Shown: piece after piece, positions 1 through 64,000 of the stretch | Layout of the letters: every line of letters starts with the position of its first letter | Position numbering within the stretch: position 1 is the stretch's first letter | Assembly: GCA_016840095.1 (NCBI GenBank) | Contig: JAEOSZ010000095.1 | Location: 46,060-110,059 of the forward strand | DNA: 64,000 nucleotides | DNA from: Candidatus Heimdallarchaeota archaeon | Lineage (GTDB): Archaea > Asgardarchaeota > Heimdallarchaeia > Heimdallarchaeales > Heimdallarchaeaceae | Direction of reading: 5' to 3' | Notes under the pieces: model-generated | The model's database searches: none | What the model was told of the DNA's origin: nothing | Seen by the model: only the letters and a program-made list of their open reading frames with translations | Program-made: the position numbers and the translations under genes

Positions 1-460
1 GGTTAATCTTTGCCTTTGCTGAAACCTCAAAATAGATTGTGTTTAATTTCTCTGCATACTTTTCTGCTTCCTCTTTTGTAACTTCTCTAGATTCTTCTAA
101 ATCTAATTTGTTGCCAATAACAATGACAGGAATGTCTCCTACTGTTTGAATTAGTAAATCATGCCAGAAATCTAGTTTGCTAAAGCTCTCTTTTTTAGTG
201 ATGTCAAAAACAAGTGCTGCAACAACTGAACCCATGAAATATGTAGGTAGAACTGGTAGAAACTTCTCTTGAGAACCTGAATCACCTATAATTAATCGAA
301 TATCTTTACCATCTATCATAGTGTTCCAGATTAGAAAATTTGCTCCTAAAGTAGGTTGATGAGTTATTGGGAATGAATCCTGAGCCTGTCTTAAAGCAAT
401 GGATGTTTTCCCAACACCTGGTTCTCCACATAATGAAACCTTATAGCTAATATCAGTCAT
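1..460 (-). CDS. Rab-like small GTPase (Ras superfamily), 3' end runs off the window
   Basis: Not in the ORF track. Manual translation from ATG at 460: MTDISYKVSLCGEPGVGKTS (G1)...QPTLG (G2)...DSGSQEKF (variant G3)...IGNKLDL (G4)...EVSAK (G5). Confidence 0.92.
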   Translation of the reverse strand, partial: MTDISYKVSLCGEPGVGKTSIALRQAQDSFPITHQPTLGANFLIWNTMIDGKDIRLIIGDSGSQEKFLPVLPTYFMGSVVAALVFDITKKESFSKLDFWHDLLIQTVGDIPVIVIGNKLDLEESREVTKEEAEKYAEKLNTIYFEVSAKAKIN

Positions 461-563
461 TGTTTCTTTACTTCTCTATTTACTGCTTTAAAGCATTATT
501 ATAATCCTAAAGTGATAAAAGAAAATGATTTAAACAATAAACTAAAACAGAGGATGACAAAGC

Positions 564-749
564 ATGTCAGAAAGAGAACAATGTGGAGATTTTGAAATCT
601 ATCAAGATGAAGAAGATTGGTGGGTAGTTAAGAATACTATAACCAAAGTGATTATTGGAAAATTCTTGAAAAAAGATGATGCTTTAGAGAAGATTGCAGC
701 TTTTCTGCAAAGTGATGATGAAACTGCTGAAAGTGAATCTGTTTGCTGA
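564..749 (+). CDS. Small acidic peptide (61 aa), candidate RiPP precursor
   Basis: ATG preceded by GAGG. Stop lies 5 nt before the likely ATG of the radical SAM/SPASM gene. Has WW, two Cys and an acidic tail ending SESVC. Confidence 0.6.
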   Translation: MSEREQCGDFEIYQDEEDWWVVKNTITKVIIGKFLKKDDALEKIAAFLQSDDETAESESVC

Positions 750-2194
750 GTAAGATGGAAGCTAAAGATCAAGTTCTTCAGATATTTTTAAAAGAAAATA
801 AGTATATTCTACTAGATAGTTCTACAAGATTGTTTTGGGTTCTTGAACCAACTAAGATTATACAAGAATTAGCTTCAAAGAAGTTGAGTTTTCGTTCTTT
901 AATTGAGTTACTTGCTAAGAATGACGATTTATATTCAAAGGATTTGTATCAGAAACTAATAAAACTCAGAAAGTTTCACTTTTTTAGCTATACAGAAAAT
1001 AACATTCAAACCCCTCCAAGCACTACACAAACTGATATCAATCACATCTACATAAATCCCTCTTCGGATTGCAATCTAGATTGTTGGTTTTGTTATGCCG
1101 ACAATTTAAGGAAGAGAAAATTACCTAGGCTAGATATTGAAAACATATTGAAACTAATTCAGTCTGTATTAGATTACAAAGAAAGGATAAATTCAACTAC
1201 AGCTTTAGGTGTTTCTATTGGTTTTACTGAAGAACTGAACCTGAATTTTACGATTTTTTTGGAAGTTTCTAAATTTATTGAAAAGATGAAAATTAATTAT
1301 AATCATCCAATTTTTCTTTTTATTCCTTCATCAAATTTGTTGGATGTTTCTGATGAATTTATTGAATTTACAAACAATTATAAATTTTTAACAGTCTCCG
1401 TTGATATTGATAATGAAATACAAATTAGTCAAGTTATCAAAAATCTTGGGGAATTCAATAGCGACGTTAAGAAACATCTAATAATACCTTTTCATTCTAG
1501 AACAACCAACCTTGTAAAGCTGTATTCTAGATTTTCTGAACATTTCAACTTAATCTCTTTAAGACCAGTTAGAGTTAGTATAGATTCAAAACATCCTTGG
1601 AGTCAAGAAAACTTTGAGAATTTTAAAGAAGTAATCTCAAGATTCTATCATGATCTCCAAATGCTGAATGATGAAAATCTTCTCTCAATATTTTCTCTTC
1701 TTGGTCCTGTAGATTATTTCTATCGTTATTTTAAGCGAATCATTGAAAGACAAAAACTTAGTGAAAGATGCACAGCTGGAAAGACAGCTTTTGCCATAAA
1801 TTCTTTGCTTGAAGTTTCTCCGTGCTCAAGTTTATTTAGTTGTGAAAAATTGAATGTAAAAATCCATGACTTTCAAGTGGAAAAAGCACTTCAAAGCTTA
1901 ACGAAAAGATTACCAAATTATAAAGAAACTGAATGTTCAACTTGCTACATATCAAGTTTCTGTGGGGGGCCTTGTATGGATTGGCTTGTAAAACAAGAAA
2001 ATCAAAGGATATCAAATCCGAGCAAAATAGAATGTGATTTCAATAAGTATATTGTTGAGGAATCTTTGTCTTTCATAACTAATTTATCAGTGAATAGGCA
2101 AGCTGTTTTTGAAAAAATTGTAAAAAAAAGAGAACTTAGGAATAGGTTGAACTATCCTCTTTCATTCAATAGTTTTTCTGAGTTTTTTAGTTAA
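743..2194 (+). CDS. Radical SAM/SPASM protein with N-terminal RRE-like domain (peptide-maturase type); likely start ATG 755
   Basis: CNLDCWFC (CxxxCxxC). SPASM cysteines CTAGK...PCSS...CSTC...CGGPC...C. N-terminal beta-strand/helix segment resembling an RRE. Confidence 0.85.
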   Translation: MLSKMEAKDQVLQIFLKENKYILLDSSTRLFWVLEPTKIIQELASKKLSFRSLIELLAKNDDLYSKDLYQKLIKLRKFHFFSYTENNIQTPPSTTQTDINHIYINPSSDCNLDCWFCYADNLRKRKLPRLDIENILKLIQSVLDYKERINSTTALGVSIGFTEELNLNFTIFLEVSKFIEKMKINYNHPIFLFIPSSNLLDVSDEFIEFTNNYKFLTVSVDIDNEIQISQVIKNLGEFNSDVKKHLIIPFHSRTTNLVKLYSRFSEHFNLISLRPVRVSIDSKHPWSQENFENFKEVISRFYHDLQMLNDENLLSIFSLLGPVDYFYRYFKRIIERQKLSERCTAGKTAFAINSLLEVSPCSSLFSCEKLNVKIHDFQVEKALQSLTKRLPNYKETECSTCYISSFCGGPCMDWLVKQENQRISNPSKIECDFNKYIVEESLSFITNLSVNRQAVFEKIVKKRELRNRLNYPLSFNSFSEFFS

Positions 2195-2195
2195 A

Positions 2196-2612
2196 CTAGG
2201 TTAAAGGCCAATCTAATAATGTTGGAAAATCATTTGGAGAGAATTCTAACCAACCAGCAGCTCTGAATATGATTAGCAAAAGCCAACTGAATGTAAACCA
2301 GATTAGCATTGCCCCAAATGTAGCATAAATTGCTCTTCTCTCTGAAATTCCTCCTCCTATTACCCATAAAATCAAGCATATGAAGAAGATTATTATTCCA
2401 AAGGTGATTAGATCTGCAGACCCGAAGAAATCTAAATAACCTCTAAAAACCCAAACACATGCTGCTACAACACCTAAGATTAAGTTTAACCAAGCCCATT
2501 TTCTTACTTCTCTTCTAAACATTATTGTGCACATTATTGCTGAAGCAAAATAGAAGAGGAGTGTATTGAAAACTATAGCTAGAATTATATGTACAGTAGG
2601 ATCTAGTGCCAT
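2196..2612 (-). CDS. Hypothetical membrane protein (about 4 TM)
   Basis: Four hydrophobic stretches. Confidence 0.7.
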   Translation of the reverse strand: MALDPTVHIILAIVFNTLLFYFASAIMCTIMFRREVRKWAWLNLILGVVAACVWVFRGYLDFFGSADLITFGIIIFFICLILWVIGGGISERRAIYATFGAMLIWFTFSWLLLIIFRAAGWLEFSPNDFPTLLDWPLT

Positions 2613-2697
2613 GCTCCATGTAAAAACAGCTTACTAAATAAGTTTTATTCTAATATGCGTTAAACTTAACAGTTTGCTTTCAATTGTATATTAACAG

Positions 2698-3831
2698 ATG
2701 TTTGTTCCACCAAGAAAGCACTTCCATCAGCAATTATGCAACATATGCAATCAAGAGAAGACTCTATCTTCTTCACTAGGTATTTGCAAAACATGTCTCA
2801 TAGAATACGAAATAGATTCAGAGAATTCAGTGATACAAACACATGCTCATTCAAGAGAGAAATTTGTACTCCCAATTAATCCACCAAAAGGTGATTCTTT
2901 TTCCTGTGATCTTTGCAACCACAATTGCAGTTTTTCTAGCAATGACCTTAGTTTTTGTGGTTTAAGATATACAAAGGATGATAAATTTATATCTAGGTCT
3001 TCAAAGAACTCTGCAACTCTGGATTTCTACTTTGACCCATTACCATGTAATTGTTGTGCAGCTTGGTTTTGCCCAGCTGGTACTGGTAAAGGGTATCCAG
3101 AGTATGCTTACAAAGAAGGAAAAGAAACTGGCTATTATAACCTTTCAGTCTTCTTCTATGGTTGCTCTTTTAATTGTTTATTCTGCCAAAATAAAAGTCA
3201 TAAGAATGTAAGGATTGCTTCTAAAGTATCAGTAGAAAGACTTAGTACATCTTTTAAAAACAATAAGAAAGTTTCTTGCGTTTGTTTCTTTGGTGGATCT
3301 CCTGAACCACAATTCGTTTATGCTTTAGAAGTGTCAAAGAGAATTCTAGAAATTGCAAAACAGGAGAAAAGAATAGTTAGAATCTGCTGGGAATGGAATG
3401 GTTTTGGCAATCAAAAATATATAGAAAAAGCTGTTCAAATATCTTTGCAATCAGGTGGCAACATTAAATTTGATTTGAAAGCATGGTCTCCTCAAATTCA
3501 CAAAGCACTAACAGGTGTAAATAATAAGAAGGTACTTGAAAATTTTGAATATGTAGCTAAGAATTTTTTTGAAAAACGTCCTGAACTACCCGTTCTTAAT
3601 GCAACTACACTTCTGGTTCCAGGATATATTGATGAGTATGAAGTGGAAAAAATAGCTTCTTTCATTGCAGAACTTGATCCAAATATTCCATACTCACTTC
3701 TAGGTTTTTACCCTCATTTCGAGTTTTCGGATTTACCATTAACTACTCGAGCTATAGCAGAAAGATCTTTAGAAATTGCATCTAGTTATTTGAACAATGT
3801 CAATATTGGAAATAAACATCTACTTCTTTAG
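2698..3831 (+). CDS. Radical SAM protein, PFL-activase-like / AmmeMemoRadiSam-related family
   Basis: GCSFNCLFCQN, FFGGSPEP, KFDLKAW, TLLVPGY, LLGFYP; N-terminal Cys clusters. Confidence 0.85.
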   Translation: MFVPPRKHFHQQLCNICNQEKTLSSSLGICKTCLIEYEIDSENSVIQTHAHSREKFVLPINPPKGDSFSCDLCNHNCSFSSNDLSFCGLRYTKDDKFISRSSKNSATLDFYFDPLPCNCCAAWFCPAGTGKGYPEYAYKEGKETGYYNLSVFFYGCSFNCLFCQNKSHKNVRIASKVSVERLSTSFKNNKKVSCVCFFGGSPEPQFVYALEVSKRILEIAKQEKRIVRICWEWNGFGNQKYIEKAVQISLQSGGNIKFDLKAWSPQIHKALTGVNNKKVLENFEYVAKNFFEKRPELPVLNATTLLVPGYIDEYEVEKIASFIAELDPNIPYSLLGFYPHFEFSDLPLTTRAIAERSLEIASSYLNNVNIGNKHLLL

Positions 3832-3838
3832 CTAAAAA

Positions 3839-4540
3839 TTGGAATTCTTTTTATACTTAGAACCATTAAGAATAATGATGAAATTTTCATTGAAATTTTG
3901 TTTCTTCTTAATTTCAATATTCTTGTTCATCTCTGCGTCTCAAATTCAATCCTCTTTACCAGAAATTAAAGAAGTTGATATAATTCAAACTAGAATTACC
4001 GAAATAAGCTGGCCCTTTGAATCAGAAGTAGAAAGTGATTGGACTATATTTAGTTGTGACATAACTTTTGAAATTATGAATAATAACTCTGGATTTTATG
4101 TCCACGTTGGAGGATTGCCATACTTCATTCCTAGAATAAACGCTAGTTTCGTAGAAACATCATTAGATGTTGGTATAAGTTACGTCTTCGTTACAATCTC
4201 TACAGATATTCTGATTAAGGAAGGCATAGAGAAGAGGAAAACTGGTTTGTCTTTTTATATCTTCAACTATAGAAACTCCACACTAGCATTGGGTAACTAT
4301 ACAATATGGTATGGTGTTAGAAGTGAACCATTTGATTTTGAGTTGGATCCTTTTTATACTATAATAAATGTAACAGAGAATAAAGTGTTAATAACTCATC
4401 AAGGTACAAACGAAACTGTTACTTATCCAGAGGAAGAAACTCCAAGTACGACAAGTAGCTTTCTATCATTCTCGTCGCTTCTTTTATTAAATTGTTTAGT
4501 GATTTTTAGGAAGAGAAACAAATCTAGAAATTTAACTTAA
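3839..4540 (+). CDS. Secreted/surface protein with C-terminal TM anchor and basic tail
   Basis: Signal peptide (MKFSLKFCFFL...); C-terminal TPSTTSS, hydrophobic stretch, then RKRNK. Confidence 0.75.
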   Translation: MEFFLYLEPLRIMMKFSLKFCFFLISIFLFISASQIQSSLPEIKEVDIIQTRITEISWPFESEVESDWTIFSCDITFEIMNNNSGFYVHVGGLPYFIPRINASFVETSLDVGISYVFVTISTDILIKEGIEKRKTGLSFYIFNYRNSTLALGNYTIWYGVRSEPFDFELDPFYTIINVTENKVLITHQGTNETVTYPEEETPSTTSSFLSFSSLLLLNCLVIFRKRNKSRNLT

Positions 4541-4910
4541 GAAAATGACTTTCGCAATGACTCATACAGTCACTGTTTCCGAAATCTATTACAGGAGATG
4601 TATCAACTAATTTACTCAGCACTTTGTAAATTTCACATTCTGTTTTCTTGTTAATAGAAATAGCAATTCCAATAATTTCACAGGATTGATGCATAGTAAT
4701 TTGATCAATATGCCAGTGTTTTTTCTTTAGTCTTCTTAGATGACGATGAATTCGTGAGGATAACCCTCCAGCTCCAAAAGCACTACCTACATAGAAGTAG
4801 AATCCTTTATTTAAAGTTTTTAATTCACTATGTATATTGATAGTAATTTCTTCAGAGGTGTATAGAAAGAGAATATATGTACCCTTTAAATCTTGAGTAA
4901 ACTCTATCAG
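4524..4910 (-). CDS. GIY-YIG (Uri) superfamily nuclease, DUF123 family; non-canonical start (CTG 4910 proposed)
   Basis: Not in the ORF track. Frame reads KGTYILFL...GFYFYVGSAFGAGGLSSRIHRHLRRLKKKHWHID...ECEI...FGNSDCMSHCESHF, with TAG at 4526-4524. Confidence 0.85.
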   Translation of the reverse strand: MIEFTQDLKGTYILFLYTSEEITINIHSELKTLNKGFYFYVGSAFGAGGLSSRIHRHLRRLKKKHWHIDQITMHQSCEIIGIAISINKKTECEIYKVLSKLVDTSPVIDFGNSDCMSHCESHFLKLNF

Positions 4911-4927
4911 GGGTCCTGTGAAAATAC

Positions 4928-5962
4928 TTATCCCTCTTCCAAATCTGTTGCTTTTTCCCAGTATTCAAGTGTTTTTTCTTCATCTCCAAGATCTTCAGAA
5001 ATATCTCCAAGCATTCTATAGATTCTTGCTTCATTCTTATTATGTCGTAATGCATCTTCTAGATATAAGATAGCCTTATCATAGTCTTTTGAAGCCCATG
5101 ATAGAGATGCAAGTGACACTGATGCTTCAAGGAAAGCAGGATCTCTACTCAAACACTCCTCATAGTATCTAATAGCTTCTTCGATATTTGCTATGGAAGC
5201 ATAAATATTTGCCAAATTGAAGAATCCTAGAACATTATCTGGATCAAGTTCAATCACTTTTGAAAACGCATCTATTGCTTGGATGAAATCTTGTTTTGCT
5301 TCCTGGGTTTTTCCAAGATAAAACCATGCTTGAAGATTCTCATCATTAATCTTTGAAACGGTTTGGAAATAATCTTCAGCTCTATCATAGTTATCTAGTT
5401 CGAGATAAGTTTCTCCTATTTGCATGAGAATTTTTTCATTTGTTGGATCAAGTTGTTCTGCTTTCATTAAATTATTCCAACTCTCAATTTCATTTCCCAT
5501 TTTCTTGAAAATAACAGATAATAGACTGTAAACCTCTATATTTTCTTCATATTCAATGAAATTTGAGAAAGCTCTAGTAGCACCAGCATACTCTCCAATC
5601 TCATAATATAAATGACCTATCTTATTCCATAGAAGGTATTTCTTAGGATCTAACTCACATACTTTCTTCCAGGAAATTAGTGCTTGATTCCAGTTCTTTA
5701 AGTTATGATAAACGTCTCCTAGAAGTTCCAATGTTTCAAGATTTTCAGAGTCAATTTCAATTGATTTATTAAGATAATTAAGTGCTAAATCTGGTTTATG
5801 TATTAAATAGTAGATTTTAGCAATAAAATTTAGAAAAGTAATCTCATTTTCATAATACTGTACTTGTTTCTCTAAAAGGTCTATAGCTTCCTCTATTTTG
5901 CTTTCTTCTATCAAACGTTCTGCTTCTGTTAGTATTGCAGATAAATCATTTTCTTCAAACAT
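4928..5962 (-). CDS. Tetratricopeptide repeat protein
   Basis: Successive 34-aa TPR units (e.g. AWFYLGK...AIDAFSKVIELDP). Confidence 0.93.
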   Translation of the reverse strand: MFEENDLSAILTEAERLIEESKIEEAIDLLEKQVQYYENEITFLNFIAKIYYLIHKPDLALNYLNKSIEIDSENLETLELLGDVYHNLKNWNQALISWKKVCELDPKKYLLWNKIGHLYYEIGEYAGATRAFSNFIEYEENIEVYSLLSVIFKKMGNEIESWNNLMKAEQLDPTNEKILMQIGETYLELDNYDRAEDYFQTVSKINDENLQAWFYLGKTQEAKQDFIQAIDAFSKVIELDPDNVLGFFNLANIYASIANIEEAIRYYEECLSRDPAFLEASVSLASLSWASKDYDKAILYLEDALRHNKNEARIYRMLGDISEDLGDEEKTLEYWEKATDLEEG

Positions 5963-6066
5963 TAATATCCAAACAGAAATCTTTCCTTAAGAACATTACG
6001 AAATAATGTTAATTCTAAAGGAAAGTAAAGAAAATTTTAAGTTAAACGTTAGAATTAGTATAGTAG

Positions 6067-6963
6067 ATGTTTCAGGTTATTGTAAGAAGAGATGATAAAT
6101 TTGGATATCAAATCTTAAAATCAGATGTTCCTAAAGAACTATCAAAAGATTCAATTGTCTACATGCCTGAATTATCTACAAAACAGCAACCCCATATAAA
6201 ATATAGCTCTAAATATACTCATACAACTGGGCACGTAATAATAAAACTAGTTAGAAGTGATGGTGATGATCCATTTGGAAGACCAAAATCACTAGCTCAT
6301 AGTTTAGTAATACCTTCTGAAGAATATAACTTGAATTCTCTTCTGTATTATACTTCTCCACTATACCAGACACAATTATTCGATAATATTGAAGTAGATC
6401 AAGAAATGTTATCTCAGAATATTTTTAAGAGCAGCGAAAACGAAATTCTTGAAAAAGTTGGTATATCTCAACTCAGAGAGATAATTGTGGCTGCAATGAC
6501 AGAACAAAAAGTCACTATATTGCCAAATTTAGATGAAAAAGGGATTTTTGAGCTTTTCAGCTTAATTGATAAGTCAATACCTTTTGAAGCATCATATGAT
6601 TTTTCTCTTATTAGTTACTCTGATAGAAGTTGCAACAAATTCCTTGTTCATAACATTGTTTACTTATTGGGAAAAGAACAAAAAATAAGGAGTATTGTAA
6701 GTTTAAAGAATGTAAGTACTAAAGTTCGAAAAATAGCTAAAGAAGAAGCGACATATTTAGACAACTTCATTGAAATGATTGTTCAAGAAAATTACGAAGA
6801 ACTACTAGAAGAACACGCAAAATGGATAATAGGAAAGTATCATAACGATCATAAAGATTTACAAAAGATGTTTACAAGAAGATATCAATTAGATATGCCT
6901 TTTTCAAGAAGAAACAAATTTCATGCACGACTTGTTCAATCTTTATCCAGTTATGAAAACTAA
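6067..6963 (+). CDS. Hypothetical protein, DENN-like / GAP1-N-like
   Basis: N-terminal DPFGRPKSLAHSLVIP motif; central IIVAAMTEQKVTIL...IPF pattern reminiscent of cDENN. Confidence 0.45.
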   Translation: MFQVIVRRDDKFGYQILKSDVPKELSKDSIVYMPELSTKQQPHIKYSSKYTHTTGHVIIKLVRSDGDDPFGRPKSLAHSLVIPSEEYNLNSLLYYTSPLYQTQLFDNIEVDQEMLSQNIFKSSENEILEKVGISQLREIIVAAMTEQKVTILPNLDEKGIFELFSLIDKSIPFEASYDFSLISYSDRSCNKFLVHNIVYLLGKEQKIRSIVSLKNVSTKVRKIAKEEATYLDNFIEMIVQENYEELLEEHAKWIIGKYHNDHKDLQKMFTRRYQLDMPFSRRNKFHARLVQSLSSYEN

Positions 6964-7025
6964 CAAATATAAAATAAAAGAAAAAGTCAAGAATTTGATT
7001 CTAACAGTTAGTAGATTTTGATTTA

Positions 7026-7442
7026 TCAACTTGAATACTTGGCACGTACTACTTCAAATACTTCCTTGCATTTTTCTTCAGTTAAGTTAGAAATTGCACA
7101 TTCCATATTCTCAGAAATTCTATTTATGAGTTCTTTTAGTTTAGTTTTGAGCTCTTCAACTGATAAACTTGAATATAGGTATTTGAAACCACCTCTTTCA
7201 AGATTTATTTTTGTTTTTCTGACAATCCCAATTCCAATTAATCTTTGAATTGATCTTGAAATTGTAGCTCTATCCTTCGGAATAATATCAGTTATTGTTT
7301 TGATATCAGCGGGTTGCATGTTTTTTATACACATCATGATTTCAATTTCATTTTCAGAGAGTGCATAAGCTGCTTTTATGATATCAAAGCAAGTGACATC
7401 TTTAGAATCAAAAGAAGAAAGAGGAAAGGACATTTTAATCAA
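7026..7442 (-). CDS. Winged-helix transcriptional regulator (TrmB/MarR-like)
   Basis: LSENEIEI...DRATISRSIQRLIGIGIVRK...GGFKYLY. Confidence 0.88.
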   Translation of the reverse strand: MIKMSFPLSSFDSKDVTCFDIIKAAYALSENEIEIMMCIKNMQPADIKTITDIIPKDRATISRSIQRLIGIGIVRKTKINLERGGFKYLYSSLSVEELKTKLKELINRISENMECAISNLTEEKCKEVFEVVRAKYSS

Positions 7443-7443
7443 C

Positions 7444-7812
7444 TCAGAAACAGTAGTTTAAGTCGGCCTCTAAAGACTCTGTAATAGCGTACATTCCACC
7501 AACTATGTCGTCGACTTCATCTATGAAATCTTCACGTGTTAATCCATATCTTTCCAGAGTAGGACTACAGACAAAAATCTTAACTCCAAATTCCTTTACT
7601 TCTTGAATCATCTCTAAGAATGATTTCTTACCTACACCAGGTGTAATTCTTTCTGCGTTTCCTTTTTTGAGAAGCAGACCACCCGACATGGTATAAACCA
7701 TCTGAACATCAGCATCTAGTGCAGCAGATAATGTTGCTAAATGAAGAGGGGTTTCTAACCTATCAGGATAGTCCTCTCCAAATGTTACCATTATCATGAT
7801 TTTGTGTGACAT
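7444..7812 (-). CDS. DsrE family sulfur-relay protein
   Basis: GVKIFVCSPT motif, 122 aa, operon context. Confidence 0.85.
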   Translation of the reverse strand: MSHKIMIMVTFGEDYPDRLETPLHLATLSAALDADVQMVYTMSGGLLLKKGNAERITPGVGKKSFLEMIQEVKEFGVKIFVCSPTLERYGLTREDFIDEVDDIVGGMYAITESLEADLNYCF

Positions 7813-7824
7813 GTTGAATCTCCC

Positions 7825-8298
7825 CTAGATATAGAGTGTGATTTCTGCTTTAGATGCGAATTCTAAGAAAGTTGCTGCACCACCAGGTGTACAATCTTCA
7901 ATAAGATCCTTATCTTTAATTTTCATAACTGCTTTTGTCATTTCACAAGCTATTAGTTGTACTCCAGATTCTATGGCTATATCCATTAGCTCTTGAAGAG
8001 TAGCTACATTTGCTTTCTTCATCCAACTCTTCATCATTTTGGTTGCCATACCTGTCATTCCAGGTAACATTCCAACGATTTGAGGGATTGGCATTGGCAT
8101 TGCAGTTTCTCCAGCAGGAGTGATTTTTATTTTCTTTAATTTCTTCTTCTTCAGTAGGTTCAAACCGAAGAAAGTGAAGAAGATTCCTACTTCATAATCC
8201 ATAGCTGCAGCTGTTGTAGCCAATAGTAATGGTGGATATGCTCCAGGTATATCAGCTTTTGAAGCTATTATAGCTAATCTTTTCTTTTTTTCAGACAT
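7825..8298 (-). CDS. DsrE/DsrF/DrsH-like (DsrE2) protein
   Basis: AYPPLLLATTAAAM, IFFTFFGL, LIACEMT, GAATFL. Confidence 0.9.
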   Translation of the reverse strand: MSEKKKRLAIIASKADIPGAYPPLLLATTAAAMDYEVGIFFTFFGLNLLKKKKLKKIKITPAGETAMPMPIPQIVGMLPGMTGMATKMMKSWMKKANVATLQELMDIAIESGVQLIACEMTKAVMKIKDKDLIEDCTPGGAATFLEFASKAEITLYI

Positions 8299-8311
8299 AT
8301 TTATTCCTCGT

Positions 8312-8560
8312 TTATTTTGTTTTTTTAATTACATAACGAAATATTCCGTTATCAACGGATTGATCCGCTAATTCGTGTCCAGTTGAATTGGTCCATGCTT
8401 TGAAATCTGCAACAGATCCTGGATCAGTAGCAACAACTTCTAGGTACTCCCCAACTGCTATTTCTCCAATTGCTTTCTTTGTTCTTAAAATTGGGAGAGG
8501 ACAACTTAGATTTTTTGCGTCAAGTGTTTTTGCGATTTTTATATCAGACATTTTTTTCAC
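8312..8560 (-). CDS. tusA: Sulfurtransferase TusA family protein
   Basis: LDAKNLSCPLPILRTKKA...ATDPGS. Confidence 0.93.
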   Translation of the reverse strand: MKKMSDIKIAKTLDAKNLSCPLPILRTKKAIGEIAVGEYLEVVATDPGSVADFKAWTNSTGHELADQSVDNGIFRYVIKKTK

Positions 8561-8561
8561 C

Positions 8562-9704
8562 TTACAAATAGCCCTTAATTAGAGCCTTGAAATAAACAAT
8601 TTTGAATGCTTTCTTGAATAATCCATATAGAAATAAGTTGTGTAAACCAAATTTTCTAGGAGCATAGTTATAACTAAATACCAATAACATTGATCTGCGG
8701 AATGAAGTGACTACAAAACAAACAGTAAAACCTCCGTATTTCTTAGTAGGTTCCTTTCCTTTCATTTCAAGTAGAATGTTTTTTATCAGCGCAGGAGCTG
8801 AAAAATGAGCAGCTGCTCCAGATTTTGAAATTGGCATATCAGTGCAATCACCTATTGCATACATACTTTTCTGATCTTTTACTTTTAGTGTAAACTTATC
8901 AGTACGAACAAATCCTTCGCGATCTCCTATACCTGCATCGAAAATTACTTTGTGCCCAACATGAGGTGGAATTAAGACTAATAAATCGTATTCTATCTCT
9001 TCTCCTTCTAGAGAAATAATTTTTTGATTTTCTTTATCAACTTCTTCATAGTTGAAGAATTCAACAAATTCTATCCCTCGTTTGTCAAAGAGTTTTTGAA
9101 CTTTTTCAGAGACTCTTGCTTCTGGATATGGTCGCATTAGTGGATAGAGATATTTAATTGTGGTCTTATCACGTAGTTTGATCTTCCTTAGGTAAGTGTC
9201 AAGTAAAAAGGTAAATTCAGCAGGTGCGGGAGGGCATTTGTATGGTACTGTTGATGGAGAAATTACAATAGTTCCACCTTTGAAGTTCTTAAGTGCATCT
9301 TGGAATTTCTTTGTAGCATCAGCTAGATAGAAATGATGAATTTTATCATCTTCATAAGAATCAACTTGCTCTTCATCCATTTTAGCTCCTGTTGCTAAGA
9401 CTAAGTAGTCATAAAGTAGGGTTTCTCCATTAGATAAGGCAATCTGTTTCTTTTCAGAATCAATATTTGTTGCAACTGTTCTCAGCCAAGTAGCTTTACC
9501 ACTAAGGACTTTGTTCATTGGTTTAGTAAACTTAGATTGAGGATATTTCTTAAAACCCCAAAAAACGTATTGAGGTTCATAAATGTTGAATTCGTTGGGT
9601 TCAATTAAGATTACTTTGGCATCTTTTCTACGTAGTTTCCTAGCTAATTTATTAGCTACTGTAATTCCTGCAAAACCTCCACCAACAATGACTATATTTT
9701 TCAT
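8562..9704 (-). CDS. sqr: Sulfide:quinone oxidoreductase-like flavoprotein (type III-like)
   Basis: GGGFAG Rossmann motif, YDYLVLATG, YKCPPAPAEF, YAIGD, SKSG, C-terminal TVCF cysteine. Confidence 0.82.
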   Translation of the reverse strand: MKNIVIVGGGFAGITVANKLARKLRRKDAKVILIEPNEFNIYEPQYVFWGFKKYPQSKFTKPMNKVLSGKATWLRTVATNIDSEKKQIALSNGETLLYDYLVLATGAKMDEEQVDSYEDDKIHHFYLADATKKFQDALKNFKGGTIVISPSTVPYKCPPAPAEFTFLLDTYLRKIKLRDKTTIKYLYPLMRPYPEARVSEKVQKLFDKRGIEFVEFFNYEEVDKENQKIISLEGEEIEYDLLVLIPPHVGHKVIFDAGIGDREGFVRTDKFTLKVKDQKSMYAIGDCTDMPISKSGAAAHFSAPALIKNILLEMKGKEPTKKYGGFTVCFVVTSFRRSMLLVFSYNYAPRKFGLHNLFLYGLFKKAFKIVYFKALIKGYL

Positions 9705-9715
9705 AATCTAATCCT

Positions 9716-9955
9716 CTAGTGTAATTTCTTGACAATGTATTTGTCGTGATCTTCTAAGTTGATGATTTCAACTAATTCATGCTTTGCTTTCTTTATCCAA
9801 GCAGGAACATCATTACGTGTTCCTTCATCAGAACTAAGAAGAGCTAATAATTCACCAACTTCAGCTTGACGAATCATTTTAATCAATTCCATCATTGGTC
9901 CAGGACAAAAACTTCCCCTGGCATCTATTTCTATAGCGATTTCATACTCTGTCAT
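9716..9955 (-). CDS. tusA: Sulfurtransferase TusA family protein
   Basis: IDARGSFCPGPMMEL...SSDEG. Confidence 0.92.
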   Translation of the reverse strand: MTEYEIAIEIDARGSFCPGPMMELIKMIRQAEVGELLALLSSDEGTRNDVPAWIKKAKHELVEIINLEDHDKYIVKKLH

Positions 9956-10015
9956 ACATTCACCAATTGTTTCCGATTATGACATTCATCTGCACAACCG
10001 TTTTTAAGCCTTTGG

Positions 10016-10068
10016 ATTTGTATACAAATATACTATTGTACTCTGGAGTACTTGTTCGTTCTACAATA
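10016..10068. promoter_or_regulatory. Palindromic operator cluster upstream of the sulfur operon promoter
   Basis: Perfect palindrome ATTTGTATACAAAT (10016-10029); GTACTC-TG-GAGTAC (10038-10051); TATTGTA...TACAATA. TATA-like TTAAAAA on the minus strand at about 10001-10007. Confidence 0.5.
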
Positions 10069-10123
10069 AGTAAATCTGTTGAACTAGTGATATTTATTAA
10101 TAGTTAGTATACTTTATTGAATA

Positions 10124-11809
10124 ATGAATAGAAAAGCTTCAGCAGTAGTTACGATTCTACTCTTTCTTAACTATCAATTTCTATCTGTTGCAATTGATGC
10201 TTCTATACCTATTAACATTAGAAAACAAGAAGCAGAACCATATCATTGGATTTGGGAAGAGCTTTACGGAGCTCCAGGTTCCATACCTGGAGAAGATGTT
10301 GTTTTCTGGGGAGAAAATCTAGGTCCATATCATAACTATACTGAACTAAGTACAAGACTGTCGATACTCAATTCAACCTTCTCAGAGTTTGTTGATTTAT
10401 ATTCAATTGGTCAAACCTGGCATGGGAGAGAGATTTGGTGTATTAAGTTAACTAATGAAACAGTTTCTACTCCCAAAACAGAATTCTATATTGTTGGAGC
10501 TCATCATGCTCGAGAAATGATTTCTGTTGAAAATTGCCTTTATTTCATTGATAAGATTATATATGAGACTGGGTTTGGATTTTATGAAAATCTTCTAACT
10601 ACAACTGAAATCTATGTTATACCCATGCTTAATCCAGATGGTCTCTCAATCATGCATTTCTATCCTGAACAAAGAAAAAATCTCAGACCAATTGATGATG
10701 AGGGAGATAACACAACTGACGAAAACCTGGATGGTTTCCTCGATGATGAACTAGAACGACTTTATTTCTGGAATGAAACTTCTAATGCGTCTGAAATTGT
10801 GCAAGAAGACCTTGATGGTGACTTCTCAATAGGTGAAGATTTACCTGGAGGTGTAGATCTGAATCGTAACTATGGAGCTTTTTGGAATGGAACAGGTTCT
10901 TCTCCAGATAAGATAAATCCTCTTTATCGAGGACCAGAACCATTCAGTGAAAATGAAACACGTGCCATTAGAGATTTTATGAAACAACATTTCTTCAATT
11001 TTGCTTTAAGTATGCATAGTGGAATTGAAGCTATTATTCCTCCATGGGGTAACAATGGTTCTCTACCAACAAAAGATGAAGTTGAATATAATGCACTAAT
11101 GGCTGAACTAAAGACTTTGACACTATTCCCCTTCTGGAATGAAACAGCTGGTTATTTAGCAAATGGTGTTTGGACTGATTACTGTTATCTTTTCCATGAT
11201 ATTGTTTGTTTTACACTAGAAGTTTATGAAACTGTATGGAATGGTAATTATTTTGACTACTACAATCCTTCTGGAAATGGAATATTAGCTAATTGTGAGA
11301 TGGTGTTTGATGCCTTAGTTTTCATGGCTGAAGGACCTCAGTTAACATACTCAAATAGTCTACCTTCAATTACAGTATTCTCACCTAGAAGTCCTAACCA
11401 AGTATTTGATAATTATACAATTGAATGGACTATGTCTGATTTGGAAGATGAGAATCTAAATTGTTCAGTCTTGGTCTCAGCTGATGGTTTTACATGGACT
11501 GTTCTTGCAGACAACCTAATTGATGAAACAAGTTATTTCTGGAATGTAACAGATGTTCAACCTGGTTCATATTACTTGAAAATTGCAGTTTCTGATGGAG
11601 ATAATTGGATCACTGATATCGGAGAGATCAGATTAAATGTTAAAAGGGAAGTAGAGAGTTCTAGATTTGGTTTCTGGTTGTTAGCCATACTATTTGGTGG
11701 TTTAGCTGCAATTTTTATTTTCTTCAATATTAGAAAACAAAAAAGTGTTGGCAAAATGTGGGATGATGAAAAAATTACAGATGAAAAAACAGATACTGTA
11801 GACAACTAA
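10124..11809 (+). CDS. M14 zinc carboxypeptidase, secreted, C-terminal TM anchor
   Basis: HHARE, NPDG, GVDLNRN, PFSENET, SMHSG; Ig-like domain and TM. Confidence 0.92.
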   Translation: MNRKASAVVTILLFLNYQFLSVAIDASIPINIRKQEAEPYHWIWEELYGAPGSIPGEDVVFWGENLGPYHNYTELSTRLSILNSTFSEFVDLYSIGQTWHGREIWCIKLTNETVSTPKTEFYIVGAHHAREMISVENCLYFIDKIIYETGFGFYENLLTTTEIYVIPMLNPDGLSIMHFYPEQRKNLRPIDDEGDNTTDENLDGFLDDELERLYFWNETSNASEIVQEDLDGDFSIGEDLPGGVDLNRNYGAFWNGTGSSPDKINPLYRGPEPFSENETRAIRDFMKQHFFNFALSMHSGIEAIIPPWGNNGSLPTKDEVEYNALMAELKTLTLFPFWNETAGYLANGVWTDYCYLFHDIVCFTLEVYETVWNGNYFDYYNPSGNGILANCEMVFDALVFMAEGPQLTYSNSLPSITVFSPRSPNQVFDNYTIEWTMSDLEDENLNCSVLVSADGFTWTVLADNLIDETSYFWNVTDVQPGSYYLKIAVSDGDNWITDIGEIRLNVKREVESSRFGFWLLAILFGGLAAIFIFFNIRKQKSVGKMWDDEKITDEKTDTVDN

Positions 11810-11892
11810 CATAAATTGGTGAAACTAGCAAGTTTTTTAAATCTGGTATCTAATATTATTATTATTAGTGGAAAGGATTAAGGGGTTCTAAC

Positions 11893-13035
11893 ATGCAAGC
11901 TCAATTATACATAACTCTGAAGTATGTTGTAGCTGTTGCATTATTCTGTGGTTTTATTGTGGCTATTTTCTTTGGTAGACGAAGACAAAATCCATTCTAT
12001 ATCCCTTGGTCAATTTTCTTGATTTCTTTTGGTTTATTTCAACTGATGGATGCTTTAACAAACCAATATGGAGTATTGCAAAGAATTGATGATATGCTGC
12101 CACCTGTTGGTAATGATACCATTCTTTTTCGATTGCTAAATGTTACGCACGCTTTAGCCATGATATTTCTATTTGCATCTTGTTTAGAGCAATCCATGAT
12201 TGTTCCTCCAAGAGCTAGTAGAATTATTGCTGCAAGTTTAACACTATTAGTTCTCTATTTTATTGTTATTCCACTAGAAGCGACACTTTTCAGTTTTGGA
12301 ACTCTTACCATTTCCATATATGGTAGATTGTTTACAGAGTTTTATGGTTTCATTTTTGGATTCATTGTTTTGTGTAGTGCTTTCCTACTGATTCCTGTAT
12401 TCATTCGTTATCTCAAACTATCACTTATTTCAAAGAATAACAGAATTAGATGGAAAACTATTATTACTTTTACTGTGTTCTTAATGTTACTTGGTTTAGC
12501 ATTTCTTATGACTGTGAGAAGAAAAGTAACAGAGAACGGTATGAATGAAAATACTTTTGCTATTTTTGAGATAGTTTACTCTTTCTTCATAGTATCAATA
12601 ATAGCGATTTATCAGAGTCAATCTGTTTCACATGGTATTGAAACAATAATAGTTGTTGATAGGGAAGGAAATCCTCTCCTTGGTTATTCTCCTTTTAGAA
12701 GAAGAAGGATTTCATTTGAGGAAAAGATTATTGCTGCTTCTGGGTATCTATCAGGGCTTTTTCACTTCATACATGACTATGTTGCTACGACAGACAAAGA
12801 AGAATTTAAGGAGCTAAAAACCACTTCCTCTACACTTTCTTTCTATGCTGGTGAAAAGATATTTATGATTGTTCAGTCGAAAATCTCAGGGGATCGATTA
12901 GATAAAACAACAAATACAGTTCTTTCAGAATTGGACAAATATCTTGTTGATTTTGAAGCTAATAGATTACCGTCTGAAGAACAGGTTGATGATATGATCA
13001 ACTTATTGGAAAAAAATTTCTACCTAATTGCTTGA
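11893..13035 (+). CDS. 7-TM membrane protein fused to a C-terminal longin-like domain
   Basis: Seven hydrophobic segments, then IIVVDREGNPLL...SGYLSGLFHFIHD...FKEL...LSFYAGEKIFMIV. Confidence 0.65.
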   Translation: MQAQLYITLKYVVAVALFCGFIVAIFFGRRRQNPFYIPWSIFLISFGLFQLMDALTNQYGVLQRIDDMLPPVGNDTILFRLLNVTHALAMIFLFASCLEQSMIVPPRASRIIAASLTLLVLYFIVIPLEATLFSFGTLTISIYGRLFTEFYGFIFGFIVLCSAFLLIPVFIRYLKLSLISKNNRIRWKTIITFTVFLMLLGLAFLMTVRRKVTENGMNENTFAIFEIVYSFFIVSIIAIYQSQSVSHGIETIIVVDREGNPLLGYSPFRRRRISFEEKIIAASGYLSGLFHFIHDYVATTDKEEFKELKTTSSTLSFYAGEKIFMIVQSKISGDRLDKTTNTVLSELDKYLVDFEANRLPSEEQVDDMINLLEKNFYLIA

Positions 13036-13079
13036 CATTTGCACCAAAACTTATATCTTGAAAATAATATTTTCATTTA

Positions 13080-14396
13080 ATGCTATCTATTGCGTTTGTT
13101 CTTGGAACAAGACCAGAAATAATCAAACTAGCCCCGATTATTTTTGAAGTTGAAAAAAGAGAAATTATACATACTATAATTCACACAGGTCAGCATTATG
13201 ATGAGAATCTTTCTTCAGAAATTTTTAAATCAGTAGGTCTTCGATCTCCTGATTATAATCTTGAAGTTAAAACAAAAATACCACATAAACAGCTTAGTGA
13301 GATGATAGAGAAACTTGGAGAAGTTTACTTAGAGGTAAAACCATCAGTAGTATTATCTGTGGGTGATACAACTAGTGTATTAGCCAGTAGTTTAGCATGT
13401 ATTCAGACAGGGATTCCATATGGTCATGTTGAAGCAGGTTTAAGATCCTTTGATCTTACTATGCCAGAGGAGAGAAATAGAAGATTAGTTGACCACATGT
13501 CCTCAATTCTGTTTGCACCTTCTGAAAGAGCGGTAATTAACCTAAATAATGAAGGAATTGAAGCAAAGAGAATTCATCAAACAGGAAATACAACAATTGA
13601 TTCAATTCGTATTTTCAAAACTTTGATTCACAAAAAAGATACAAAATCTGCTGATATCATTCTAGAACAAGTTAATGATTTCTTTGTTCTTGCTACAATT
13701 CATAGAGTTTCAAATGTAGAAAACAAAGAGAACTTAGAAGAAATTGTGAAAGCACTAGTAGAATTCAAGGATCACTCAATCGTTCTACTTATACATCCTA
13801 GAACCATGAAAAAAATAGAAGAATATGATTTGCACAAAACAATGAAGCAAAACAAGAAACTTTATTTGTTTTCGCCAGTAGATTATCCTTCCTTACTAAA
13901 ACTACTCAAACACAAGAATTGCTTATTAGTTTTGACTGATTCTGGAGGATTACAGGAAGAAGCTGCGTACTTGCAAAAACCTTGTTTAACAGTTCGTCCA
14001 AATACAGAAAGACCTGAAACAGTTGAACATGAGATCAACTTTTTAGTTGAAATAAAAGCATCTAAAATCTTGCAAAAAATATCTCTAATTTTATCTGAAG
14101 ATTTTGAATATAGATTTTCTACTTTTAAAACTCCTTATGGTGAAGGTTATGCAAGTCAAGAGATATTAAATTTAATTGAATCTAACTTCAAATTACTCAG
14201 CTTCAAATCACCCAGTAATTATCGTTCTGGCTCAAAATCTTACAACCTTTTGGAAATGGGTGTATCTATGGATAAGGAACTTATTAAGGATCAATTTAAT
14301 TGTCAACTAGTATCTTCATTTGATGAAAATGGATATCCAAAGAAGCTTGAAGATAAATTGAAAAAAGGGGATAGGGTTAGGATTCTGAAAGATTGA
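13080..14396 (+). CDS. wecB: UDP-N-acetylglucosamine 2-epimerase (non-hydrolysing)
   Basis: GTRPEIIK, HTGQHYD, HVEAGLRS, TDSGGLQEEA, TERPE. Confidence 0.95.
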   Translation: MLSIAFVLGTRPEIIKLAPIIFEVEKREIIHTIIHTGQHYDENLSSEIFKSVGLRSPDYNLEVKTKIPHKQLSEMIEKLGEVYLEVKPSVVLSVGDTTSVLASSLACIQTGIPYGHVEAGLRSFDLTMPEERNRRLVDHMSSILFAPSERAVINLNNEGIEAKRIHQTGNTTIDSIRIFKTLIHKKDTKSADIILEQVNDFFVLATIHRVSNVENKENLEEIVKALVEFKDHSIVLLIHPRTMKKIEEYDLHKTMKQNKKLYLFSPVDYPSLLKLLKHKNCLLVLTDSGGLQEEAAYLQKPCLTVRPNTERPETVEHEINFLVEIKASKILQKISLILSEDFEYRFSTFKTPYGEGYASQEILNLIESNFKLLSFKSPSNYRSGSKSYNLLEMGVSMDKELIKDQFNCQLVSSFDENGYPKKLEDKLKKGDRVRILKD

Positions 14397-14397
14397 T

Positions 14398-15387
14398 CTA
14401 CCAATTTATAAGTCCTATTGCTTTCAAAAGAACCCTTATTGCTGCAAAAGTTGCTAAAGACCAAAATCCTACTAGAATTATCTCTGACTTTATCCTATGT
14501 AGAAACCTTGGCACTATATTTGCCGTTATAACTGTACCTGCAGCCATTAATAAGACAATATCCCACTGAATAGAAGCTCCGGTAGGTACTCCTGAACCGA
14601 ATATGTCAAAAGATCTTATGAGAACTGCAAATGGTGTGGCAAACAATATTGTAAAAGTTGATGTTGCAGTTGCTACAGCTGCTGGAACACCCAAAGCCAT
14701 TGTTAGGATTGGAACATAGATAACGCCACCACCAAGTCCAAGAGTTGCACCAACAAATCCTCCAAGTATTGCAATGAAAATTCCAGGGATAAGTTTAGCC
14801 CTATACTTGAATTTAACACCTCTTTTATCTTCAAAATCTCTATAGAATGTTGTTCTTTTCCACCAAGGTCTAGCCATCTGCTCTTTATCACAATCTTCCT
14901 CTAAACACTCATCCGTTTCTGTTTCAAGACCTCTCCGTTTTTTTATCCAAGCAATGAAGATCGTAGTTAATTTGTATAATGCTATAGCAATCATCGTTGC
15001 ACCAAAGATAATCTGAAAGACATCTTTATTGACCTCTTGAACTTTTAACCATTGAGAAAATAATGCCCCAGATATTGCACCAGGAATTGCAAAAACCATA
15101 AATCTAACCGCTAAAGCATAATCGATTCTTTTCTCTCTTATATAAGAAATAGAACCACTCAAAGCAGTAAAAATAATAACACCAAGAGAGGTTGCAGTTG
15201 CTGTTGCACCAAGTAGTTCAGGATCTCCAACTTTATCTAATAGCAAACCACTGAAGGCAATAAGTAGGATTGGTACATTTAGTAAACCTCCACCAATTCC
15301 AAAAGTTGGTGATACAGCTCCACTAAGAAGTCCTGCCCCAAAGAGTGCTAAATAGGTCCACCATTGAAAGTGTTCAAACATTACCAT
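14398..15387 (-). CDS. Sulfite exporter TauE/SafE family
   Basis: Duplicated GIGGG/GLGGG...VP and ATATS motifs; multi-TM. Confidence 0.9.
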   Translation of the reverse strand: MVMFEHFQWWTYLALFGAGLLSGAVSPTFGIGGGLLNVPILLIAFSGLLLDKVGDPELLGATATATSLGVIIFTALSGSISYIREKRIDYALAVRFMVFAIPGAISGALFSQWLKVQEVNKDVFQIIFGATMIAIALYKLTTIFIAWIKKRRGLETETDECLEEDCDKEQMARPWWKRTTFYRDFEDKRGVKFKYRAKLIPGIFIAILGGFVGATLGLGGGVIYVPILTMALGVPAAVATATSTFTILFATPFAVLIRSFDIFGSGVPTGASIQWDIVLLMAAGTVITANIVPRFLHRIKSEIILVGFWSLATFAAIRVLLKAIGLINW

Positions 15388-15501
15388 AGTAACACCATTA
15401 ATATTTGAACTCTCATTGAACGTGATATTTAAAACTTTAATGTATGAACAAAATGGGTTATAGCAGAAATGATTTTAAACTACTAAAACATAGGAGAAAC
15501 A

Positions 15502-16362
15502 ATGAGTTCAAACGTCGAATTCTCCTTAGCAGAACATTTTCTTTCACTTATCGATAAGAAAACTATCTGGGAATTGGATATGATTTGTTCAATTCTTAAT
15601 ATTAACGTGGAGGATTTCACTAATTTCATAAACAAGTTTCCTATGGCTTATGGATTATCCGTTCAAGGTAAAAAATTATACATAACACCTGAATTGGTAG
15701 GTGATGTTGTTGATGAAATAAAGAAGTCATTTATTGAATGGTATCAAAGAATCGCTCCTGATGGATATTCTCAAGTGGTTCAAGCAACTATTTCTAGAAG
15801 AACTGAAGAGATTAGAAGTGATACTCCAGAAAGAGTTTCACCTAAAATCAAAATTTCTGTTTATGGAAATAACTATATTGTAGAAGATGTACTAAATGAT
15901 TATCTTGCAAGAGCAGGATTAAGTCCTTCTTTTAACTATACTGGAGGGTATGAGCCAATTGATTTTCAAAAAAACATTGGGAATGAAATATACAACTGTC
16001 AATTCATGTTGATAAATTATAATAGAGATATGATTTCTTTAGCTAATCTTTTATTTGAGATGCCAGAAGCTTTCATCTTCATTTTTGATCCTCTTGACCC
16101 ATTGCAAAGTGATAGGTTAGTCAAGATGATAAAAATCTTGATTTCAAAAAGGAAAAACGATATGTTCATCACTTTTCTAGCTAATGTTAAATCCGAGATA
16201 TCTCAAGATTCCCTAGAGGATGTAGCTAACACTCTTTCTTATCTGGTAGAGTTTCTAGAAGAAAAACCTCAATTTAAGGTATCTTTTGCAATTCTTTCAT
16301 CAACTGATCAAGTTGAGAGAAAAATTAACGATTTAATCCAAACAGCTAGAATGCTATTTTGA
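15502..16362 (+). CDS. Winged-helix-like domain plus degenerate small-GTPase-like domain
   Basis: KIKISVYG...FIFIFDP...ITFLAN strand pattern of a small GTPase, with no GKS/T. Confidence 0.45.
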   Translation: MSSNVEFSLAEHFLSLIDKKTIWELDMICSILNINVEDFTNFINKFPMAYGLSVQGKKLYITPELVGDVVDEIKKSFIEWYQRIAPDGYSQVVQATISRRTEEIRSDTPERVSPKIKISVYGNNYIVEDVLNDYLARAGLSPSFNYTGGYEPIDFQKNIGNEIYNCQFMLINYNRDMISLANLLFEMPEAFIFIFDPLDPLQSDRLVKMIKILISKRKNDMFITFLANVKSEISQDSLEDVANTLSYLVEFLEEKPQFKVSFAILSSTDQVERKINDLIQTARMLF

Positions 16363-17094
16363 TCTTATTTCTGTAACTTGTTTGGATTTAGTTTTCTTCT
16401 TTGGTGATTGTTTTTTGTACATCTGTTCTTCTAGATAATCACCTAGTTCAGGAAAAGCTCTAAAAGCTAGGTATAACTGATATGTACCTATTGCAAGAGA
16501 AACAAAGAATAACCCAAATAAAACAAAACCTATTATGAGAAAAACTGTATAAATGGTTTCATTTGAAAGAATGCCTAATGCAAGAACACTTACTGTAAAA
16601 GAACTATAAGCAAGAGCTTGAATAAGATAAGCAATTGATAAAAATGGTAAAGGATTTCTCGGCATGAGTTTCTTTATATACAAAGTAACGAGATCTCTGT
16701 AAAAGAAGTAAAAGCCTATTGATATTGCTAGAAGAGAGAGAATCTGTAATATGGCAAAAATATAGAAGAAAGCTATAGTATACACGAATTCTCCAATTAT
16801 CAAACTGATTTGAGATAGGAGAAGTCCCACACTACCCCCAAAAATAAATCCTATTGTTTTTTTACTTCTCTCCCACTTTACAACAGGATCATAGGTCAGA
16901 TTAAAAACGCCCCAACAAAACCCTACTAAGCCAAGAATTATTGGAATTAAGGGAATTTGCTGAGCCTTCCATCCTATAAGCATAGTATCTTGAAAAAACT
17001 TTGAACTAGCTGCTACAAGTACATAGAAGAAGAAAACCAAAACTGAACTATTGATAATAAATTTGGAATGTTGTTTGCGGTTAATTATCCTCAC
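16354..17094 (-). CDS. Hypothetical membrane protein (about 6 TM)
   Basis: Hydrophobic helices; overlaps its neighbours. Confidence 0.75.
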   Translation of the reverse strand: MRIINRKQHSKFIINSSVLVFFFYVLVAASSKFFQDTMLIGWKAQQIPLIPIILGLVGFCWGVFNLTYDPVVKWERSKKTIGFIFGGSVGLLLSQISLIIGEFVYTIAFFYIFAILQILSLLAISIGFYFFYRDLVTLYIKKLMPRNPLPFLSIAYLIQALAYSSFTVSVLALGILSNETIYTVFLIIGFVLFGLFFVSLAIGTYQLYLAFRAFPELGDYLEEQMYKKQSPKKKTKSKQVTEIRSK

Positions 17095-17806
17095 CCTTTA
17101 TCTCATTTTCAAGGAGCTCAACATCTTCAATATAATTTGCATCATCTGAATCTAAGGAGTAATCTTCTATAGTATACTTTTCTGAATTGAACATATTCAA
17201 TGTTGATGATAAACCAAAGAAACCTAAAATTATAAGAAAAGCAGCAAATAAGAAAAGTATTAGTGAAACATTTTCAATCCAGGCATATAATACTAACGGA
17301 TAAATTAGCACACTATACCAGTTAATAATCGCTGGTGCTAGTAACACTATAATACCTGCTGGGATGTACCATTGTCCTTTTCTAGGTAAGTAACTATTGT
17401 TGAATAGAGAATTAATTGTATTCCTTAGAAAAATAAAGCCTACGGCTAAAACAATAAAGTATGTAACTATAAATGAGAGTCGAACATAAATGAATGGTTT
17501 CATGTTCCAGCTAGCTTTTAAGTTGATATACGCTAATATTAATGCTACAATATCGATAAGACTTGATGATATTAGAAAAATACTTGGAAGTTTCCATTTG
17601 ATGTTCTCACTTAATGATAGGCCCAATCTTATCAAGCCTATTGAAAAGAGTATAAGAGCAAAATCAAAAGCAGCATCAACTACTAATACAAGTTCTATTG
17701 CATATTTACCAAAAATGTAGCTTCCAGCAACCTTTAACATCTGAAGAATTGTTAATATCCACGCACTATAAACCAGATGTTTGGTAATATCGGATCTTTC
17801 GCTCAA
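17081..17806 (-). CDS. Hypothetical membrane protein (about 6 TM)
   Basis: Hydrophobic helices; PRKGQWYIPAG loop. Confidence 0.75.
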   Translation of the reverse strand: MSERSDITKHLVYSAWILTILQMLKVAGSYIFGKYAIELVLVVDAAFDFALILFSIGLIRLGLSLSENIKWKLPSIFLISSSLIDIVALILAYINLKASWNMKPFIYVRLSFIVTYFIVLAVGFIFLRNTINSLFNNSYLPRKGQWYIPAGIIVLLAPAIINWYSVLIYPLVLYAWIENVSLILFLFAAFLIILGFFGLSSTLNMFNSEKYTIEDYSLDSDDANYIEDVELLENEIKGEDN

Positions 17807-17810
17807 TTTT

Positions 17811-18827
17811 CTAACCCTTTTTCAGATATGGATTAGGTTCTCCACAGTCTCCACAGAAAGCTGAATCTTCATCAAGCTCTAAACCACATTTTACGCAAAA
17901 CATCTTCTTTGGAATTGATGGATCATCGATTAAGATGTCTTCTATTTTCTCCTCTGATTGAACAGCGGGTTTGACAGGTGGTGGTGGAGCTAACCCTCCA
18001 AACAATCCTCCCCTTCTTCCACCAAACATACCTCCTCCTTGTTGTCTAGCTTGTGCTTGCTGAGCTCTGGCTTCTTCTATTCTTTGGAATAGCTCTTCTG
18101 GGATTTTATCTAGAGTTGCAAAAGCTCTTCTTAGATACCAAAAACCTAAGACAATCATAACTAAATTCCCCATACTGAAGAAGTATTGAACCCAGAGAAG
18201 AACCTGAAATCCTTCTTCTACAAATAGCTCTGCATCCTCACCTTCACCAACGAAGTAGGCATAGGTTTCCTGAGGAATTATGGTTTCAATTGTTAGATAG
18301 ATGAATAATAATGCAAAACCTATGGGAAGTGATAGTTGTCCTTTATAGATATTCCTTCTGTCTGCTGCATATTTGTCTACTTCTCCTTTGAGAATATAGA
18401 ACGCTCCGGTGAAAACTGCAGCTGAAACAATAAAAGTGATATTTACAGGTAGTTGAACTTGAGCTACAGGATCACCTATACTAATGATACCAAATGATAT
18501 AACACCTGTTGCATAGAGAATACCTAAAAACCTAGATACTAACAAAATAATTGCGGCTACTCCAATGGTGATACTGGTTATGAAAATTGTTTTATTCTCT
18601 TCATCTTTGTGAAAAGAGTATAGTCCATAGGCTAACCATAATATCGCTAGGCTTTGAACAACACTAAGTCCGATGTCTACATACACAATTGCAGGTCCAG
18701 AAGCTAATAGGAATGTGAACATACTAACCATCATTGCTAAAACATAAACAAGAGATGAGTTTGTTATGTGTTTCCTGATTGAATTTTTAATCCCTGTTTC
18801 AGGCTTTAACTCTATTTCATCCATCAT
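17811..18827 (-). CDS. 6-TM membrane protein with C-terminal zinc ribbon
   Basis: TM region, Q/G/P low-complexity linker, then FCVKCG...FCGDCG. Confidence 0.8.
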   Translation of the reverse strand: MMDEIELKPETGIKNSIRKHITNSSLVYVLAMMVSMFTFLLASGPAIVYVDIGLSVVQSLAILWLAYGLYSFHKDEENKTIFITSITIGVAAIILLVSRFLGILYATGVISFGIISIGDPVAQVQLPVNITFIVSAAVFTGAFYILKGEVDKYAADRRNIYKGQLSLPIGFALLFIYLTIETIIPQETYAYFVGEGEDAELFVEEGFQVLLWVQYFFSMGNLVMIVLGFWYLRRAFATLDKIPEELFQRIEEARAQQAQARQQGGGMFGGRRGGLFGGLAPPPPVKPAVQSEEKIEDILIDDPSIPKKMFCVKCGLELDEDSAFCGDCGEPNPYLKKG

Positions 18828-18929
18828 TATAATCTAACCATCTTAAAGTATTATTTAAATTTGTGGAGTTGTGTTATTTCCGGTTGAAGAGAAAAAGGAA
18901 AGTATATAAGTACTCCCAAATACCATTTT

Positions 18930-19499
18930 TTGATGAGATTATCCTCCTCTATGTCACTTGTTGCATGCATTACAGGTTTCTTAAGTTTAGTAACACCTGT
19001 ATTCTTTGATACTGAAGGATATGCTCTCACATGGATAGATATTCAAGAATCACCTCCTTTATGGATATATGTTATTGTAACGTTTATAGTAGCTATGCAT
19101 GATATTAAGTGGTTTGACGGAATAAAATTCATCCGAAAATCTGATTTTAGAGCTTTTAGGCTTGTTTTGATTTTCATTGCTATTCTAATGGCTTTCGCAA
19201 TGGAACTAGCGGTAAATGTCAGGCTGACACCTTACATCTTCTGGGAACAAAGTCTCTTCTTCAGACTACCATATAGGTCTACAGTTATGCTCCAATACGA
19301 TGTTTTGTATTATAGTTTTCAAAAAGCAATTGTAGAAACAGTAATTTTTCGAGCCAGTATTGGATATCATTTAATCCGTCTCTGTAGATTGGTTTTAATA
19401 TTTACATTCCTCTTCACAATATTTGAGAAAAGTCCAAGGAAAACTAGGATTGCGATAGATGAAGTCTATCAAAATTATCTAGAAAAATCTCAGCCTTGA
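18930..19499 (+). CDS. Hypothetical membrane protein
   Basis: About 4 hydrophobic segments. Confidence 0.65.
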   Translation: MMRLSSSMSLVACITGFLSLVTPVFFDTEGYALTWIDIQESPPLWIYVIVTFIVAMHDIKWFDGIKFIRKSDFRAFRLVLIFIAILMAFAMELAVNVRLTPYIFWEQSLFFRLPYRSTVMLQYDVLYYSFQKAIVETVIFRASIGYHLIRLCRLVLIFTFLFTIFEKSPRKTRIAIDEVYQNYLEKSQP

Positions 19500-19552
19500 T
19501 ACAAATAGTTTTTAATTTCAGTTTCTAAACAGATAAGTAAGCAAGAAGCGGT

Positions 19553-20617
19553 TTGATGTTAATGTCTTCTCCTCTATTCGTACCATATATTGCATTATTA
19601 GTTCTTGACGAGAATGGAATGACACTTAGGAGTACAATTCCAATTCCTGATATTTCAAAAGAAGAGATTATAGGTATAGGAAACTTCTATAGCCCTGTTG
19701 TATCCGCTTCTTCACCCCATCTAGAGATATATGGTCCTTTACCAATTCCTCATTACGAGAAATACCATTTGCTAATTGTAACTTTTAGAAAGAAAGATTC
19801 TATGGTTCAAGATCCAAGAACAAAGGATCAGAATATTCAGTCCTTTTGCCAGCTACTTATTTTCTATCGAAAAGAATGCGATGAAAAAGTTAAATTTGGT
19901 CATTCACAAATATTTACAACGGTTGATATTTTTCTTCAAGAATTTCAGGATATAGCAGATGTTAGAGATGAAGAACTTCTCAAACTAAGTGAGATGCTAA
20001 TTGAAAATGTTATTCTTGATGACCAGATCAAATCCAAAAGCATTGAAGATATAGTTAGGGATATAGCTTCAAGATTTAATACTATACAACAAATATCTAA
20101 CCTCCTCAACCGAAGAACGAAAATAGGTATTATATCTTCAGATACTCTATCATATAATCTTATCATCCAATCTCTTTTCCATTTTCAGAATATTGATTTT
20201 ATCTACCAACTGGATAGAAACGAATTCATAACTCGAATAGATACATACTTCATGAGGATAGTCTTAACTCTCCTTTTTGATCTAGAGATGATCGAAGGAA
20301 TAGACTACTTCAGAGAAATTGATTATTATGTATATCTGGCTTCTTGTGAAGAAGAGGGAAGTTGCCAAAAACATATAGACAATATCGATAGTCTGTTTAA
20401 ACTAGACAAAAATGCAAAAATCTTCTTCGTTACAACTGAGAGAGCTGAGCAATTATCTTTAGAAAAAAAGAAATTCCTATTTCAAGAAACAGAAGACAGA
20501 AAGAATCTCAAACTAATGATTTCAGTAGGAGATGTTTTTAGAACTCTAGATAATGCTATTTATCTAATATTGAATGATATATTAGAGTTAAGAAAAATTA
20601 TTCTCAGTCAAAATTAA
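19553..20617 (+). CDS. Longin/uDENN-like N-terminus plus degenerate GTPase-like C-terminus
   Basis: IALLVLDENG...YGPLPIP...QDPR; C-terminal TKIGIIS...IDYYVYLAS...IFFVTT. Confidence 0.4.
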   Translation: MMLMSSPLFVPYIALLVLDENGMTLRSTIPIPDISKEEIIGIGNFYSPVVSASSPHLEIYGPLPIPHYEKYHLLIVTFRKKDSMVQDPRTKDQNIQSFCQLLIFYRKECDEKVKFGHSQIFTTVDIFLQEFQDIADVRDEELLKLSEMLIENVILDDQIKSKSIEDIVRDIASRFNTIQQISNLLNRRTKIGIISSDTLSYNLIIQSLFHFQNIDFIYQLDRNEFITRIDTYFMRIVLTLLFDLEMIEGIDYFREIDYYVYLASCEEEGSCQKHIDNIDSLFKLDKNAKIFFVTTERAEQLSLEKKKFLFQETEDRKNLKLMISVGDVFRTLDNAIYLILNDILELRKIILSQN

Positions 20618-20694
20618 GTAATTAGAGGTATGTCCAAAATACAATACATGTTAGTTTTCTAATAACATTTTTATTTGATAACGTTATATCTCAA

Positions 20695-22626
20695 ATGGTA
20701 AATATGGTAGTATTTGAAGTAAATGAAGTTACACTCTATAAAATGGGTGTAGGGTGGCTCTCATCACGAGCTACTTGCGATGCGAAAGAGGTTCTCTTTC
20801 CAGTATTAGTTAAAAATCAAGATGACTTCCTAAAAACCTTTCATGTAGAAATAGAAGGAGAAGCAATGCTTTCATCAATTGCATTTGATACAGATAGTAG
20901 TAAAGGAATAGAAATTGATCAAGATGGAAATGCTCTTGCATCAATACTAAATTTGTTGTCTGGTTCAAAAGTAAAAATTGGTGAATTGGAAGGAAAATTG
21001 GTTGGTTATCAATATGTTGAATCTGAGAATGGCAAGGAAAATATGATTGTTCTTCTAATGACAGGTGATTTAGGGATACATCCGATTCCTGCTGATACTA
21101 TTAAATATATACTTCCTATTGAAGAATATTTCATCAAGAATCTGGGTGACCAGATTGATTTGCTTTCAAAGAGTAAAAAGGAGAATGTAAAAAATATTAA
21201 AATCTCTTTCACTGAAGAAGGTAAAAATGTTGTAAATGTTTCATATTTAACTGAGCTACCTGCTTGGTTATCTTCATATCGAATTTATGCTATTGATGAG
21301 AAAAATGTTATGTTTGAATTATGGAGTTTGGTTACAAATAATTCTCAACAAGATTGGATTGATGCAAAAATCCATCTTATTACTGGATTGCCAATTTCCT
21401 TTAGATATGATGTTAGCTCTCCATGGTTAATTGATCGTCCGTATATAGAACGTCCAAAACAAACTGGAATAAGTGTAATGACACCAGAAACAAGCTATGA
21501 GATGCGTGATGAAAGACCAGCTCCTGCACCTGCTGCTGCTCCAAAGAGAGGATTAGCACGCATGAAAAAATCTATGGCTGAAGGAGTTGGTTTTGCTGCA
21601 GATGAAGATATGGATGATCTCTATGAATATGAACCAAGTGCAGAAGAAGCAGCTGAAATTGTAGATACAACTGAAAGTGTTTCATTTAGTCTTAAGCAGC
21701 TAGTCACAATCAAGAAAGGTGAATCAGCTTTTTTGTTACTCCATTCAAAGCAATTACCTAAAGAAACAATAAACATCTATAATAAGTTTCAACATGTAAC
21801 TCATCCCTTCAAAGCAATAGAAGTTGAGAACTTGACAGGTTATGGGTGGGAAGCAGGTCCTGTTACCATATATGAAAAGGGAAATTATGCAGGAGAGGCA
21901 ATGTTAGATAAAGTACCCAAGGAAGAAAAACAGATTATCCCATATTTAGTTGAGCAAGATATCTCAATTAAGCAAATTGAAAATTCAACAACTAAGAAGG
22001 TAGGAATTTCTTTATCTGATCATTATTATGTGGAAACCTATCTAAATGAAACAATCTATGAGTTAGAAATTGATAATAAAGGCGACGAAGAGAAAACAAT
22101 CATCTGTGAAGTTCCTAAGTTATACGGTTACAAAATAGATAAGAAGAAGTTCAAACTTGAAACTAAAGAAACTGCAAATTACTTCCGTTCTAAGATTGTT
22201 GTAGATGCTAAAACAACTAAAAAGGTAAAAATACCAACTTTGCGTAAAACATCTGAAAGTGTCTCTATAGCATCTATTTCTGATGAGTATCTTGATGATT
22301 TACTAAAACTAGAAACAATAACTGAAAAACAAATTCAAGTGCTAAAGAAGATTAAACAAATGAGAAAGGATAAGAATCAAATCAATGAACAAATCAATTC
22401 AGAACAAGCTAATTTAGGTAGAATAGATCAAGAATATCAACGAATCACTCAATCAATAAATGTTCTCACTTCTGAAGGTGATGAAGGAAAAATGAGAGCG
22501 AAGTATGTTGAGAGAATGAATAATCTTTTTGAAACAATGGAGAAAAAACGTAAACTTGTAGAGGATTTGCAACACAAGTTAAGTACTGTTGATGATGAGA
22601 TATATGGGTTACTTGATAATCTATGA
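20695..22626 (+). CDS. DUF4139-domain protein
   Basis: VTLYKMGVG, SYLTELPAWLSSYRI, NNSQQDW, GPVTIY...YAGEA; C-terminal coiled coil. Confidence 0.8.
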   Translation: MVNMVVFEVNEVTLYKMGVGWLSSRATCDAKEVLFPVLVKNQDDFLKTFHVEIEGEAMLSSIAFDTDSSKGIEIDQDGNALASILNLLSGSKVKIGELEGKLVGYQYVESENGKENMIVLLMTGDLGIHPIPADTIKYILPIEEYFIKNLGDQIDLLSKSKKENVKNIKISFTEEGKNVVNVSYLTELPAWLSSYRIYAIDEKNVMFELWSLVTNNSQQDWIDAKIHLITGLPISFRYDVSSPWLIDRPYIERPKQTGISVMTPETSYEMRDERPAPAPAAAPKRGLARMKKSMAEGVGFAADEDMDDLYEYEPSAEEAAEIVDTTESVSFSLKQLVTIKKGESAFLLLHSKQLPKETINIYNKFQHVTHPFKAIEVENLTGYGWEAGPVTIYEKGNYAGEAMLDKVPKEEKQIIPYLVEQDISIKQIENSTTKKVGISLSDHYYVETYLNETIYELEIDNKGDEEKTIICEVPKLYGYKIDKKKFKLETKETANYFRSKIVVDAKTTKKVKIPTLRKTSESVSIASISDEYLDDLLKLETITEKQIQVLKKIKQMRKDKNQINEQINSEQANLGRIDQEYQRITQSINVLTSEGDEGKMRAKYVERMNNLFETMEKKRKLVEDLQHKLSTVDDEIYGLLDNL

Positions 22627-22630
22627 TATA

Positions 22631-22770
22631 GTTTTGTGTAATTGTGTATTTACGCACAACTTTTATTAGAGGTCATCGTAAAGGAACATTGGGATGTTCG
22701 ATACTCACTCTTAAGGGGTACATCACGTACCCTCCTACCCCGTTCACTGTACGATTAGGTACAGCTTTCG
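22631..22770 (-). ncRNA. Putative TnpB omegaRNA (reRNA) scaffold
   Basis: Overlaps the tnpB 3' end up to the element end; three 6-bp hairpins (22747-22764, 22716-22732, 22684-22699). Boundaries approximate. Confidence 0.55.
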
Positions 22771-23938
22771 GATCGCTTTTGACTAAAATATTGTACGCTG
22801 CATTGACATCAGCATTGATCAAGTACCCTTGAGCAGATCGGAACAACCCTCGCTTAATTCTTTTCCCTGCATAAGTAGGATGATGTTGGGGGAACTCATT
22901 GTCTAAGAAACTGCACTTGGAAGTATGATTCTCAGGAATAGTTTCCACCACTATACCTCGCTCTGCACCCTTGTATTTCAAGATGTGGATGATTTTCAAA
23001 AAAGGGATAGTAACGAACATCTGTGTGGTTTTCTTCCAGAAATGCATCCCTTGTTTCCACAAATCGTTGTAGCCTATCACCACTTCTTCCAGCCCTCGTT
23101 CTACCCATAATTCCACAAGGTAGTAGGTGAGCTTGTGGATAGCATCCTTAAGCTTCTTGCGCCACTTCTCACGAAGACAGTAGAAACTGGTTCCGTAACT
23201 CAATTTGATCTTGCTTCCTTTCAACTTTTGTTTCTGCTGTTGAACATACTGTTCTCTTAACTTTGTTTGTTTTTTCAAATAATATTGTGTTATGCTTTTG
23301 ATTCCTTTCCCGTGGTCCTTGACAACAATCGGTCTGTTTCCGAGGTTATCCACAAAGGTCACGAGATTGTGCAACCCTAAGTCTATCGCTCCTTTCCTTT
23401 TCCTGTTCTTCTTGAGGTCAGGGATGGTTTTCAAATAAACTAACTCTAGGGTATATCCCACTCGTCTAGGGATGATACGTACTTCCCTCAGCTTGGTTTT
23501 AACTGTCATTCGGGTCTTGTACGTGAAGTCTACTTTTTTCGGTAACACTAGCCATCCATTCTTGATCCTTGCTTGTTGATTGGAGAAGATAGCTATTATT
23601 TCCCCGTTCTTAGCTTTATATCCAGGAGAGCGAGGGGGAGCAAAGAACAAACTTGAATCCTTTCTCCATTCCTTTACTGCTTGAAAATAGCCTTTCCAGT
23701 TCCGAGTGAGGAGTTTGAGCGTGTGTTGGGCAGTATGGGCAGGAAGAACTTTGTAACATACTTCTTCTTTGAGGAGTTTGTTGAGATCGTAGTAGAACAG
23801 GACTTTGTTCTCATTCTTCAAGACTTCTTTCAGTAGATAGTTCGCGCGATTGTAAAGATTCTTAGTTTGATGACATACTCTACTAAGTTCCTTGTTCTTC
23901 CCCACTTCAATATGCTCTACTCTCAACACTTGAGGCAT
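22673..23938 (-). CDS. tnpB: RNA-guided endonuclease TnpB
   Basis: KNLYN, RuvC-I AIDLG, VVIGYNDLWKQ, PENHTSKC, RuvC-III NADVNAAYNI. Confidence 0.93.
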   Translation of the reverse strand: MPQVLRVEHIEVGKNKELSRVCHQTKNLYNRANYLLKEVLKNENKVLFYYDLNKLLKEEVCYKVLPAHTAQHTLKLLTRNWKGYFQAVKEWRKDSSLFFAPPRSPGYKAKNGEIIAIFSNQQARIKNGWLVLPKKVDFTYKTRMTVKTKLREVRIIPRRVGYTLELVYLKTIPDLKKNRKRKGAIDLGLHNLVTFVDNLGNRPIVVKDHGKGIKSITQYYLKKQTKLREQYVQQQKQKLKGSKIKLSYGTSFYCLREKWRKKLKDAIHKLTYYLVELWVERGLEEVVIGYNDLWKQGMHFWKKTTQMFVTIPFLKIIHILKYKGAERGIVVETIPENHTSKCSFLDNEFPQHHPTYAGKRIKRGLFRSAQGYLINADVNAAYNILVKSDPKAVPNRTVNGVGGYVMYPLRVSIEHPNVPLR

Positions 23939-24123
23939 TATCAGTTTAGCTATATTTTGCTATAAAAACTCCAGTAATATTTCCTCCCTCCTATACACTT
24001 AAGGGTAGTTTTTGTCTGTTTAAACTCCTATCCAACCTCTTCTTCCCCTCCATCCTTCCTGCCTTTGTTCACTTCCCCCACAATGTTAATTACACAACTA
24101 CACAAGAATCCCTTATAATTATT

Positions 24124-24855
24124 TTATACTCTTTTCTTCATCCATTTTTTTATTTCTTCAAAAAGTTGAAATCTTCCAGCATCTTTTGGAATAACATGAC
24201 CTCCCTTTTCTATTACTACAAGGGTTTTGTCAGTTGATTTTACCGCTTCCAGAATATTCTCTCCAAATTGAACAGGAATACTTGGATCATTTTTACTATT
24301 AACTACAAGTATAGGAACTTCTATTTCATGAATTGATTTTTTAACCGCTCTAAGAAGTTTGTAAACTTGTTTTATTGCTTTTATCGGATAATAACCATAG
24401 CTTTCATGAGTTGATAGAGCATCTAGATCTTCCCATCCTCTTTCTTCATTCTTATGATTTGGATAAATCAAACCTAGAAATGGGACTCCTATAATAAGAT
24501 ACATTCTCCAATCTGGAACTTTGTGAACTGCTGCTAATGGAATAATACCTGCTAAATCTCTATTTCTAGAACCTAGTAGTAAAGTAATAGCTCCTCCCAT
24601 ACTAAGACCACAAACATATACTCTCTCGAATTTCTCCTTTAGTATATCTAGTTCCGATTGGGCAAAATCTATCCATTCAGTCCATTTGGTTTTGCTTAAA
24701 TCATCAACTGATGTCTCATGCCCTGGAAGGGTAATATTCTTAAAAGAATAACCCTGTTCTCGTAAAAATTCAGCTAAGGGAACCATTTCATGATGGGCTC
24801 CTGTGAAACCATGTATTAGTAGGAAACAAATAGAAGATTCACTCATGTTGCACAA
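24124..24855 (-). CDS. Carboxylesterase (alpha/beta hydrolase)
   Basis: IHGFTG, LPGH, GLSMGG, catalytic D and H. Confidence 0.9.
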   Translation of the reverse strand: MCNMSESSICFLLIHGFTGAHHEMVPLAEFLREQGYSFKNITLPGHETSVDDLSKTKWTEWIDFAQSELDILKEKFERVYVCGLSMGGAITLLLGSRNRDLAGIIPLAAVHKVPDWRMYLIIGVPFLGLIYPNHKNEERGWEDLDALSTHESYGYYPIKAIKQVYKLLRAVKKSIHEIEVPILVVNSKNDPSIPVQFGENILEAVKSTDKTLVVIEKGGHVIPKDAGRFQLFEEIKKWMKKRV

Positions 24856-24947
24856 TTACAATAGAGGTTAATAAAAATTGTTCAAATTACTGGATAATTT
24901 AGTTTATTCGTAGAAAAACTCAAAAATAAAGAAACTAACTACCATTT

Positions 24948-25559
24948 GTGATAGACCCAATAACTTTCTGGACTTTAATAGGTATTATCTCTTTTGTTCT
25001 GTTTATATGGTCTATTATTACTATTTCACGTGGAATTAGGTATGAATTCCTGCAAGTAGTAGGTTTTATACTTCTAATACTTGCTCTAAGTTTAACAGGA
25101 ACTTATTCTTATATCTACGAAGTTGGTGATGAGGAAGCTATTTATCTATCTATGAGTTTAGCTTTTGCTTTTCTTTCATTATCTCTCATTCTCTTAGGAA
25201 CACTTTCAGCAAGAAGAAGATGGGTTCGTAGAAGAGGAACTGATAACCTAAATAGTTTTACAAATTTACTTGTCTTCGCTTATATTCGACATCCAATATC
25301 TTTAGGATTAATGTGCATTTCAATCTCAATGATACTCTATCTACATTCATTATTATCTAATATTTTAGCAGGTATTGCTTTGATAGTTTTCATGTTTGCA
25401 TCTCTAGAAAAAGACCACTTTTTCGAGGGACTATATGGTTATCCATACAAAGTATATTGTAAAGCTGTTCCTCGATTCAATATTATACATGGTTTTATCA
25501 AGGCGATGCTTTTCAGTAGAAAAACAAGTGCCGATGAGATTCAAAAACAGAAAGAATAG
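24948..25559 (+). CDS. Isoprenylcysteine carboxyl methyltransferase / PEMT-family membrane protein
   Basis: YIRHPISLG, EKD...YG..Y..Y...VPRF. Confidence 0.75.
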   Translation: MIDPITFWTLIGIISFVLFIWSIITISRGIRYEFLQVVGFILLILALSLTGTYSYIYEVGDEEAIYLSMSLAFAFLSLSLILLGTLSARRRWVRRRGTDNLNSFTNLLVFAYIRHPISLGLMCISISMILYLHSLLSNILAGIALIVFMFASLEKDHFFEGLYGYPYKVYCKAVPRFNIIHGFIKAMLFSRKTSADEIQKQKE

Positions 25560-25634
25560 AGTAATGATGATGCATTTTTTTGGGTAATTGAAAATATTTA
25601 ATAATTGAGCATATGTGTTTATCGCGGTGATTAA

Positions 25635-26306
25635 ATGTCGATAAAAGAATATGAAGAGACAGGAAAAATACCCTTAATAAATACTAAATTTCCAAAAATG
25701 GTTGTTGGAACAACCCATGGTATGAAAAAACTCCCTGGAGATTATGAAGGTAAATGGCTTATTCTATTCAGTCATCCTGCAGATTATACACCAGTATGTA
25801 CAACCGAGTTTGTTTCTTTTCAGAAGTACTATGATGAATTCAAGTCTATGAATGTAGAACTGTTGGGTTTGAGTATTGACCAAGTATTCAGTCATATAAA
25901 ATGGGTTGACTGGATTAAAGAAAATATGGCTGTTGAAATCAAATTCCCCATTATTGCAGATCATGGTGAAGTTGCTAAACAACTTGGAATGCTTCATGCA
26001 AAAGGTAGCAACACAGTTAGAGCTGTCTTCATAATAGATCCCAAATCAATTATTAGAGCAATTTTGTATTACCCTTCAGAACTAGGTAGGAATATGAAAG
26101 AAATCCTAAGAATGATTAAGGGATTGAAGGTTGCAACAAAGTATGATGTAGCTATACCTGCAAATTGGCCTGAAAATGAGCTCTTTGGAGATGATGTTAT
26201 AGTTCCCCCTGCAAAAGATGTTGAAACAGCTAAGGAAAGATTAGCAGATGACTCTATAACATGTCTTGATTGGTGGCTATGTCACAAGGAAAACCCAGAA
26301 AACTAA
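25635..26306 (+). CDS. Peroxiredoxin (archaeal AhpC/Prx6 type)
   Basis: [27 protein letters not shown]. Confidence 0.96.
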
Positions 26307-26370
26307 TTTCTTTCTTTTTTTCTTCTTTTCTTCAAGAGAAACTCATATATTGAGATAACTAATTCTTACA

Positions 26371-27213
26371 TTGATGAGTGAAATAGAGTTTATACAAACA
26401 AATGAAAATCCACCAATAGAAGTAAGAATTGCTAAGTTTAGATCTCAAAATGAGGAATATAAATCTCGAGAAGTAATAATCATTCCTGGTTGGTTGAGTA
26501 CTATTGATGAGTTTACAGAGTTGGCTAAGAATCTTTCAAAATTTGGCAATATTTTTATCTATGAACCAAGAGGTTATGGGAAGTCAAAAACACCTCATAA
26601 AAAAGGTTATTTCACTCCAGATGCATATAATGAAGAACTTGCTAATGTGATCAGAATTCTTAATTTTAAAGAAAAAGAGTTCATCCTTTTTGGAAGCTGT
26701 TCAGGAGCTTCTCAAGCCTTTAGTTACTATATCAATGGAGAAGGTATGAAACCAGACTTAATTGCAGCTATTAGTCCTCAAGAGAAGTATAAGACACCTT
26801 TCTGGTTGCCATGGTTAAGCTGGTTACCTGGTTTTATTATGGGTTTCTTTCAAGGATTGATTCTCTTCTTCATGAATATTCTATTAAAATTTAAAAAACC
26901 TGAAGAAACTCAAAATGTAAGATGGGCTGCTAAGCAACTAAGAGAAAATGATGCTTGGTGTCTAAGACGGTATGTTTTCGAGTTTGTTATCAAGTACTCT
27001 ATTCAAGGAAGATTGAGTGAAATTGATGTACCCATGTTGATGTATGTAGCTGAAGAAGATTATTTCGTGGACCCTGAAGTTTCAAAGAAGTTCTTATCAA
27101 ATGAAAACTCAAAAATAGTTGAATTAAAATCAACCTTTCATAGGATTCAAATGGATAATGAAGAAATTATGGCAAAGAAATTTAATGAATTTCTTCTTAA
27201 ACTTGGAAGATAA
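26371..27213 (+). CDS. Alpha/beta fold hydrolase
   Basis: IIPGW, PRGYGKS, GSCSGA, IDVPML. Confidence 0.8.
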   Translation: MMSEIEFIQTNENPPIEVRIAKFRSQNEEYKSREVIIIPGWLSTIDEFTELAKNLSKFGNIFIYEPRGYGKSKTPHKKGYFTPDAYNEELANVIRILNFKEKEFILFGSCSGASQAFSYYINGEGMKPDLIAAISPQEKYKTPFWLPWLSWLPGFIMGFFQGLILFFMNILLKFKKPEETQNVRWAAKQLRENDAWCLRRYVFEFVIKYSIQGRLSEIDVPMLMYVAEEDYFVDPEVSKKFLSNENSKIVELKSTFHRIQMDNEEIMAKKFNEFLLKLGR

Positions 27214-27223
27214 TCATTTTATT

Positions 27224-28087
27224 TTAGTCCAAAGAAGGAAGTAAAGATACAATAATAGTCCCCATTCCAGTATTACTCCCAATAATTGGAGAGGCGAATG
27301 TTATGAATGATCTATCAATTTTCCTGTTCTTCTTCAAATTATCTAAAATATACTGAGCTCCTCTTAAATTATCTACATGAGAGATTACTAAGTTATATTT
27401 TATATCGGCTACAGTTCCTTTAATTGCTAATTTTAGTAGTTTTTTCACCATTCCTTTCTTGCTAAAAAATACTGGAACTGTTGACACTAACTTTCCTGGT
27501 CTTTCCATTTGAGCTATGGGTTTAACACCTATCATTTTAGTCAAAAAAAGAATGAATTTTGACTTTATTCTTCCAGATTTATAGATGTTATCCATTGTAT
27601 GAAAGCCCACGTTCAGATAATACTTAGGTATAAGATTTTCAATGATTTTAGTTATCTCTTCTACATTCTTCCCCTGTTTAGCAAGTTCTGAGACATAAAG
27701 AGTAATTAGACCTTGAACTCCAGAAGCTGATTCTGTATTTACTAATGTTACATTTTCCGAGTGCTTCTTCATTGCTACTCTATAAGCTGAATATGTTGAA
27801 CCACTAAGCTCTTTCGCAACAGAAATACAAAAAACATGGTCATAATCACCGCTTTCTAAACTTTCTTTGATTATATTCAGGAAATCTGATGCTTCTGGAT
27901 TTGCGGATGATGGAAAGAATTTAGAATCTCTCAAACGAAGATAAAAATCTTCGATTTCTATATCAACTCCAAGTTTCCAAGGTTTATCTTCAAACAGTAC
28001 AATATGGGGAACAAAGGAAATTTTATGTTTTTCCATAAGTTCACTAGGTAAATCTGCAGCAGAATCTGTAATAACTTTAATTTTCAA
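27224..28087 (-). CDS. DegV family fatty-acid-binding protein
   Basis: ITDSAADLP, SGRI, GVKPI, SPIIGSNTG. Confidence 0.92.
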   Translation of the reverse strand: MKIKVITDSAADLPSELMEKHKISFVPHIVLFEDKPWKLGVDIEIEDFYLRLRDSKFFPSSANPEASDFLNIIKESLESGDYDHVFCISVAKELSGSTYSAYRVAMKKHSENVTLVNTESASGVQGLITLYVSELAKQGKNVEEITKIIENLIPKYYLNVGFHTMDNIYKSGRIKSKFILFLTKMIGVKPIAQMERPGKLVSTVPVFFSKKGMVKKLLKLAIKGTVADIKYNLVISHVDNLRGAQYILDNLKKNRKIDRSFITFASPIIGSNTGMGTIIVSLLPSLD

Positions 28088-28181
28088 AGTATTCAGCTAA
28101 CAATTAAAACCTGGTGTAAAAAACCTTTTGTGGTAAACAAATTGAAAATTAAATAATTAGAATTCTGAAAACTTATAATGG

Positions 28182-29966
28182 ATGAGGAGAAATAACAAAA
28201 TGTTCGTAATGAAAACAAGTGAAATAATCAAAAGAGCTATGGCTCAAACCAAAGCTGATATCATCCTTCGTGGTGGAAAATATGTTAATGTTTTCACCAG
28301 AGAACTTCTTATTGGTGACATAGTAATGTCTGGAGGGAAAATAGTTCATATTGGTCTTAACACTAGTGATTTTGAAGGAGAACAAACTGAAGTTATTGAT
28401 GCTACTGGGAAAATCATCTGTCCTGGTTTAATTGAATCTCATATCCATATTGAATCCTCTAAATTAACAATTACCGAATTCACAAAAGCTGTAATAACAC
28501 ATGGGACAACTGCTGCAGTTATTGATCCTCATGAATTAGCTAATGTAACAGGACTAGGAGGTCTAGATGTTCTGTTTGATGAAGTTATAAAACAGAAAAT
28601 TAGATACTTTGTTGAAGCTCCTTCCTGTGTTCCTTCGCTTCCTGGATTCGAAACATCTGGTAGTGAGATTACAGCAAATGATATCGAAGAACTAATGAAA
28701 AGAGATGAGGTTTTTGCTCTAGCAGAGATGATGAACTATCCTGGAGTTTTTCTTGGTTTTGATGAAGTAATTAAGAAAATTGACGCTGCAAAGGATTCTA
28801 AAAAATTGGTTGAAGGACATGCACCTCTCCTCTCAGGCAAAGAACTTCAAACCTATATTGCCGCAGGCATTGTTTCTGATCATGAAGCATCATCACTTGA
28901 TGAAGCTCTTGAGAAGTTGAGATTAGGGATGAAACTCCAAGTTAGAGAAGGTTCATTTGCTAAAGATTTAGTAAACATAATGACAGAACTGAACAAACAA
29001 AGGATAGACACAAGACATATTCTAATTTCATCAGATGATCGAAATCCAATTGATCTATTTGAGAAAGGTCATCTTGATTATACATATAGACTTCTTGTTA
29101 ATAGTGGTATTGAACCATTAGAAGCTATACAAATGCTAACAATTAATCCTGCGATTCATCTTAGAGTTGATGATGAAATTGGCAGTTTAGGACCTGGAAA
29201 AAATGCTGATATCATTATTGTAGACAATCTGGAAGATTTCAATGTAGAATTAGTTTTTGTTAAAGGAGAACTTGTAGCAAAGGAAGGCAAAATCGAATAT
29301 CATTCAGAAAAGATTGACTATCCTGATTTCATTCTAGATACAGTCTCTAAACTTCAAATTCCTAAAATAGAGGATTTGCAGATTTTGGTAAAAGATAAAA
29401 CTTCTGTTAGTGTTAAAGTTATCTCTCTCAATGAAAATTCTCTAATCACAGATAATCTGAAACACTCGTTGAAAGTTGAAAATGATAAGGTTGTACCAGA
29501 TTTAGATAATGATATCTTACCGATAGTTGTTGTAAATAGACATACAGACGAACAAAGAATTGGAAAAGGGTTTGTAAAAGGACTTGGGATAAAAGAGGGA
29601 GCTTTAGCTAGTACTATAGCTCATGACAGTCATCAAGTAATCTGTGTAGGTACAGACTACCAATCGATGTGTAAAGCAATTTCTGCAATCAAGGAAGCAA
29701 AAGGTGGGCAAGTGGTTGTTTTCAAAGATAAAATAACGGTATTACCCTTAGAATTTGCTGGAATAATGAGTAGTTTACCTTTTGAAGAAGTAGTTTTCAA
29801 AACCCAGCAATTGAATGAATCTTTGCATGATTTGGAAACATCAATTTCGGAACCTTTCATGGCTCTAGCTTTTGTTTCTCTTCCAGTAATTCCTCACTTA
29901 AAAATAACTGATCACGGTTTGATTGATGTAGATTCAATGACAAAAGTTTCTGTATTTGAGGAATAG
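28182..29966 (+). CDS. ade: Adenine deaminase
   Basis: PGLIESHIHIESS, DPHE, AEMMNYPG, SDHE, REGS, AHDSH. Confidence 0.95.
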   Translation: MRRNNKMFVMKTSEIIKRAMAQTKADIILRGGKYVNVFTRELLIGDIVMSGGKIVHIGLNTSDFEGEQTEVIDATGKIICPGLIESHIHIESSKLTITEFTKAVITHGTTAAVIDPHELANVTGLGGLDVLFDEVIKQKIRYFVEAPSCVPSLPGFETSGSEITANDIEELMKRDEVFALAEMMNYPGVFLGFDEVIKKIDAAKDSKKLVEGHAPLLSGKELQTYIAAGIVSDHEASSLDEALEKLRLGMKLQVREGSFAKDLVNIMTELNKQRIDTRHILISSDDRNPIDLFEKGHLDYTYRLLVNSGIEPLEAIQMLTINPAIHLRVDDEIGSLGPGKNADIIIVDNLEDFNVELVFVKGELVAKEGKIEYHSEKIDYPDFILDTVSKLQIPKIEDLQILVKDKTSVSVKVISLNENSLITDNLKHSLKVENDKVVPDLDNDILPIVVVNRHTDEQRIGKGFVKGLGIKEGALASTIAHDSHQVICVGTDYQSMCKAISAIKEAKGGQVVVFKDKITVLPLEFAGIMSSLPFEEVVFKTQQLNESLHDLETSISEPFMALAFVSLPVIPHLKITDHGLIDVDSMTKVSVFEE

Positions 29967-30015
29967 TTTAACTTGCTTTCATAACCTTTTTAATTTCTCT
30001 TTTTCTTATTCAATC

Positions 30016-30735
30016 ATGACTGAACTACTCTTTCAACAAGATTCTTACATCAGGGAATTTGAAGCAGAAATTATAGATGTGTTTGAAGATACCATCCTTC
30101 TAGATAAAACCGCTTTCGCACCTAAAGGAGGAGGACTAATGCCAGATCAAGGTATTCTACAGTTTGATGATGGCTATCAATGTGAAGTGATTGATGTGTA
30201 TTCTAAAAGTGGAAAAGTATATCACAAACTCTCATTAGTTCCTGATGAAACATACATAGGAAAAACAGTGAAGGGGATAATTGATTGGGAAAGAAGAAAT
30301 AAACAGATGAGACTGCATACATTGATCCATACAATTTCAAGTATACTGTATAAAAAATATGGAACAACAGTTACAGGAGGAAATATTACACCTGAAAAAA
30401 GTAGAGTGGATTTCGATATTGATCATTTAAGACAAGAGAGAGTTCAGGAAATTGAAGCTGCTGTTAGGGAAATTATAGCTGGTGATCACAAAGTGTCAGT
30501 TTCTTTTTTAGAGAGACAAGAAGCACTGAAAGATCCAGAACTGATTAGAACAAAAGTAAACTTGATTCCAGAAAGTGTGAAAATTTTGAGAATAGTGGAA
30601 ATAGAAGATGTTGATCGTCAAGCAGATGGAGGAGTTCATGTAAGAAGTACAAAGGAAATTGGTACTTTTGTTCCACTAAAAACGGAAAATAGAGGGAAAG
30701 ATAAGAAACGACTTTACTTCACAATCTCTCCATAA
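30016..30735 (+). CDS. alaX: Alanyl-tRNA editing protein AlaX (start moved to ATG 30016)
   Basis: LLFQQDSY, TAFAPKGGG, MRLHTLIH, QADGGVH. Confidence 0.92.
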   Translation: MTELLFQQDSYIREFEAEIIDVFEDTILLDKTAFAPKGGGLMPDQGILQFDDGYQCEVIDVYSKSGKVYHKLSLVPDETYIGKTVKGIIDWERRNKQMRLHTLIHTISSILYKKYGTTVTGGNITPEKSRVDFDIDHLRQERVQEIEAAVREIIAGDHKVSVSFLERQEALKDPELIRTKVNLIPESVKILRIVEIEDVDRQADGGVHVRSTKEIGTFVPLKTENRGKDKKRLYFTISP

Positions 30736-30822
30736 ATTTTTTTCTGTAGGGTTAACCGATAAGGTTAAAAATGTGTTATATTCAACGATAAAACAAATAT
30801 ACTAGTAATTAAAGGGATATAT

Positions 30823-31788
30823 ATGAAAAAAAGCAGATTCGTTGGTTTACTCGCTATTTTAGTGGTTTTAAGTTCTTCTTCAACCAATATGTGGACTGCT
30901 TCAGCTGTCTATAATCATATTCAACAAGGTAGTCTCGGATTGAATGATGATATACATCATGATGTATATGCTCCTAGTATCGTAAACATGACACAATTGG
31001 ATGCTTATGAATATCATAATGATGTTAGAGGAGATAAAAAATACAGATGGAAAGTTGACGAATTAGAAATTACTGATAACTTCCATATTGCTGAAGGTGA
31101 TAAAAATCTTAAAATCGGAGATAAACTTATTATTAGTCTTGGGGATGATCCCTCAAACCAATTAGCCCAACCTCATGTATGGTGTTTGATTTATGTCAAT
31201 GATGTAATGGCTAGATACACTAATGATGTAGCACATGGTAGAGCAGTTTTCAAATTTGTGCAACCAATTGGAATAAATTATTATGAAAACTTTACTGACC
31301 CATATTATAACTCAACAGTATTTTTAGACTATTATGAAGCAAATTACAATTATACACAATTTAATGAAACTCACTATGGTCAGATATTCTTTTACAATGA
31401 AACAAGCTTTTTTGATTATTTAGACACTTCTCCATTTATCAATAAAACCCTATGGACTATAGAAGAATCAGTCGCAAGATACTCTAATACAATTATAACA
31501 GAAATAAACAATGTAACTAACATAGAACTGATCTATGACAAGGAAACAGGGTTCCTTAACGAGATGTATTATTCTGCTAGTTTTATAAATGGAACAGGAT
31601 ATTTTGCAGGAGTAAACATGACGTTGATTAGGCTTCATGGATGGGGATTACCTTACACAGTTACTACATGGGTAGTATGGATCCCTATACTTCTCATTAC
31701 AGTAGGACTTATAGTTGCTATAAGACTACGTGCTTTCCAGAGATTTAGACTCTACTTAGAGGCAAGAAAAATTGCTCAAAGAGAATAG
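30823..31788 (+). CDS. Secreted glycoprotein with C-terminal TM anchor
   Basis: Signal peptide, about 10 N-x-S/T sequons, C-terminal TM. Confidence 0.75.
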   Translation: MKKSRFVGLLAILVVLSSSSTNMWTASAVYNHIQQGSLGLNDDIHHDVYAPSIVNMTQLDAYEYHNDVRGDKKYRWKVDELEITDNFHIAEGDKNLKIGDKLIISLGDDPSNQLAQPHVWCLIYVNDVMARYTNDVAHGRAVFKFVQPIGINYYENFTDPYYNSTVFLDYYEANYNYTQFNETHYGQIFFYNETSFFDYLDTSPFINKTLWTIEESVARYSNTIITEINNVTNIELIYDKETGFLNEMYYSASFINGTGYFAGVNMTLIRLHGWGLPYTVTTWVVWIPILLITVGLIVAIRLRAFQRFRLYLEARKIAQRE

Positions 31789-31905
31789 AATCACATCTCT
31801 TTCTTTTTATTTTTTATAAGTTTTCAGAGTTCTTTTTATCCAATTTTCCCCCAAACGAAAACGTTATATGTTTCTTTAACAGTTTTTTTCTTCCTAAGAA
31901 AAGTA

Positions 31906-33465
31906 ATGAATTTTAATGTAAAAAACTATGGATTGATTTTAATGACTACATTAAAGACTAAAAAAGTTGATTTGGAAGTAGAAAGAGATTTTGCTCTACT
32001 TAATACAACTACACTAAATGATTTAAAAATTAAGCATTCTGCTAATGTAAAAGTGAAAAGTGATGCTGGCGAAATTATGTGTGAAGTAATTGCCACAGAT
32101 GAACTCATCGAACCAGGTTTTGTTGGTTTAAAATCTGGGACTCTTGAACTTCTAAAAGTAGCTCAGAATAAGAAGGTGAGTGTTTTCGTTAGACGAAGAC
32201 CAGCATCAATCGAATATGTGAAGAATAAAAGACAAGGAAGTATATGGAAAGAGGGAGAAATAAGAACTATTGTCAATGATATTTGCAGTGGCCAATATAC
32301 TGACCTAGAAATTTCTATGTTTACACTTGCTCAATATTATCTCGGATTAAATATGGATGAAATTCAGTATCTTACAACCTTTATGGCTGAATATGGAACA
32401 ACTCTTAATTTTGGGGAACCTGTTTATGATAAGCATTCTATAGGGGGAATTCCTGGAAATAAAGTAAGTCTTATGATTGTTCCTACTGTAGCTGCAGCTG
32501 GTTTACTTATACCCAAAACAAGTTCTAGAGCTATCACAAGTCCATCAGGAACAGCTGATACGATGGAAGTTCTCTGTGATGTGAACTTCTCTGCTGATGA
32601 AATATTAGAAATAGCACCTAAGGTTAGAGGTATGTTAGTTTGGGGTGGAACTTTAGATTTATCTCCTCTCGATGAGATAGTAATTCATAAAGTTGAACAA
32701 CCACTTGGAATTGATCCCCATAGTCAAATGCTTGCTAGTATCTTTAGCAAAAAAGTATCAACAGGAGTTGATCATATGGTTCTTGATATTCCAACAGGAG
32801 AGGGAACAAAAATGCCAACAAAAGAGGATGCAATAAATTATGCTCATGAAGCTACTGAACTTGGTAGAAGACTTGGAATTCAAATAGAAGCAGCTTTAAG
32901 TTACGGTGAGCAACCTCTTGGAAAAGCAATAGGTCCAGCACTTGAGGCTAGAGAAGCTCTAGATGTTCTTTCTGGTAAAGGTCCAACTAGTGTTTTTGAG
33001 AAAAGTAATGAGCTTTCTGGTATTTTATTTGAACTAGCTGGACTTGCACCAGCTGGACAAGGTGCTACTTTAGCCGCCGATTATATAACTAAAGGTAAAG
33101 CAAAAGCAAAAATGGAAGAAATTATTGGAGTCCAAGGTGGAAATGCATCTATAACAGTAGAAGAAATTGCTGTTGGAGAATATACAGTTGATGTCATAGC
33201 TCCAAAGGATGGCTACATCGTAAAATTGTCGAACTCGGCAGTCAAAAGAATAGCTAAAGCAGCTGGGACACCAAGACACAAAGAAGCTGGTGTCTATCTC
33301 CACAAGAAAATTGGTGACTTTTGCAAGAAAGATGAGAAACTAATGACCATTTATTCTAACAGTGAAGGAAGGCTAACTGAAGCTCTCAACCTAGCTATGA
33401 ATTTAAATCCATTTTTATTAGAAGGAATGATCATGAAAAGAATATCTTCTGGTGGTCCAAGGTAA
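31906..33465 (+). CDS. AMP phosphorylase (archaeal thymidine-phosphorylase family)
   Basis: DKHSIGGIPGNK, PKTSSRAITSPSGTAD, GPALEARE; N-terminal extension. Confidence 0.93.
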   Translation: MNFNVKNYGLILMTTLKTKKVDLEVERDFALLNTTTLNDLKIKHSANVKVKSDAGEIMCEVIATDELIEPGFVGLKSGTLELLKVAQNKKVSVFVRRRPASIEYVKNKRQGSIWKEGEIRTIVNDICSGQYTDLEISMFTLAQYYLGLNMDEIQYLTTFMAEYGTTLNFGEPVYDKHSIGGIPGNKVSLMIVPTVAAAGLLIPKTSSRAITSPSGTADTMEVLCDVNFSADEILEIAPKVRGMLVWGGTLDLSPLDEIVIHKVEQPLGIDPHSQMLASIFSKKVSTGVDHMVLDIPTGEGTKMPTKEDAINYAHEATELGRRLGIQIEAALSYGEQPLGKAIGPALEAREALDVLSGKGPTSVFEKSNELSGILFELAGLAPAGQGATLAADYITKGKAKAKMEEIIGVQGGNASITVEEIAVGEYTVDVIAPKDGYIVKLSNSAVKRIAKAAGTPRHKEAGVYLHKKIGDFCKKDEKLMTIYSNSEGRLTEALNLAMNLNPFLLEGMIMKRISSGGPR

Positions 33466-33474
33466 AGAACAAAA

Positions 33475-33927
33475 CTAATCTTCTATTTCTTCTTTTTTTA
33501 ATACCATTTTGTTCATATAGAGAGATTGATCAAAAAACATGATCTCAAATCCAACTTTTGACCAAAATGGTTGAACAAAAGGTGAACAACAAAGCTGTAT
33601 GGTGTCTTCTTCAATTACATTATTTATTAAAACTTGAGCACATTTGTAACCAAGACCTTTCCTTCGCATATCCTCTCTAACTTCAAAAACATAGATAATT
33701 GGACATCCAACTGAAACAAAACCTCCTTCATAGTCAGGTTCATCCGGAATTACAGCTGTAACAGCCACAAGATCTTGCTTAAGGAAGAATCCATAACACT
33801 TAATCTGTTCATCAAAAAACATTCTGTAAGATACAAAGAATGGAAATAGATGACCAGGAACCTCATCATAGTCAATGATTTGGACTTTTAGGTTAGCTAA
33901 TTCAGGATTTTCTTCCATCAAATGCAC
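33475..33927 (-). CDS. GNAT family acetyltransferase
   Basis: EVREDMRRKGLG motif A; FWSKVGF. Confidence 0.85.
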   Translation of the reverse strand: MHLMEENPELANLKVQIIDYDEVPGHLFPFFVSYRMFFDEQIKCYGFFLKQDLVAVTAVIPDEPDYEGGFVSVGCPIIYVFEVREDMRRKGLGYKCAQVLINNVIEEDTIQLCCSPFVQPFWSKVGFEIMFFDQSLYMNKMVLKKEEIED

Positions 33928-34045
33928 CTTATGAATAATTTAAATTGTGTTTTTACTTCTAATAAAATTAATTATGGTACTAAAACCTTTAAGAGCGGAA
34001 GATTTTTTATTAAAGAGTAAATGTATTTTTTGTTGAGGAGATACA

Positions 34046-35248
34046 ATGTCTGGTTTTGATTTCGTTGAAGAAGCAATGTTCGGAAAGTCTATTTTCAAAA
34101 ATGAATCAACTCTCTATCCTGAATATGTTCCACCAGAACTACCTAGACGAGAAGAGGAGATACAAAGACTCGCTAGAAATTTTAGGTCTTTATTGGGTGC
34201 AGAAGGGTCTTTTTCAGTCAATGTAGCTATAGTAGGGAACGCAGGAATTGGAAAGACTAATTTATGCAAGTATACTATGAAAAGGTTTGAAACTACAGCT
34301 AATTCCAGAAACATAAATGTAAAGTTTCTATATTATAATTGCCACTCATTTAGGAGTAAAACAGCTATATTAAGAAATATTTTGTCAGAACATTTTCATA
34401 TCCAATCTCGTGGATTCAGTGATGAGGAAATTCTTGATATGTTGGTTAAAAGACTATCAAGAGAGGACATCAGATTGATAATTGCTCTTGATGAAGCAAA
34501 TATGTTAAATTCAGAAGATATCTTGAGTATTTTTCATGCAGGAGAATATTTTGGCTCAGAACAAAGTATGATTTCAACGATAATTATATCAAGGCCTACT
34601 GAATGGAAGTCTCTTCTTAATGTTCCATTATCAGGTCATATACATGATCAAATGGATATCTCAGGTTACTCAAGAGACCAACTATTAGAGATCCTTGAGT
34701 ATCGAGCAAGCATGGCGCTCTATCCAACTTCTTACTCTGAAGAAACTCTAAATCTTATAGCTGATATATGTGCTTCATCACAAAATGCTAGACATGGGAT
34801 TGAAATTCTCTACCGATCTGGAAAATTGGCTGACTTAAAACAAGAAAATTTTATTGTTCCTGATTACATTAGAGCTGCAAAAGCAGATGTTTACCCTGAA
34901 CTGAGAAGAGATGTTTTAGCTGAACTTAGAGATCATGAGTTATTAGCAGCTTTAGGTGTTGCTAGAAAACTTTCATTGAAAGGAATAACATCAACTACTG
35001 TGGATGAAGGTTACGATAGCTATCTCATAACCTGTGAAGAATATGGAGAAGAATCTCGCGGAAAATCAACCTTTCGATCTGCTATTGAAACATTGGATAA
35101 AGTTGGTGTAATTGGTAAAAGTGTTGGACCAATTGAAGAAGGTAAAAGAGGTAGAAGGGCAAAAATAACTACTTTTGATATACCTGCTACAGTTCTAGTA
35201 GAAAGAATTGAGAATATCTTATCAAAACCAAGAGATTCAAAGGAATAA
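34046..35248 (+). CDS. cdc6: Orc1/Cdc6 replication initiator
   Basis: YVPPELPRRE, Walker A GNAGIGKT, Walker B IALDEA, C-terminal wHTH with GKRGR. Confidence 0.95.
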   Translation: MSGFDFVEEAMFGKSIFKNESTLYPEYVPPELPRREEEIQRLARNFRSLLGAEGSFSVNVAIVGNAGIGKTNLCKYTMKRFETTANSRNINVKFLYYNCHSFRSKTAILRNILSEHFHIQSRGFSDEEILDMLVKRLSREDIRLIIALDEANMLNSEDILSIFHAGEYFGSEQSMISTIIISRPTEWKSLLNVPLSGHIHDQMDISGYSRDQLLEILEYRASMALYPTSYSEETLNLIADICASSQNARHGIEILYRSGKLADLKQENFIVPDYIRAAKADVYPELRRDVLAELRDHELLAALGVARKLSLKGITSTTVDEGYDSYLITCEEYGEESRGKSTFRSAIETLDKVGVIGKSVGPIEEGKRGRRAKITTFDIPATVLVERIENILSKPRDSKE

Positions 35249-35251
35249 AGT

Positions 35252-35485
35252 TTAGTTAACACAGATCATAGTCATAGAATTCTTTACTCCTTCTACGATT
35301 ATGTTATTGTTCAAAACTTGATTTTTTAGTTCATCCATTGTATCAAATTCAATCTTAACTATTAAATCATATATGCCATAGACTGCATAAACTTCTGTTA
35401 CTTCGACCATATCTTTGAGTCCTTCCTGTACTTTCTCTAACATACCTGATTGGACGTTTAGAAGGATGTAAGCTGCTTGTGTCAT
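35252..35485 (-). CDS. Stand-alone Lrp/AsnC ligand-binding (RAM) domain (start moved to ATG 35485)
   Basis: AYILLNV...VYGIYDLIVKI...GVKNSMT. Confidence 0.88.
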   Translation of the reverse strand: MTQAAYILLNVQSGMLEKVQEGLKDMVEVTEVYAVYGIYDLIVKIEFDTMDELKNQVLNNNIIVEGVKNSMTMICVN

Positions 35486-35580
35486 TTTTATGGTATACTC
35501 CTTTTGAACTGTTAGTTGCGAATGCATTTAAAAAAACTAACATACAGACATACCAATAAAAAAAAAGAAAAAAAGGTGAA

Positions 35581-36861
35581 TTATTGTTGTTGAATCTTTA
35601 ATCTCACTTTACATGCTGGGCAGGTTCCATTTCCTACTACCCACTGGTAAAGATGATTTTTGTGAAATGCTATATCGCATGAAGGACATCGTATAATATT
35701 CTCCTTGTTGGTTATTGTTTGCATACAAATTGAGCAAGCAACTGTAACAGCTTCATTTGTAACTAAATCGTAATTTATATCAGTACTCTTAAAATTAATT
35801 TTGTATGAATGATTTGGAGAATACTCAACCTTGTTCCTATTTAGTTCGAATTCTGATGAATTTCTAGCTCTTTTGCGTTTATAAGCCTTAAATACACTGA
35901 AAGATCCGATTATGTAGAGAATACATACAATTGTATAGATTAGTGGTTTAAAATTAAATGGTGGAGAATAGATATACGTATACTCTTCTTCAATTGTCCA
36001 TAAAAATGGCCAGTGTGAATGGTGATAATCGATAGGGATTTGATAGATGTCTTTTGAGCCAATATTAAGAAAAACTCTAGCAATATTTTCTGTTTGTATG
36101 TGATCATAATACATCCGAATCTGAATTTCATTTTCTAAATCATAACCTGAAAAGTTGAAGTTTATTTCATACCATTCACCTTCGTATACTCCTTCATCAA
36201 CATACATTTCTAATTCAGAAACATCGCTTACTGCAAAATTATCCAACATAGTTTCAACAGTATCTTGATTGGAATCTACAAGGTTAACTGTGTAATTGTC
36301 AGGATCTAAATATCTACTATTTAATATGAAGCAGAGTTTGTTAATGCTGTAATAGTATTCATAGAATCTTTCAACGCTGAAATAGTATTGTTGTTCCAAT
36401 TGTATGTTGAGTGAATAAGACCAAAGTGGATATATATCCAAAGTTGTTAAATCAAAGACACATTCCTCTATGTATAGTGAGCTTGTTCTAATTCTTACTA
36501 TTCCATTGATAGCTTCAATACTAGTAAAATGATGAGTTGTAGTATCTCCATGATTTATTAACCAGCTATCATAGATTATGTCATCTGAGTCTCGTACTAG
36601 TTCAACCATTAAGCCATTGTATGGGCCTTGAAGAGTGTTTCCCCAAGATGATACAGTAATATTAAACTCAAAAATCTCTCCTTCGATATGTAAGAAGTAT
36701 TCACTCTTGTTCATTTCTGAACTTACTTGTAATTTGTATGTCTTATCCACGGCTTCAACAAAGAATTCATTATTAGAATTCAATCCTTTTACTAAATATA
36801 GGGATGTAAATATTATTGAAAAGCAAACAAAAAAAAGAATAAGAGTCTTTGATTTTCCCAT
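35581..36861 (-). CDS. Type I membrane protein with cytoplasmic RING finger (E3-ligase-like); start moved to ATG 36861
   Basis: Signal peptide, ectodomain, TM, then CSIC...CPSC...HKNH...W...CPAC. AGGTGA just upstream of the start. Confidence 0.85.
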   Translation of the reverse strand: MGKSKTLILFFVCFSIIFTSLYLVKGLNSNNEFFVEAVDKTYKLQVSSEMNKSEYFLHIEGEIFEFNITVSSWGNTLQGPYNGLMVELVRDSDDIIYDSWLINHGDTTTHHFTSIEAINGIVRIRTSSLYIEECVFDLTTLDIYPLWSYSLNIQLEQQYYFSVERFYEYYYSINKLCFILNSRYLDPDNYTVNLVDSNQDTVETMLDNFAVSDVSELEMYVDEGVYEGEWYEINFNFSGYDLENEIQIRMYYDHIQTENIARVFLNIGSKDIYQIPIDYHHSHWPFLWTIEEEYTYIYSPPFNFKPLIYTIVCILYIIGSFSVFKAYKRKRARNSSEFELNRNKVEYSPNHSYKINFKSTDINYDLVTNEAVTVACSICMQTITNKENIIRCPSCDIAFHKNHLYQWVVGNGTCPACKVRLKIQQQ

Positions 36862-36865
36862 CAAA

Positions 36866-38953
36866 TCACCTCTTTTTCTGTTTATAAAACCCAAGTAAAG
36901 CTGCTAATCCAAGAACTGCTATAGCTACTGGCCATGATAAACCCTCAGTTTGATAATAGTGTTCATATGGTGTATATTCCGATTCATAAGTAAACCCTAC
37001 TTCAATCTGTCCAGTATGGTAGTCAGCAACAACTAGCATTAAGTATTCCTCTTCAGCCAATTCAACAGAGGCATATTTCTTGGATAGGTATTCCAAAGAC
37101 GATGCGTTGAAAACATAGATTCCAGTTTGAACTTCTTTAGAATCAGCATAAAATTGACGATTTTCTTCATCTTGGAATCGATTATCTATTCTGTATAGAT
37201 ATACATCATTATAATCTATCGCTACAGTGAAAGTTTCCTTGAATTCTACAGTTTCTGGGATAACATTGGCAATGATCACACTTACACATCCTGAAGCGAT
37301 AAGCGATACTTTTACAGTATGTTCAGCTGGAACAATTAATGAATCAACTTGAGAATCAATTTTATTTATTAAAATCGTTGAACTATCTATATCTGCTGCC
37401 ATTATATCGTAGAAGTCATGGCTATCGCTAAATATAATTCCATAAGAATCATCATTTGAAGCACCTGTTAGGCGCAATATCACTTGTTGATTTGGCATAA
37501 GAGTTATCTCTTTTTTACTAGAAACAGGTATGATGGAATATTCATAACTGCTAGAAAGATCTACTATTTGTTCTTCTGAAAAAATTTCGTTTCCAATCCA
37601 ATCCTTTGTATATATTTTATAGTATAGGTTTTGATCTTGATAGTCGTATGCTAGTGATAAACAGTAAGAATCATTGAATAAAGATGTTGCATTTGAAATG
37701 GTCCAAAATGGAGTATTATCAAATTTGTAATATATTTCTACAAATGGTATGCCAGTTACATCCTTTACCTCACTCATAATGGTGACAAATTTTTCATCGG
37801 TTAGAAAGTCTTCACTGAAGTAAATCCAAGTATCAATTTCAGGAGGAATCTCATCTAGAAGAACTACAAATTCTCTCGCAAAAAATTCTCTGACTCCTGG
37901 GTCAATTTCATAAGTTAGATTTGCTATGATTTTGAAATCTAATTCAATTGAATACAGTACTATTAACTCTCCAATTAAGTCTGGAATATCTTCAGTTTGA
38001 GGATATTCAGTTCCAATTTCGATGTATGTACCACCAGTTATATCAGCTCCTGGTATTAATTCTCCTCTAGTAATCTCTTGAGCTGTACTAGATCCACCAC
38101 TTGCCATTATAGGACAGAGAATAAAATTTTCTGCTGCATACTGTCCATATAATTCTATAAGATCACTATTGAATCTTATTAATGATCCACTATTATTTGG
38201 TTCATCAGTAATTACAATAACTAACTTAACTGCATTTAATCTCCACTCAAGATAGTTCTTAGCACAATACAAAGCATCACCCCAGGGCTCTTGACCACCT
38301 GAAGTTCCTCTATTAGAAAGGACATCGACAATAACTGAAATATCTGAAGTTAGATGAGTAATCAAACTATTTGATATCAATGGATTATACAAAGGATCTC
38401 CTCCAAAGAGTATCAATCCAACACGAAGGTCAGGAACTTCAGCTTTAATCTCATCAACAACATTGATTAGCTCCTCTATTAGAGCGTCTATCTCATCGTT
38501 CATCGATCCAGATTGATCAAGAACAATAGCAAGATCAAGAGCTTCAGAAGCTGTTCCTCCCTCTGTTACTGTTACAATTGTTTTTTCATCAGTTATCCAT
38601 GATTCTCCAGCTGCCAATGAATCCTTTGAAAATAAAGTTGGATCCAGAACTGCACCATAGCCATTTGTTTCTGTAGAAACCTCCAATAAATTCATTTCTT
38701 GATCTGAAATGTTTGTGATATTGAAGCTAGCAGAGAAAGAATCACCAGGTCGTACACTTGGAATGTTATCCTCTCTTTGAGAAGGCAAGTTAGTTATCAT
38801 TTCAATTGAAATGTTATCTGTTGCACTTGTTATATTAGTCTCTAAAGGACTTGTTTCATTTAAAAAAAACTCAGTTTTAGAATGTGCTTGAATGCTAGGA
38901 AGAATCATAGCAACCAGCACAAAAGTCAAAATAATCTTTCCTTTTATTTTCAT
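36866..38953 (-). CDS. Secreted vWA-domain surface protein with C-terminal anchor (start moved to ATG 38953)
   Basis: MIDAS DQSGS, GGQEPWGDAL, VIVITDEP; C-terminal TM then KQKKR. Confidence 0.88.
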   Translation of the reverse strand: MKIKGKIILTFVLVAMILPSIQAHSKTEFFLNETSPLETNITSATDNISIEMITNLPSQREDNIPSVRPGDSFSASFNITNISDQEMNLLEVSTETNGYGAVLDPTLFSKDSLAAGESWITDEKTIVTVTEGGTASEALDLAIVLDQSGSMNDEIDALIEELINVVDEIKAEVPDLRVGLILFGGDPLYNPLISNSLITHLTSDISVIVDVLSNRGTSGGQEPWGDALYCAKNYLEWRLNAVKLVIVITDEPNNSGSLIRFNSDLIELYGQYAAENFILCPIMASGGSSTAQEITRGELIPGADITGGTYIEIGTEYPQTEDIPDLIGELIVLYSIELDFKIIANLTYEIDPGVREFFAREFVVLLDEIPPEIDTWIYFSEDFLTDEKFVTIMSEVKDVTGIPFVEIYYKFDNTPFWTISNATSLFNDSYCLSLAYDYQDQNLYYKIYTKDWIGNEIFSEEQIVDLSSSYEYSIIPVSSKKEITLMPNQQVILRLTGASNDDSYGIIFSDSHDFYDIMAADIDSSTILINKIDSQVDSLIVPAEHTVKVSLIASGCVSVIIANVIPETVEFKETFTVAIDYNDVYLYRIDNRFQDEENRQFYADSKEVQTGIYVFNASSLEYLSKKYASVELAEEEYLMLVVADYHTGQIEVGFTYESEYTPYEHYYQTEGLSWPVAIAVLGLAALLGFYKQKKR

Positions 38954-39088
38954 TTGTATCAATATATCATTATTCTGAGATATTAATAAATGTTTCTCAT
39001 GTGGCTGTTTTTGCCTTTCTAATTCACCCTTATAAAGAGATATCAAAATTCCGATATGTTTATATAGTTCTTTTGTATTTTTTACTTA

Positions 39089-39481
39089 ATGTCAGAAAAA
39101 CACTTCGAAAAAATGATTAGTTTACTTGAGGACATTAGTAGTAGGTTGAAGAGAATTGAAGACAAATTAGGTGATGAAGTAGCAGTTCAATCTGGTGTTT
39201 CTGCTTTAGATATACTCTCTAAATCTGCTCTTGATTCTGGTATTAAGATAAACAAATCACACATCAAAACCTATTTCACTGTTCAAAAGATTGGTAAAGC
39301 TACTTGTAAAGAAGTCGCAGAAGTTACAGGTAGAGCTTTCAATCTAGAATCTAGATATCTTGTAGCATTATTTAATGAAGGATTTTTAGATAGAGAAAGA
39401 GTCCCAATTCAAAAACCAAGTAAAGATAATCCTGCTGGTCGAGGTACTGAAGTAAGATATTTTGTTAAGGAGAGGAAATAA
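39089..39481 (+). CDS. Coiled-coil plus winged-helix DNA-binding protein
   Basis: ATCKEVAEVTGRAFNLESRYLVALFNEGFLDRER...VRYF. Confidence 0.8.
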   Translation: MSEKHFEKMISLLEDISSRLKRIEDKLGDEVAVQSGVSALDILSKSALDSGIKINKSHIKTYFTVQKIGKATCKEVAEVTGRAFNLESRYLVALFNEGFLDRERVPIQKPSKDNPAGRGTEVRYFVKERK

Positions 39482-40246
39482 ATGAAAACAATTAGTGTAC
39501 ATAGTTATAAAGGTGGAACTGGTAAAACAACCTTTCTACTCAATATTGCTGGGTTACTTGCTAAGGAAGGAGCTAAGACTATTGCAGTTGATTATGATCT
39601 GAGAGCTCCATCTTTTCAATCCTATTTCAAAGTGGAAAATCCATTATATTTGTCAGATTATCTTCTAGAAGGTGCTTCTGAATCTGAAATTATCTTTCCT
39701 TGCATAGCAAGTAATGGTATTAAATTGGATCTAATATTCTCTTCGATGGAATTTCTCAAACAACATTCACAACAAAGGGACAAATTATCAAGAGATGATT
39801 CAAAATATCTAACTAAGCTATTTCAATTGCAAAGTAATTTATCTGAAAAATATGATTATATGTTACTAGATACGATTCCTGGTTTCTTTTACCGTTCGAT
39901 TGATTCAATGATGGTTTCGGATATCATAATTGTAATTGCTACACCCAGTGTTTCGAATATTTTGGGATTGAATGAGTTAACAGATAATATCTATGCTATG
40001 TTGAAAGAAGACACAAAGATGATTTTATTGATTAATAAGATAGATGAAGAAGGAATTGAAGCAGATAAGGAACTTTTTGAAAAAAGTTTATCAACGCTTA
40101 AGAGAATAGGTAAAGAAAAATTCTCTTCTGTGCTTGAAATACCATATTTAAACATTTTGAGCGAAAGAATATACGCATTTGAAGATGAAATTCCAGAAGA
40201 GTTTATGAAAGCAATAAAAGAAATAATGAATCTAATGAAAGGGTAA
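39482..40246 (+). CDS. ParA/MinD family ATPase
   Basis: Deviant Walker A SYKGGTGKTT, VDYD, YMLLDTIPG, LINK. Confidence 0.92.
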   Translation: MKTISVHSYKGGTGKTTFLLNIAGLLAKEGAKTIAVDYDLRAPSFQSYFKVENPLYLSDYLLEGASESEIIFPCIASNGIKLDLIFSSMEFLKQHSQQRDKLSRDDSKYLTKLFQLQSNLSEKYDYMLLDTIPGFFYRSIDSMMVSDIIIVIATPSVSNILGLNELTDNIYAMLKEDTKMILLINKIDEEGIEADKELFEKSLSTLKRIGKEKFSSVLEIPYLNILSERIYAFEDEIPEEFMKAIKEIMNLMKG

Positions 40247-40248
40247 AA

Positions 40249-41622
40249 ATGGCTGAAAGTAAAAAAGCAATTGGAAATGGAGAGCTAGAAAAAATACGCG
40301 ATTATCTTCAAGATTCAAAGAAAAACATAGACCGATTAAAAAAAGGTAAGAAACCTAGAAGAAAATTGCGTTTCGTAATTGCTGAACACAAATTTGCTTT
40401 TACATTGCTTTCTCTCATGCTGATGACAACTCCTTTCATTCCCTTAATGCTTCCAGGAGAACCTCCACCGATTTATCAACCTCCAAACTATGAATCTGTT
40501 GAACTAACTGTAGGTCTAATTGATTCCAATTTTACAGACCAAGATGGTTATCCAGTCTACGAAAAAACAGAAGCAAATACTTCTTCTGAGCTAATAATAT
40601 TGTCTTCTTTGACAAATTCTATGCTTTTACAAGCAGGATATTTACCTGAAAATGAGGAAATATACAGCAAGATTTCACTGATTCAGGACATTCTTATTAA
40701 TAGAACTTTTAGAGACGTTGAAAATCTTGATGAAAACCTAACTATCACCGAACAAATTATTGGATTGTATACTTTAGTTCAAGCTTACTTTTCTCTACAG
40801 GGAACTAACCATTCTTTTAGCTCCTCTATTATTGGTGCTGCTTATGCTACTTTGATTAACAATTATTTTGATTACAATGAAAAATTACTCTTTCAACCTA
40901 CTACTAACAGTAGTTATTTTATTGATCAAGCACTAGTTGTTTGGTTATTAACAACTTATCAGTTAGTGTTTGATGAGGATTATATTTATCATACTGTTTA
41001 TCCTGCTGATTATTATGTTGATTATCTTCTTGACTCAATTTTTCTCAATTTCGTAAATTATACAAACAACATTTTTTACAGTGAATATAATGTTACTTCA
41101 GGTGAAAAAGCTGTTGTAGCTAATTCTTTGGATCTTTCGTTCCTATCTGTTGGATTATCTAGAATTGAGAAACTACGACATTATTATTTCTATTATAGTA
41201 GTTATTATGTCCATCAAAAGGTAGTAAATGATTTTATTGATGAAAACTGGATTGTTCATGAAACGTACAAGAGCGATGATATTCGAGTATTAAAGAATCA
41301 AGCATATTTTGCTCTAAGTTCATATCTGATGAGTTTGAACACTCTCGGATCTGAACTAGTAAACTCTACAAAGCTGAATTATCTGGCTGGAGATGGATTT
41401 TATCAAGATTTAACTGATTATAAAATAACTGCTGAATCATGTTTATATGGACTATTAATTTTCGCAAGTAATGAATGGTCAAAGATACAGATTGAAAGAG
41501 AATATAGAGATGATATACCAACAGAATATACTTATCCTTCACTGTTTTGGAGTCTTCTAGCAACTCTTTTCCTTGCAATAGTGGTGCATAGAAAAACAAA
41601 GAAGAGAAAAAATTCATGGTGA
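40249..41622 (+). CDS. Surface protein with N-terminal TM and C-terminal anchor
   Basis: TM near residue 48-68, helical ectodomain, C-terminal TM plus RKTKKRK; stop codon overlaps the tRNA 3' end. Confidence 0.75.
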   Translation: MAESKKAIGNGELEKIRDYLQDSKKNIDRLKKGKKPRRKLRFVIAEHKFAFTLLSLMLMTTPFIPLMLPGEPPPIYQPPNYESVELTVGLIDSNFTDQDGYPVYEKTEANTSSELIILSSLTNSMLLQAGYLPENEEIYSKISLIQDILINRTFRDVENLDENLTITEQIIGLYTLVQAYFSLQGTNHSFSSSIIGAAYATLINNYFDYNEKLLFQPTTNSSYFIDQALVVWLLTTYQLVFDEDYIYHTVYPADYYVDYLLDSIFLNFVNYTNNIFYSEYNVTSGEKAVVANSLDLSFLSVGLSRIEKLRHYYFYYSSYYVHQKVVNDFIDENWIVHETYKSDDIRVLKNQAYFALSSYLMSLNTLGSELVNSTKLNYLAGDGFYQDLTDYKITAESCLYGLLIFASNEWSKIQIEREYRDDIPTEYTYPSLFWSLLATLFLAIVVHRKTKKRKNSW

Positions 41623-41754
41623 CCAGGAGGGGATTTGAACCCCCGATCACATCCATGATAGCTTGAGGGAAACTTCCTATCAAGTCCCCAAGGATGTATC
41701 ATACCATTCAAGATAGAAGGGCCTCAACCCTTCTATTAGCTTGACTACCTGGTC
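41617..41754 (-). tRNA. tRNA-Pro(GGG) with two introns (31 nt in the D-loop; 30 nt at 37/38), CCA encoded
   Basis: Acceptor stem GACCAGG/CCTGGTC+ACCA; D stem GTCA/TGAT; anticodon stem CATCC/GGATG; T arm GGGGG-TTCAAAT-CCCCT. Introns at 41737-41707 and 41685-41656, each in a BHB-like fold. Mature length 77 nt. Confidence 0.92.
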
Positions 41755-41787
41755 TACCGTTGAGCTATGTTTTGTTTCAAAGATACA

Positions 41788-41802
41788 AATTTAAAGCTTT
41801 TC
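41788..41802 (-). promoter_or_regulatory. BRE/TATA promoter of the tRNA gene
   Basis: Minus strand GAAAAGC-TTTAAATT about 35 nt upstream of G1. Confidence 0.6.
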
Positions 41803-41833
41803 TATCTTAAGACTTTAAGTTCACTAGTAAGAA

Positions 41834-42361
41834 TTAATAATTTCTTGCTATCAAATCTGCAACCAGTTCTAGAGCTTTTGAGTCTTCATCCTTCCAGCTA
41901 ATTTCCTTTTTAACTGTTTCATATCCAATAAAACCTATTGGATTGGAATCTTTTAAGATAGGAACTGCAAGTATGCTTTTTACTCCTTGAAAGTTCATCA
42001 ATTCTATCATTGATTGAGCTTCTTCTGATAATTCGTTAATTGTATCAATTTGAACTACTTTACGTTGTTCAAACAAAACTTGTTTGTAATAGGGAAACAA
42101 GTCCGTTGGAATATTCTGTTGTTCATCTTTAACTGAAGGGATTTTCTTTCTACACCATTCATGAGTGTTACTAGCTATCAAATAGTCATTTTCATCTTTT
42201 TCGAAGAAGTAGATATAAACTCTATCAGCAGTACTAAACCTTCCAAGTTCTTCAATCCAATTATGCATTTTCTGATCTAAAGTAAGTTTCATCATCTCTG
42301 TATTCATAAGTTTGCTAGAGAAACTTCTTAGTTTTTTAGATAGTAAAGAGTTTTTATCCAT
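41834..42361 (-). CDS. Stand-alone GAF domain protein
   Basis: ADRVYIY...SNTHEWC...GVKSILAVPI...IGFIG. Confidence 0.9.
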   Translation of the reverse strand: MDKNSLLSKKLRSFSSKLMNTEMMKLTLDQKMHNWIEELGRFSTADRVYIYFFEKDENDYLIASNTHEWCRKKIPSVKDEQQNIPTDLFPYYKQVLFEQRKVVQIDTINELSEEAQSMIELMNFQGVKSILAVPILKDSNPIGFIGYETVKKEISWKDEDSKALELVADLIARNY

Positions 42362-42472
42362 TAGATGTTCAAAACAACTATACTAATTTTAAATTCTTAA
42401 ATCTTTAGTGGAAACAGAAAATCTAATAATCTTATTAAAATGATTTAAAAATAAGAAAGATTCCATTGAATT

Positions 42473-43213
42473 ATGAAAAATAATAGATTTCTATTACACG
42501 AGTTATCATGGCAAGATATTTCCAAAATAGATAAAGACAAAACAATAATTCTTTTACCAATTGGAAGTACTGAACAACATGGTCCTCAAAATCCAATAGG
42601 AACAGATTTTCTAATAGCTGAACACATTGCTCGAAAAACTGCAGAAATATCACCTCTGACATATTGCTTACCAACAATTCCCATAGGAGTCGCTTCTCAT
42701 CATCGTAATTTTCCAGGGACTCTATGGGTTTCTCATGAAGTGTTTGAGGAATATGTTACTGAAGTCCTAAACTCTTTACATTATCATGGTTTTGATAAGG
42801 TTATAGTTGTAAATGGGCATGGAGGAAATACATCTTCAATATCAAATGCAATATCATATTGTAACGATACTTTGGAAATGACCTGCATTCTCTTTGAATG
42901 GTGGAAAGATCAATCACTAATAGGCTCAATATTTGATGGTCTTTCTTGTGGACATGCTGATGCTGTTGAAACATCAGTTATTTTTGCTGCAAGACCTGAT
43001 TTGGTTCAATCTGATAAGTTTGATTCTCTAACTTCAGCTTCTAAATGGGGAAGAGAAATTGGAGGATTATATCTGTCATCTAGAACAGATCAATTCACTT
43101 CCTCTGGAATTGCAGGATCAGTAGAAGGGATTTCTCAGGAAAAAGGACAAAAACTACTAGAAAAAACTGTTTATCTACTAGAAAAAGCTATAAAAGAGAT
43201 ATCTAAATCATAA
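42473..43213 (+). CDS. Creatininase family amidohydrolase
   Basis: LPIGSTEQHG, GTD, NGHGGN, HADAVETS. Confidence 0.93.
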   Translation: MKNNRFLLHELSWQDISKIDKDKTIILLPIGSTEQHGPQNPIGTDFLIAEHIARKTAEISPLTYCLPTIPIGVASHHRNFPGTLWVSHEVFEEYVTEVLNSLHYHGFDKVIVVNGHGGNTSSISNAISYCNDTLEMTCILFEWWKDQSLIGSIFDGLSCGHADAVETSVIFAARPDLVQSDKFDSLTSASKWGREIGGLYLSSRTDQFTSSGIAGSVEGISQEKGQKLLEKTVYLLEKAIKEISKS

Positions 43214-43275
43214 ATCAGAGAAATGATTTTTAAATCAACAGAGAAAATATTATAAACACCTAAACTATGAAGTGA

Positions 43276-44979
43276 TTGTTCATAATGTCAAATCTAGATT
43301 CATCCAATGAAGCTCTAATCCTACAAAGAATGAGATATGAAGCCTTGGGAACAGCTTTGAATAAATCTTCAAGTATAAGAAGCTTGTTCAAAGTTCTTTT
43401 CGCAACTACACTTATTTTTGGTATCCCAACAGTTATTCTTCTTTCTGACCCATTGAAAGATAATCTTACAATAGTCTTTCAAATGGTTATTTTCGGTTTC
43501 AGAATCCTAATTATAGCAATGGCTCTCCTGCTCTTTTCAAGAATTACACCACATTTGTACACAGCAAAGAACGATTCTGATAAGAAATTAGAAGAAATAG
43601 GATATAAGGATCCGAATACAAATACTAAGGAAGAAAAACTATCAATGACTCGAAATGTGATATTCTCTATCCTGAAGGTAATGGTTTTTACATCAACATT
43701 TTTCGGAATTTTCCTAGCTAGTTCAAGAGATAACTATGGATATATAATTGGACAACAAGCATTGTATTTAGTAGTATTATTCCTAATCATAGTATCTGTA
43801 AAGTTCTGGATATCAAGAAAACCTGATTATTCCCCAAGACTTGGAGGAAGATTAATGATGTTAGTATTTGTTCCAGCACTTGGTTTCTGGGGTTTTGAAA
43901 TTATAATAGGTTTTTTCAGTGTAATAAGTAATTCAAGATTTCATCACAATGTTCTCCAAATCTCTTTTGGTTTGATTTATCCGTTTGCATTTATCTTCTT
44001 ACTAGTTGCAGTTCTTTATACTACTAAGAAAACAATAAGAGAAAAACAAACAATTCAAAAAGCTAAAGAAGCAGATTTTGATAGACGTGCTGGTTTTATT
44101 GAAGAAAAGAATCCATTCAGTAGAATGATATATCGAATGCAGCTTTCCTTTAATAAAATGTTTAGAACTATCACCAGAACAGAACAAAAAGAAAAGAATA
44201 TCGACAAGAAACCTAACCTTCTTATTGTTAGAAGTATGTGGCTTACAATCTTTGTTACTTTCTTTGCATTTGCATTCATAGTTCCTTGGAATATGTTCCC
44301 TCATGATGGAGTTTTACTAGCAGGGGCTGCAATGATTGCTTATCAGTATTCCATGATTAAATATGAAAGAGATGAGATCAATGTAATAGCTGTAGCTGAA
44401 AAGGATGAAACAATTGAACCTCCAGCTATTAGAACAAAAGAACTCCTGACTTCAACTACAAGGTATATTTTGTTACCAACCTTAATCTTCATAGTAGTTC
44501 AATACATATTGAATGGAGTACTAACAGATGGAGTTTTTACCACAGCAAATTTGCAACTCCTTCTTAGCTTTACTTGGTTGACGGCTCTAATCGTCATACC
44601 TTTGTCAATTCATATTATCTATAAGATAACTCAGAATATCAAAGATAATAGAACAAAAGAAAATTCAAGTATGTTTGTCAGAGGATTGCTGTTTATACTT
44701 CTCTTTGAAATAGTTCTCTATGGTACAACAGTTGGTGCACTTGTAGGAGCATTCTATGGGTATCAATTCGAGTTAATTCACTTTATAGCTCTATTACTTC
44801 AAGCAACATTCATAGTAGTTCTAATTATCTTACCAATAGTGTTTCAACTAATAGCTATTAGAATTGATGAGAAAGGATTCAAAATTCTATCAATTTCAAC
44901 CTATGTGCTAATAGGTTTGATAAATATAGGAATCTTTACCGGATTCATTTTGCACATACTACAATTATTCTTTGGATAG
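43276..44979 (+). CDS. Hypothetical polytopic membrane protein
   Basis: About 12-13 hydrophobic segments. Confidence 0.75.
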   Translation: MFIMSNLDSSNEALILQRMRYEALGTALNKSSSIRSLFKVLFATTLIFGIPTVILLSDPLKDNLTIVFQMVIFGFRILIIAMALLLFSRITPHLYTAKNDSDKKLEEIGYKDPNTNTKEEKLSMTRNVIFSILKVMVFTSTFFGIFLASSRDNYGYIIGQQALYLVVLFLIIVSVKFWISRKPDYSPRLGGRLMMLVFVPALGFWGFEIIIGFFSVISNSRFHHNVLQISFGLIYPFAFIFLLVAVLYTTKKTIREKQTIQKAKEADFDRRAGFIEEKNPFSRMIYRMQLSFNKMFRTITRTEQKEKNIDKKPNLLIVRSMWLTIFVTFFAFAFIVPWNMFPHDGVLLAGAAMIAYQYSMIKYERDEINVIAVAEKDETIEPPAIRTKELLTSTTRYILLPTLIFIVVQYILNGVLTDGVFTTANLQLLLSFTWLTALIVIPLSIHIIYKITQNIKDNRTKENSSMFVRGLLFILLFEIVLYGTTVGALVGAFYGYQFELIHFIALLLQATFIVVLIILPIVFQLIAIRIDEKGFKILSISTYVLIGLINIGIFTGFILHILQLFFG

Positions 44980-45000
44980 AACAATCTATCCAATTTTTGT

Positions 45001-45972
45001 TTATTTTATTTCCACATAAGAACTAGATCTCTTTTCAGGTTTGACCATAGAAGAATCTGCATAATAGTGAAATAAACCATCTTTATTGGTAAAAGCTGCA
45101 CATTTGCCGTTTTTATCCAATGAGATTATGTGTAGTACTCCTTCTTCTTTGAGCTGTTTTAGTTCTAAAATTCCCATTTTTGTTGCTTCATCAAGCGGTA
45201 TGTTTCTTTGAACTCTATCAACAACTAAACGAGTTGTAGATAAACGAATTGCTAATTCTCCAGTTCCAGTGCAAGCTGATCCTGCAGTATTTGAGCAATA
45301 TATTCCTGCACCAAATATTGGGGAATCTCCTACTCTTCCAGGAAATTTCATAGCTAATCCTGATGTTGAAACACCAACAGCTAAATTACCTTCCATATCT
45401 AAAGCAATAACATTGGTTGTCCCATGTCTGTCAAAACTTAGTTTTCGATACCATTCTCGAACTGAATAGTCTTCCATAACTTCCTTGAGATGGTCATCAA
45501 ATCTCATAAAAAGTTCTCTGACCAAAGTTTGAGCTTCAAGAGGCATTTCCAGACTTTTTCCTTCCATTATATTGTGGTAATTTCTGATACCTAGTTCATC
45601 AATAATTTGTTCTTCTTGATAACCCAGAGCTCTAGCAAATTTCTCTGCCCCTTCACCTACTAACATTACATGAGGACTGATATCCATAACTTTTCTAGCT
45701 ATAGATATGGGATGACGAAAATTCTTCACAGCCGCTACAGAGCCAGCATTCCTTGTCTTGCCATCCATAATTGAAGCATCTAGTTCAACAATTCCCTGAA
45801 GATTAGGAAAACCATTGAAACCTACTGTTATGTCATAAGGATTGTTTTCAATTAATTTGATACTCTCTTCAACTGCATCTAAAGCAGTACCTCCTTCTTG
45901 CAGAATTTTCAATCCGGTTGGTAAGCCTATGTCTGAATTACGAGTACCACAAATTGCATAATCATGATTCAT
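45001..45972 (-). CDS. Isoaspartyl peptidase / glycosylasparaginase (Ntn hydrolase)
   Basis: ELDASIMDG, HGT autocleavage site, STSG, GRVGDSP, TGTGE. Confidence 0.9.
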   Translation of the reverse strand: MNHDYAICGTRNSDIGLPTGLKILQEGGTALDAVEESIKLIENNPYDITVGFNGFPNLQGIVELDASIMDGKTRNAGSVAAVKNFRHPISIARKVMDISPHVMLVGEGAEKFARALGYQEEQIIDELGIRNYHNIMEGKSLEMPLEAQTLVRELFMRFDDHLKEVMEDYSVREWYRKLSFDRHGTTNVIALDMEGNLAVGVSTSGLAMKFPGRVGDSPIFGAGIYCSNTAGSACTGTGELAIRLSTTRLVVDRVQRNIPLDEATKMGILELKQLKEEGVLHIISLDKNGKCAAFTNKDGLFHYYADSSMVKPEKRSSSYVEIK

Positions 45973-46104
45973 TAATTGTTAAAAATAAAAAGGAAATAAA
46001 AATACATCTGTTGAGTTATGTATGTTGATTATCAAAATTCCAAGAAAAAAGATAATATTCTAAAAACATAATTTTAAGAACGATAGAGATTCTTCTAACA
46101 CAAC

Positions 46105-46884
46105 ATGTCAGATTTAATTGTAGAAACACATCAATTGTCTAAGCAGTTTAAATTTCTTCTAGCTGTTGATGGAGTGAATCTGAAGATACAACGAGGTAAG
46201 ATTTATGCTTTACTTGGACCAAACGGGGCAGGTAAGACAACTACTATTAGAATGCTATTAGGTCTTCTGAAACCCACTTTTGGAAGCATCAATGTTAATG
46301 GAATTGATGTGGTTTCAGATCCGAAAGCTATCAGAGGAAAGATCGGACTATTACCTCAATTTTCCGCAGCATACTATGATTTAACACCTATGCAGAATAT
46401 CCAATTCATTTTGGAAATGAATGGTCTTTCATATGAAGAAGTTAGTCAAACATTAGGAAACTATTTTCATACTCTGAATATAACACATGAGCTTCTGAAT
46501 AAACCGTTTTCTAAACTGTCTGGAGGCGAACAAAGATCAATTAGCTTTATTATGGCTATAATAACAAACAAGGAGTTTTTGGTGCTTGACGAACCCACTT
46601 CTGGTCTCGATATAGCTCGAGCTAAATACATTAGATCTATTATTAAGAAAATTGTAGAAGAAGAGGGTAAAACCATTCTTCTATCTTCTCATATTGTTTC
46701 AGATTTGGAAGAACTTGCTGATTATTGTGGGATTCTTAAACAAGGGAAATTAATCTTCCAAGGAAAGAAAGAGGAAATTATAAACGCATATGCTCCTGAT
46801 ACTCAGGTATTTGAAGATGCTATAATTAAAGCATTTGAAACACCAATAGCTAGTTCTCAAGTTAGAAAGGAGGGAACTTTATGA
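46105..46884 (+). CDS. ABC transporter ATP-binding protein
   Basis: GPNGAGKTT, LSGGE, LDEPTSGLD, SSH. Confidence 0.95.
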   Translation: MSDLIVETHQLSKQFKFLLAVDGVNLKIQRGKIYALLGPNGAGKTTTIRMLLGLLKPTFGSINVNGIDVVSDPKAIRGKIGLLPQFSAAYYDLTPMQNIQFILEMNGLSYEEVSQTLGNYFHTLNITHELLNKPFSKLSGGEQRSISFIMAIITNKEFLVLDEPTSGLDIARAKYIRSIIKKIVEEEGKTILLSSHIVSDLEELADYCGILKQGKLIFQGKKEEIINAYAPDTQVFEDAIIKAFETPIASSQVRKEGTL

Positions 46885-48080
46885 GCAAAGAAAAGGGTAT
46901 AAGTCAGCTCAAAACATTGCTGAAAAAAGATTTGAGATTATTATTCAGAAAACGAGTTGCTATTTTTGTATTTGGAGGACCTTTTATTATGATGTTTTTA
47001 CTGATCGGATTACCATCTCTCTTCAGTTCCCAGCAGACATCTTCCCTTCTAATCTGTAGTGATGATTTGGGTTATTCTTCAACAAATATCGGAGATTCGA
47101 TAATAGGCAATATATCTTATTATTTCTTATCTGAATCTACAATAGATGTGGAAGAAGTTGCTAATTTATCTGCTGTAACCTATACTTCTGATTTCGGTTT
47201 ATATATACCTTCTAACTTTTCTGAATTAGCTTACACTGATCTACCAACGTATTATATTGTGGATGCAACACAATCACTTTTCTCAGAAAGTATCTTCACA
47301 ACAATTAGAAGTATTGCAAACAGTGTGATTGCTACTACTCTTGCCAACAGGACCATTCCGCCCATAAACCAAGGTGAGATTGCTCCTGCTTCAATACCTG
47401 AAGAACTACTTTTAGGACCAAAAGCTGCTTCTGTTGCTTTACCTCTAAGTTATATGATTTTTCTTTTAATAGCACTAAATTCTGGTTCTTATACAAGTAT
47501 TGGTTTTGCTAGAGAAAAACGAATGAGAACTATGGAAGTTCTTCTAGCTTACACTCATCGACATCGTAATCTAGTAATTTCAAAAACAATTACTGGTTTA
47601 GTAGCTTCATTAGGGTCAACCTTATCTTATGTACTTGGTATCCTTGCAGCTACACAAATTTCTGGAGCAAGTTTTAACAGTATCTTTGAGATATTTGGGT
47701 TAAATTTAGGACTGCTGCATGCTGGTGATATAATAGTTTTATTCCTTTTTTCAGTATTGGCATTACTTATTTCTCTATTGATTACTATGGCTATAGACAG
47801 CAATTTAGTGAGAGAAGCTTCAGAGAGAATATCTCCTTTAGTATCTATTGGATTAGCAATGTTTTTCTACTTTAGTGCAGTATCAAGCCCTCTAAGTGCA
47901 TCTAATGCTTCAATGATTAATCCATTTTTCTGGTGTTATAGGTCAAGTCTACTAATAATATCTGGGAAATTTAGTGCAGAAGTTATAATTTATCCATTGT
48001 TGATTATTTCTCTAATAACAGTATTAATTTTCTTTTCCACTAAAGGTATACAAAAGGAAAAAACACTGTATCTAGAATAA
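46881..48080 (+). CDS. ABC-2 type permease
   Basis: REKRMRTMEVLL motif; N-terminal TM plus C-terminal TMs; ATGA overlap with the ATPase gene. Confidence 0.88.
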   Translation: MSKEKGISQLKTLLKKDLRLLFRKRVAIFVFGGPFIMMFLLIGLPSLFSSQQTSSLLICSDDLGYSSTNIGDSIIGNISYYFLSESTIDVEEVANLSAVTYTSDFGLYIPSNFSELAYTDLPTYYIVDATQSLFSESIFTTIRSIANSVIATTLANRTIPPINQGEIAPASIPEELLLGPKAASVALPLSYMIFLLIALNSGSYTSIGFAREKRMRTMEVLLAYTHRHRNLVISKTITGLVASLGSTLSYVLGILAATQISGASFNSIFEIFGLNLGLLHAGDIIVLFLFSVLALLISLLITMAIDSNLVREASERISPLVSIGLAMFFYFSAVSSPLSASNASMINPFFWCYRSSLLIISGKFSAEVIIYPLLIISLITVLIFFSTKGIQKEKTLYLE

Positions 48081-48109
48081 AAGAATTCTTTCTTCTTTTT
48101 TCTTACTTT

Positions 48110-48592
48110 TTATGTGATTTTATCAATTCCTAACCAGATTAAAACCAAAATAACATCTATTGCAGTTGCTATGAGAAAACCAATAAACGTAAATAGAAGA
48201 GAATACAAAATTTGATGTCTGAAGTGCTTTAGAGTCTCTAATGATTTATCACTTGATTCAGGTATATTCTTCAGTTTTCTATATCTGATCCCATAAACAG
48301 TAAAAATACTAGCCATAATGATGTTGAAAAGAATTACAAAAATATCAACTGATCGAATCTGTATGAAAGTGGAAGTCCAGAACCCATAAATGGCAGCCAT
48401 TGCAAAGAAAGGTACTCCGATAAAATAAGGTATAATGAACCGGTTGTTAATCTCTTCCCAAAAGGAAACTACATCCTCACCACATCTTGGACAAATATAA
48501 TCCTGCTCAACTGTTTTTTTTGTGGCAAATTGAGGAAAAAAAGCTGCTTTTTTGCATTTGACACAATAATGAGTCCTATGAACAAATTTCAT
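48110..48592 (-). CDS. Zinc-ribbon plus 3-TM membrane protein
   Basis: CVKC...CPRC followed by TMs. Confidence 0.7.
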   Translation of the reverse strand: MKFVHRTHYCVKCKKAAFFPQFATKKTVEQDYICPRCGEDVVSFWEEINNRFIIPYFIGVPFFAMAAIYGFWTSTFIQIRSVDIFVILFNIIMASIFTVYGIRYRKLKNIPESSDKSLETLKHFRHQILYSLLFTFIGFLIATAIDVILVLIWLGIDKIT

Positions 48593-48615
48593 ACCCTCAA
48601 ATAGGTAAGGTCATT

Positions 48616-49962
48616 TTAACTGTTTCGAAGAGGGTTCAATCGAGAACTTTTTCTTTCTTTCAATGCTAGTATGAATACAGGAATCATTGCTATTATTCTT
48701 AAACAAGTGATAATGATTAAGAAGTTTCTAAGGAAGAGATCAAAACTCTCCAATGAAAGATCTAAGAATTTTGCAAATACTCCTGTTGAGAAATCGGATA
48801 TTAGTGATTTGGAAACCAGAGATACACTTGTTTTTGTGAAATGTTCGAATATTAAACCTGAGATAAAAGATCCTCCGAAGGTCAAAATTCCCAGAAATAG
48901 ATTGTATGTTCCACTATATGTACCCTTAATTTCAGGTTCAGCAAGATTGAGAATTTCTGTATTGAGTGCAGGATTGACCAAACCATTTCCAAGACCTCCG
49001 AAGAAGTTAGTTATTATGATAAGTGCCCAATGAGTACTATATGCTAAGGTAATCGGTACTAAACAGAGTGACATAAAACCAATGAAAATCATGGTTCTTC
49101 TACCTATTCTTTCTGCAATTTTAATGGTAAGAATATATCCTAAAGCCATACTTGCTGAAAATACAGCTGACAGTATTGCTACTGCTGCAGTACTAGGTTC
49201 CAATCTACTAAGAACAAATGGAGATAAAGGCCATAGTAAACTCATTGCTAGAAAATATGTCCATGTAGCACCACTGAAAATGACAAAAGATCTATTTTGA
49301 ACCAGTCTTCTAAGTGGGACAGATTTTCTTTTAATTTTCATTCTGTTTGTTTCGGATAAGGTTAGTATCAGTAAAGCTGCTAGAGCAAAAAATAAAGCTG
49401 CGACAAGAACCATTACTCTGTATTTTGTTTCAAGTTCTGTGTTTTTGAACTGGATAGCATCTGTGACAAATCCAAGAATAAGGAGTAACCCTGAAGAAGC
49501 TAAGGTTCCTACCATACTTAATTGGCTTATGACTTTTGATCTTGTTTTTTCAGTTGTAATATCACCCATAAGAGCATTCCAAGATGGAATAACCATACTA
49601 ATACCAATTGAATACAAACCAATAATGACCATAAAAATAACAGGTGATGTTAGAAAAGCAAGAGTCAATGTGCTTACTGTAGCAATAATGAAACCCAATA
49701 GTAGAATTAATTTTCTACCAATTCTATCAGATAGACGTCCAAAAAATCCTTGAAAAAGAGCTGATCCCAAATTCTGGATAGCTGTGATAAAAGACATTTG
49801 TATTGGTGTTGCTCCAACACCTACAGCTATTAAGGTAGCATAATTCCAGTAAAACTGTTGACCCCCAGCATTTGCAGCAGCAATTGTGTAGGTCTTCAAT
49901 TTGTCTTTCATGATTGATTTATCTTCAGATAAATCTTCGTCTAAATTTGACATTATGGTCAA
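48616..49962 (-). CDS. MFS transporter
   Basis: GRLSDRIGRK motif A; AERIGRR in the second half. Confidence 0.93.
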   Translation of the reverse strand: MTIMSNLDEDLSEDKSIMKDKLKTYTIAAANAGGQQFYWNYATLIAVGVGATPIQMSFITAIQNLGSALFQGFFGRLSDRIGRKLILLLGFIIATVSTLTLAFLTSPVIFMVIIGLYSIGISMVIPSWNALMGDITTEKTRSKVISQLSMVGTLASSGLLLILGFVTDAIQFKNTELETKYRVMVLVAALFFALAALLILTLSETNRMKIKRKSVPLRRLVQNRSFVIFSGATWTYFLAMSLLWPLSPFVLSRLEPSTAAVAILSAVFSASMALGYILTIKIAERIGRRTMIFIGFMSLCLVPITLAYSTHWALIIITNFFGGLGNGLVNPALNTEILNLAEPEIKGTYSGTYNLFLGILTFGGSFISGLIFEHFTKTSVSLVSKSLISDFSTGVFAKFLDLSLESFDLFLRNFLIIITCLRIIAMIPVFILALKERKSSRLNPLRNS

Positions 49963-50090
49963 GTGTCTGCTGATTGTCGTTTAAAAAATCTTATTATCGG
50001 TACCAATGAACAAGAAATTTGACGATAAGTTAATATAGAAATTAATTATTTTTCATAAGTCCAGTCAATTGATAAATTGAGGAAAGAAAA

Positions 50091-50768
50091 GTGACCAATA
50101 AGAAATTACTTTTTTCATTAGTTCTAATTGTATTAGCTTTAGATACAACTATTTTGACTCAAGCAAAGAGTACAACTGAAACAATCTTTGATGATTCAAC
50201 AACAGTTCAATGGGGATATATATGGGTAATAGAAGAAAAGATTCCTGCAAGTGATACTTCTGTAAGTGTTACTGTTAACTCAGATGAATTTGTAGAATTT
50301 TGGGTTGCTGATAAAGGAGATGCAGATAATTACATAAATGGTTTCGATATATGGGTTTACTTCTGGGAAGTTGATGTTCTATCTGAGACCTTCAATTTTG
50401 TGTTAGAAAATAAACAAACCTATGAATTTGTAATCGAAAATTATAATGCGGGAATGTTTGATGCATATGTAGATTTAACAATCACATTTACTTATGAGAC
50501 TACATACACTTGGATAATATTTGTGGTTCTAGGCGTTCTTGGAGCTGGTTTAGTAGTTTATTTAGTAACTCGTTCAAGAAGAAAATCCCCTACTTCACAA
50601 ACATATTCTTCTGGTCAAATTTATCAACCCGTAATGAGTTCAGATTACACAACTCAAGAAACATTGAAACCTCAAGGTTCTGCACTTACTAAATTTTGTT
50701 CATACTGTGGTGTTTCAATTGAGAGTGATGCTAGATTCTGTACAAATTGCGGGAGTCAAATAGCATAA
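50091..50768 (+). CDS. Type I membrane protein: beta-sandwich ectodomain, TM, cytoplasmic zinc ribbon
   Basis: Signal peptide; TYEFVIEN strand; TM; FCSYCG...FCTNCG. Confidence 0.78.
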   Translation: MTNKKLLFSLVLIVLALDTTILTQAKSTTETIFDDSTTVQWGYIWVIEEKIPASDTSVSVTVNSDEFVEFWVADKGDADNYINGFDIWVYFWEVDVLSETFNFVLENKQTYEFVIENYNAGMFDAYVDLTITFTYETTYTWIIFVVLGVLGAGLVVYLVTRSRRKSPTSQTYSSGQIYQPVMSSDYTTQETLKPQGSALTKFCSYCGVSIESDARFCTNCGSQIA

Positions 50769-50916
50769 CAATTATAGCGGAAATACGCTAAATTCTCTTT
50801 TTATCTGCTTCTAAAGACTTTGCTCTTTTATCTGCAAACACAGTTCTTACAGAAACTTTAAAAATGTGCATTCGTCACGAATGATTAAATTAAGACTATA
50901 TATCGAGGTTAAATAG

Positions 50917-53604
50917 ATGAAGTTATCTAAGAAATTACAGACTCTTATCACATTTACTTTAATTATAGGTTTGCTAACTGTTGGAACTATTTCCAAAGCG
51001 AGTAATAGTTTTGTTAAATTACAGCCACCTGTAGATGGAGAATGGGTTATATCAGGTTTGGAAATAATCACCACAGATGTAATAATTAATGGCTCTATTA
51101 CAATTGAAAATGGTGGAGAATTGAGGATTATAAACTCAACAGTAGACTTTCTGGCAAATGAATCCTTTTCATGCACAATTGAATTGTTGGATGGTGCAAT
51201 ATTTTATGTGGAAAATAGTTTATTAAGACCATCAAATGCACTGTATAATTTTACAATCTCTGCAACTGATGTGTCTAATACAACCGCTGCATCAACTGTT
51301 ACTTTCATAGATAGTTTTGTAGAGGATGCTACCATAATTAATATTCAGAATGCCGCTGACATCACTATCGATAATACAAATTTCTATAGAAGTCCAATTT
51401 ATCTGAAAAGTGGTCAAAACATAATAATCGATGATAGTGTTTTTGACTCTGTTGATACAGCTTTGGAAATTGTGTTTGGTAGTACTGTTGAAATCACTAA
51501 CAGTCACATAGATGGAGCAAATTATGGTTTGATTGCTACTATTGTAACTGATCTTTTTATTGATAATGTTGAATTTGATAGCTGCGCTGAGATTGGTATG
51601 AAAACAAATAACGTTGTAGGTGAAATTACTAACAGTGATTTCCATCATGGAATCCTAGGTGCAATGCTAGAGCAATCTGCCATAGCACTTACAAGTAGTA
51701 CATTCTGGAATCTTGATAATGGAATTGAAGCCATTAATTCTGTTAATCCAGTATTTTCCTACAATAACTTTACAACAATAACAGAGATTTGTATTGAAGG
51801 AGACAGCGCAGTTAATGCTGAAATATTAAATAACAGATTTGAAGACTGTTATCATGCTTTTGATTTCTTCAAATCACCTTCTCTTGTTCAAAATAACTAC
51901 TTTGATACACTAGAATATGGAGTTACTGGGCTGGATTCAGATAATACTTATATCCTAAACAATGAATTCTACTACATTGCTGAAGTTGCAGTTGAGCTAA
52001 CAGAATCCAGAAATTCAGAAGTATCTTCCAATATTTTCCTCAATGTTTCAACCGGTATAGGAATTATAACTGGTAGAATTATTGAAGTTGATGATAATCT
52101 TCTAACAAACGTTGATGAAGGCATATCAATAATTGCTACTAGACAAATAACATTGCTGGGAAATGTCGTCAATAATACAATTACAGGTCTCTATTTGGAA
52201 CAATCAAAGGATGCTATTATTACTGCAAATGGAGCAATTAATGCTCTGTATGGAATATCTATGTGGTCATGTGATTATGTAAATCTAGCAAGTAATGGTG
52301 TTTTTGACTCTGTATATGGTTTAAGTATCTGGTTTTCTGATAATATCCGTCTTCAAGGAAATGATGTGAATACTTCTGATATTGGAATTGTAGCTAGAAA
52401 CTCTGTTAATCTACAAATTAGAGATGGAACCTACAAAGAACTAACTAAAGGTCTACAAATAATAGGTTGCATCAATACAATCATTACTGGAAATACTTTT
52501 GATTTAATCACTGATGCAGCTATAACCTTAGATGGAAGTGATGGTTTTCTTGTATATAATAATAATTTCAGAACTGTTGGTTTTTATGGTGTAGTAAATG
52601 CTTGTTTAGGCTTCTATTATCGTGAAATTGAAGATGGAGTATATGCTGGAAACTATTATTTGAATGAACCAGGAGCCCCAGAAGTGTTAATTGACACAGT
52701 TACAATAAATACTATCGTTTATGAAATCAAAGATCTTTATCCTCTTGATAATCCATATACAGTTGTTCCAACAATTGAGTTTGTGAGAAGAGATATTGAA
52801 GATCCTCAAGATATAGATGATGTAGTAGTTGATTCTCAGATTTTTGTACCTTCAAATACAGAAGATGTTGTTGTATATCTTCAGTACTTACTTAATGATG
52901 CTTCAACTTGGACTAGTGTTGATATTACTTCCTCTGGAGTACCTGTTGGCTCTATTGGTGCAATTAATGCTTATTACGGAACTATTCCAGCTTTTGATTA
53001 CGACAATCTTGTTATCTATAGAATGATGGTAGAATACACTGATGAACTAGTAACAAAACAAGTTTTCACAGAAAATGATAGTTATGTAATATTACCTTCT
53101 GAATTCACACCTGTTTATATCGCTCCACCAGAGGTTAATATTCTAACAGTTGATGAGGATGGGAATGACGTAACTCAAGTAACTGAAACATTTTATGAAA
53201 ACGAAGATTATATGATTCAAGTAGTAATAGCAAACATTACAGATCTGGAAACAAGACTAGGGAAAAGTCATGTAAATATTACTTGGTCAGAATTTGATCC
53301 AAATACCAATATCACAACTGGTTTCACTGCTATAATGGATTATAATGGAACAGCATCAACTCCATACTATTACTTTGAATTTGGCAAGAAATTTGATGCT
53401 ACTGCAGAAATAGATTTCTATATTAGTGTAGTAGATATCAATGGAACTTTGTACAGAACTGTTAATAATTATACAATGTACATATCACCACCTGTTGAAG
53501 AAACAGGTTTCGATGCTCTAACATTACTCTCTATTGGTGCTACTTTATTACTAATTCAAGCTATTGTTGTCTTCAGAAGAAGACGAAGAAAACAAGAAGA
53601 ATAA
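50917..53604 (+). CDS. Right-handed parallel beta-helix (NosD/pectin-lyase-like) surface protein with C-terminal anchor
   Basis: Repeated I..N.F...GI units; ETGF, TM, then RRRRRK. Confidence 0.88.
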   Translation: MKLSKKLQTLITFTLIIGLLTVGTISKASNSFVKLQPPVDGEWVISGLEIITTDVIINGSITIENGGELRIINSTVDFLANESFSCTIELLDGAIFYVENSLLRPSNALYNFTISATDVSNTTAASTVTFIDSFVEDATIINIQNAADITIDNTNFYRSPIYLKSGQNIIIDDSVFDSVDTALEIVFGSTVEITNSHIDGANYGLIATIVTDLFIDNVEFDSCAEIGMKTNNVVGEITNSDFHHGILGAMLEQSAIALTSSTFWNLDNGIEAINSVNPVFSYNNFTTITEICIEGDSAVNAEILNNRFEDCYHAFDFFKSPSLVQNNYFDTLEYGVTGLDSDNTYILNNEFYYIAEVAVELTESRNSEVSSNIFLNVSTGIGIITGRIIEVDDNLLTNVDEGISIIATRQITLLGNVVNNTITGLYLEQSKDAIITANGAINALYGISMWSCDYVNLASNGVFDSVYGLSIWFSDNIRLQGNDVNTSDIGIVARNSVNLQIRDGTYKELTKGLQIIGCINTIITGNTFDLITDAAITLDGSDGFLVYNNNFRTVGFYGVVNACLGFYYREIEDGVYAGNYYLNEPGAPEVLIDTVTINTIVYEIKDLYPLDNPYTVVPTIEFVRRDIEDPQDIDDVVVDSQIFVPSNTEDVVVYLQYLLNDASTWTSVDITSSGVPVGSIGAINAYYGTIPAFDYDNLVIYRMMVEYTDELVTKQVFTENDSYVILPSEFTPVYIAPPEVNILTVDEDGNDVTQVTETFYENEDYMIQVVIANITDLETRLGKSHVNITWSEFDPNTNITTGFTAIMDYNGTASTPYYYFEFGKKFDATAEIDFYISVVDINGTLYRTVNNYTMYISPPVEETGFDALTLLSIGATLLLIQAIVVFRRRRRKQEE

Positions 53605-53679
53605 ACATTCTTCTTAATCTTTCTATTTTTTTAGTTTGCTTACATAGGAAAATAAATAAGGATATGTTTTTTCATTTAG

Positions 53680-54435
53680 ATGAAGTCTATGCATGGATTA
53701 CCTAAAGGAAAACGTAAAGTTTTCAAGAGAGAAAATGTTATTCAACAAGTTATTCTTTTCGCAATTATAGCAGCTTGTGTTGCTTATTCTTGGATCGTAA
53801 ATCTTGGCATTTTAAAGGTTTTATCAGTTTTAGCTATTGCTATAGTTGGAACTATGTTAATCACCTATTATATAATTGAATTCTTTTCTGGAGCTGGTTA
53901 TTCAGTAGCAAGTGCATTAAATGAGCTCGTATATTTATTTTTAGGACTTCCAATTCTGGTAATAGCTGCAGGATTTTTACCAGTCAGTATACTATTATCA
54001 TTCTTTGATCTTAGTTCAAAAACAGTTTTAACTGTTGTTTTTGTTTTTCTTGGTGTTCTAGAGCTTGGTGCTATATTGTTTTTAATAAATCGATATCTAA
54101 AAGATAGAAAAATGAACATAATACAATATACTAGATATGTTTTTAATTTTGAAGCCAGAAGGCAAGAAGCTGAAAGATTCAAAGAGCGAACAGATCAAAT
54201 TGATGGTTTTTACAGTGGTTTAACTAGGGTTGAAGATAAAATTGCAAAACGAATGGAAGAAAAATCAACAGGATTTGATCAATTCGATTGGAAAGACAAA
54301 GTAAATAGTCTTACTGGAAAGAGTAGTGCACAACAAGGAGCAGTTAGTGTTAAATGCTGGAATTGTGATGCAAGAAATGAGTTAGATGCACACTTCTGTA
54401 CTAATTGTTCAGCTCCATTAAAAAGAGATGACTAG
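53680..54435 (+). CDS. 4-TM membrane protein with C-terminal zinc ribbon
   Basis: CWNC-x3-N-x6-CTNC. Confidence 0.75.
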   Translation: MKSMHGLPKGKRKVFKRENVIQQVILFAIIAACVAYSWIVNLGILKVLSVLAIAIVGTMLITYYIIEFFSGAGYSVASALNELVYLFLGLPILVIAAGFLPVSILLSFFDLSSKTVLTVVFVFLGVLELGAILFLINRYLKDRKMNIIQYTRYVFNFEARRQEAERFKERTDQIDGFYSGLTRVEDKIAKRMEEKSTGFDQFDWKDKVNSLTGKSSAQQGAVSVKCWNCDARNELDAHFCTNCSAPLKRDD

Positions 54436-54453
54436 TCTCATCCTAAACTATTT

Positions 54454-55146
54454 ATGTTATATCATTTTTTTAATGGTGTAATGGGCTTGAGAAACCAAAC
54501 TAAATGTTGTTTAATCATCTTTGATTTTGATGGTGTACTTGCAGATTCCAAAGAAGCATATGCTATGCAGATGCAAGAAACAGTTGAGCACTTTTCAGGT
54601 AAAAAATTATCTGAAAATGTTTTCAAGGAAAGAGTAGGAAACACAGATCAAAAGCAAGATTTCAAAGAATTTCTAGAAAGTGATGATCCTGAATTATTAG
54701 ATTCCGCTATTCAATACTATGTAGATATTACTGATAAATTCTCATTCCTGAGAAGTCTTTATTCTGGTGTAAGAGAAACACTTGAGGAACTTAAAAAGAC
54801 AAATTATATTGGTTTAGTTTCCAGAAAATCTCAAGAAAGGATGGAAAAATGGCTCCAACATTTCAAGATAGCTCATCTTTTTGATAAACCCATTGGTACT
54901 CTAGAAAAATCGAAATCAAAAGCTATAATTCAGATTATGAATGAATTTGGAGTTCCAAATGATAGAACTATTATGATTGGTGATACAGAGTTCGATATTC
55001 AGAGTGCACAACAAGCTCATGTAAAAACTTGTTTTGCTTATTATGGAGCTGCTACTCCTGAGAAAGTTTTGAAACTTAATCCAGACTACATACTTCATAA
55101 CATCACAGAACTTGTATCTCTAGTTAATTCCTTAAAAGAAACATAG
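54454..55146 (+). CDS. HAD family hydrolase (phosphoglycolate-phosphatase-like)
   Basis: FDFDGVLADS, MIGDTEFDI. Confidence 0.92.
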   Translation: MLYHFFNGVMGLRNQTKCCLIIFDFDGVLADSKEAYAMQMQETVEHFSGKKLSENVFKERVGNTDQKQDFKEFLESDDPELLDSAIQYYVDITDKFSFLRSLYSGVRETLEELKKTNYIGLVSRKSQERMEKWLQHFKIAHLFDKPIGTLEKSKSKAIIQIMNEFGVPNDRTIMIGDTEFDIQSAQQAHVKTCFAYYGAATPEKVLKLNPDYILHNITELVSLVNSLKET

Positions 55147-55171
55147 ATTTGTCTGCCACAGATTTAAATAG

Positions 55172-56005
55172 ATGGTTTTTATCCAAAAAATGATGAAGGT
55201 AGGTTTTTTACAATTCCAACCAATACTGAAGGAAGTTGATACTAATATCGATAAAATATCAAAGTTAATTGAAAATACAAAAACCTTTGATTTAATTGTT
55301 ATTCCTGAATTAGCAAACTCTGGTTATGTTTTTGTTGAAAAAGATGAACTTGTGAAAACTTCTGAAGAAATTCCTACTGGATATTTTGTTGAAAAACTAA
55401 CCGAACTTGCAAAACAGAAGAATGGATACATAGTATGTGGTGTATGTGAAAAAGATGGTAATAAATATTTCAACTCTTCCGTTTTAGTAGGTCCAGAAGG
55501 GTACATAACAAAATATCGAAAGGTACACTTGTTTGATAGAGAGAAATTATTCTTCGAACCTGGAGATGGTCCCTTTAAACTTTACAGTATCAGAGGAATG
55601 AATCTTGGAATATTAATCTGTTGGGATTGGATATTCCCTGAAGCAACACGTAGTCTAGCTATTCAAGGAATGGATGTCTTAGCTCATTCAACTAATCTTG
55701 TTCTTTCTTTCTGTCAAACCGCAATGATCACAAGGTCTATTGAAAATCAAATTTTCACTATTACATCTAATAGGATTGGAATTGAAACAAATGGAGAGCA
55801 CAGTCTTCATTTCAAAGGTCATAGTCAAGTAACAACTCCGGATGCTAAAAGACTTGCACAAGCTAGCACTGATAAGGAAGAGGTACATATTGTTGATATT
55901 GATATCTCAAAAGCAAGAAATAAATGGTTAAGTGATAGGAATCATATATTTAAAGATAGGAAACCAGAGATGTATAATATTCTGATTGAAAAAAAAGAGT
56001 TTTAA
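55172..56005 (+). CDS. Carbon-nitrogen hydrolase (nitrilase family)
   Basis: E-K-C triad: IPEL, YRKVHL, ICWD. Confidence 0.93.
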   Translation: MVFIQKMMKVGFLQFQPILKEVDTNIDKISKLIENTKTFDLIVIPELANSGYVFVEKDELVKTSEEIPTGYFVEKLTELAKQKNGYIVCGVCEKDGNKYFNSSVLVGPEGYITKYRKVHLFDREKLFFEPGDGPFKLYSIRGMNLGILICWDWIFPEATRSLAIQGMDVLAHSTNLVLSFCQTAMITRSIENQIFTITSNRIGIETNGEHSLHFKGHSQVTTPDAKRLAQASTDKEEVHIVDIDISKARNKWLSDRNHIFKDRKPEMYNILIEKKEF

Positions 56006-56936
56006 ATTGCTAAAAACAGCTAGTGATGAGCTAATGAAAACTTCCCAAACAAAAGGTACTAAAAGTGCATACATACCTCATAAAGCTGCAGCTGAATTTC
56101 AGCCAACATACGATTGGTCTGAAGCTGAAGCTCAAGATTTATTTGATAATAGACTTTTTACCTTTGAAGTTGATAAAGTTCATTTTAGTGATTGTATTAG
56201 AGGAATGAAGAATCTCCCAGCTGAATGCATTGATATGATTATTGCTGATCCTCCTTTTGGTTTAGATTTTGGAGGGATGGAACCACTCTATAATCGAGAT
56301 AGTAATTTCGTAGCAGATGGATATAAGGATGTTCAAATTGAGAACTATATGGATTTTACAGATAAATGGATAAGTGAACTACCTCGTATTTTGAAGGATG
56401 ACGGAGGTGTCTGGATTTTCAGTGGATGGACAAATCTTGTTGACATCCTTAATGCTTTGCGGGATAACAATTTAACTTTAATAAACCACATTATATGGAA
56501 ATATCAATTTGGAGTTTTTACTAGAAGAAAATTCGTTACAAGCCACTATCATATATTGTATGCTGTAAAAAACGAAAAGAACTATTTCTTCAACAAAATT
56601 GAACATTATCCCGAAGATGTGTGGAATTTTAAGAGAGAATACGAACGAGGTACAAAGAAGAATGCCACAAAACTTCCTTTAGAAGTAGTTTTAAGGTGTA
56701 TTGATTTTGGAAGCAAACCAGGAGATTTAGTGCTAGATCCATTTATGGGTAATGGAACAACAGCTGTTGCTGCAAAAGGATCATTTAGACATTTTCTTGG
56801 TTTTGAGGTTAATCAAGAATTAATAGATATAATTTACCAAAGTAGAGAAAATACCTCATTAGGTGAGTTCTATATACCTTACAGTGATAAACCAGATGAT
56901 CTTGTAAGAAAAGCTCGAAAGAAGTTCAAAAAGTAA
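55986..56936 (+). CDS. Site-specific DNA methyltransferase (N4-C/N6-A, beta class)
   Basis: Motif IV ADPPF precedes motif I DPFMGNGTT. Confidence 0.92.
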   Translation: MKKKSFKLLKTASDELMKTSQTKGTKSAYIPHKAAAEFQPTYDWSEAEAQDLFDNRLFTFEVDKVHFSDCIRGMKNLPAECIDMIIADPPFGLDFGGMEPLYNRDSNFVADGYKDVQIENYMDFTDKWISELPRILKDDGGVWIFSGWTNLVDILNALRDNNLTLINHIIWKYQFGVFTRRKFVTSHYHILYAVKNEKNYFFNKIEHYPEDVWNFKREYERGTKKNATKLPLEVVLRCIDFGSKPGDLVLDPFMGNGTTAVAAKGSFRHFLGFEVNQELIDIIYQSRENTSLGEFYIPYSDKPDDLVRKARKKFKK

Positions 56937-56955
56937 TTATCACTTCAATTACTTT

Positions 56956-57171
56956 CTATTCTTTGTGGTATTTGAAACTTAATTTCACTTTAGCTCTATA
57001 TGCTACTATTAAACCATCCTTGATTCTTGCATCCAATTTGTCTACTTCTACTACTCGAATATCTCTTATTGATTTTGAAGCTTGGGCTACTGCTACCTGT
57101 ACAGCTTCTTCCCAGCTGTTTGGAGATGATCCAACTAATTCAATAATTTTGTAAACTTTGTCGTCATCCAT
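56956..57171 (-). CDS. Dodecin family protein
   Basis: VYKIIELVGSSPNSWEEA...YRAKVKLSF. Confidence 0.95.
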   Translation of the reverse strand: MDDDKVYKIIELVGSSPNSWEEAVQVAVAQASKSIRDIRVVEVDKLDARIKDGLIVAYRAKVKLSFKYHKE

Positions 57172-57389
57172 TTTATATCCTTCTTTGTATTGTAACTACT
57201 AAAACAGTCTCAAGTTTTATTTAAAAATTTGTTGTGTAATTTTCGAAATTTGTTGATTGAAGCTAGATATTATAAGGAACCTTACAAATCAAAATTTGTT
57301 TAAGATGGTGCAAGTTGCCAATAAAAAGACACTTACAAATTATCTCTTTTTCTAGGGTGTCCAAAATTCTGAAAACGGAGAAATTGAAG

Positions 57390-57413
57390 AAGAAAACTCA
57401 GATTAGTTTTCTT
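57390..57413 (-). terminator. Stem-loop just downstream of the M20 peptidase gene
   Basis: AAGAAAACT-CAGATT-AGTTTTCTT, a 9-bp stem. Confidence 0.35.
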
Positions 57414-57418
57414 TTCTC

Positions 57419-58822
57419 TTATTCTATCTTTCCTAAAAATTCCTTAGCTAAATTGTAATAAACTTTGAGTGAGAGTTCAATTGTTTTCAAACCAATCTTT
57501 TCATCCACCCCATGTGACATCCCGAAAATTTGTTCTATAGTCAATTCAGGATCATACAAAGCAAAACCATAAGCATCAATATTCTTCATCCTATAGAATC
57601 TTCCATCTGTTCCTCCCATAGAAAGCATTGGAACGAGTTTCGCTTCCGGAAATTCTTTTTGTATAGTTTTGTTCAAAACTTCCACAAATGGTGAGCTTGC
57701 AGGACTTACAGTTCCCTCAGCAAAAAAGCCTTCTTCTCCAAGTAGTTTGGTAATTTCCACTTCTTTGGCTAGTTTTCCTAAGGCTTTTTTAATATGAAAT
57801 TTCACATACTCAAAATCTTGATCTGGTAGTGTTCTAATATCTAAGTTGATATGAACATCAGTGGGAATGATATTTGTCTTTGTGCCACCTTTAATGACAT
57901 TTGGAGATATTGTCATTCTAGTTAAACCATGGATTACTGTAGCCATTTGGGGATCAATTTTATGTAACAATTTTAACATGAAGGGTAAGGTAATTTTAGA
58001 AGTGACAAGTTTTCTAAGAAAGAAATTAACTCCAACTTCCTTCAAGAGATTCTTAACATACTGAGTGTCAACTGGCATTTTTTTATCAGTATATTTAGTT
58101 AATTTAATAGCAGCTTCAGATGCTTTTAGAATAGCGTTATCCGTTTTATAAGGATAGCTTCCATGTCCTGCTGTTCCTTTGAATTTTATACTAGACCACA
58201 TAGAACCTTTTTCTCCATGCAGAAATATCAGTCTGTTTGGTGCGAATGTGATACCACCTGACTCAATGATAGAGTACATTTTTTTGTTATTCAATCCAAC
58301 TTCTTCAGGGTGGTTATCCAACATCCACTTTGCCCCTAATTCACCACCAGTTTCTTCATCTGCTACAATAAAAAGTAATAAATCACCCATTGGTTCAAAT
58401 CCTTCTTTCTTGAGTTGGATAAAAGCTTGAATCTGTGTAGCTACCATGAATAACATATCAAATGCTCCTCTTCCCCAAATATACCCATCCTTTCTTTCAC
58501 CTGAAAACGGATCAATCTGCCATTTCTCGGGTTGTGTAACCGGTACAACATCAACATGACTTGGTCCAAATATCAAACCAGGAGAATTCTTATCAGATCC
58601 TGAAATACTAGCTACTAGATTACCTCTTCCTGGTGCTGATTCATAAATTTTAGATTCTATACCGTATTTCTTTAGGTGCTTTTCTATAGTTTTTATAGAT
58701 TTCATCTCATCTCCAGGAGGATTTACACATTTATTCTGTATTAGAGTTGAAAGTAAATCATATGTTTCTTCTAGTACTTCTTTCTTCAAAGAATCACCAG
58801 TAAAAATCGCTTCTATAGCCAA
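57419..58822 (-). CDS. M20/M25/M40 family metallopeptidase
   Basis: SHVDVVP, WGRGAFDM, ADEETGG, GGTDGR, HGVDE. Confidence 0.93.
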   Translation of the reverse strand: MAIEAIFTGDSLKKEVLEETYDLLSTLIQNKCVNPPGDEMKSIKTIEKHLKKYGIESKIYESAPGRGNLVASISGSDKNSPGLIFGPSHVDVVPVTQPEKWQIDPFSGERKDGYIWGRGAFDMLFMVATQIQAFIQLKKEGFEPMGDLLLFIVADEETGGELGAKWMLDNHPEEVGLNNKKMYSIIESGGITFAPNRLIFLHGEKGSMWSSIKFKGTAGHGSYPYKTDNAILKASEAAIKLTKYTDKKMPVDTQYVKNLLKEVGVNFFLRKLVTSKITLPFMLKLLHKIDPQMATVIHGLTRMTISPNVIKGGTKTNIIPTDVHINLDIRTLPDQDFEYVKFHIKKALGKLAKEVEITKLLGEEGFFAEGTVSPASSPFVEVLNKTIQKEFPEAKLVPMLSMGGTDGRFYRMKNIDAYGFALYDPELTIEQIFGMSHGVDEKIGLKTIELSLKVYYNLAKEFLGKIE

Positions 58823-58856
58823 TTAAATCTTGCTATTAGACATCTCTCTTTGATGA

Positions 58857-59648
58857 ATGGCAAAGTTAAAATTATATTCCTATTTCTTATTCTTGGTGAG
58901 AGAAATTTCATTTACTGAAAACGATGTGAATGATATAATCCAATTAATAAAAAACTCTAAGTATCTAGTTGCTTTTACTGGAGCAGGTATAAGCACAGAA
59001 TCGGGATTATCTGATTTTAGAGGTAAAGATGGAATCTGGACAAGAAGAGATAAGGGCTTACCACCAAAAAGGGGAAAGCATTTTGACGAAGTTGTACCAA
59101 ATGCTGCTCATTTAGCTTTAGTTGCTTTGCAAGATATGGGGATACTTAAGTTCGTGATTTCTCAGAATGTGGATAACTTACACCTTAAATCTGGTATAAA
59201 GTCTGAGTTATTGGCAGAGCTTCATGGAAATTACGTGTTTATGAAATGCATTGAATGTGATACTAGGTACAAAAGGGATGAGATAGGATGGGACAGAGAA
59301 GTACATGGAAGAGGTTTTCGAACAGAAGAACAACTCGATCACCAACCAATCTGTAGTAAATGTGAAGGAAGGTTAATTTCTTCAGTTGTGAACTTCAATG
59401 ATCCAATGCCAGAAAAAGAAATGACTATATCTAAGCAGCATACTGATAAATGTGATTTGATGTTAATAGTAGGATCTAGCTTAACTGTTTTTCCAGCTGC
59501 TGGATTACCTAGAAAAGCTCAAAGAACTGGTGCAAAATTGATAATAATAAACTTTGATTCCACACCTTTAGATGAGAAAGCTGATATTAAACTAGAAGTA
59601 AGTGCTAGTGAAATTCTATCTAAAGTTGTTGAAAAGCTGAAAGGATAG
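58857..59648 (+). CDS. Sir2-family NAD-dependent deacylase, SIRT6/7 (class IV)-like
   Basis: GAGISTESGLSDFRG..GIWT, SQNVDNLH, AELHGN, two CxxC pairs, GSSL. Confidence 0.9.
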   Translation: MAKLKLYSYFLFLVREISFTENDVNDIIQLIKNSKYLVAFTGAGISTESGLSDFRGKDGIWTRRDKGLPPKRGKHFDEVVPNAAHLALVALQDMGILKFVISQNVDNLHLKSGIKSELLAELHGNYVFMKCIECDTRYKRDEIGWDREVHGRGFRTEEQLDHQPICSKCEGRLISSVVNFNDPMPEKEMTISKQHTDKCDLMLIVGSSLTVFPAAGLPRKAQRTGAKLIIINFDSTPLDEKADIKLEVSASEILSKVVEKLKG

Positions 59649-59708
59649 CTTTTAATGAATGAGACTGGTTAATTAATTTTTTATAGAAGCTAATAATTGT
59701 AAATCTTT

Positions 59709-61805
59709 ATGTCAAAGCTAAAAGATTTAGTACAGAAATTCTATTCCGAGTTAATTTTATTCGCAATTTTGTTCCTGTTTTTCTTCCAAACTCTCTCTGA
59801 TTTGGTCGAAACAATATACGGATTTGCTCTTCTTAATCTTGAACCAGATGAAAACATTGCTGGTTTAGCTTTTCTATTAACTCCTCTCCTCATTGCAATT
59901 CCTTGGAAGAGAATATTCTTTTTTGTTTTCAAGAGGTCCATGAACACTGAACAACTTAAAAAATATGGCAGTAAGACTTCAGAAACTACTTTTGATACAA
60001 TCCTGATTTCTCTTGGAGGTTTGATGATTCTTTCTAGATTGTTAGACCCATTATTGAAAAGACAAGGAATACTAATAACATCTGGCTTGGCAGTAGGATG
60101 TTTCTTAGTCTTTTTCCCAATCTATCTAACTAGAAGAAAGAATGATGAGAAAAAAACAAGTATGACACTAGGTTATTCACTTGCAATTGCTGTAGCTTTT
60201 TCAATAGTATTCAGAACCCTGAATTCCTCAATTGATATCTCAATGTATGGTTGGTATCAAGTAATTGGATGGGTTCTAGGATTAATTGCAGGTGTGATGC
60301 TATTTGGTATGAAATTACATGGAGATACTCAGAAAGCAATTAAAGAGGAATTAGTTGAAACTGCGAAAAATGCTAGTTTTGGTAAAATTCTTGCATTAAC
60401 ATTCGGACTTGTGAGTATTTTCATCATCATCTGGTTTACTTTCTTAAGTCCAACAGTTGTTTCTAGATGGACTGATGGAAACTACATAGGAATAACACTT
60501 GGAATATTAGGTGTTCTGTGTGTATTTGTCATTATACACTTATTCAAAATAGATTTACTAAGAAAGTTAAAAACATGGATGCTTTGGGTATGGAATGGAG
60601 TCTTTTCTATATCGCTTTTCCTAACCGTACTTGTTCATCAATTGCCTTTTCCCAATGAATCAGCTTTATATCCAATACTAGACCCTCAACCAGCTTGGTT
60701 TTATCAAATACCTTTAGTAATAATGATACTTCTATCACCAATAATATATGTTGATTTTATGCTTTTAACAAGAGAAATTGTTAAAATAAAACCATCGAAA
60801 ATAACAATTGGTGGAAGTTTCATCATCTCTGGAAGTCTCTACATCATTGTGATGATATTTGTACAGATACTTCCAAATATCTGGGGATATCTTGAACCAA
60901 TAAGCACAGGATTTAGAGACATGTACTGGTTAGCGTTTTTCATACCAGGACTTATACTCACGCTTTCAGTCCTCTTAGTGAAACAAAAATCGCTAAATTT
61001 TGAGAAACTGTATAAAGATAAAAGAAGAAACTTGAGTGTAATATTACTTCTAAGCACAATTTTCTTAGGAACATTAGCTGGTACTCTAATAACAAAACCG
61101 TATCCAAATTACCCTACTGCAGGTAAAACTTCCTTAACTATAATGACTTATAATATTCAACAAGGAAGAAATGTATCTGGAGACAGAAATTATGATGCTC
61201 AAATTGAACTAATCAGACAAGTTGATCCTGACATACTTGGTCTTCAAGAATGTGACCCTACAAGAATTTCTGGAGGTAACCTTGATGTAGTAAGGTATTT
61301 TGCAGATAAGTTGAATATGTACTCGTATTATGGACCCAATACTGTCACCAACACGTATGGTTGTGCAATACTCTCTAAATTCCCCATATCAAATCCATTG
61401 TCTTTCTTCATGTTTAGTGATGAAGAGCAAATTGGTTCTGCACAAGCTGAAGTAACATTGGACTCTACAGTATACAACGTTTTTGTCAATCATCCTTCAG
61501 GAGCAAATTACACAAAATTCCTCCAAGTAGAAGAAATGTTAACTAGAGTGAATGGTTTAAACAACGTTATTTTTATGGGAGATTTCAACTTCAGAAAGGA
61601 TTCTGCTCAATATAGTATAACAACTGATCTTCTCAATGATAGTTGGTTACTCAAGTGGCCTACTGGATTAGATGACAATTTATACAATAGTACTGATAAT
61701 ATTGATCATATTTTTGTCAGCCCAGGTACAGTTGTACTTGATGCAAGGTATATCATATCAGACCAATCAGATCATCCTGCATATTGGATTAGTATTTCAA
61801 TCTAA
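59709..61805 (+). CDS. Polytopic membrane protein with C-terminal EEP (DNase I-like) domain, Cwh43/PGAP2IP-like
   Basis: About 12 TMs, then MTYNIQQG, LGLQE, YGCAILSKFPI, MGDFN, IDHIF, SDH. Confidence 0.85.
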   Translation: MSKLKDLVQKFYSELILFAILFLFFFQTLSDLVETIYGFALLNLEPDENIAGLAFLLTPLLIAIPWKRIFFFVFKRSMNTEQLKKYGSKTSETTFDTILISLGGLMILSRLLDPLLKRQGILITSGLAVGCFLVFFPIYLTRRKNDEKKTSMTLGYSLAIAVAFSIVFRTLNSSIDISMYGWYQVIGWVLGLIAGVMLFGMKLHGDTQKAIKEELVETAKNASFGKILALTFGLVSIFIIIWFTFLSPTVVSRWTDGNYIGITLGILGVLCVFVIIHLFKIDLLRKLKTWMLWVWNGVFSISLFLTVLVHQLPFPNESALYPILDPQPAWFYQIPLVIMILLSPIIYVDFMLLTREIVKIKPSKITIGGSFIISGSLYIIVMIFVQILPNIWGYLEPISTGFRDMYWLAFFIPGLILTLSVLLVKQKSLNFEKLYKDKRRNLSVILLLSTIFLGTLAGTLITKPYPNYPTAGKTSLTIMTYNIQQGRNVSGDRNYDAQIELIRQVDPDILGLQECDPTRISGGNLDVVRYFADKLNMYSYYGPNTVTNTYGCAILSKFPISNPLSFFMFSDEEQIGSAQAEVTLDSTVYNVFVNHPSGANYTKFLQVEEMLTRVNGLNNVIFMGDFNFRKDSAQYSITTDLLNDSWLLKWPTGLDDNLYNSTDNIDHIFVSPGTVVLDARYIISDQSDHPAYWISISI

Positions 61806-61918
61806 TCTTTTTTTCTTTTTTCCATGTTCTTTTTTAATTAGTGACAAATACTTATAAAGAACAAAAAAGATAGCTTTAATGATTCACAATTTTGTGAAGA
61901 GTGAAGGAAGTTTAACAA

Positions 61919-63502
61919 ATGAAAGTAAAAAAAATACTTTTTCCATTAATATTACTTCTAATGGTATTATCAATAATTCCAAGTGTAAGAGCTGACGTTA
62001 TCATAATTGGTGGAACCGAAGATCTTGTACCTCCGGATTTAATGAACTTTGAAATAACTCCTGATACAATTGATACTGGCACTTCGTCTCAAATTATAAC
62101 CTTTATTCTAAATATTACTGATGAGATGTCAGGGTTTGATTATCTATATCTATATCTTACCAGTCCTTCTCAGCAACAAGAACATACTATCATAATTCAT
62201 AGTTATCACGTAATCATTGGAGATGAATACAATGGAATATATCAAGTGCAATACACTATTCCACAATATTCAGAGTCAGGTACGTGGTACATAAGGAGAA
62301 TAGATTTCCATGATGATGTCACTAACATTCGATATGTTTATACACAGGATATAATTGATAGAGGTTTTAGTCCTTATCTATATGTTTCAGGTGGTCCTGA
62401 TTTAGCTATACCCATAATACTGGATTTGCAAATTGATCCAGATATAATCGATGTTAGCGGATATTCAAAAAGAGTTGATTTCACCTATCATATTACAGAT
62501 GAGCTTGCTGGTTTCTACTACTTATACGCTTATATTTACAGTCCATCTAACAAGCAACGCAGAGTTACTCTAATAACTCCATGGACAAACCTAATTTCAG
62601 GAGATGCCAATGATGGAATATATAAATATACTTTAGAATTTCCAGAACATCATGAAGCAGGATTTTGGAGAATACGTTTTATAGACATATATGATAATGC
62701 TCGGAATTATAGACGTATCTTTGAACCAGAACTGATTGATGCAGGATTAGAAACTAAGATTGAATTAATCTCTTATCCACATGATATAATAGCTCCTGTA
62801 CTAGAAGGTCTAGATATAGACCCAAGATTAGTAGATACAAGTGCTGGTCCCCAATCTGTATATTTCACATTCAATATATCTGACCACCTTGCAGGATTTG
62901 ATGTTCTATCCCTCTATTTAACTAGTCCATCTGGTGCTCAGGAATGGAGATTAACAGCTACAGCTAGAAATCATATGATTTCTGGTGATGTCTTTTCTGG
63001 AATATATAGAGAAAGAATAATACTACCTCAATATTCAGAAATAGGAACATGGAAAATAAGGAGAATTTGTCTTTTTGATAATGTCACAAATTATAGATGT
63101 TATAGTTATCAACAATTAGTTGATGGAGGTTTCAATCCAGATGTAGAGGTTGTTGACAGAGCAGAAGCTATAATTGATTTTGATCCTAACGCTTTGAATC
63201 TATTAAGTGAAGGAGTACCAGTTACAGTATACATAGAATTACCAATTGATTCAGACTATACTGTTCAAGATATTGACGTATGGACTATTCTACTAAATGG
63301 ACAAATATCAATACTAGATTTCCCCTATACCATAGGTGACTATGATCAAGATGGCATACCTGATCTCATGGTTAAATTTGATAGATCTGAAGTACAGAGT
63401 ATTTTAGAAGTAGGTAAAAAAATCGAAATAACAGTCACAGGAGAATTTACGAACGGTGCGATCTTCGAAGGTTTCGATATTATAAAAGTCATGAGTAAAT
63501 GA
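61919..63502 (+). CDS. Secreted protein with three tandem ~125-aa beta-sandwich repeats
   Basis: Repeated D..P.L...I.P..ID...ITD.LAGF...SPS..Q...ISGD...GIY...PQYSE.G.W.IR.I...D. Confidence 0.8.
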   Translation: MKVKKILFPLILLLMVLSIIPSVRADVIIIGGTEDLVPPDLMNFEITPDTIDTGTSSQIITFILNITDEMSGFDYLYLYLTSPSQQQEHTIIIHSYHVIIGDEYNGIYQVQYTIPQYSESGTWYIRRIDFHDDVTNIRYVYTQDIIDRGFSPYLYVSGGPDLAIPIILDLQIDPDIIDVSGYSKRVDFTYHITDELAGFYYLYAYIYSPSNKQRRVTLITPWTNLISGDANDGIYKYTLEFPEHHEAGFWRIRFIDIYDNARNYRRIFEPELIDAGLETKIELISYPHDIIAPVLEGLDIDPRLVDTSAGPQSVYFTFNISDHLAGFDVLSLYLTSPSGAQEWRLTATARNHMISGDVFSGIYRERIILPQYSEIGTWKIRRICLFDNVTNYRCYSYQQLVDGGFNPDVEVVDRAEAIIDFDPNALNLLSEGVPVTVYIELPIDSDYTVQDIDVWTILLNGQISILDFPYTIGDYDQDGIPDLMVKFDRSEVQSILEVGKKIEITVTGEFTNGAIFEGFDIIKVMSK

Positions 63503-63587
63503 TTTTTTCCTTCCCTTTTTTTCTTTCCGTATTTAATCAGCAAGCTATAAATAATATAACTGTCTAATTCTTATATTAGGGGTTCAA

Positions 63588-64000
63588 ATGAATTTAAAGA
63601 GTCAGAAAAGAAATTTAATAGTTATTTCATTGTTTAGTCTAATCTTCGTTTTATCAATTATAGGTATTCAAGCATATCCTTTATCTGAACCTATAATTGC
63701 AGATCATTCTATAGTAAATATGGTTAGACTGGATGAAATACCTGATTCAGCGATAATAAATGCAAAAAACAATCTACACATTGCTTATCAGCATACAAGT
63801 CATGGTTCTCAAATCACTAGTGCTATGAGTGTTCTACCATCTTTTAAGGAAGCTAATGGAGGAACAATTGATTTGTTTGATTATAATAGCACATTTTTAC
63901 ATGATTATGCCATGCCTTCAGTGGGTGATGTGGGATATCCAGGATGGGATAATGCAACAAGAGACTATTTAGATGATCCAGCTAATAGTGACTGTAATGT
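63588..64000 (+). CDS. Secreted protein, 3' end runs off the window
   Basis: Not in the ORF track. MNLKSQKRNLIVISLFSLIF...IPDSAIINAKNNLHIAYQHTSHGSQ, open to the window end. Confidence 0.75.
   Translation, partial: MNLKSQKRNLIVISLFSLIFVLSIIGIQAYPLSEPIIADHSIVNMVRLDEIPDSAIINAKNNLHIAYQHTSHGSQITSAMSVLPSFKEANGGTIDLFDYNSTFLHDYAMPSVGDVGYPGWDNATRDYLDDPANSDCN

Follow-up and report, generated by a model that had tools for sequence, protein, structure and literature searches.

The locus described here lies on a 64,000-nucleotide stretch of DNA from Candidatus Heimdallarchaeota archaeon, in the following called the window. A gene for a small acidic protein, which we call the mini-protein, is followed on the same strand by a gene for a radical SAM enzyme with a SPASM domain, and a gene for a small membrane protein converges on the latter (Table 1). 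The initial annotation, made from the letters of the window, had noted a short acidic reading frame abutting an enzyme with a CxxxCxxC motif and a SPASM domain. Both reading frames were found exactly there, and the enzyme scored above cut-off with the Pfam model Radical_SAM (PF04055, 35.1 bits against 29.5) and with the SPASM model TIGR04085 (28.4 bits against 27, and 31.9 bits in the genome scan).

Table 1. Features of the locus. Nucleotide positions are those of the window; enzyme residues are numbered from the ATG at 755.
Feature	Position	Strand	Description
Putative promoter	515..534	+	Purine-rich BRE-like run, then TATA-like ATTTAAA (528-534)
Mini-protein gene, putative substrate	564..749	+	61-aa acidic protein, from the ORF list
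Predicted folded domain	mini-protein residues 1-53		Conserved C-G-D-Y/F, W-W and G-K-F-x-K-K-x-D-A-L motifs
Disordered acidic tail (predicted)	mini-protein residues 54-61 (nt 723-746)		Ends E56-S-E58-S59-V60-C61
Radical SAM/SPASM enzyme gene	755..2194	+	479 aa from ATG 755
RRE-like domain (predicted)	enzyme residues 5-75		Three strands, then three helices; AF2
Radical SAM core	enzyme residues ~95-330		C106/C110/C113 (nt 1070-1093)
SPASM domain	enzyme residues 339-427 (nt 1769-2035)
Auxiliary cluster 1	C339/C357/C407		Mapped to CteB by alignment
Auxiliary cluster 2	C394/C397/C403/C427		Mapped to CteB by alignment
Membrane protein, 138 aa	2196..2612	-	About four hydrophobic helices as judged by eye; its gene converges on that of the enzyme

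The two genes are closely coupled. The ATG of the enzyme is located 5 nt past the stop codon of the mini-protein, while an alternative start at TTG 743 would give a 7-nt overlap that covers the Val, Cys and stop codons of the mini-protein frame. Across both starts the enzyme is 479-483 residues long. The element upstream of the pair is a putative promoter as judged from the archaeal BRE/TATA consensus, with its centre ~33 nt 5' of the mini-protein ATG. The distance between the A-rich run with its ATTTAWA or TTTATA sequence and the ATG was unchanged in most of 19 compared loci from several genera, and such a conserved element preceded the small gene only, not the enzyme gene. At 27 of 27 loci (L001-L020 and L031-L037, from five genera) a homologous small reading frame was found directly 5' of the enzyme gene, either overlapping it or within ~8 nt. 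The pair was retained where the neighbouring GTPase gene is lost and flanking genes are inverted (L031, L032, L033), as well as at loci without a second radical SAM gene (L027, L031, L032, L033, L035, L036). The small gene is under purifying selection (dN/dS ~0.2, with synonymous sites near saturation). Synonymous variation occurs at its tail Ser, Val, Cys and Glu codons and at the stop codon, which rules out that the tail is conserved through nucleotide constraint from the overlapping enzyme start. Given the abutting genes at every one of the 27 loci, the low dN/dS and the synonymous changes in the tail codons, the pairing exceeds chance.

The two-gene unit is confined to a single Asgard family of the Heimdall group (Heimdallarchaeota/Heimdallarchaeaceae). 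Here 28 of 30 genomes from five genera carried the mini-protein and 25 of 28 family genomes the enzyme, and two closed genomes are among those with the pair. Two genomes from these genera that contain neither gene are 76-82% complete, and in a third the small gene is truncated by the contig end. The enzyme was absent from all 272 other Asgard genomes and the mini-protein from all 16 genomes of the three remaining families in this order. Neither these 272 genomes nor a profile search over 1.8 billion representatives returned the pair outside the family. In the latter, exhaustive search only three 50%-identity clusters matched the mini-protein over its full length, in keeping with the remark of the initial annotation that the precursor family was unfamiliar; the sole tail-less look-alike returned, P0047, was a marginal match. 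It had also been considered earlier that the two genes might not co-occur across Asgard genomes, but they were always found together and adjacent at every locus read. Since every genome carrying the pair is kin and the whole 20-kb region is mostly syntenic, adjacency is weaker evidence than these counts imply.

For the mini-protein AF2 predicts strands at residues 4-7, 10-14, 20-24 and 30-34 and a helix at 37-55, with a pLDDT of ~90 at residues 10-40 and below 50 in the tail. It is thus predicted not to be a floppy leader peptide, but a domain of four strands and one helix with a disordered tail behind it. This model, together with a sub-threshold likeness to DUF2188 (see below), speaks against the original description of the product as a precursor peptide. 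In an alignment of 24 cluster representatives (A1) residues G8, W20, G32, F34, K37, D39, A40 and L41 were invariant, as were E56, E58, S59, V60 and C61 of the tail. Other genera carry Gly at position 58, and the tail consensus of the family reads E-x-[E/G]-S-[V/T]-C. Cys7 had been proposed as a cross-link site; one member has Ile in its place, which makes an obligatory cross-link there unlikely. The C-terminus of the mini-protein is unique among the reading frames of its genome, in which no second or paralogous precursor was found. Overall the mini-protein is more conserved than the enzyme (57-89% versus 31-59%). Because the protein and its six-residue tail are nearly invariant over five genera, a protein that is modified, or the precursor of a cofactor, fits better than a diversifying RiPP of the classical kind.

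Pfam and NCBIfam contained nothing above cut-off for the mini-protein. Its best E-values were at least 0.75 in a sequence profile search of the PDB and at least 0.6 with Foldseek against the PDB. In a wide VIA fold search the best hit, an MMOD-type subunit with Z 6.6, was in the noise range of the tool. Fold and feature searches of the ESM Atlas provided unnamed, DUF1508 or DUF2188 leads only: DUF1508/YegP-type rows appeared among the fold results, and the nearest cluster by sequence features was DUF2188 (score 0.88). The Pfam model of DUF2188 (PF09954) matched 7 of 24 members at E <= 1, at best with E 0.013 and 16.1 bits, which is below the cut-off of 22 bits; the mini-protein of the window itself gave no match to it. 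One source labels a family member DUF2188. The small beta-sheet-plus-helix proteins of the DUF2188/YegP type resemble the mini-protein in size and predicted topology. In contrast, its fold matches are weak (see the Z and Foldseek values above), and neither the acidic tail with its invariant terminal Cys nor a linked radical SAM gene was seen for the marginal relative P0047. A distant kinship with DUF2188 is possible. As a point against taking the mini-protein for a substrate, its fold and its conservation over the full length would also suit an independent function.

The enzyme retains the full set of cluster ligands. In 20 aligned sequences (A2) the CxxxCxxC motif at C106/C110/C113 was invariant, as were seven further Cys residues with the SPASM pattern Cx17C...CxxCx5Cx3C...C; positions C339, G342, C357, C394, C397, C403, C407 and C427 of the SPASM domain were invariant or nearly so, in agreement with the general SPASM motif Cx9-17GxxxxC...CxxCx5Cx3C...C (TIGR04085/PF13186). 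By alignment and with reference to PMC10177961, the 3 + 7 Cys correspond one-to-one to the ligands of the radical SAM cluster, the 3-Cys auxiliary cluster 1 and the 4-Cys auxiliary cluster 2 of CteB. SPASM domains with seven Cys are also found beyond thioether-forming enzymes. CteB was both the best sequence-profile match (E 1.9e-25) and the best fold match of the AF2 model (pLDDT 80; Foldseek 7e-15; VIA Z 21.8, rmsd 4.2), which agrees with the initial view of a CteB-type enzyme with RRE-like, radical SAM and SPASM domains. The fold alignment covered 396 of 440 residues, pairing residues 5-445 of the model with 1-450 of the CteB chain. Further VIA matches were ChlB (Z 21.2), anSME (Z 19.5), TigE (Z 18.9) and SuiB (Z 15.7), and the alignment reached the N-terminal domain only for CteB and TigE.

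The usual GGEP motif had been noted to be replaced by FTEEL, with the suggestion that the enzyme might be degenerate. The replacement was borne out: both Gly residues are substituted, and the family motif is [T/S]-x-E-[I/L]. The suggested degeneration was not: since E160 is invariant and aligns with the Glu of the CteB GGE, we regard FTEEL as a variant motif rather than as decay. The top NCBIfam matches were PapB, CbpB, the nif11 maturase, QhpD and the SCIFF maturase. With ~50 bits against 340-520 the enzyme stays far under every equivalog cut-off, such that its chemistry is not readable from family membership. Although it would act in a similar way, judged by score it is not a member of the SCIFF/PapB ranthipeptide maturases (TIGR03974, NF047865), reaching 49.9 bits against a cut-off of 340 with the PapB model and 42.4 bits against 425 with the SCIFF maturase model. 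It forms an isolated clade, the next nearest protein being found at E 9e-11 compared to 1e-137 within the family. This next nearest enzyme bears a PqqD domain at its C-terminus and is therefore uninformative on the N-terminal domain.

For the N-terminal domain AF2 predicts strands at 7-13, 16-21 and 26-30 and helices at 34-39, 46-55 and 59-72 (pLDDT 80-89). The model thus has the topology of an RRE, in which a sheet of three strands precedes three helices, and has it where known maturases bear this domain. The CteB alignment, starting at chain residue 1, takes in most of its RRE. At the sequence level PF05402 (PqqD-like) did not match any of 17 N-terminal domains at E <= 5, a PDB profile search with the domain returned no RRE, and an hhalign comparison with a PqqD domain that had been validated with Pfam ended at E 0.36. 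One subclade of the enzyme is devoid of two of the three helices. We call the domain RRE-like on account of its predicted fold, with no significant match in sequence.

To our knowledge, radical SAM maturases of peptides and proteins are well studied in bacteria, with few archaeal cases such as CrpC/CrpA (2026). An Asgard example, the Heimdall pair included, was not described in the searchable literature. The closest comparison is CteB, the SCIFF ranthipeptide maturase of Clostridium thermocellum (PDB 5wgg; substrate CteA; homologues PapB and Tte1186). It has the same order of RRE, radical SAM and SPASM domains, an identical Cys pattern and a small substrate gene directly upstream. However, the identity of our enzyme to this group amounts to 16-18% only and its scores to 42-50 bits against family cut-offs of 340-425; furthermore it carries [T/S]-x-E in place of GGE, and its host is an archaeon. 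CteA is a Cys-rich 45-aa peptide, whereas the putative substrate has 61 residues, is predicted to be folded and ends in a single Cys. The Cys precedes the acceptor in CteA and PapA, while the proposed donor Cys of the mini-protein would follow it. A 3-Cys auxiliary cluster leaves an open iron, at which the substrate Cys or Sec is bound in PapB and Tte1186 (PMC10177961).

Two systems with protein substrates are similarly instructive. QhpD, a radical SAM/SPASM enzyme with an RRE, forms Cys thioethers, including a Cys-Glu S-C-gamma link, on QhpC (PMC13692751). QhpC is the small subunit of quinohemoprotein amine dehydrogenase, i.e. a modified protein that is kept in the machinery of the cell, as we propose for the mini-protein. 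The NCBIfam QhpD model matches residues 12-226 of our enzyme, the N-terminal domain included, but with 44.7 bits against a cut-off of 453, and no amine dehydrogenase genes lie nearby. QhpC carries three rings plus a quinone, whereas the mini-protein would carry one ring at most. CrpC from Methanococcus voltae combines an RRE, a radical SAM core and a 7-Cys SPASM domain, places ranthionine links on the adjacently encoded CrpA and is proposed to have an open iron on auxiliary cluster 1 (PMC13692751, 2026). Like the Heimdall pair it is archaeal, and its adjacent substrate is a protein rather than a short peptide. CrpA differs in being a 29-kDa Cys-rich repeat protein with the Cys before the acceptors, compared to 61 residues and a single terminal motif here. 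QhpD/QhpC and CrpC/CrpA set the precedent that RRE-bearing SPASM enzymes can place Cys thioethers on proteins.

We consider the pair to be a RiPP-like protein modification unit, probably forming a thioether ring at Cys61 in the tail, and assign this reading a probability slightly above one half (about 0.55). As the gene for the mini-protein with its invariant tail directly precedes that of the CteB-like enzyme throughout the family, the enzyme most likely cross-links this tail, which is predicted to be free, is conserved at the protein level and is unique in the genome. The first gene would supply a small folded protein, the last eight residues of which would hang free as an acidic tail with the invariant end E-x-[E/G]-S-[V/T]-Cys-COOH. 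From the same message the second gene would provide, by tandem translation, a CteB-type enzyme with an RRE-like domain and a two-cluster SPASM domain. The RRE-like domain would dock the mini-protein, and the Cys61 thiolate would bind to the iron left open in auxiliary cluster 1. A 5'-deoxyadenosyl radical would then abstract a hydrogen from a carbon atom in a residue further up the tail. The leading candidate for this acceptor is the invariant Glu56, five residues before Cys61, by comparison with the Cys-Glu S-C-gamma link of QhpD. Closure of the thioether ring would yield a product lighter by 2 Da (-2 Da), which most likely stays in the cell as modified mini-protein. With a constant core and a pair that is accompanied by neither a protease nor an exporter, we consider such an intracellular protein more likely than a secreted antibiotic.

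Being small, self-contained and family-wide, with an invariant six-residue target, the pair would be an unusually clean system to study. It bears on how RRE-type domains may deal with substrates that are folded and on a possible lineage-specific modified protein or cofactor in Heimdall archaea. If the chemistry were an ordinary Cys-Glu thioether, known enzymology would gain a further clade and a further substrate family, a modest step. In a more far-reaching version, which we think rather unlikely, the DUF2188-like domain would be a protein-sized leader and the clade-specific enzyme would turn the invariant C-terminal hexapeptide into a new ring or C-terminal structure, giving a modified mini-protein or a peptide-derived cofactor of a kind not known before. 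If true, this would mean a core cellular role in a close archaeal relative of eukaryotes.

Among the competing explanations, a different chemistry on the same substrate holds up best, though we regard it as unlikely: a C-C or C-O cross-link, an aldehyde at Cys61 or Ser59, epimerisation, or decarboxylation of the C-terminal Cys. The catalytic core is fitted almost as well by anSME, ChlB, TigE and SuiB as by CteB, and the enzyme forms the isolated clade mentioned above. Such an aldehyde is made by anSME, and MftC decarboxylates a C-terminal Tyr; the V/T-Cys terminus is reminiscent of the mycofactocin precursor, which ends in Val-Tyr. On the other hand, only CteB and TigE match the N-terminal domain as well, and a 3-Cys first auxiliary cluster combined with an invariant terminal Cys best suits thioether formers. 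The best 25 of 26 NCBIfam matches did not include the model for the maturase of mycofactocin.

We think it distinctly improbable that the mini-protein is the precursor of a cofactor or small molecule like PqqA or MftA, with the folded domain as a large leader and the cross-linked hexapeptide released by a protease encoded elsewhere to serve as a redox cofactor or signal. An invariant core, a single-copy gene and a family-wide, housekeeping-like unit are shared with the precursors of PQQ and mycofactocin, whose pathways are founded by SPASM enzymes. However, no peptidase, tailoring enzyme or cofactor-dependent enzyme accompanies the pair, and the supposed leader is as conserved as the core and predicted to be folded, which one would not usually expect if this part were discarded.

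Somewhat less credible still is that the mini-protein is not a substrate, being instead an independent DUF2188-like protein or an accessory partner of an enzyme that acts on another protein, a lipid or a metabolite. Its predicted globular fold, its likeness to DUF2188 in 7 of 24 members and in the Atlas, its higher conservation and the synteny of the region among kin would all agree with this. Yet coupling and co-occurrence persist through five genera and local rearrangements, the sole part of the mini-protein predicted to be unstructured bears the invariant motif ending in Cys, the enzyme appears to carry a peptide-recognition-type domain, and the only look-alike devoid of a tail is a marginal match.

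As the initial annotation had it, a divergent Ras/Rab-like GTPase lies beside the pair (PF00071, 6e-37) and neither a protease nor an exporter is adjacent: family scans of the neighbours in every genus returned no protease, peptidase or transporter family, though one may be encoded elsewhere, and the pair is likewise unaccompanied by an immunity gene, an exporter, an additional tailoring enzyme or an enzyme dependent on a cofactor. Work cited in PMC13635244 reported that SCIFF-type ranthipeptides take part in quorum sensing; this, the standard genome-mining signature of a short ORF with an RRE-radical SAM-SPASM enzyme, and the small membrane protein usually adjacent would suit a classical secreted RiPP, an antimicrobial or signalling peptide freed from its leader, which we nevertheless hold very improbable given the missing protease, ABC or other exporter and immunity gene nearby, the core invariant over five genera, the lack of paralogous precursors and no evident signal or double-Gly cleavage motif before the tail.

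In 11 of 13 longer loci, covering all five genera, the gene of the 138-aa membrane protein neighbours the enzyme gene in convergent orientation, and in several loci the 3' ends of the two genes overlap. A homologue was not found beside the pair in L024 (G001) and L027 (G016), and the protein matched no Pfam family and no named Atlas cluster. From its adjacency, among genomes that are kin, it is a possible third component of the system. The GTPase and the second radical SAM gene downstream (2698-3831) were rejected as components, both being absent from the neighbourhood in several genera. Two unfamiliar proteins beside the GTPase are always encoded close to the pair; we left them out of the proposed system.

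On re-reading the open reading frames at the locus, we found all coordinates and sequence features of the initial annotation to be correct (see table). A spacer of 103 nt separates the GTPase gene from the ORF of the mini-protein, the putative substrate. The enzyme, a radical SAM/SPASM protein, has two possible starts: TTG 743 falls within the Val-Cys-stop codons of the mini-protein ORF, and ATG 755, from which enzyme residues are numbered here, lies five bases past its stop. In most loci an upstream comparison revealed a purine-rich run and an ATTTAWA-type box ~33 nt upstream of the mini-protein ATG. Judged from sequence, these elements would fit an archaeal BRE/TATA promoter and a short-leader transcript spanning both genes.

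Features of the mini-protein/enzyme locus and of the enzyme (A2, alignment of 20 enzyme orthologues)
Feature	Position	Strand	Basis or remark
Ras/Rab-like GTPase gene, 5' part	2-460	minus	PF00071, 6e-37 (Pfam)
Mini-protein ORF, 61 codons	564-749	plus	ORF reading
Enzyme ORF, 479-483 codons	TTG 743 or ATG 755 to 2194	plus	ORF reading
Membrane protein gene, 138 codons, tail-to-tail with enzyme gene	2196-2612	minus	ORF reading
Second radical SAM gene, unrelated to enzyme	2698-3831	plus	ORF reading
Enzyme CxxxCxxC motif	C106/C110/C113		invariant in A2
Enzyme SPASM pattern	C339, C357, C394, C397, C403, C407, C427		invariant in A2
Enzyme N-terminal deletion	residues ~36-64, window ~860-950		homologous loci L008-L012, L014, L016-L020

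The mini-protein ORF is a genuine gene: among 27 orthologues the median pN was low (0.26) while synonymous sites were near saturation (median pS 0.69), and dN/dS was ~0.2 for the measurable pairs. Identity to the mini-protein of the window ranged from 59 to 89% in the alignment of 24 cluster representatives and fell to ~50% in genome loci, other genera included; enzyme identity went down to 31-38%.

The initial annotation had considered that the peptide might not co-occur with the enzyme. The two do co-occur: in 27 of 27 loci read, the mini-protein gene lies directly 5' of the enzyme gene. Within 47 genomes of the order, a mini-protein profile matched 28/30 genomes of the family Heimdallarchaeaceae, covering all five genera, and 0/16 from three other families; among 301 Asgard genomes, an enzyme profile (E <= 1e-15) matched 25/28 of the family and 0/272 from 29 other families, counts that overstate independence since the genomes with the pair are relatives and syntenic over ~20 kb around it. 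Two genomes of the genus without the mini-protein (76-82% complete) also lack the enzyme, and in a third the mini-protein gene is cut by the contig end. In searches of large protein databases, neither family turned up outside Heimdall-group records. The pair remains together where its surroundings change: it is intact in the homologous loci L031, L032 and L033, where the GTPase is missing, as well as in L031, where two genes beside the GTPase position are inverted. Likewise, L027, L031, L032, L033, L035 and L036 carry the pair but lack the second radical SAM gene in its neighbourhood.

AlphaFold2 predicted for the mini-protein four short strands (4-7, 10-14, 20-24 and 30-34) followed by a helix (37-55), with a pLDDT near 90 at residues 10-40 and below 50 for the last eight residues, which are unstructured. 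Sequence, profile and structure searches with the mini-protein gave no convincing fold or family match. A weak, recurring pointer to DUF2188 came from 7 of 24 members (E 0.013-1), one source annotation and an Atlas feature score of 0.88; the papers on DUF2188 are unrelated. The tail stands out: every orthologue terminates in E-x-[E/G]-S-[V/T]-C behind an acidic linker whose length varies, so that the whole protein measures 58-68 residues. The [E/G] position is Glu in most genera and Gly in L031 and the genus with two closed genomes. The codons of the tail, like the stop codon, show synonymous variation, which places the constraint on the protein rather than on the overlapping start site. Such a C-terminus occurs in no further ORF of the genome. 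Cys7 is nearly invariant, being Ile in one aligned member.

For the enzyme, the radical SAM core scored 35.1 bits in Pfam (cut-off 29.5) and the SPASM domain just passed its NCBIfam cut-off (28.4 vs 27). Peptide maturase models (PapB, CbpB, nif11 maturase, QhpD and SCIFF maturase) matched at E 1e-13 to 1e-11 with scores far under their cut-offs, such that by NCBIfam cut-offs the enzyme is a member of no curated family; the nearest match outside its own family is more than 120 orders of magnitude away in E-value. Exactly ten Cys are invariant in A2. In a search with the A2 profile, CteB was the top match among all solved structures (E 1.9e-25), and each of the seven SPASM Cys was paired with a CteB Cys. 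In CteB, the first auxiliary cluster has three Cys ligands (C344, C362, C413) and the second four (C400, C403, C409, C432) (PMC10177961), which map to C339/C357/C407 and C394/C397/C403/C427 of the enzyme. In PapB and Tte1186, thioether formers homologous to CteB, the substrate coordinates an iron through its Cys (as Sec); this iron is most likely the one in the first auxiliary cluster (PMC10177961). The replacement of the GGEP motif by FTEEL, from which the initial annotation had considered a degenerate enzyme, is indeed present; the position reads [T/S]-x-E-[I/L] throughout the family, and since its Glu never varies and aligns with that of the CteB GGE motif, we read it as a family variant rather than as evidence of an inactive enzyme.

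The similarity of the enzyme N-terminus to a CteB-type RRE, also proposed initially, was borne out by predicted fold but not by sequence searches. In the AlphaFold2 model built from A2 (mean pLDDT 80), strands 7-13, 16-21 and 26-30 and helices 34-39, 46-55 and 59-72 precede the catalytic barrel, and this modelled order is that of PqqD-type recognition elements. Foldseek ranked CteB first (E 7e-15, TM 0.63/0.68). VIA-align (Z 21.8, rmsd 4.2) aligned 396 of 440 CteB residues, from 1 to 450 of the CteB chain against model residues 5-445; at most 44 are thus unaligned, and therefore most of the ~100-residue RRE of CteB is matched. Only CteB and TigE matched from the N-terminus onward, while the matches of ChlB, anSME, SuiB, PqqE and SkfB were limited to the core. 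Sequence comparison does not identify the domain as an RRE: no PqqD match was found for 17 N-terminal domains, a profile search against the PDB returned nothing, and comparison with a validated PqqD domain gave E 0.36. In one subclade of the genus, ~28 residues of this domain have been lost, corresponding to the first two helices of the predicted winged helix; what remains is the three strands plus the final helix, which bears an L-x-K-x-G-F-F motif. Known RREs bind the leader on the strand-3 and helix-3 side. Since other genera and L031 keep both helices, the deletion is derived and lies within the putative recognition domain.

By analogy, the enzyme reads as a maturase working in the manner of CteB, PapB and QhpD, and the mini-protein is its substrate with a probability of roughly 0.8. 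The layout matches the logic of CteB/CteA, PapB/PapA and QhpD/QhpC, in which a recognition domain holds the substrate and a flexible Cys-bearing stretch reaches the active site. On this basis, the RRE-like domain would bind the mini-protein, Cys61 would coordinate the open iron of the first auxiliary cluster, and the 5'-deoxyadenosyl radical would take a hydrogen from an upstream tail residue, such that a thioether forms. A Cys-x4-Thr ring has been attributed to CteA, and the four residues between Glu56 and Cys61 give the same spacing. For this reason, and because no other invariant side chain has a precedent such as Glu has in the Cys-Glu S-C-gamma link of QhpC (PMC13692751), Glu56 is the best acceptor candidate, with Ser59 second.

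Overall, the odds lean slightly towards a Cys61 thioether, and a different chemistry on the same tail is the foremost alternative. Behind it comes a role of the mini-protein as a PQQ- or mycofactocin-like cofactor precursor. That the mini-protein is not the substrate at all appears improbable. A classical secreted RiPP fares worst. The loci compared show no protease, exporter or immunity gene next to the pair, the core never varies and conservation is as strong in the folded part as in the tail; we therefore favour as end product a modified mini-protein that stays inside the cell. Its role might, as a guess, be that of a cyclised acidic tail binding a metal or a partner. The putative substrate is outside any described precursor family, and full-text searches combining Asgard or Heimdall with RiPP, SPASM or radical SAM yielded nothing on the pair. 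The closest published archaeal parallel is CrpC/CrpA of Methanococcus voltae, where a protein receives ranthionine links from an RRE-bearing 7-Cys SPASM enzyme (PMC13692751).

The 138-aa membrane protein has approximately four hydrophobic helices and belongs to no known family. Its gene adjoins the enzyme gene convergently in 11 of 13 longer loci compared, from all five genera, and sometimes overlaps its 3' end; L024 and L027 have no homologue next to the pair. The protein could be part of the system. The second radical SAM protein (377 aa) has a Cys-rich N-terminal region with two CxxC pairs and a core like glycyl-radical activases and the AmmeMemoRadiSam enzyme (58.7 bits vs cut-off 220); it is 58-77% conserved within the family and adjoins the pair in two genera. 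Further downstream, a 233-aa ORF (3839-4540) is absent from the syntenic region in the seven other genomes of the genus that were compared, and the neighbouring DUF123-like gene (4524-4694, minus) has only 56 codons vs ~110-140 elsewhere, which suggests that an insertion truncated the latter. Locus L023 also covers sequence that precedes the window start; there the Ras-like GTPase (window 2-460) is followed by two uncharacterised proteins, 398 and 430 aa long and without a Pfam match, whose genes abut (L023:6373-9520). Their genes are always near the mini-protein gene; in L031, with the GTPase gone, they lie directly upstream of it on the same strand. Also upstream of the window, L023:154-2724 encodes an 856-aa protein in which a PCI domain (PF01399, 4.8e-7) lies close to the C-terminus; the protein is conserved across the genus.

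Follow-up and report, generated by a model that had tools for sequence, protein, structure and literature searches.

A seven-transmembrane protein with a cytoplasmic longin domain in a Heimdall-group archaeon, a possible membrane platform for a small-GTPase module

In a 64,000-nucleotide stretch of DNA from a Heimdall-group (Asgard) archaeon, hereafter called the window, we observed an intact gene whose 380-residue product joins seven transmembrane (TM) helices to a cytoplasmic C-terminal domain. On the structural models, this domain is a longin and not a PAS or GAF domain. We consider it possible, with a probability of about 0.45, that the longin acts as a membrane-fixed docking or regulatory platform for a small-GTPase module, controlled by the 7TM part. 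Eukaryotes use the longin fold to dock and switch small GTPases, and Asgard archaea contain dozens of eukaryote-like small GTPases together with equally many longin or roadblock domains. To our knowledge, few Asgard GTPases have an assigned regulator, and we know of no prenylation machinery or obvious organelles in Asgard cells. The 7TM-longin protein is thus a testable candidate for a link between the membrane and a GTPase switch in Heimdall archaea.

Table 1. Position of the 7TM-longin gene and of its features in the window.
Feature	Residues	Position	Strand	Remarks
Promoter-like box CAAGTTTTTTAAA (archaeal BRE/TATA-like)		11829..11841	+	about 52-64 nt upstream of start codon
Shine-Dalgarno-like AAGGGGT		11880..11886	+	7-13 nt upstream of ATG
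7TM-longin gene		11893..13035	+	complete, 380 codons and TGA stop
Seven-TM bundle	2-243	11896..12621	+	AF2, VIA-align, Foldseek, positive-inside count
TM1	2-30	11896-11982	+	AF2 secondary structure
Cytoplasmic loop 1 (ICL1), GRRRQNPFY	28-36	11974..12000	+	entropy 0.62
TM2	36-58	11998-12066	+	AF2 secondary structure
TM3	75-101	12115-12195	+	AF2 secondary structure
TM3 end and cytoplasmic loop 2 (ICL2), EQSMIVPPRASR	99-110	12187..12222	+	entropy 0.97
TM4	106-125	12208-12267	+	AF2 secondary structure
Outer helix and beta-hairpin	129-149	12277-12339	+	AF2 secondary structure
TM5	150-180	12340-12432	+	AF2 secondary structure
TM6	183-208	12439-12516	+	AF2 secondary structure
TM7	219-243	12547-12621	+	AF2 secondary structure
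Linker S-V-S-H-G, TM7 to first longin strand	five residues	12622..12636	+	entropy 0.46
Longin domain	249-376	12637..13020	+	domain-only AF2, VIA-align, Foldseek
Longin alpha1	275-297	12715-12783	+	between beta1-beta2 hairpin and beta3-beta5

Two short elements stand out upstream of the gene. When the upstream regions of six orthologues, down to 65% protein identity, are aligned, the A-CAA-TTTTT-AAA columns of the promoter-like box are invariant while the intergenic DNA flanking it has diverged, and the GGGGT of the Shine-Dalgarno-like element is invariant as well. We regard the box as a candidate promoter of the 7TM-longin gene and AAGGGGT as a putative ribosome-binding site.

The full-length AF2 model (alignment of 42 homologues; mean pLDDT 84.2, pTM 0.82) shows seven long helices (Table 1) followed by a C-terminal domain of 137 residues, in agreement with the initial annotation, which had recognised seven hydrophobic helices and a soluble domain. 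TM5 is kinked at residue 165, and the gap between TM4 and TM5 contains a short helix and a beta-hairpin. A Kyte-Doolittle scan picked up every segment except TM2, which was slightly below threshold. In the family mean, the loops predicted to face inwards have 9.6 Lys plus Arg and those facing outwards 4.6 (about 2:1), which indicates an N-out/C-in topology with the longin domain in the cytoplasm; the concern that this domain might lie outside the cell was not borne out.

The comparison of the bundle with chains of GPCR fold by VIA-align gave Z values of 14-16.3 (210-232 residues, rmsd 3.6-4.0), only marginally higher than the stated helical-bundle background of about 13-14. Whole-model Foldseek returned mostly weak GPCR rows (best E 8.8e-4, others about 1e-3, rmsd 6-11 Å) and was uninformative for the longin, for which a domain-only model was needed. 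The protein shares with GPCRs the seven TM helices, the N-out/C-in topology and, with a score marginal over helical background, the helix arrangement. The GPCR motifs DRY, CWxP and NPxxY are absent, since TM3 terminates in LEQS, TM6 lacks Pro and no NPxxY is present in TM7, and no 7tm Pfam family was matched at E<=10 by the family members scanned. A microbial rhodopsin was rejected because TM7 has no retinal-binding lysine, and a PAQR or alkaline ceramidase because the conserved His/Asp/Ser zinc site is missing (no His is conserved in residues 1-243, and H86 is variable). HisKA_7TM is the automatic name of an Atlas feature-neighbour cluster of a stored homologue; PF16927 (HisKA_7TM) found no match in 17 family members at E<=10, nor genome-wide at E<=1. 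HisKA_7TM, tetraspanin, amastin and the other sporadic Pfam TM matches were single-member, sub-threshold and non-recurrent, and were discarded as matches, a distant relationship to HisKA_7TM being conceivable. The sequence profile of the full protein against the PDB gave noise only (E of at least 0.25).

In the C-terminal domain, AF2 predicts strands at residues 249-256 and 261-266, a helix at 275-297, strands at 307-309, 314-319 and 323-329, and helices at 334-350 and 362-376. This beta-beta-alpha-beta-beta-beta-alpha-alpha succession is exactly the longin order and appears in both the full-length and the domain-only model (pLDDT 75.7 for the latter); the pattern first read from the sequence was therefore right except for one extra terminal helix. 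Helix alpha1 has a pLDDT below 50-60 in both models. Strand beta1 begins five residues past TM7, and no helix is packed ahead of it.

When the domain-only model was compared by VIA-align, the best 34 rows were all longin-type (Z 8.3-11.3), nearly all of them extending from residues 1-5 to residues 132-137 of the domain. The leading longins (Bet5/synbindin, Fuzzy, VAMP7, Mon1-Ccz1 and Lokiarchaeota) reached Z 10-11.3 over 113-128 residues. Individual values were 11.3 for Bet5 (3cue_C, 125 aa, 3.1 Å), 11.1 for synbindin (2zmv) and Fuzzy (7q3d_C), 11.0 for VAMP7 (4afi_B), 10.6 for AP mu, 10.3 for Ccz1/Mon1 (5ldd_E) and 10.1 for a Lokiarchaeota longin (8yqg_B); since Z differences under 1 are ties, these structural scores cannot separate longin subfamilies. 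Foldseek with the same model gave 19 matches at E<=1e-3, all longin-type among the matches listed, and no PAS or GAF chain was present among the matches listed by either program, so that the longin assignment made in the initial annotation held against these folds. A roadblock/LC7 domain (MglB, LAMTOR, dynein LC7) was also rejected: such rows scored Z 6.8-8.3 and aligned only from residue 1 to about 110, and here there is no soluble helix before beta1 and there are two C-terminal helices.

At the sequence level, the target had no Pfam match at E<=1, and the longin families PF13774, PF04099, PF19031 and PF19036 were not reached. Relatives and paralogues scored 13-26 bits with longin Pfam families, as compared to curated cut-offs of 23.7-26.1, and none reached the gathering cut-off. 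PF19031 (Intu/CCZ1/HPS4) was matched by three of 19 family C-terminal domains (best E 3.5e-6) and PF04099 (sybindin) by one of the 19 (E 2.2e-5; 2.2e-5 to 7e-3 in some family members), while PF19036 (Fuz/MON1/HPS1) was matched by a TPR-longin paralogue (E 1.5e-5) and a longin-8TM paralogue (8e-4). Trs23 and TRAPPC1 were faint PDB profile matches of the domain (E 0.4-0.8). The only recurring sequence affinities of the domain and its paralogues are thus with the Rab-GEF-type longins PF19031, PF19036 and PF04099.

Homologues of equal length and architecture form 44 protein clusters with 38-84% identity. The gene is single-copy in 23 of the 24 other genomes of the genus and in nearly all sampled genomes of one Heimdall family, and divergent full-length relatives occur in three further families of the class. 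The conserved length, architecture and single copy indicate that this architecture is not due to chance. A profile search of a set of 5.8 billion proteins added no members beyond the Heimdall set among the capped number of candidates passed by its word filter.

Conservation is highest in ICL1 and ICL2, in the linker and on the longin hairpin/alpha1 face, and the outer loops are variable. ICL1 is the best conserved portion of the TM half, and its G28 is invariant even in distant relatives. Near its cytoplasmic end, TM3 has a Q100 that is invariant among 42 family members, flanked by E99 and S101, which hardly vary; Glu or Gln is kept at this position in 16 of 17 aligned wider sequences. In the linker, S244, H247 and G248 are invariant, and its five residues are probably too few for a freely tethered domain. 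The mean column entropy is 1.87, 1.68 and 1.86 bits in ECL1, ECL2 and ECL3, respectively; within the longin it is 0.48 in the hairpin and 0.49 in alpha1, as compared to 1.44-1.58 bits in alpha2/alpha3. Invariant or near-invariant polar residues also lie in the helices or at their ends (R80, E99, Q100, Y122, T148, Y151, R172 and R210).

The same type of domain is used repeatedly in this genome. Iterated HMM searches found 41 longin/roadblock-like domains in 40 ORFs. The genome also has about 40 Ras-superfamily genes. Two more multi-TM-longin proteins and one longin-8TM protein are encoded, as are TPR-longins and five TM-anchored receptor-like proteins of 488-1669 residues (four of at least 1081) with the longin just inside the last TM helix. 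Three Arf-family GTPases bear a longin/roadblock-like tail, and the profile of the 7TM-longin family matches the tails of two of the three (E 1.3e-6 and 3.3e-6). Longin expansion and domain shuffling are a known Asgard trait, with 130 Roadblock/longin asCOGs (Liu et al. 2021), and a fusion with a roadblock or longin domain is reported for 26 of the 74 small GTPases of Lokiarchaeon MK-D1 (Tran et al. 2024, PMC10933270).

Starting from the established architecture, fold, charge-bias topology, conservation pattern and reuse of the longin type behind membrane-spanning proteins, we infer a partner in a GTPase module, sensing by the 7TM part and a direction of signalling. The protein would sit in the membrane with its N-terminus outside and its helices arranged as in GPCR-type receptors, and the invariant linker would hold the longin directly below the cytoplasmic face of the bundle. 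The beta1-beta2/alpha1 face may then bind a small GTPase itself, or else a longin/roadblock domain in a partner that bears a GTPase; candidates in this genome are the pseudo-GTPase orf286 near the gene and the Arf-like GTPases that end in a longin/roadblock tail. Through ICL1 and ICL2, the bundle could set the conformation or accessibility of this face in response to a ligand, a lipid or the state of the membrane. In line with such pairing, the Bet5/Trs23 longin pair binds Rab1 in an MglA/MglB-like geometry (Tran et al. 2024, PMC10933270). Three observations support this platform reading, which is a weaker version of the receptor-GEF proposed in the initial annotation: conservation is highest on the cytoplasmic side and on the alpha1 face of the longin, several receptor-like membrane proteins of this genome carry related longins on the inside, and the C-terminal domains of two Arf-family GTPases are picked up by the family profile at E of about 1e-6. 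On the other hand, many longins, such as those of SNAREs and of adaptin sigma/mu, do not regulate GTPases.

The gene lies between those of a surface M14 carboxypeptidase and a UDP-GlcNAc 2-epimerase, all three co-directional in the order M14 peptidase, 7TM-longin, epimerase, with gaps of 83 and 44 nt. This order is kept in two genera (g1 and g10) and lost in two others (g12 and g13) and in distant relatives; an obligatory operon was rejected in view of this loss and of the gene's own conserved promoter-like box. No canonical GTPase gene is adjacent to the target, the nearest Ras-family match being about 11 kb away, and no annotated GTPase was found at two loci of distant homologues (L025 and L026), in a scan that covered L026 except for a 173-aa ORF. 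In favour of the platform reading, a plausible pseudo-GTPase, orf286 (hhalign 76.6%, E 2e-5), keeps to a distance of no more than about 2.5-5 kb from the target in three of the four genera compared at this locus. The synteny with orf286, TauE and a trio of TM proteins could reflect simple relatedness within one family. The trio, tm246, tm241 and tm338 (16354-18827), was rejected as 7TM paralogues of the target (hhalign probability at most 1.2%); the three are paralogues of one another (95-97%). The gene at 19553-20617 was likewise rejected, both as a longin relative through its N-terminus (hhalign 2.7%) and as GTPase-like through its C-terminal half (1.1%).

The initial annotation had gone further than the platform reading and proposed a possible single-chain receptor-GEF. 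In this reading, a ligand on the 7TM part would activate the longin and lead to direct nucleotide exchange on a Rab/Arf/Rag-like GTPase, in function like a GPCR. This is partly supported, in that the 7TM part with a cytoplasmic longin is there, whereas direct GEF activity finds no canonical GTPase in the adjacent genes, and we judge the complete proposal quite unlikely. The best structural and the sole recurring sequence affinities are with TRAPP Bet5/Trs23/synbindin, Mon1-Ccz1 and Fuzzy-Inturned (PF19031, PF19036 and PF04099), a rigid invariant linker and conserved cytoplasmic loops suit allosteric coupling, and the genome has about 40 Ras-superfamily genes. However, no GTPase gene is linked to the target, and VAMP7 and AP mu, which are not GEFs, tie structurally with the GEF longins, so that the GEF subtype is not separable. 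Known longin GEFs, moreover, act as heterodimers, for which this genome has candidate partner longins, and depend on additional elements, in TRAPP for example the C-terminus of Bet3; we know of no universal catalytic motif among longin GEFs. GEF activity of the 7TM-longin is thus possible but unsupported, and that a ligand- or lipid-gated 7TM part drives a fused TRAPP/Mon1-type longin and so activates an Arf/Rab/Rag-like GTPase, as a receptor-exchange factor in one chain, is in our opinion highly doubtful. A longin GAP tail of the Folliculin/NPRL2/SMCR8 type is extremely improbable: the longins of FLCN-FNIP2 and Lst4 were matched at Z 7.5-8.1, but this is 2-3 Z units below TRAPP, Fuzzy, VAMP7 and Mon1-Ccz1, and the Pfam hints are to the sybindin and tri-longin GEF families, not to folliculin. 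Furthermore, no Arg is invariant in residues 244-380 among 42 family members or 17 wider members; K278, the sole invariant basic residue of the longin domain in the close family, is lost in distant relatives, and a basic cluster at 269-272 is present but variable.

LAMTOR1 anchors Ragulator at the membrane, and in the same way the 7TM part might only fix the longin, sensing nothing, while the longin nucleates a longin/roadblock assembly. Consistent with this, the same longin type is found both next to single TM anchors and in soluble TPR scaffolds, as if the membrane part were interchangeable, and the outer loops are weakly conserved and have indels. But one helix would suffice for an anchor, and all seven persist from family to family, together with polar residues that are invariant or nearly so and the predicted outer beta-hairpin; we consider a purely passive role unlikely. 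The longin could also act independently of GTPases, if the 7TM part were a transporter, channel or enzyme that the longin helps to oligomerise or regulates through a small ligand. A relationship between longin and GAF domains was reportedly proposed by De Franceschi and colleagues in 2014, ACER3, a 7TM hydrolase, reached Z 13.8, which is within the tied helical background, and the conserved order of the neighbours in g1 and g10 makes a link to cell-surface biogenesis possible. The longin/roadblock core fold is also shared with profilin (Tran et al. 2024, PMC10933270). Against this stand the loss of the neighbours elsewhere and the separate promoter-like box, the absence of any Pfam transporter or enzyme family match of the target at E<=1, of a PAQR/ACER-like His/Asp metal site and of a rhodopsin-like TM7 lysine, and the lack of PAS or GAF chains among the matches listed, so that a GTPase-independent role seems distinctly improbable to us.

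The protein is defined and expressible, and its longin can be screened against the GTPases and the longin/roadblock domains (about 40 of each) of the same genome. A partner, if found, would provide the first map of how membrane and GTPases are wired together in a Heimdall archaeon and would tell whether the logic from sensor to longin platform to GTPase, as in Ragulator/SLC38A9, TRAPP and Mon1-Ccz1, predates eukaryotes. If there is no GTPase partner, the protein would still show that archaeal membrane receptors use the longin fold as an adaptor of general purpose in the cytoplasm. Should the receptor-exchange factor prove true, signalling from 7TM receptors to GTPases would have a prokaryotic counterpart, wired in cis, among the nearest kin of eukaryotes, and an Asgard small GTPase would for the first time have a native regulator assigned to it.

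Among known systems, the TRAPP longins Bet5/TRAPPC1 and Trs23/TRAPPC4 (3cue, 2j3t, 7b6d and 2zmv) are the leading matches of the domain (Z 11.3 over 125 residues and 11.1 over 115 residues; Foldseek TM 0.65-0.68) and share its beta-beta-alpha-beta3-alpha-alpha order. They are soluble subunits that form heterodimers and work with Bet3 in a multi-protein Rab GEF, whereas here one longin is fused to a 7TM bundle and no TRAPPC3/Bet3 partner is linked to its gene. The tri-longin GEFs Mon1-Ccz1, Fuzzy-Inturned/CPLANE and HPS1-HPS4/BLOC-3 also match well (Fuzzy Z 11.1, 5ldd_E 10.3, 9lol_A and 9rs6_B 9.9, BLOC-3 8zwc_B 9.1), but they are soluble heterodimers with three longins in each protein, and the target has a single longin and lacks the other two. 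The Asgard longin/roadblock proteins, including the Lokiarchaeota Roadblock-Longin 8yqg, share phylum and fold with the target longin. The architectures described comprise stand-alone longin, longin-GTPase, GTPase-roadblock, longin-TRAPPC3 and longin with two-component domains (PMC10933270; Liu et al. 2021); Tran et al. 2024 (PMC10933270) nowhere use the word 'transmembrane', and we found no published description of a 7TM-longin fusion in the literature.

Within the same genome, the single-pass receptor-like paralogues C25, C122 and C163 have, as the target, a membrane part followed by a cytoplasmic longin. They combine one TM helix with a very large ectodomain, whereas the target has a compact 7TM bundle and almost no ectodomain; its longin is TRAPP/tri-longin-like, and the TM parts of the two kinds of protein are unrelated. 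With the GPCR fold (classes A/B/C/F/T and the de novo proteins 8oyx and 8oyy), the target has in common the seven helices, their arrangement, the N-out/C-in topology and, with GPCRs, a beta-hairpin in the TM4-TM5 outer loop. The acidic or amide residue conserved where TM3 meets the cytoplasm occupies the E/DRY position, which is a positional resemblance only. There is no sequence similarity to GPCRs and no heterotrimeric G protein, and the output domain is fused in cis instead of being recruited. Eukaryotic lysosomal nutrient sensors of the polytopic kind, namely SLC38A9 with Ragulator-Rag and GPR155/LYCHOS with GATOR1, control longin/roadblock-GTPase modules in trans, as separate chains. The target's likeness to them is one of logic, and it carries its sensor-like part and its longin in one chain.

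The 7TM-longin gene encodes a compact seven-TM membrane protein that carries a rigidly attached cytoplasmic longin domain and has a conserved inner face. It lies on contig C95 of the source genome (C95:46060-110059; assembly of 3.44 Mb, 89% complete), in a window with a G+C content of 31-37%, and a Pfam scan of its product gave no match at E<=1. The AF2 model, based on a full-length alignment of 42 homologues (mean pLDDT 84.2, pTM 0.82), shows seven long helices (residues 2-30, 36-58, 75-101, 106-125, 150-180, which is kinked, 183-208 and 219-243), with a short helix and a β-hairpin in the TM4-TM5 loop (residues 129-149). A five-residue linker then leads into a C-terminal domain of order E-E-H-E-E-E-H-H. 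The initial annotation had counted seven helices, and the hydropathy scan agrees with the model on six of them, TM2 being slightly less hydrophobic.

The C-terminal domain (residues 244-380) was aligned with 18 orthologous and distant counterparts from genome loci and folded alone (pLDDT 75.7). When this model was compared by VIA-align with 48,161 PDB representatives, 34 longin-type chains ranked first, among them Bet5 (3cue_C; Z 11.3, 125 aa, 3.1 Å), synbindin (2zmv_A) and Fuzzy (7q3d_C; both Z 11.1), VAMP7 (4afi_B; 11.0), AP-4 mu (10.6), TRAPPC1 (7b6d_C; 10.4), Mon1-Ccz1 (5ldd_E; 10.3) and the longin chain of a Lokiarchaeota Roadblock-Longin (8yqg_B; 10.1), with SRX, Sec22, sedlin and Ykt6 below the latter. 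Roadblock/LC7 chains came after the longins (Z 6.8-8.3) and covered residues 1 to about 110, so that they miss the last helix. Foldseek gave 19 matches at E<=1e-3, and among the matches listed all were longin-type. The longin proposed in the initial annotation is thus confirmed; a PAS or GAF fold, which would have spoken against it, was not found among the matches listed by either method. The only Pfam families that recurred among the 19 C-domains are longins of GTPase regulators, all scoring below the curated cut-offs: PF19031 (INTU/CCZ1/HPS4 longin 1) in 3 of the 19 (best E 3.5e-6) and PF04099 (sybindin; E 2.2e-5), which recurs in a second family scan. The target's own C-domain had no Pfam match, and a PDB sequence-profile search returned faint matches to Trs23 and TRAPPC1 (E 0.4-0.8).

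The full model aligned by VIA-align to GPCR-fold chains (de novo 8oyx and 8oyy, GPR6, TAS2R, FZD1 and CB1) with Z 14-16.3 over 210-232 residues (rmsd 3.6-4.0 Å), and because unrelated helical bundles also reach Z of about 13-14, we read the predicted TM half as a GPCR-like helix arrangement rather than as GPCR membership. Foldseek of the same model found GPCRs at E of about 1e-3. TM7 contains no lysine, so the protein is not a rhodopsin, and the conserved histidine site of PAQR/ACER hydrolases is missing, which rules out that identity as well. PF16927 (HisKA_7TM), a name taken from an automatic ESM Atlas cluster, had no match in the family or the genome.

The loops predicted inside carry family means of 2.8, 2.2 and 4.6 K+R residues (total 9.6), as compared to 4.6 outside (0 for the N-terminus; 0.3, 1.3 and 3.0 for the loops). 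Therefore, the N-terminus is placed outside and the soluble domain in the cytoplasm, where the initial annotation needed it to be; ECL3, with RRK after TM6, is the sole loop contrary to the positive-inside rule. In the 42-homologue alignment, mean column entropy is low in ICL1 (GRRRQNPFY, 0.62), the segment from the end of TM3 through ICL2 (LEQS..RASR, 0.97), the TM7-longin linker (0.46), the β1-β2 hairpin (0.48) and helix α1 of the longin (0.49); it is 1.44-1.58 in longin α2/α3 and 1.68-1.87 in the outer loops, which also contain indels. The conserved surface therefore consists of the cytoplasmic face of the bundle and the single-helix face of the longin. Given an MglA/MglB-like geometry, the latter is presumably where longin/roadblock dimers pair and seat GTPases. 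Such a geometry is described for Bet5/Trs23-Rab1 (Tran et al., PMC10933270). Helix α1 has low confidence in both AF2 models, full-length and domain-only, as would fit a mobile or partner-dependent element.

Iterated HMM searches from the C-domain alignment, run to convergence over 5,984 six-frame ORFs of the source genome, found 41 longin/roadblock-like domains in 40 ORFs (Table). Several membrane proteins of this lineage, the target among them, have a longin at their C-terminal end. The TM parts of three other multi-TM longin proteins have no detectable similarity to the target's 7TM, and therefore represent independent fusions or very old divergences. Five TM-anchored receptor-like proteins (488-1669 aa, four of at least 1081 aa) place a TM helix about 10-50 residues ahead of a cytoplasmic longin. 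In addition, the four longest combine an N-terminal signal/anchor with an extensive region free of TM segments, and a Pfam scan of two of the five gave no annotation. Several TPR-longin proteins are also present. Three in tandem share the target's longin subtype, and one of these matches PF19036 (FUZ/MON1/HPS1 longin 1) at E 1.5e-5 (25.6 vs. a cut-off of 26.1 bits). Finally, a family profile including distant members matches the tails of the Arf-family GTPases on C62 and C90 (E 1.3e-6 and 3.3e-6), that on C23 only after iteration. These GTPases are candidates for pairing with longins anchored in the membrane.

Features of the window and related genes in the source genome (C, contig; L, locus) and in genome G255
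Feature	Location	Strand	Description
Sulfur-relay-like block	7026-9955	-	TusA-like, pyridine-nucleotide disulfide reductase/SQR-like (380 aa), TusA-like, DsrE-like
Promoter-like box	11829-11841		CAAGTTTTTTAAA; target's own box, conserved upstream
SD-like motif	11880-11886		AAGGGGT; conserved upstream of target
Target	11893..13035	+	380 codons, uninterrupted (reading-frame analysis)
TauE	14398-15387		sulfite exporter
orf286	15502-16362	+	N-terminal winged-helix-like part, GTPase-like C-half
Three adjacent multi-TM genes	16354-18827	-	246/241/338 aa; last with terminal zinc ribbon
354-aa protein	19553-20617	+	no Pfam match
Multi-TM, longin at target's position	C11:9312-10451 (L040)		7 TM segments
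Multi-TM, longin at target's position	C119:13257-14354 (L041)		7-8 TM segments
Longin, then about 8 TM (reverse order)	C29:12669-13991 (L043)		PF19036, E 8e-4
Five receptor-like longin proteins	C25:36441-45279; C122:129640-134649; C163:143482-146727		three in tandem on C25
Three tandem TPR-longin genes	C148:2696-8946 (L027)		676-709 aa, longin C-terminal
Three Arf-family GTPases	C62:5772-6725; C90:3110-4063; C23:337-1257 (L035-L037)		PF00025, E ~1e-36; longin/roadblock-like C-terminus
Match outside class Heimdallarchaeia	G255:C40:17478-18290		279-aa open frame

Within the genus, 23 of the 24 other genomes have the gene as a single copy, and profile searches found it in 29/30 and 28/28 other genomes of the family (two samplings). 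Counting matches that span the TM part and the longin, the profile with distant members extended its range to three additional families of the class (5/11, 2/3 and 2/2 genomes; E 1e-109 to 1e-29). The sole match outside the class is near-full-length (E 9e-46) and occurs in 1 of 68 genomes of a family in another class of the phylum; it could be a gene transfer or a mis-binned contig. Two distant genes that were read (L025, 354 aa; L026, 368 aa) have the target's architecture. Named homologues are nearly all from Candidatus Heimdallarchaeota/Heimdallarchaeaceae MAGs, and substantial DNA matches occur only in marine-sediment metagenomes. An exhaustive phmmer search of 1.84 billion representatives gave only 11 matches. 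The homologue P0043, queried in the ESM Atlas, retrieved Asgard-only clusters (351-366 aa; about 320 residues aligned structurally, TM 0.57-0.72), one of them mostly Thorarchaeota, a lead that the architecture may be wider than sequence searches show.

Throughout the genus, and in genus g10 of the same family, the order is tusA-reductase-tusA / M14 carboxypeptidase -> target -> UDP-GlcNAc 2-epimerase / TauE <- / orf286 -> / three TM genes <-. Genera g12 and g13 lack the peptidase and epimerase but keep TauE and the TM genes within about 5 kb, and g13 keeps orf286 at this distance too. The L025 and L026 loci contain none of these neighbours and no annotated GTPase; therefore, context gives no firm partner. 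The most interesting neighbour is orf286, whose C-half matches the alignment of the genome's Ras family in register (hhalign 76.6%, E 2e-5, 117 columns) and has degenerate P-loop, DxxG and NKxD motifs, so that from its sequence it is plausibly a pseudo-GTPase. It is confined to the same family (28/30 genomes), is present in g13 only as the GTPase-like half (about 190 aa), and its co-occurrence with the target could be explained by kinship alone. The three multi-TM genes, mutual paralogues (hhalign 95-97%) that accompany the neighbourhood in four genera, are unrelated to the target's 7TM domain. A reading of the 354-aa protein as longin/uDENN plus pseudo-GTPase is not supported in either part (profile comparison 2.7% to the target longin, 1.1% to the Ras family). 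Separately, the sulfur-relay-like block upstream of the M14 peptidase is syntenic genus-wide.

The most economical mechanism, which we hold tentatively (probability roughly 0.45), is a longin platform embedded in the membrane, where the longin would pair with a GTPase or a GTPase-borne longin/roadblock domain and the 7TM bundle would act as sensor or allosteric input. That the bundle is a passive membrane anchor appears unlikely. A true receptor-GEF in one chain is an unsupported reading of rather low probability, and a regulatory domain independent of GTPases is just as doubtful. A folliculin-type GAP is very improbable: the conserved arginine is missing and Z is lower.

With respect to known systems, the 7TM differs from GPCRs in missing the signature motifs DRY, CWxP and NPxxY. 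No description of a 7TM-longin fusion was found in the literature searched. That Asgard archaea have expanded and shuffled their longin domains is already known (PMC10933270), and archaea have GPCR-like 7TM folds (PMC13581589).

Follow-up and report, generated by a model that had tools for sequence, protein, structure and literature searches.

The use of ubiquitin to sort and down-regulate membrane receptors counts as a hallmark of eukaryotes, whose receptor-type RING-H2 ligases include ZNRF3/RNF43, the PA-TM-RING proteins GRAIL/RNF128, RNF13 and RNF167, and the plant RMR and ATL/EL5 proteins. Asgard archaea have ubiquitin, E1, E2, RING and ESCRT genes, and we know of no membrane substrate or membrane-targeted ligase tied to them. 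The Caldiarchaeum RING E3 and the operon-encoded RING E3s of Asgard archaea are described as small proteins within ubiquitin operons (PMC5654768; bioRxiv 10.1101/2023.07.25.550441), and work on Asgard archaea has reconstituted an E1/E2/RING cascade (bioRxiv 10.1101/2023.07.25.550441). In the Caldiarchaeum RING E3, whose finger carries an additional Cys close to ligand 3, the mutations I30Q, W58A and R69A impaired ubiquitylation (PMC5654768).

Here, we analysed a stretch of 64,000 nucleotides (the window) from a Heimdallarchaeaceae MAG, in which a first-pass annotation had seen a vWA surface protein gene (P0001) next to a gene for an ectodomain-TM-RING protein (P0002; Table 1). A full-text literature search returned no account of this vWA-RING family and none of an ecto-TM-RING protein from archaea. 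On balance, we lean towards reading the locus as a bicistronic Heimdallarchaeaceae operon whose MIDAS vWA and RING-H2-type surface proteins would act as one complex and as a membrane E3, joined by the other arm of a five-gene module.

Table 1. Features of the vWA-RING locus and of the divergent operon beside it, in window coordinates.
Feature	Position	Strand	Basis or remark
vWA surface protein gene P0001	36866-38953	minus	695 aa; ORF call and translation
Ectodomain-TM-RING protein gene P0002	35581-36861	minus	426 aa; ORF call and translation
Intercistronic gap, 4 nt (TGA tttg ATG)	36862-36865	minus	P0001 followed by P0002
Likely promoter of the vWA-RING pair	38956-38990	minus	read from sequence
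TATA-like TTTATTAATA of the pair promoter	38981-38990	minus	upstream of P0001
Box ATAATGATATATTGATAC of the pair promoter	38956-38973	minus	ends 2 nt before the P0001 ATG
T-rich run T7-C-T9	35558-35574	minus	begins 6 nt past the P0002 stop codon
vWA domain, residues 138-335	37949-38542	minus	Pfam VWA, conservation, fold comparison
MIDAS D146-x-S148-x-S150 codons	38504-38518	minus	further ligands T215, T249-D250
TM helix of P0002, residues 305-327	35881-35949	minus	hydropathy; AlphaFold helix 305-331
RING finger of P0002, residues 376-418	35608-35736	minus	zf-RING_2, PDB matches, conservation; also found by genome search
Divergent three-gene operon travelling with the pair	39089-41622	plus	Pfam, NCBIfam, hydropathy, block-wise conservation
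130-aa possible wHTH protein	39089-39481	plus	DNA-binding role putative
MinD/ParA-type ATPase	39482-40246	plus	Pfam and NCBIfam
457-aa membrane protein	40249-41622	plus	basic N-tail, TM 50-68, ~360-aa ectodomain, TM 428-446
Inverted-repeat box ATATC-N8-GATAT	39040-39057	plus	directly upstream of the divergent operon's TATA-like box
TATA-like TTTATATAG of the divergent operon	39059-39067	plus	after the inverted-repeat box

The 4-nt spacing of the two genes, already given by the first-pass annotation, was evident from the open reading frames as well as from the junction sequence (...AGAGG TGA tttg ATG), which contains no T-run and in which a GGTGA Shine-Dalgarno-like element overlaps the P0001 stop codon. 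Based on this gap, the single TATA-like box before P0001 and the single T-run past P0002, the operon status proposed for the pair is supported. The T-rich run itself likely functions as an archaeal oligo-T terminator closing the bicistronic unit. Six loci carry a TAT[ACG]TTGA[TG]AT box 2-12 nt before the vWA ATG, and the genome contains one further copy of the entire pair promoter.

P0001 comprises a signal peptide (residues 1-20), an N-terminal β-sandwich (48-128), the vWA domain (138-335), further β-sandwich domains (339-656), a TM segment (674-694) and a short basic tail. Hydropathy analysis placed hydrophobic segments at residues 3-21 and 671-689, and the AlphaFold model contains a β-sandwich, the vWA domain, β-sandwiches and a TM helix. 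Residues 140-257 match Pfam VWA with 35.5 bits (cut-off 23.8), VWA_2 scores 30.5 bits (cut-off 27), and the MIDAS residues D146, S148, S150, T249 and D250 are invariant, T215 nearly so, across 21 homologues, in full agreement with the MIDAS-bearing vWA surface protein noticed at first reading. In structural comparison (VIA) the vWA fold matched many vWA structures with Z 18-19. Integrin β chains, in which a βI domain is inserted in a hybrid domain, aligned to residues 96-366 with Z 17.6-18.8, tying with TFIIH p44, ITIH, Rpn10 and Sec24; a tie with all vWA folds does not single out a specific kinship with integrins. A PGF-CTERM/archaeosortase signal was ruled out with zero NCBIfam matches, so that the carboxy-terminal segment was taken as a plain TM anchor.

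P0002 starts with a signal peptide or anchor (residues 6-24), followed by two β jelly-roll domains (39-266), a stalk, the TM segment (305-327), a conserved linker (343-366) containing the motif Y347, P349, F357 and Y364, and the RING finger (376-418). Its two hydrophobic segments (6-24 and 306-324), of which the second is directly followed by the basic stop-transfer sequence KRKRAR, predict a cytoplasmic RING by the positive-inside rule. The AlphaFold model consists of an all-β ectodomain (39-266) built of strands without a helix, a helix spanning residues 305-331 and a small carboxy-terminal finger modelled with moderate confidence (pLDDT 61-82). Hydropathy, positive-inside rule and model thus agree on the predicted order proposed at first reading, in which signal peptide and ectodomain precede one TM helix and a cytoplasmic RING-like finger.

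The PA family is absent among the Pfam matches of P0002 at E values up to 1, and a PA-domain ectodomain was ruled out on this basis and by the strands-only model. The first ectodomain domain aligns with the jelly-rolls of PirA, GOLD and PPC (VIA, Z 9-11). Attempts to assign a specific fold gave Foldseek TM scores of at most 0.23 against the PDB (SID1, CBM, CUB) and, with VIA, only these generic jelly-rolls, while ESM-Atlas shape and feature searches with the ectodomain were uninformative apart from a weak PPC lead. An exhaustive profile search over 1.84 billion proteins returned 19 ectodomain matches, all with the ~400-470-aa architecture of P0002 or fragments thereof, save for one marginal 4086-aa repeat protein. 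As modelled, the P0002 ectodomain is an orphan tandem β jelly-roll, and comparison with the P0001 ectodomain gave no homology (hhalign probability 4%). The likeness to RNF43, ZNRF3 and GRAIL suggested by the first-pass annotation thus stands for topology, as given by hydropathy and model, but not for kinship: with an orphan jelly-roll in place of a PA domain, it is one of architecture, hence analogy, rather than of ancestry.

The finger reads C-x2-C-x12-C-P-x-C-x4-H-x2-H-x3-W-x6-C-P-x-C, as first written down, and its eight predicted zinc ligands are invariant across 16 homologues. A shifted Cys as ligand 4 and a His as ligand 6 yield a C4H2C2 set compared with the canonical C3H2C3 of cross-brace fingers, a pattern shared by several paralogues and other Heimdall-class RINGs. 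Against a Pfam zf-RING_2 (PF13639) cut-off of 27.3 bits, whole P0002 scored 31.3 and its isolated tail 34.5 bits; the match spans residues 376-418 and profile positions 3-44, or 42 of 44. All 22 PDB sequence matches of the finger are RING E3 ligases, almost all RING-H2, with Arkadia, RNF165, EL5, RNF38 and ZNRF3 the best and RNF24 also matched; significant matches were confined to RING-H2 profiles and PDB E3s. Furthermore, the E2-contact positions are retained in the 16 sequences: I378, two after ligand 1, is I or V in all, W407, four after ligand 6, and P415, after ligand 7, are invariant, and the linchpin K418 directly after ligand 8 is K in 14, R in one and N in one. I378, W407 and K418 (K/R in 15/16) are the counterparts of the Caldiarchaeum residues I30, W58 and R69.

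PHD fingers have C4HC3 ligands and a Trp two residues before ligand 7. In P0002 ligand 6 is His, G-T precedes C414 and the Trp occupies the RING-H2 position, four past ligand 6; the PHD profile reached 13.3-15.3 bits against a cut-off of 24, well below the 31-34 bits of zf-RING_2. PHD, C1 and IBR readings were therefore dropped on profile scores and Trp position. Judged by profile and Trp position, the finger is RING-H2-like and not PHD, in line with the RING-like finger of the first-pass annotation. Its mean pairwise identity of 76%, versus 37-42% for the P0002 ectodomain, indicates a conserved cytoplasmic partner.

The genome has the ubiquitin system on which this earlier proposal depended, with two ubiquitin-like, three ThiF/E1, two catalytic E2 and two UEV-like genes. 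Both E2s carry H(P/A)N and a catalytic Cys, and in one the RING-contact motifs YPFKPPK and WTPA are present as well; the encoded ubiquitin ends in GG-L. An ESCRT cluster adjoins Ub-E1-UEV on another contig, and no Ub, E2 or ESCRT gene was found near the vWA-RING locus. Hydrophobic segments are present in 12 of the 17 RING proteins of the genome; with this share predicted to be membrane-bound, archaeal ubiquitination may centre on the membrane.

The vWA and RING families are conserved over at least 20 genomes, with the two genes separated by 4-5 nt or overlapping by 4 nt, which speaks against a chance arrangement, and the synteny survey suggested at first reading found them adjacent at every locus with a full-length homologue. 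Searching 29 Heimdallarchaeaceae genomes with both profiles yielded both genes in 21 and neither in six; one further genome contained only a RING fragment at a contig end and another (G074) a truncated RING remnant without the vWA gene, the vWA gene alone occurring in 0/29. In G074, one rearrangement beside a transposase removed the vWA gene together with the signal peptide of the RING gene. Outside the family no ecto-TM-RING homologues were found, the finger alone giving matches there; ~440-aa proteins of a sister family with a carboxy-terminal RING have only an N-terminal hydrophobic segment and were set aside as not ecto-TM-RING. Across these surveys, the pair is restricted to Heimdallarchaeaceae and always adjacent. 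Adjacency alone is weak evidence, as synteny across the family extends to the entire neighbourhood (AMP phosphorylase-Cdc6-AsnC-pair-MinD operon), with gene order kept over >15 kb in four genera, and co-loss of neighbours is thus expected. The ectodomains retain 28-45% identity, versus 70-85% for the flanking housekeeping genes.

The earlier description of a two-gene operon holds, yet it overlooked the other half of what is a five-gene module, the divergent MinD/ParA operon, with operator-like boxes common to both promoters. The best PDB sequence match of its 130-aa protein is TFE (E 0.17). The ATATC-N8-GATAT box has a single exact match in the window and occurs at orthologous promoters. Genome-wide, the operator-like box was not enriched, with 19 matches at up to three mismatches versus 24-30 in shuffles, and a genome-wide regulon by consensus scan was dropped, as it did not rise above the shuffles and gave only the one further full promoter copy. 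In L072 the five genes remain joined in a different genomic context, with differing flanks on both sides, and in genus g2 they are absent as a block; from these comparisons, gain, loss and relocation affect the block as a whole. The divergent arm probably controls or positions the vWA-RING pair. PADLOC models gave no defence-system match for the module beyond weak generic ATPase matches.

Based on their coupling and co-distribution, P0001 and P0002 most likely work as one complex. In the mechanism we propose, P0001 would display its metal-dependent MIDAS vWA binding domain on a β-sandwich stalk, tight translational coupling would supply both proteins in equimolar amounts, and these would associate via their ectodomains. 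At the inner membrane face, the RING tail of P0002 would recruit one of the two catalytic E2~ubiquitin conjugates and ubiquitinate nearby lysines on the tail of its partner or its own, on the 457-aa membrane protein of the divergent operon or on further cargo, which would set surface abundance or relay a binding signal. The wHTH-like/MinD-ParA/membrane-protein arm, with its matching operator-like boxes, would control or position the pair. The complex as such, its E3 activity, its substrates and its regulation are what we infer. This reading draws on the RING identity and strong conservation of the finger, the cognate machinery in the genome, the linkage of the two genes and the behaviour of the five-gene block; weighing against it are the family-wide synteny, the C4H2C2 ligand set, the moderate model confidence of the finger, the lack of Ub, E2 and ESCRT genes near the locus and the operator-like box that is not enriched. 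The further step of the first-pass annotation, ligand-triggered ubiquitination of membrane cargo and its ESCRT sorting, is pure inference, and no feature linking the pair to the ESCRT cluster was found in the locus.

Rather than a ligase, the finger could be a zinc-stabilised protein-binding module docking the complex to the MinD/ParA ATPase, the wHTH-like protein or the cytoskeleton, with a role in positioning or transcriptional signalling without ubiquitin. Such a role would fit a pair that always travels with a MinD/ParA operon with matching operator-like boxes, a module without a ubiquitin-system gene, a non-canonical ligand set and a linker motif (Y347, P349, F357, Y364) that could be a separate docking site. 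We consider it unlikely, however, given that P0002 keeps the three positions mutationally important in an archaeal RING, that the finger is its most conserved part and significantly matches only RING-H2 profiles and PDB E3s, and that the genome encodes E2s with intact RING-contact loops. Alternatively, an independent adhesin and an unrelated membrane E3 may merely share inherited gene order in a strongly syntenic family. The >15 kb of kept gene order and the lack of homology between the two proteins (hhalign probability 4%) would be expected from this, but the persistence of a 4-5-nt gap or a 4-nt overlap where the proteins are only 28-35% identical would not, nor would a pair still joined in L072 despite different flanks on both sides of the block, the single TATA-like box and single T-run that enclose the pair in the window, or the finding of no genome having the vWA gene without the RING gene; independence is accordingly quite improbable.

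A fast-evolving self/non-self or anti-viral surface system, in which engagement of a virus receptor, a decoy or a protein for recognition between cells leads to its removal through the RING, would explain why the ectodomains diverge far faster than the housekeeping flanks, why their orphan family is confined to one archaeal family, and why the module varies in presence, with a transposase at one deletion. To this we assign very little probability: the module is single-copy and syntenic rather than on an island, PADLOC defence models match it no better than by weak generic ATPase hits, and the invariant MIDAS and many invariant ectodomain residues fit poorly with an arms race at the binding site. 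The five-gene block might also be a self-contained outside-in signalling device, which we regard as rather improbable. Here, an integrin-like receptor of two chains, a MIDAS subunit and a RING subunit, would sense a surface or ligand, an equally tentative element of the same reading, and the RING would ubiquitinate either the tails of the receptor, leading to turnover via ESCRT, or the co-encoded MinD/wHTH switch, resetting transcription of a small regulon of its own. An orphan surface-protein gene located on a different contig would belong to this regulon. Were this reading true, receptor-coupled ubiquitin signalling would be older than eukaryotes.

Returning to the membrane E3 complex that we favour, P0002 is a candidate archaeal counterpart of the eukaryotic receptor-type ubiquitin ligases, its activity being predicted. 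It combines a full receptor-type layout with a neighbouring gene, 4 nt away, whose product is an obvious candidate for partner and substrate, and the vWA-RING pair is thus a concrete, clonable system for asking if membrane ubiquitination preceded eukaryotes.

Among described systems, FlhG/FleN- or MinD-type circuits resemble the module in placing a deviant Walker-A ATPase and a small DNA-binder-like protein beside surface-protein genes, and in the repeated boxes at both divergent promoters. In contrast to these circuits, the module has no flagellar, archaellar or pilus genes, and DNA binding by its 130-aa protein is putative (TFE match, E 0.17). The integrin β headpiece and the Gram-positive pilus-tip adhesins PitA and SpaC share with P0001 a MIDAS vWA domain flanked by β-sandwiches on a membrane-anchored or surface stalk and a second single-pass subunit as pairing partner, as in P0001-P0002. 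P0001 differs in that its fold ties with TFIIH p44, Rpn10, Sec24 and ITIH (Z 17.5-19), in having neither integrin-specific domains nor sortase or pilin signals and, compared with integrins, in a partner that is not a β-propeller.

The small RING E3 of Caldiarchaeum subterraneum resembles P0002 in its RING-H2-like finger and in an additional Cys close to ligand 3, and its tested positions I30, W58 and R69 correspond to I378, W407 and K418. As for these archaeal RING E3 systems (PMC5654768; bioRxiv 10.1101/2023.07.25.550441), cognate E1, E2 and Ub genes are present in the P0002 genome, whereas P0002 itself, a type-I membrane protein of 426 aa, is encoded far away from the Ub genes. With the eukaryotic receptor-type RING-H2 ligases, P0002 shares the predicted arrangement of signal peptide, ectodomain, one TM and cytoplasmic RING-H2-class finger, the finger matches to ZNRF3, EL5 and RNF24, and conserved E2-contact residues. 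It departs from these eukaryotic ligases in its C4H2C2 ligands (Cys at ligand 4, His at ligand 6), in an all-β tandem jelly-roll ectodomain without PA signal, in its host, a prokaryote without known endosomes, and in the genes beside its own, which encode a separate vWA surface subunit and the proteins of a MinD/ParA operon.

The two genes lie on the minus strand of a window with a G+C content of ~32%, and ORF translation yields 695 aa for the vWA surface protein (P0001; ATG at 38953) and 426 aa for the ectodomain-TM-RING protein (P0002; ATG at 36861). At the junction, four bases separate the TGA of the vWA gene from the ATG of the RING gene, as proposed; a GGTGA element overlaps the vWA stop codon. 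A T7-C-T9 run beginning 6 nt past the stop codon of the RING gene would fit a two-gene transcript. The first-pass annotation proved accurate in every checkable detail.

Coordinates of the pair, its putative control sites and the ubiquitin-related loci of the genome
Feature	Location	Remarks
P0001 gene	36866-38953 (-)	
P0001 signal peptide	N-terminus	model
P0001 small beta-sandwich	residues 48-128	model
P0001 vWA domain	residues 138-335	model
P0001 additional beta-sandwich domains	residues 339-656	model
P0001 TM helix and basic tail of 5-7 residues	C-terminus	model
P0002 gene	35581-36861 (-)	
P0002 hydrophobic helix	N-terminus	model
P0002 ectodomain, strands only	residues 39-266	model
P0002 stalk	between ectodomain and TM helix	low-confidence part of model
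P0002 TM helix, then KRKRAR	residues 305-331	model
P0002 linker, 45 residues	TM helix to finger	invariant Y347, P349, F357, Y364
P0002 finger, central helix 401-411	C-terminal	model
MinD operon	39089-41622 (+)	
ATAATGATATATTGATAC box	38956-38973	between TATA-like box and ATG of vWA gene
Exact ATATC-N8-GATAT box	39040-39057	just upstream of MinD-operon TATA-like box; sole exact match in window
363-aa orphan protein gene, N-terminal anchor	C82:7827-8918 (-), = L083:2328-3419	copy of vWA promoter upstream
ESCRT-ubiquitin supercluster	C118:14236-21563, at contig end	two Snf7, EAP30 (ESCRT-II), 455-aa UEV/Vps23-like, E1, ubiquitin ending GG-L, side by side
Second ubiquitin cluster	C159:20922-26382	E2 (HPN + Cys), 295-aa RING protein, ubiquitin-like protein, E1
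Three tandem RING-protein genes	C11:39703-41880	414, 153, 311 aa; two of three with TM segments

For P0001, Pfam VWA and VWA_2 both exceeded their cut-offs, and the structure model, based on 21 homologues, reached a mean pLDDT of 82. Across these homologues the MIDAS residues are invariant, except for one Thr that is nearly so; the description as a MIDAS-bearing vWA surface protein holds. Ten N-x-S/T sequons are consistent with extracellular exposure. In a Foldseek search with the whole chain, the top ranks went to a pilus-tip adhesin and to integrin headpieces, and the modelled build is adhesin-like. Kinship with integrins in particular cannot be claimed, as the vWA domain matched a wide range of vWA proteins at Z 17.5-19, among them integrin I domains, TFIIH p44, ITIH, Rpn10 and Sec24.

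The P0002 model had a mean pLDDT of 69. Hydropathy was consistent with the modelled layout of both proteins, and for P0002 the two approaches concur on the suggested order of signal peptide, ectodomain, TM helix and cytoplasmic finger, with four of the seven sequons falling within the ectodomain. The first half of the ectodomain matched small jelly-rolls (PirA, p24 GOLD, PPC/collagen-binding and SID1 N-domains) at Z 9-11, values commonplace between unrelated sandwiches. Homology between P0001 and P0002 was rejected on sequence-profile comparison. An ectodomain-only profile retrieved 19 proteins among 1.84 billion representative proteins, most of them 400-470 residues long or fragments; one marginal match fell in a repeat protein of 4086 aa. 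The ectodomain therefore counts as an orphan and occurs only together with this RING.

The finger had been described as RING-like, and this assignment holds. Pfam zf-RING_2 exceeds its cut-off on residues 376-418, PHD, C1 and IBR score far below theirs, and the Trp stands four residues past ligand 6, the RING-H2 position, whereas PHD fingers have it two before ligand 7. The ligand pattern C-x2-C-x12-C-P-x-C-x4-H-x2-H-x10-C-P-x-C agrees with the one originally reported, and all eight ligands are invariant in 16 sequences. A PDB sequence search returned RING E3 ligases only, and nearly all were RING-H2 proteins (Arkadia, RNF165/ARK2C, EL5, RNF38, RLIM, RNF24, ZNRF3 and RNF126). The NCBI pipeline labels some homologues "E3 ubiquitin protein ligase". 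In the PDB alignments the second Cys of CPSC stands at ligand 3 and the usual ligand-4 His is absent, so that the first Cys presumably substitutes; His403 occupies ligand 6, normally a Cys. In Caldiarchaeum subterraneum, a RING E3 with activity shown by experiment likewise has ligands 3 and 4 displaced and an extra Cys, and I30Q, W58A and R69A impaired ubiquitylation there (PMC5654768). The counterparts in P0002, I378, W407 and K418, are conserved in the 16 sequences. No other part of P0002 comes near the finger in conservation: its mean pairwise identity is 76%, against 37-42% in the two ectodomain halves and 22% in the TM helix.

A whole-P0002 profile run on 301 Asgard genomes gave full-length matches solely in the window's own family (genera g1, g3, g4 and g5), with none in its genus g2 and with matches to the finger alone outside the family; the closest homologues are named Candidatus Heimdallarchaeota or Heimdallarchaeaceae. 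Every locus with a full-length RING homologue carries the vWA gene directly upstream, separated by a 4-5-nt gap or overlapping by 4 nt. Scoring 29 Heimdallarchaeaceae genomes with both profiles, we found both genes in 21, neither in six, the RING gene as a contig-end fragment only in one, a RING remnant without the vWA gene in one, and the vWA gene alone in none. The remnant belongs to the closed genome G074 (locus L060, G074:C1:1193000-1212000), where the vWA gene is absent genome-wide and the RING gene lacks its signal peptide. A rearrangement beside a DDE transposase (9385-13268) has taken out the vWA gene and the divergent MinD operon and left the RING gene without its 5' end, and an HD-domain gene now lies upstream of the remnant; the loss looks like a single deletion. 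In locus L061 (G086:C2) the RING gene is in two pieces, owing to a frameshift, a stop or an assembly error. Gene order is kept over >15 kb across the family, and adjacency and co-loss are therefore weaker evidence than first apparent. The more telling case is the distant lineage of locus L072, where the genes past both ends differ and the pair is still joined.

The three-gene operon diverging from the vWA gene encodes a 130-aa protein, whose best PDB sequence matches were TFE winged helices at a non-significant E of 0.17-0.41, a MinD/ParA-type ATPase, and a membrane protein of 457 aa that by hydropathy has two TM helices and an ectodomain of ~360 aa, besides a basic N-tail. All five genes occur together in L072, are jointly missing between AsnC and a 12-TM gene in g2, and were lost together in G074; one lineage has five further genes standing between the arms. 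The 135-nt region between the arms holds two related boxes, visible at orthologous promoters of five other loci in four genera. The genome has one further copy of the whole vWA promoter, box included, on contig C82, where the 48 nt upstream of the gene are nearly identical (TATA-like box, 18-nt ATAATGATATATTGATAC, ATG). The encoded 363-aa protein, without a Pfam match, is probably co-regulated with the pair. A crude genome-wide consensus scan gave no box enrichment, and the regulon, if any, is small. In L061, the MinD operon and the vWA gene are separated by an inserted gene (~5730-6500) that carries the sirtuin motif GAGIS..SGIPDFRS; operator-like boxes appear on both sides of it.

The region directly downstream of the RING gene (34046-35527) carries Orc1/Cdc6, at 74-85% identity throughout the family, together with a gene for a stand-alone Lrp/AsnC ligand-binding domain of 91 aa. 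Neither of these genes follows the block in L072. A replication origin may lie nearby. An AMP-phosphorylase-like protein (31906-33465; Glycos_transf_3 and PYNP_C) shows a borderline N-terminal Molydop_binding match of 26.8 bits, at the cut-off.

The MAG (3.44 Mb, 165 contigs, 89% complete) encodes two ubiquitin-like proteins, one with a GG-L end, three ThiF/E1 proteins and four UQ_con proteins. Two of the latter are catalytic E2s (H-P/A-N and active Cys) and two UEV-like; the 455-aa UEV/Vps23-like protein lacks the catalytic Cys. The ubiquitin, E1 and E2 genes assumed at the outset are thus present, which removes the objection that the genome lacks a ubiquitin system. One catalytic E2 carries YPFKPPK and WTPA, loops that contact RING domains in UbcH5. 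Seventeen RING matches were found, and for 12 of them the protein has hydrophobic segments. One of the 12 is the operon-encoded RING of contig C159, which has three and looks membrane-bound. Several of the 17 share the CPxC...H-x2-H pattern.

Taken together, we somewhat favor a two-subunit surface complex, in which P0001 and P0002 would associate and the RING tail would recruit E2~ubiquitin to the membrane. What is descriptive in this reading is secure, whereas we infer that the proteins form a complex and that the finger acts as a ligase, as well as the substrates and any link to ESCRT. The main rival would make the finger a non-catalytic docking module serving the MinD/wHTH arm, which the shared fate of the two arms might suggest; set beside the retained counterparts of residues needed for archaeal ubiquitylation, it appears unlikely. 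That the two proteins function independently is more doubtful given the pair's cohesion in the distant lineage. Slightly less probable still is a fast-evolving recognition or anti-viral role. Such a reading concerns the biological role and could be compatible with the ligase mechanism.

A full-text search found no paper on the P0002 family, the pair or the five-gene module. Eukaryotic receptor-type RING-H2 ligases are alike in build, and of the design proposed to be shared with RNF43, ZNRF3 and GRAIL the architecture stands. However, their defining ectodomain is a PA domain, and that of P0002 is not, so the resemblance is architectural. The finger belongs with the archaeal RING-H2-like E3s, whose activity was shown in vitro (PMC5654768; bioRxiv 10.1101/2023.07.25.550441). 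Those enzymes are described as small and encoded inside ubiquitin operons, whereas P0002 comprises 426 aa.
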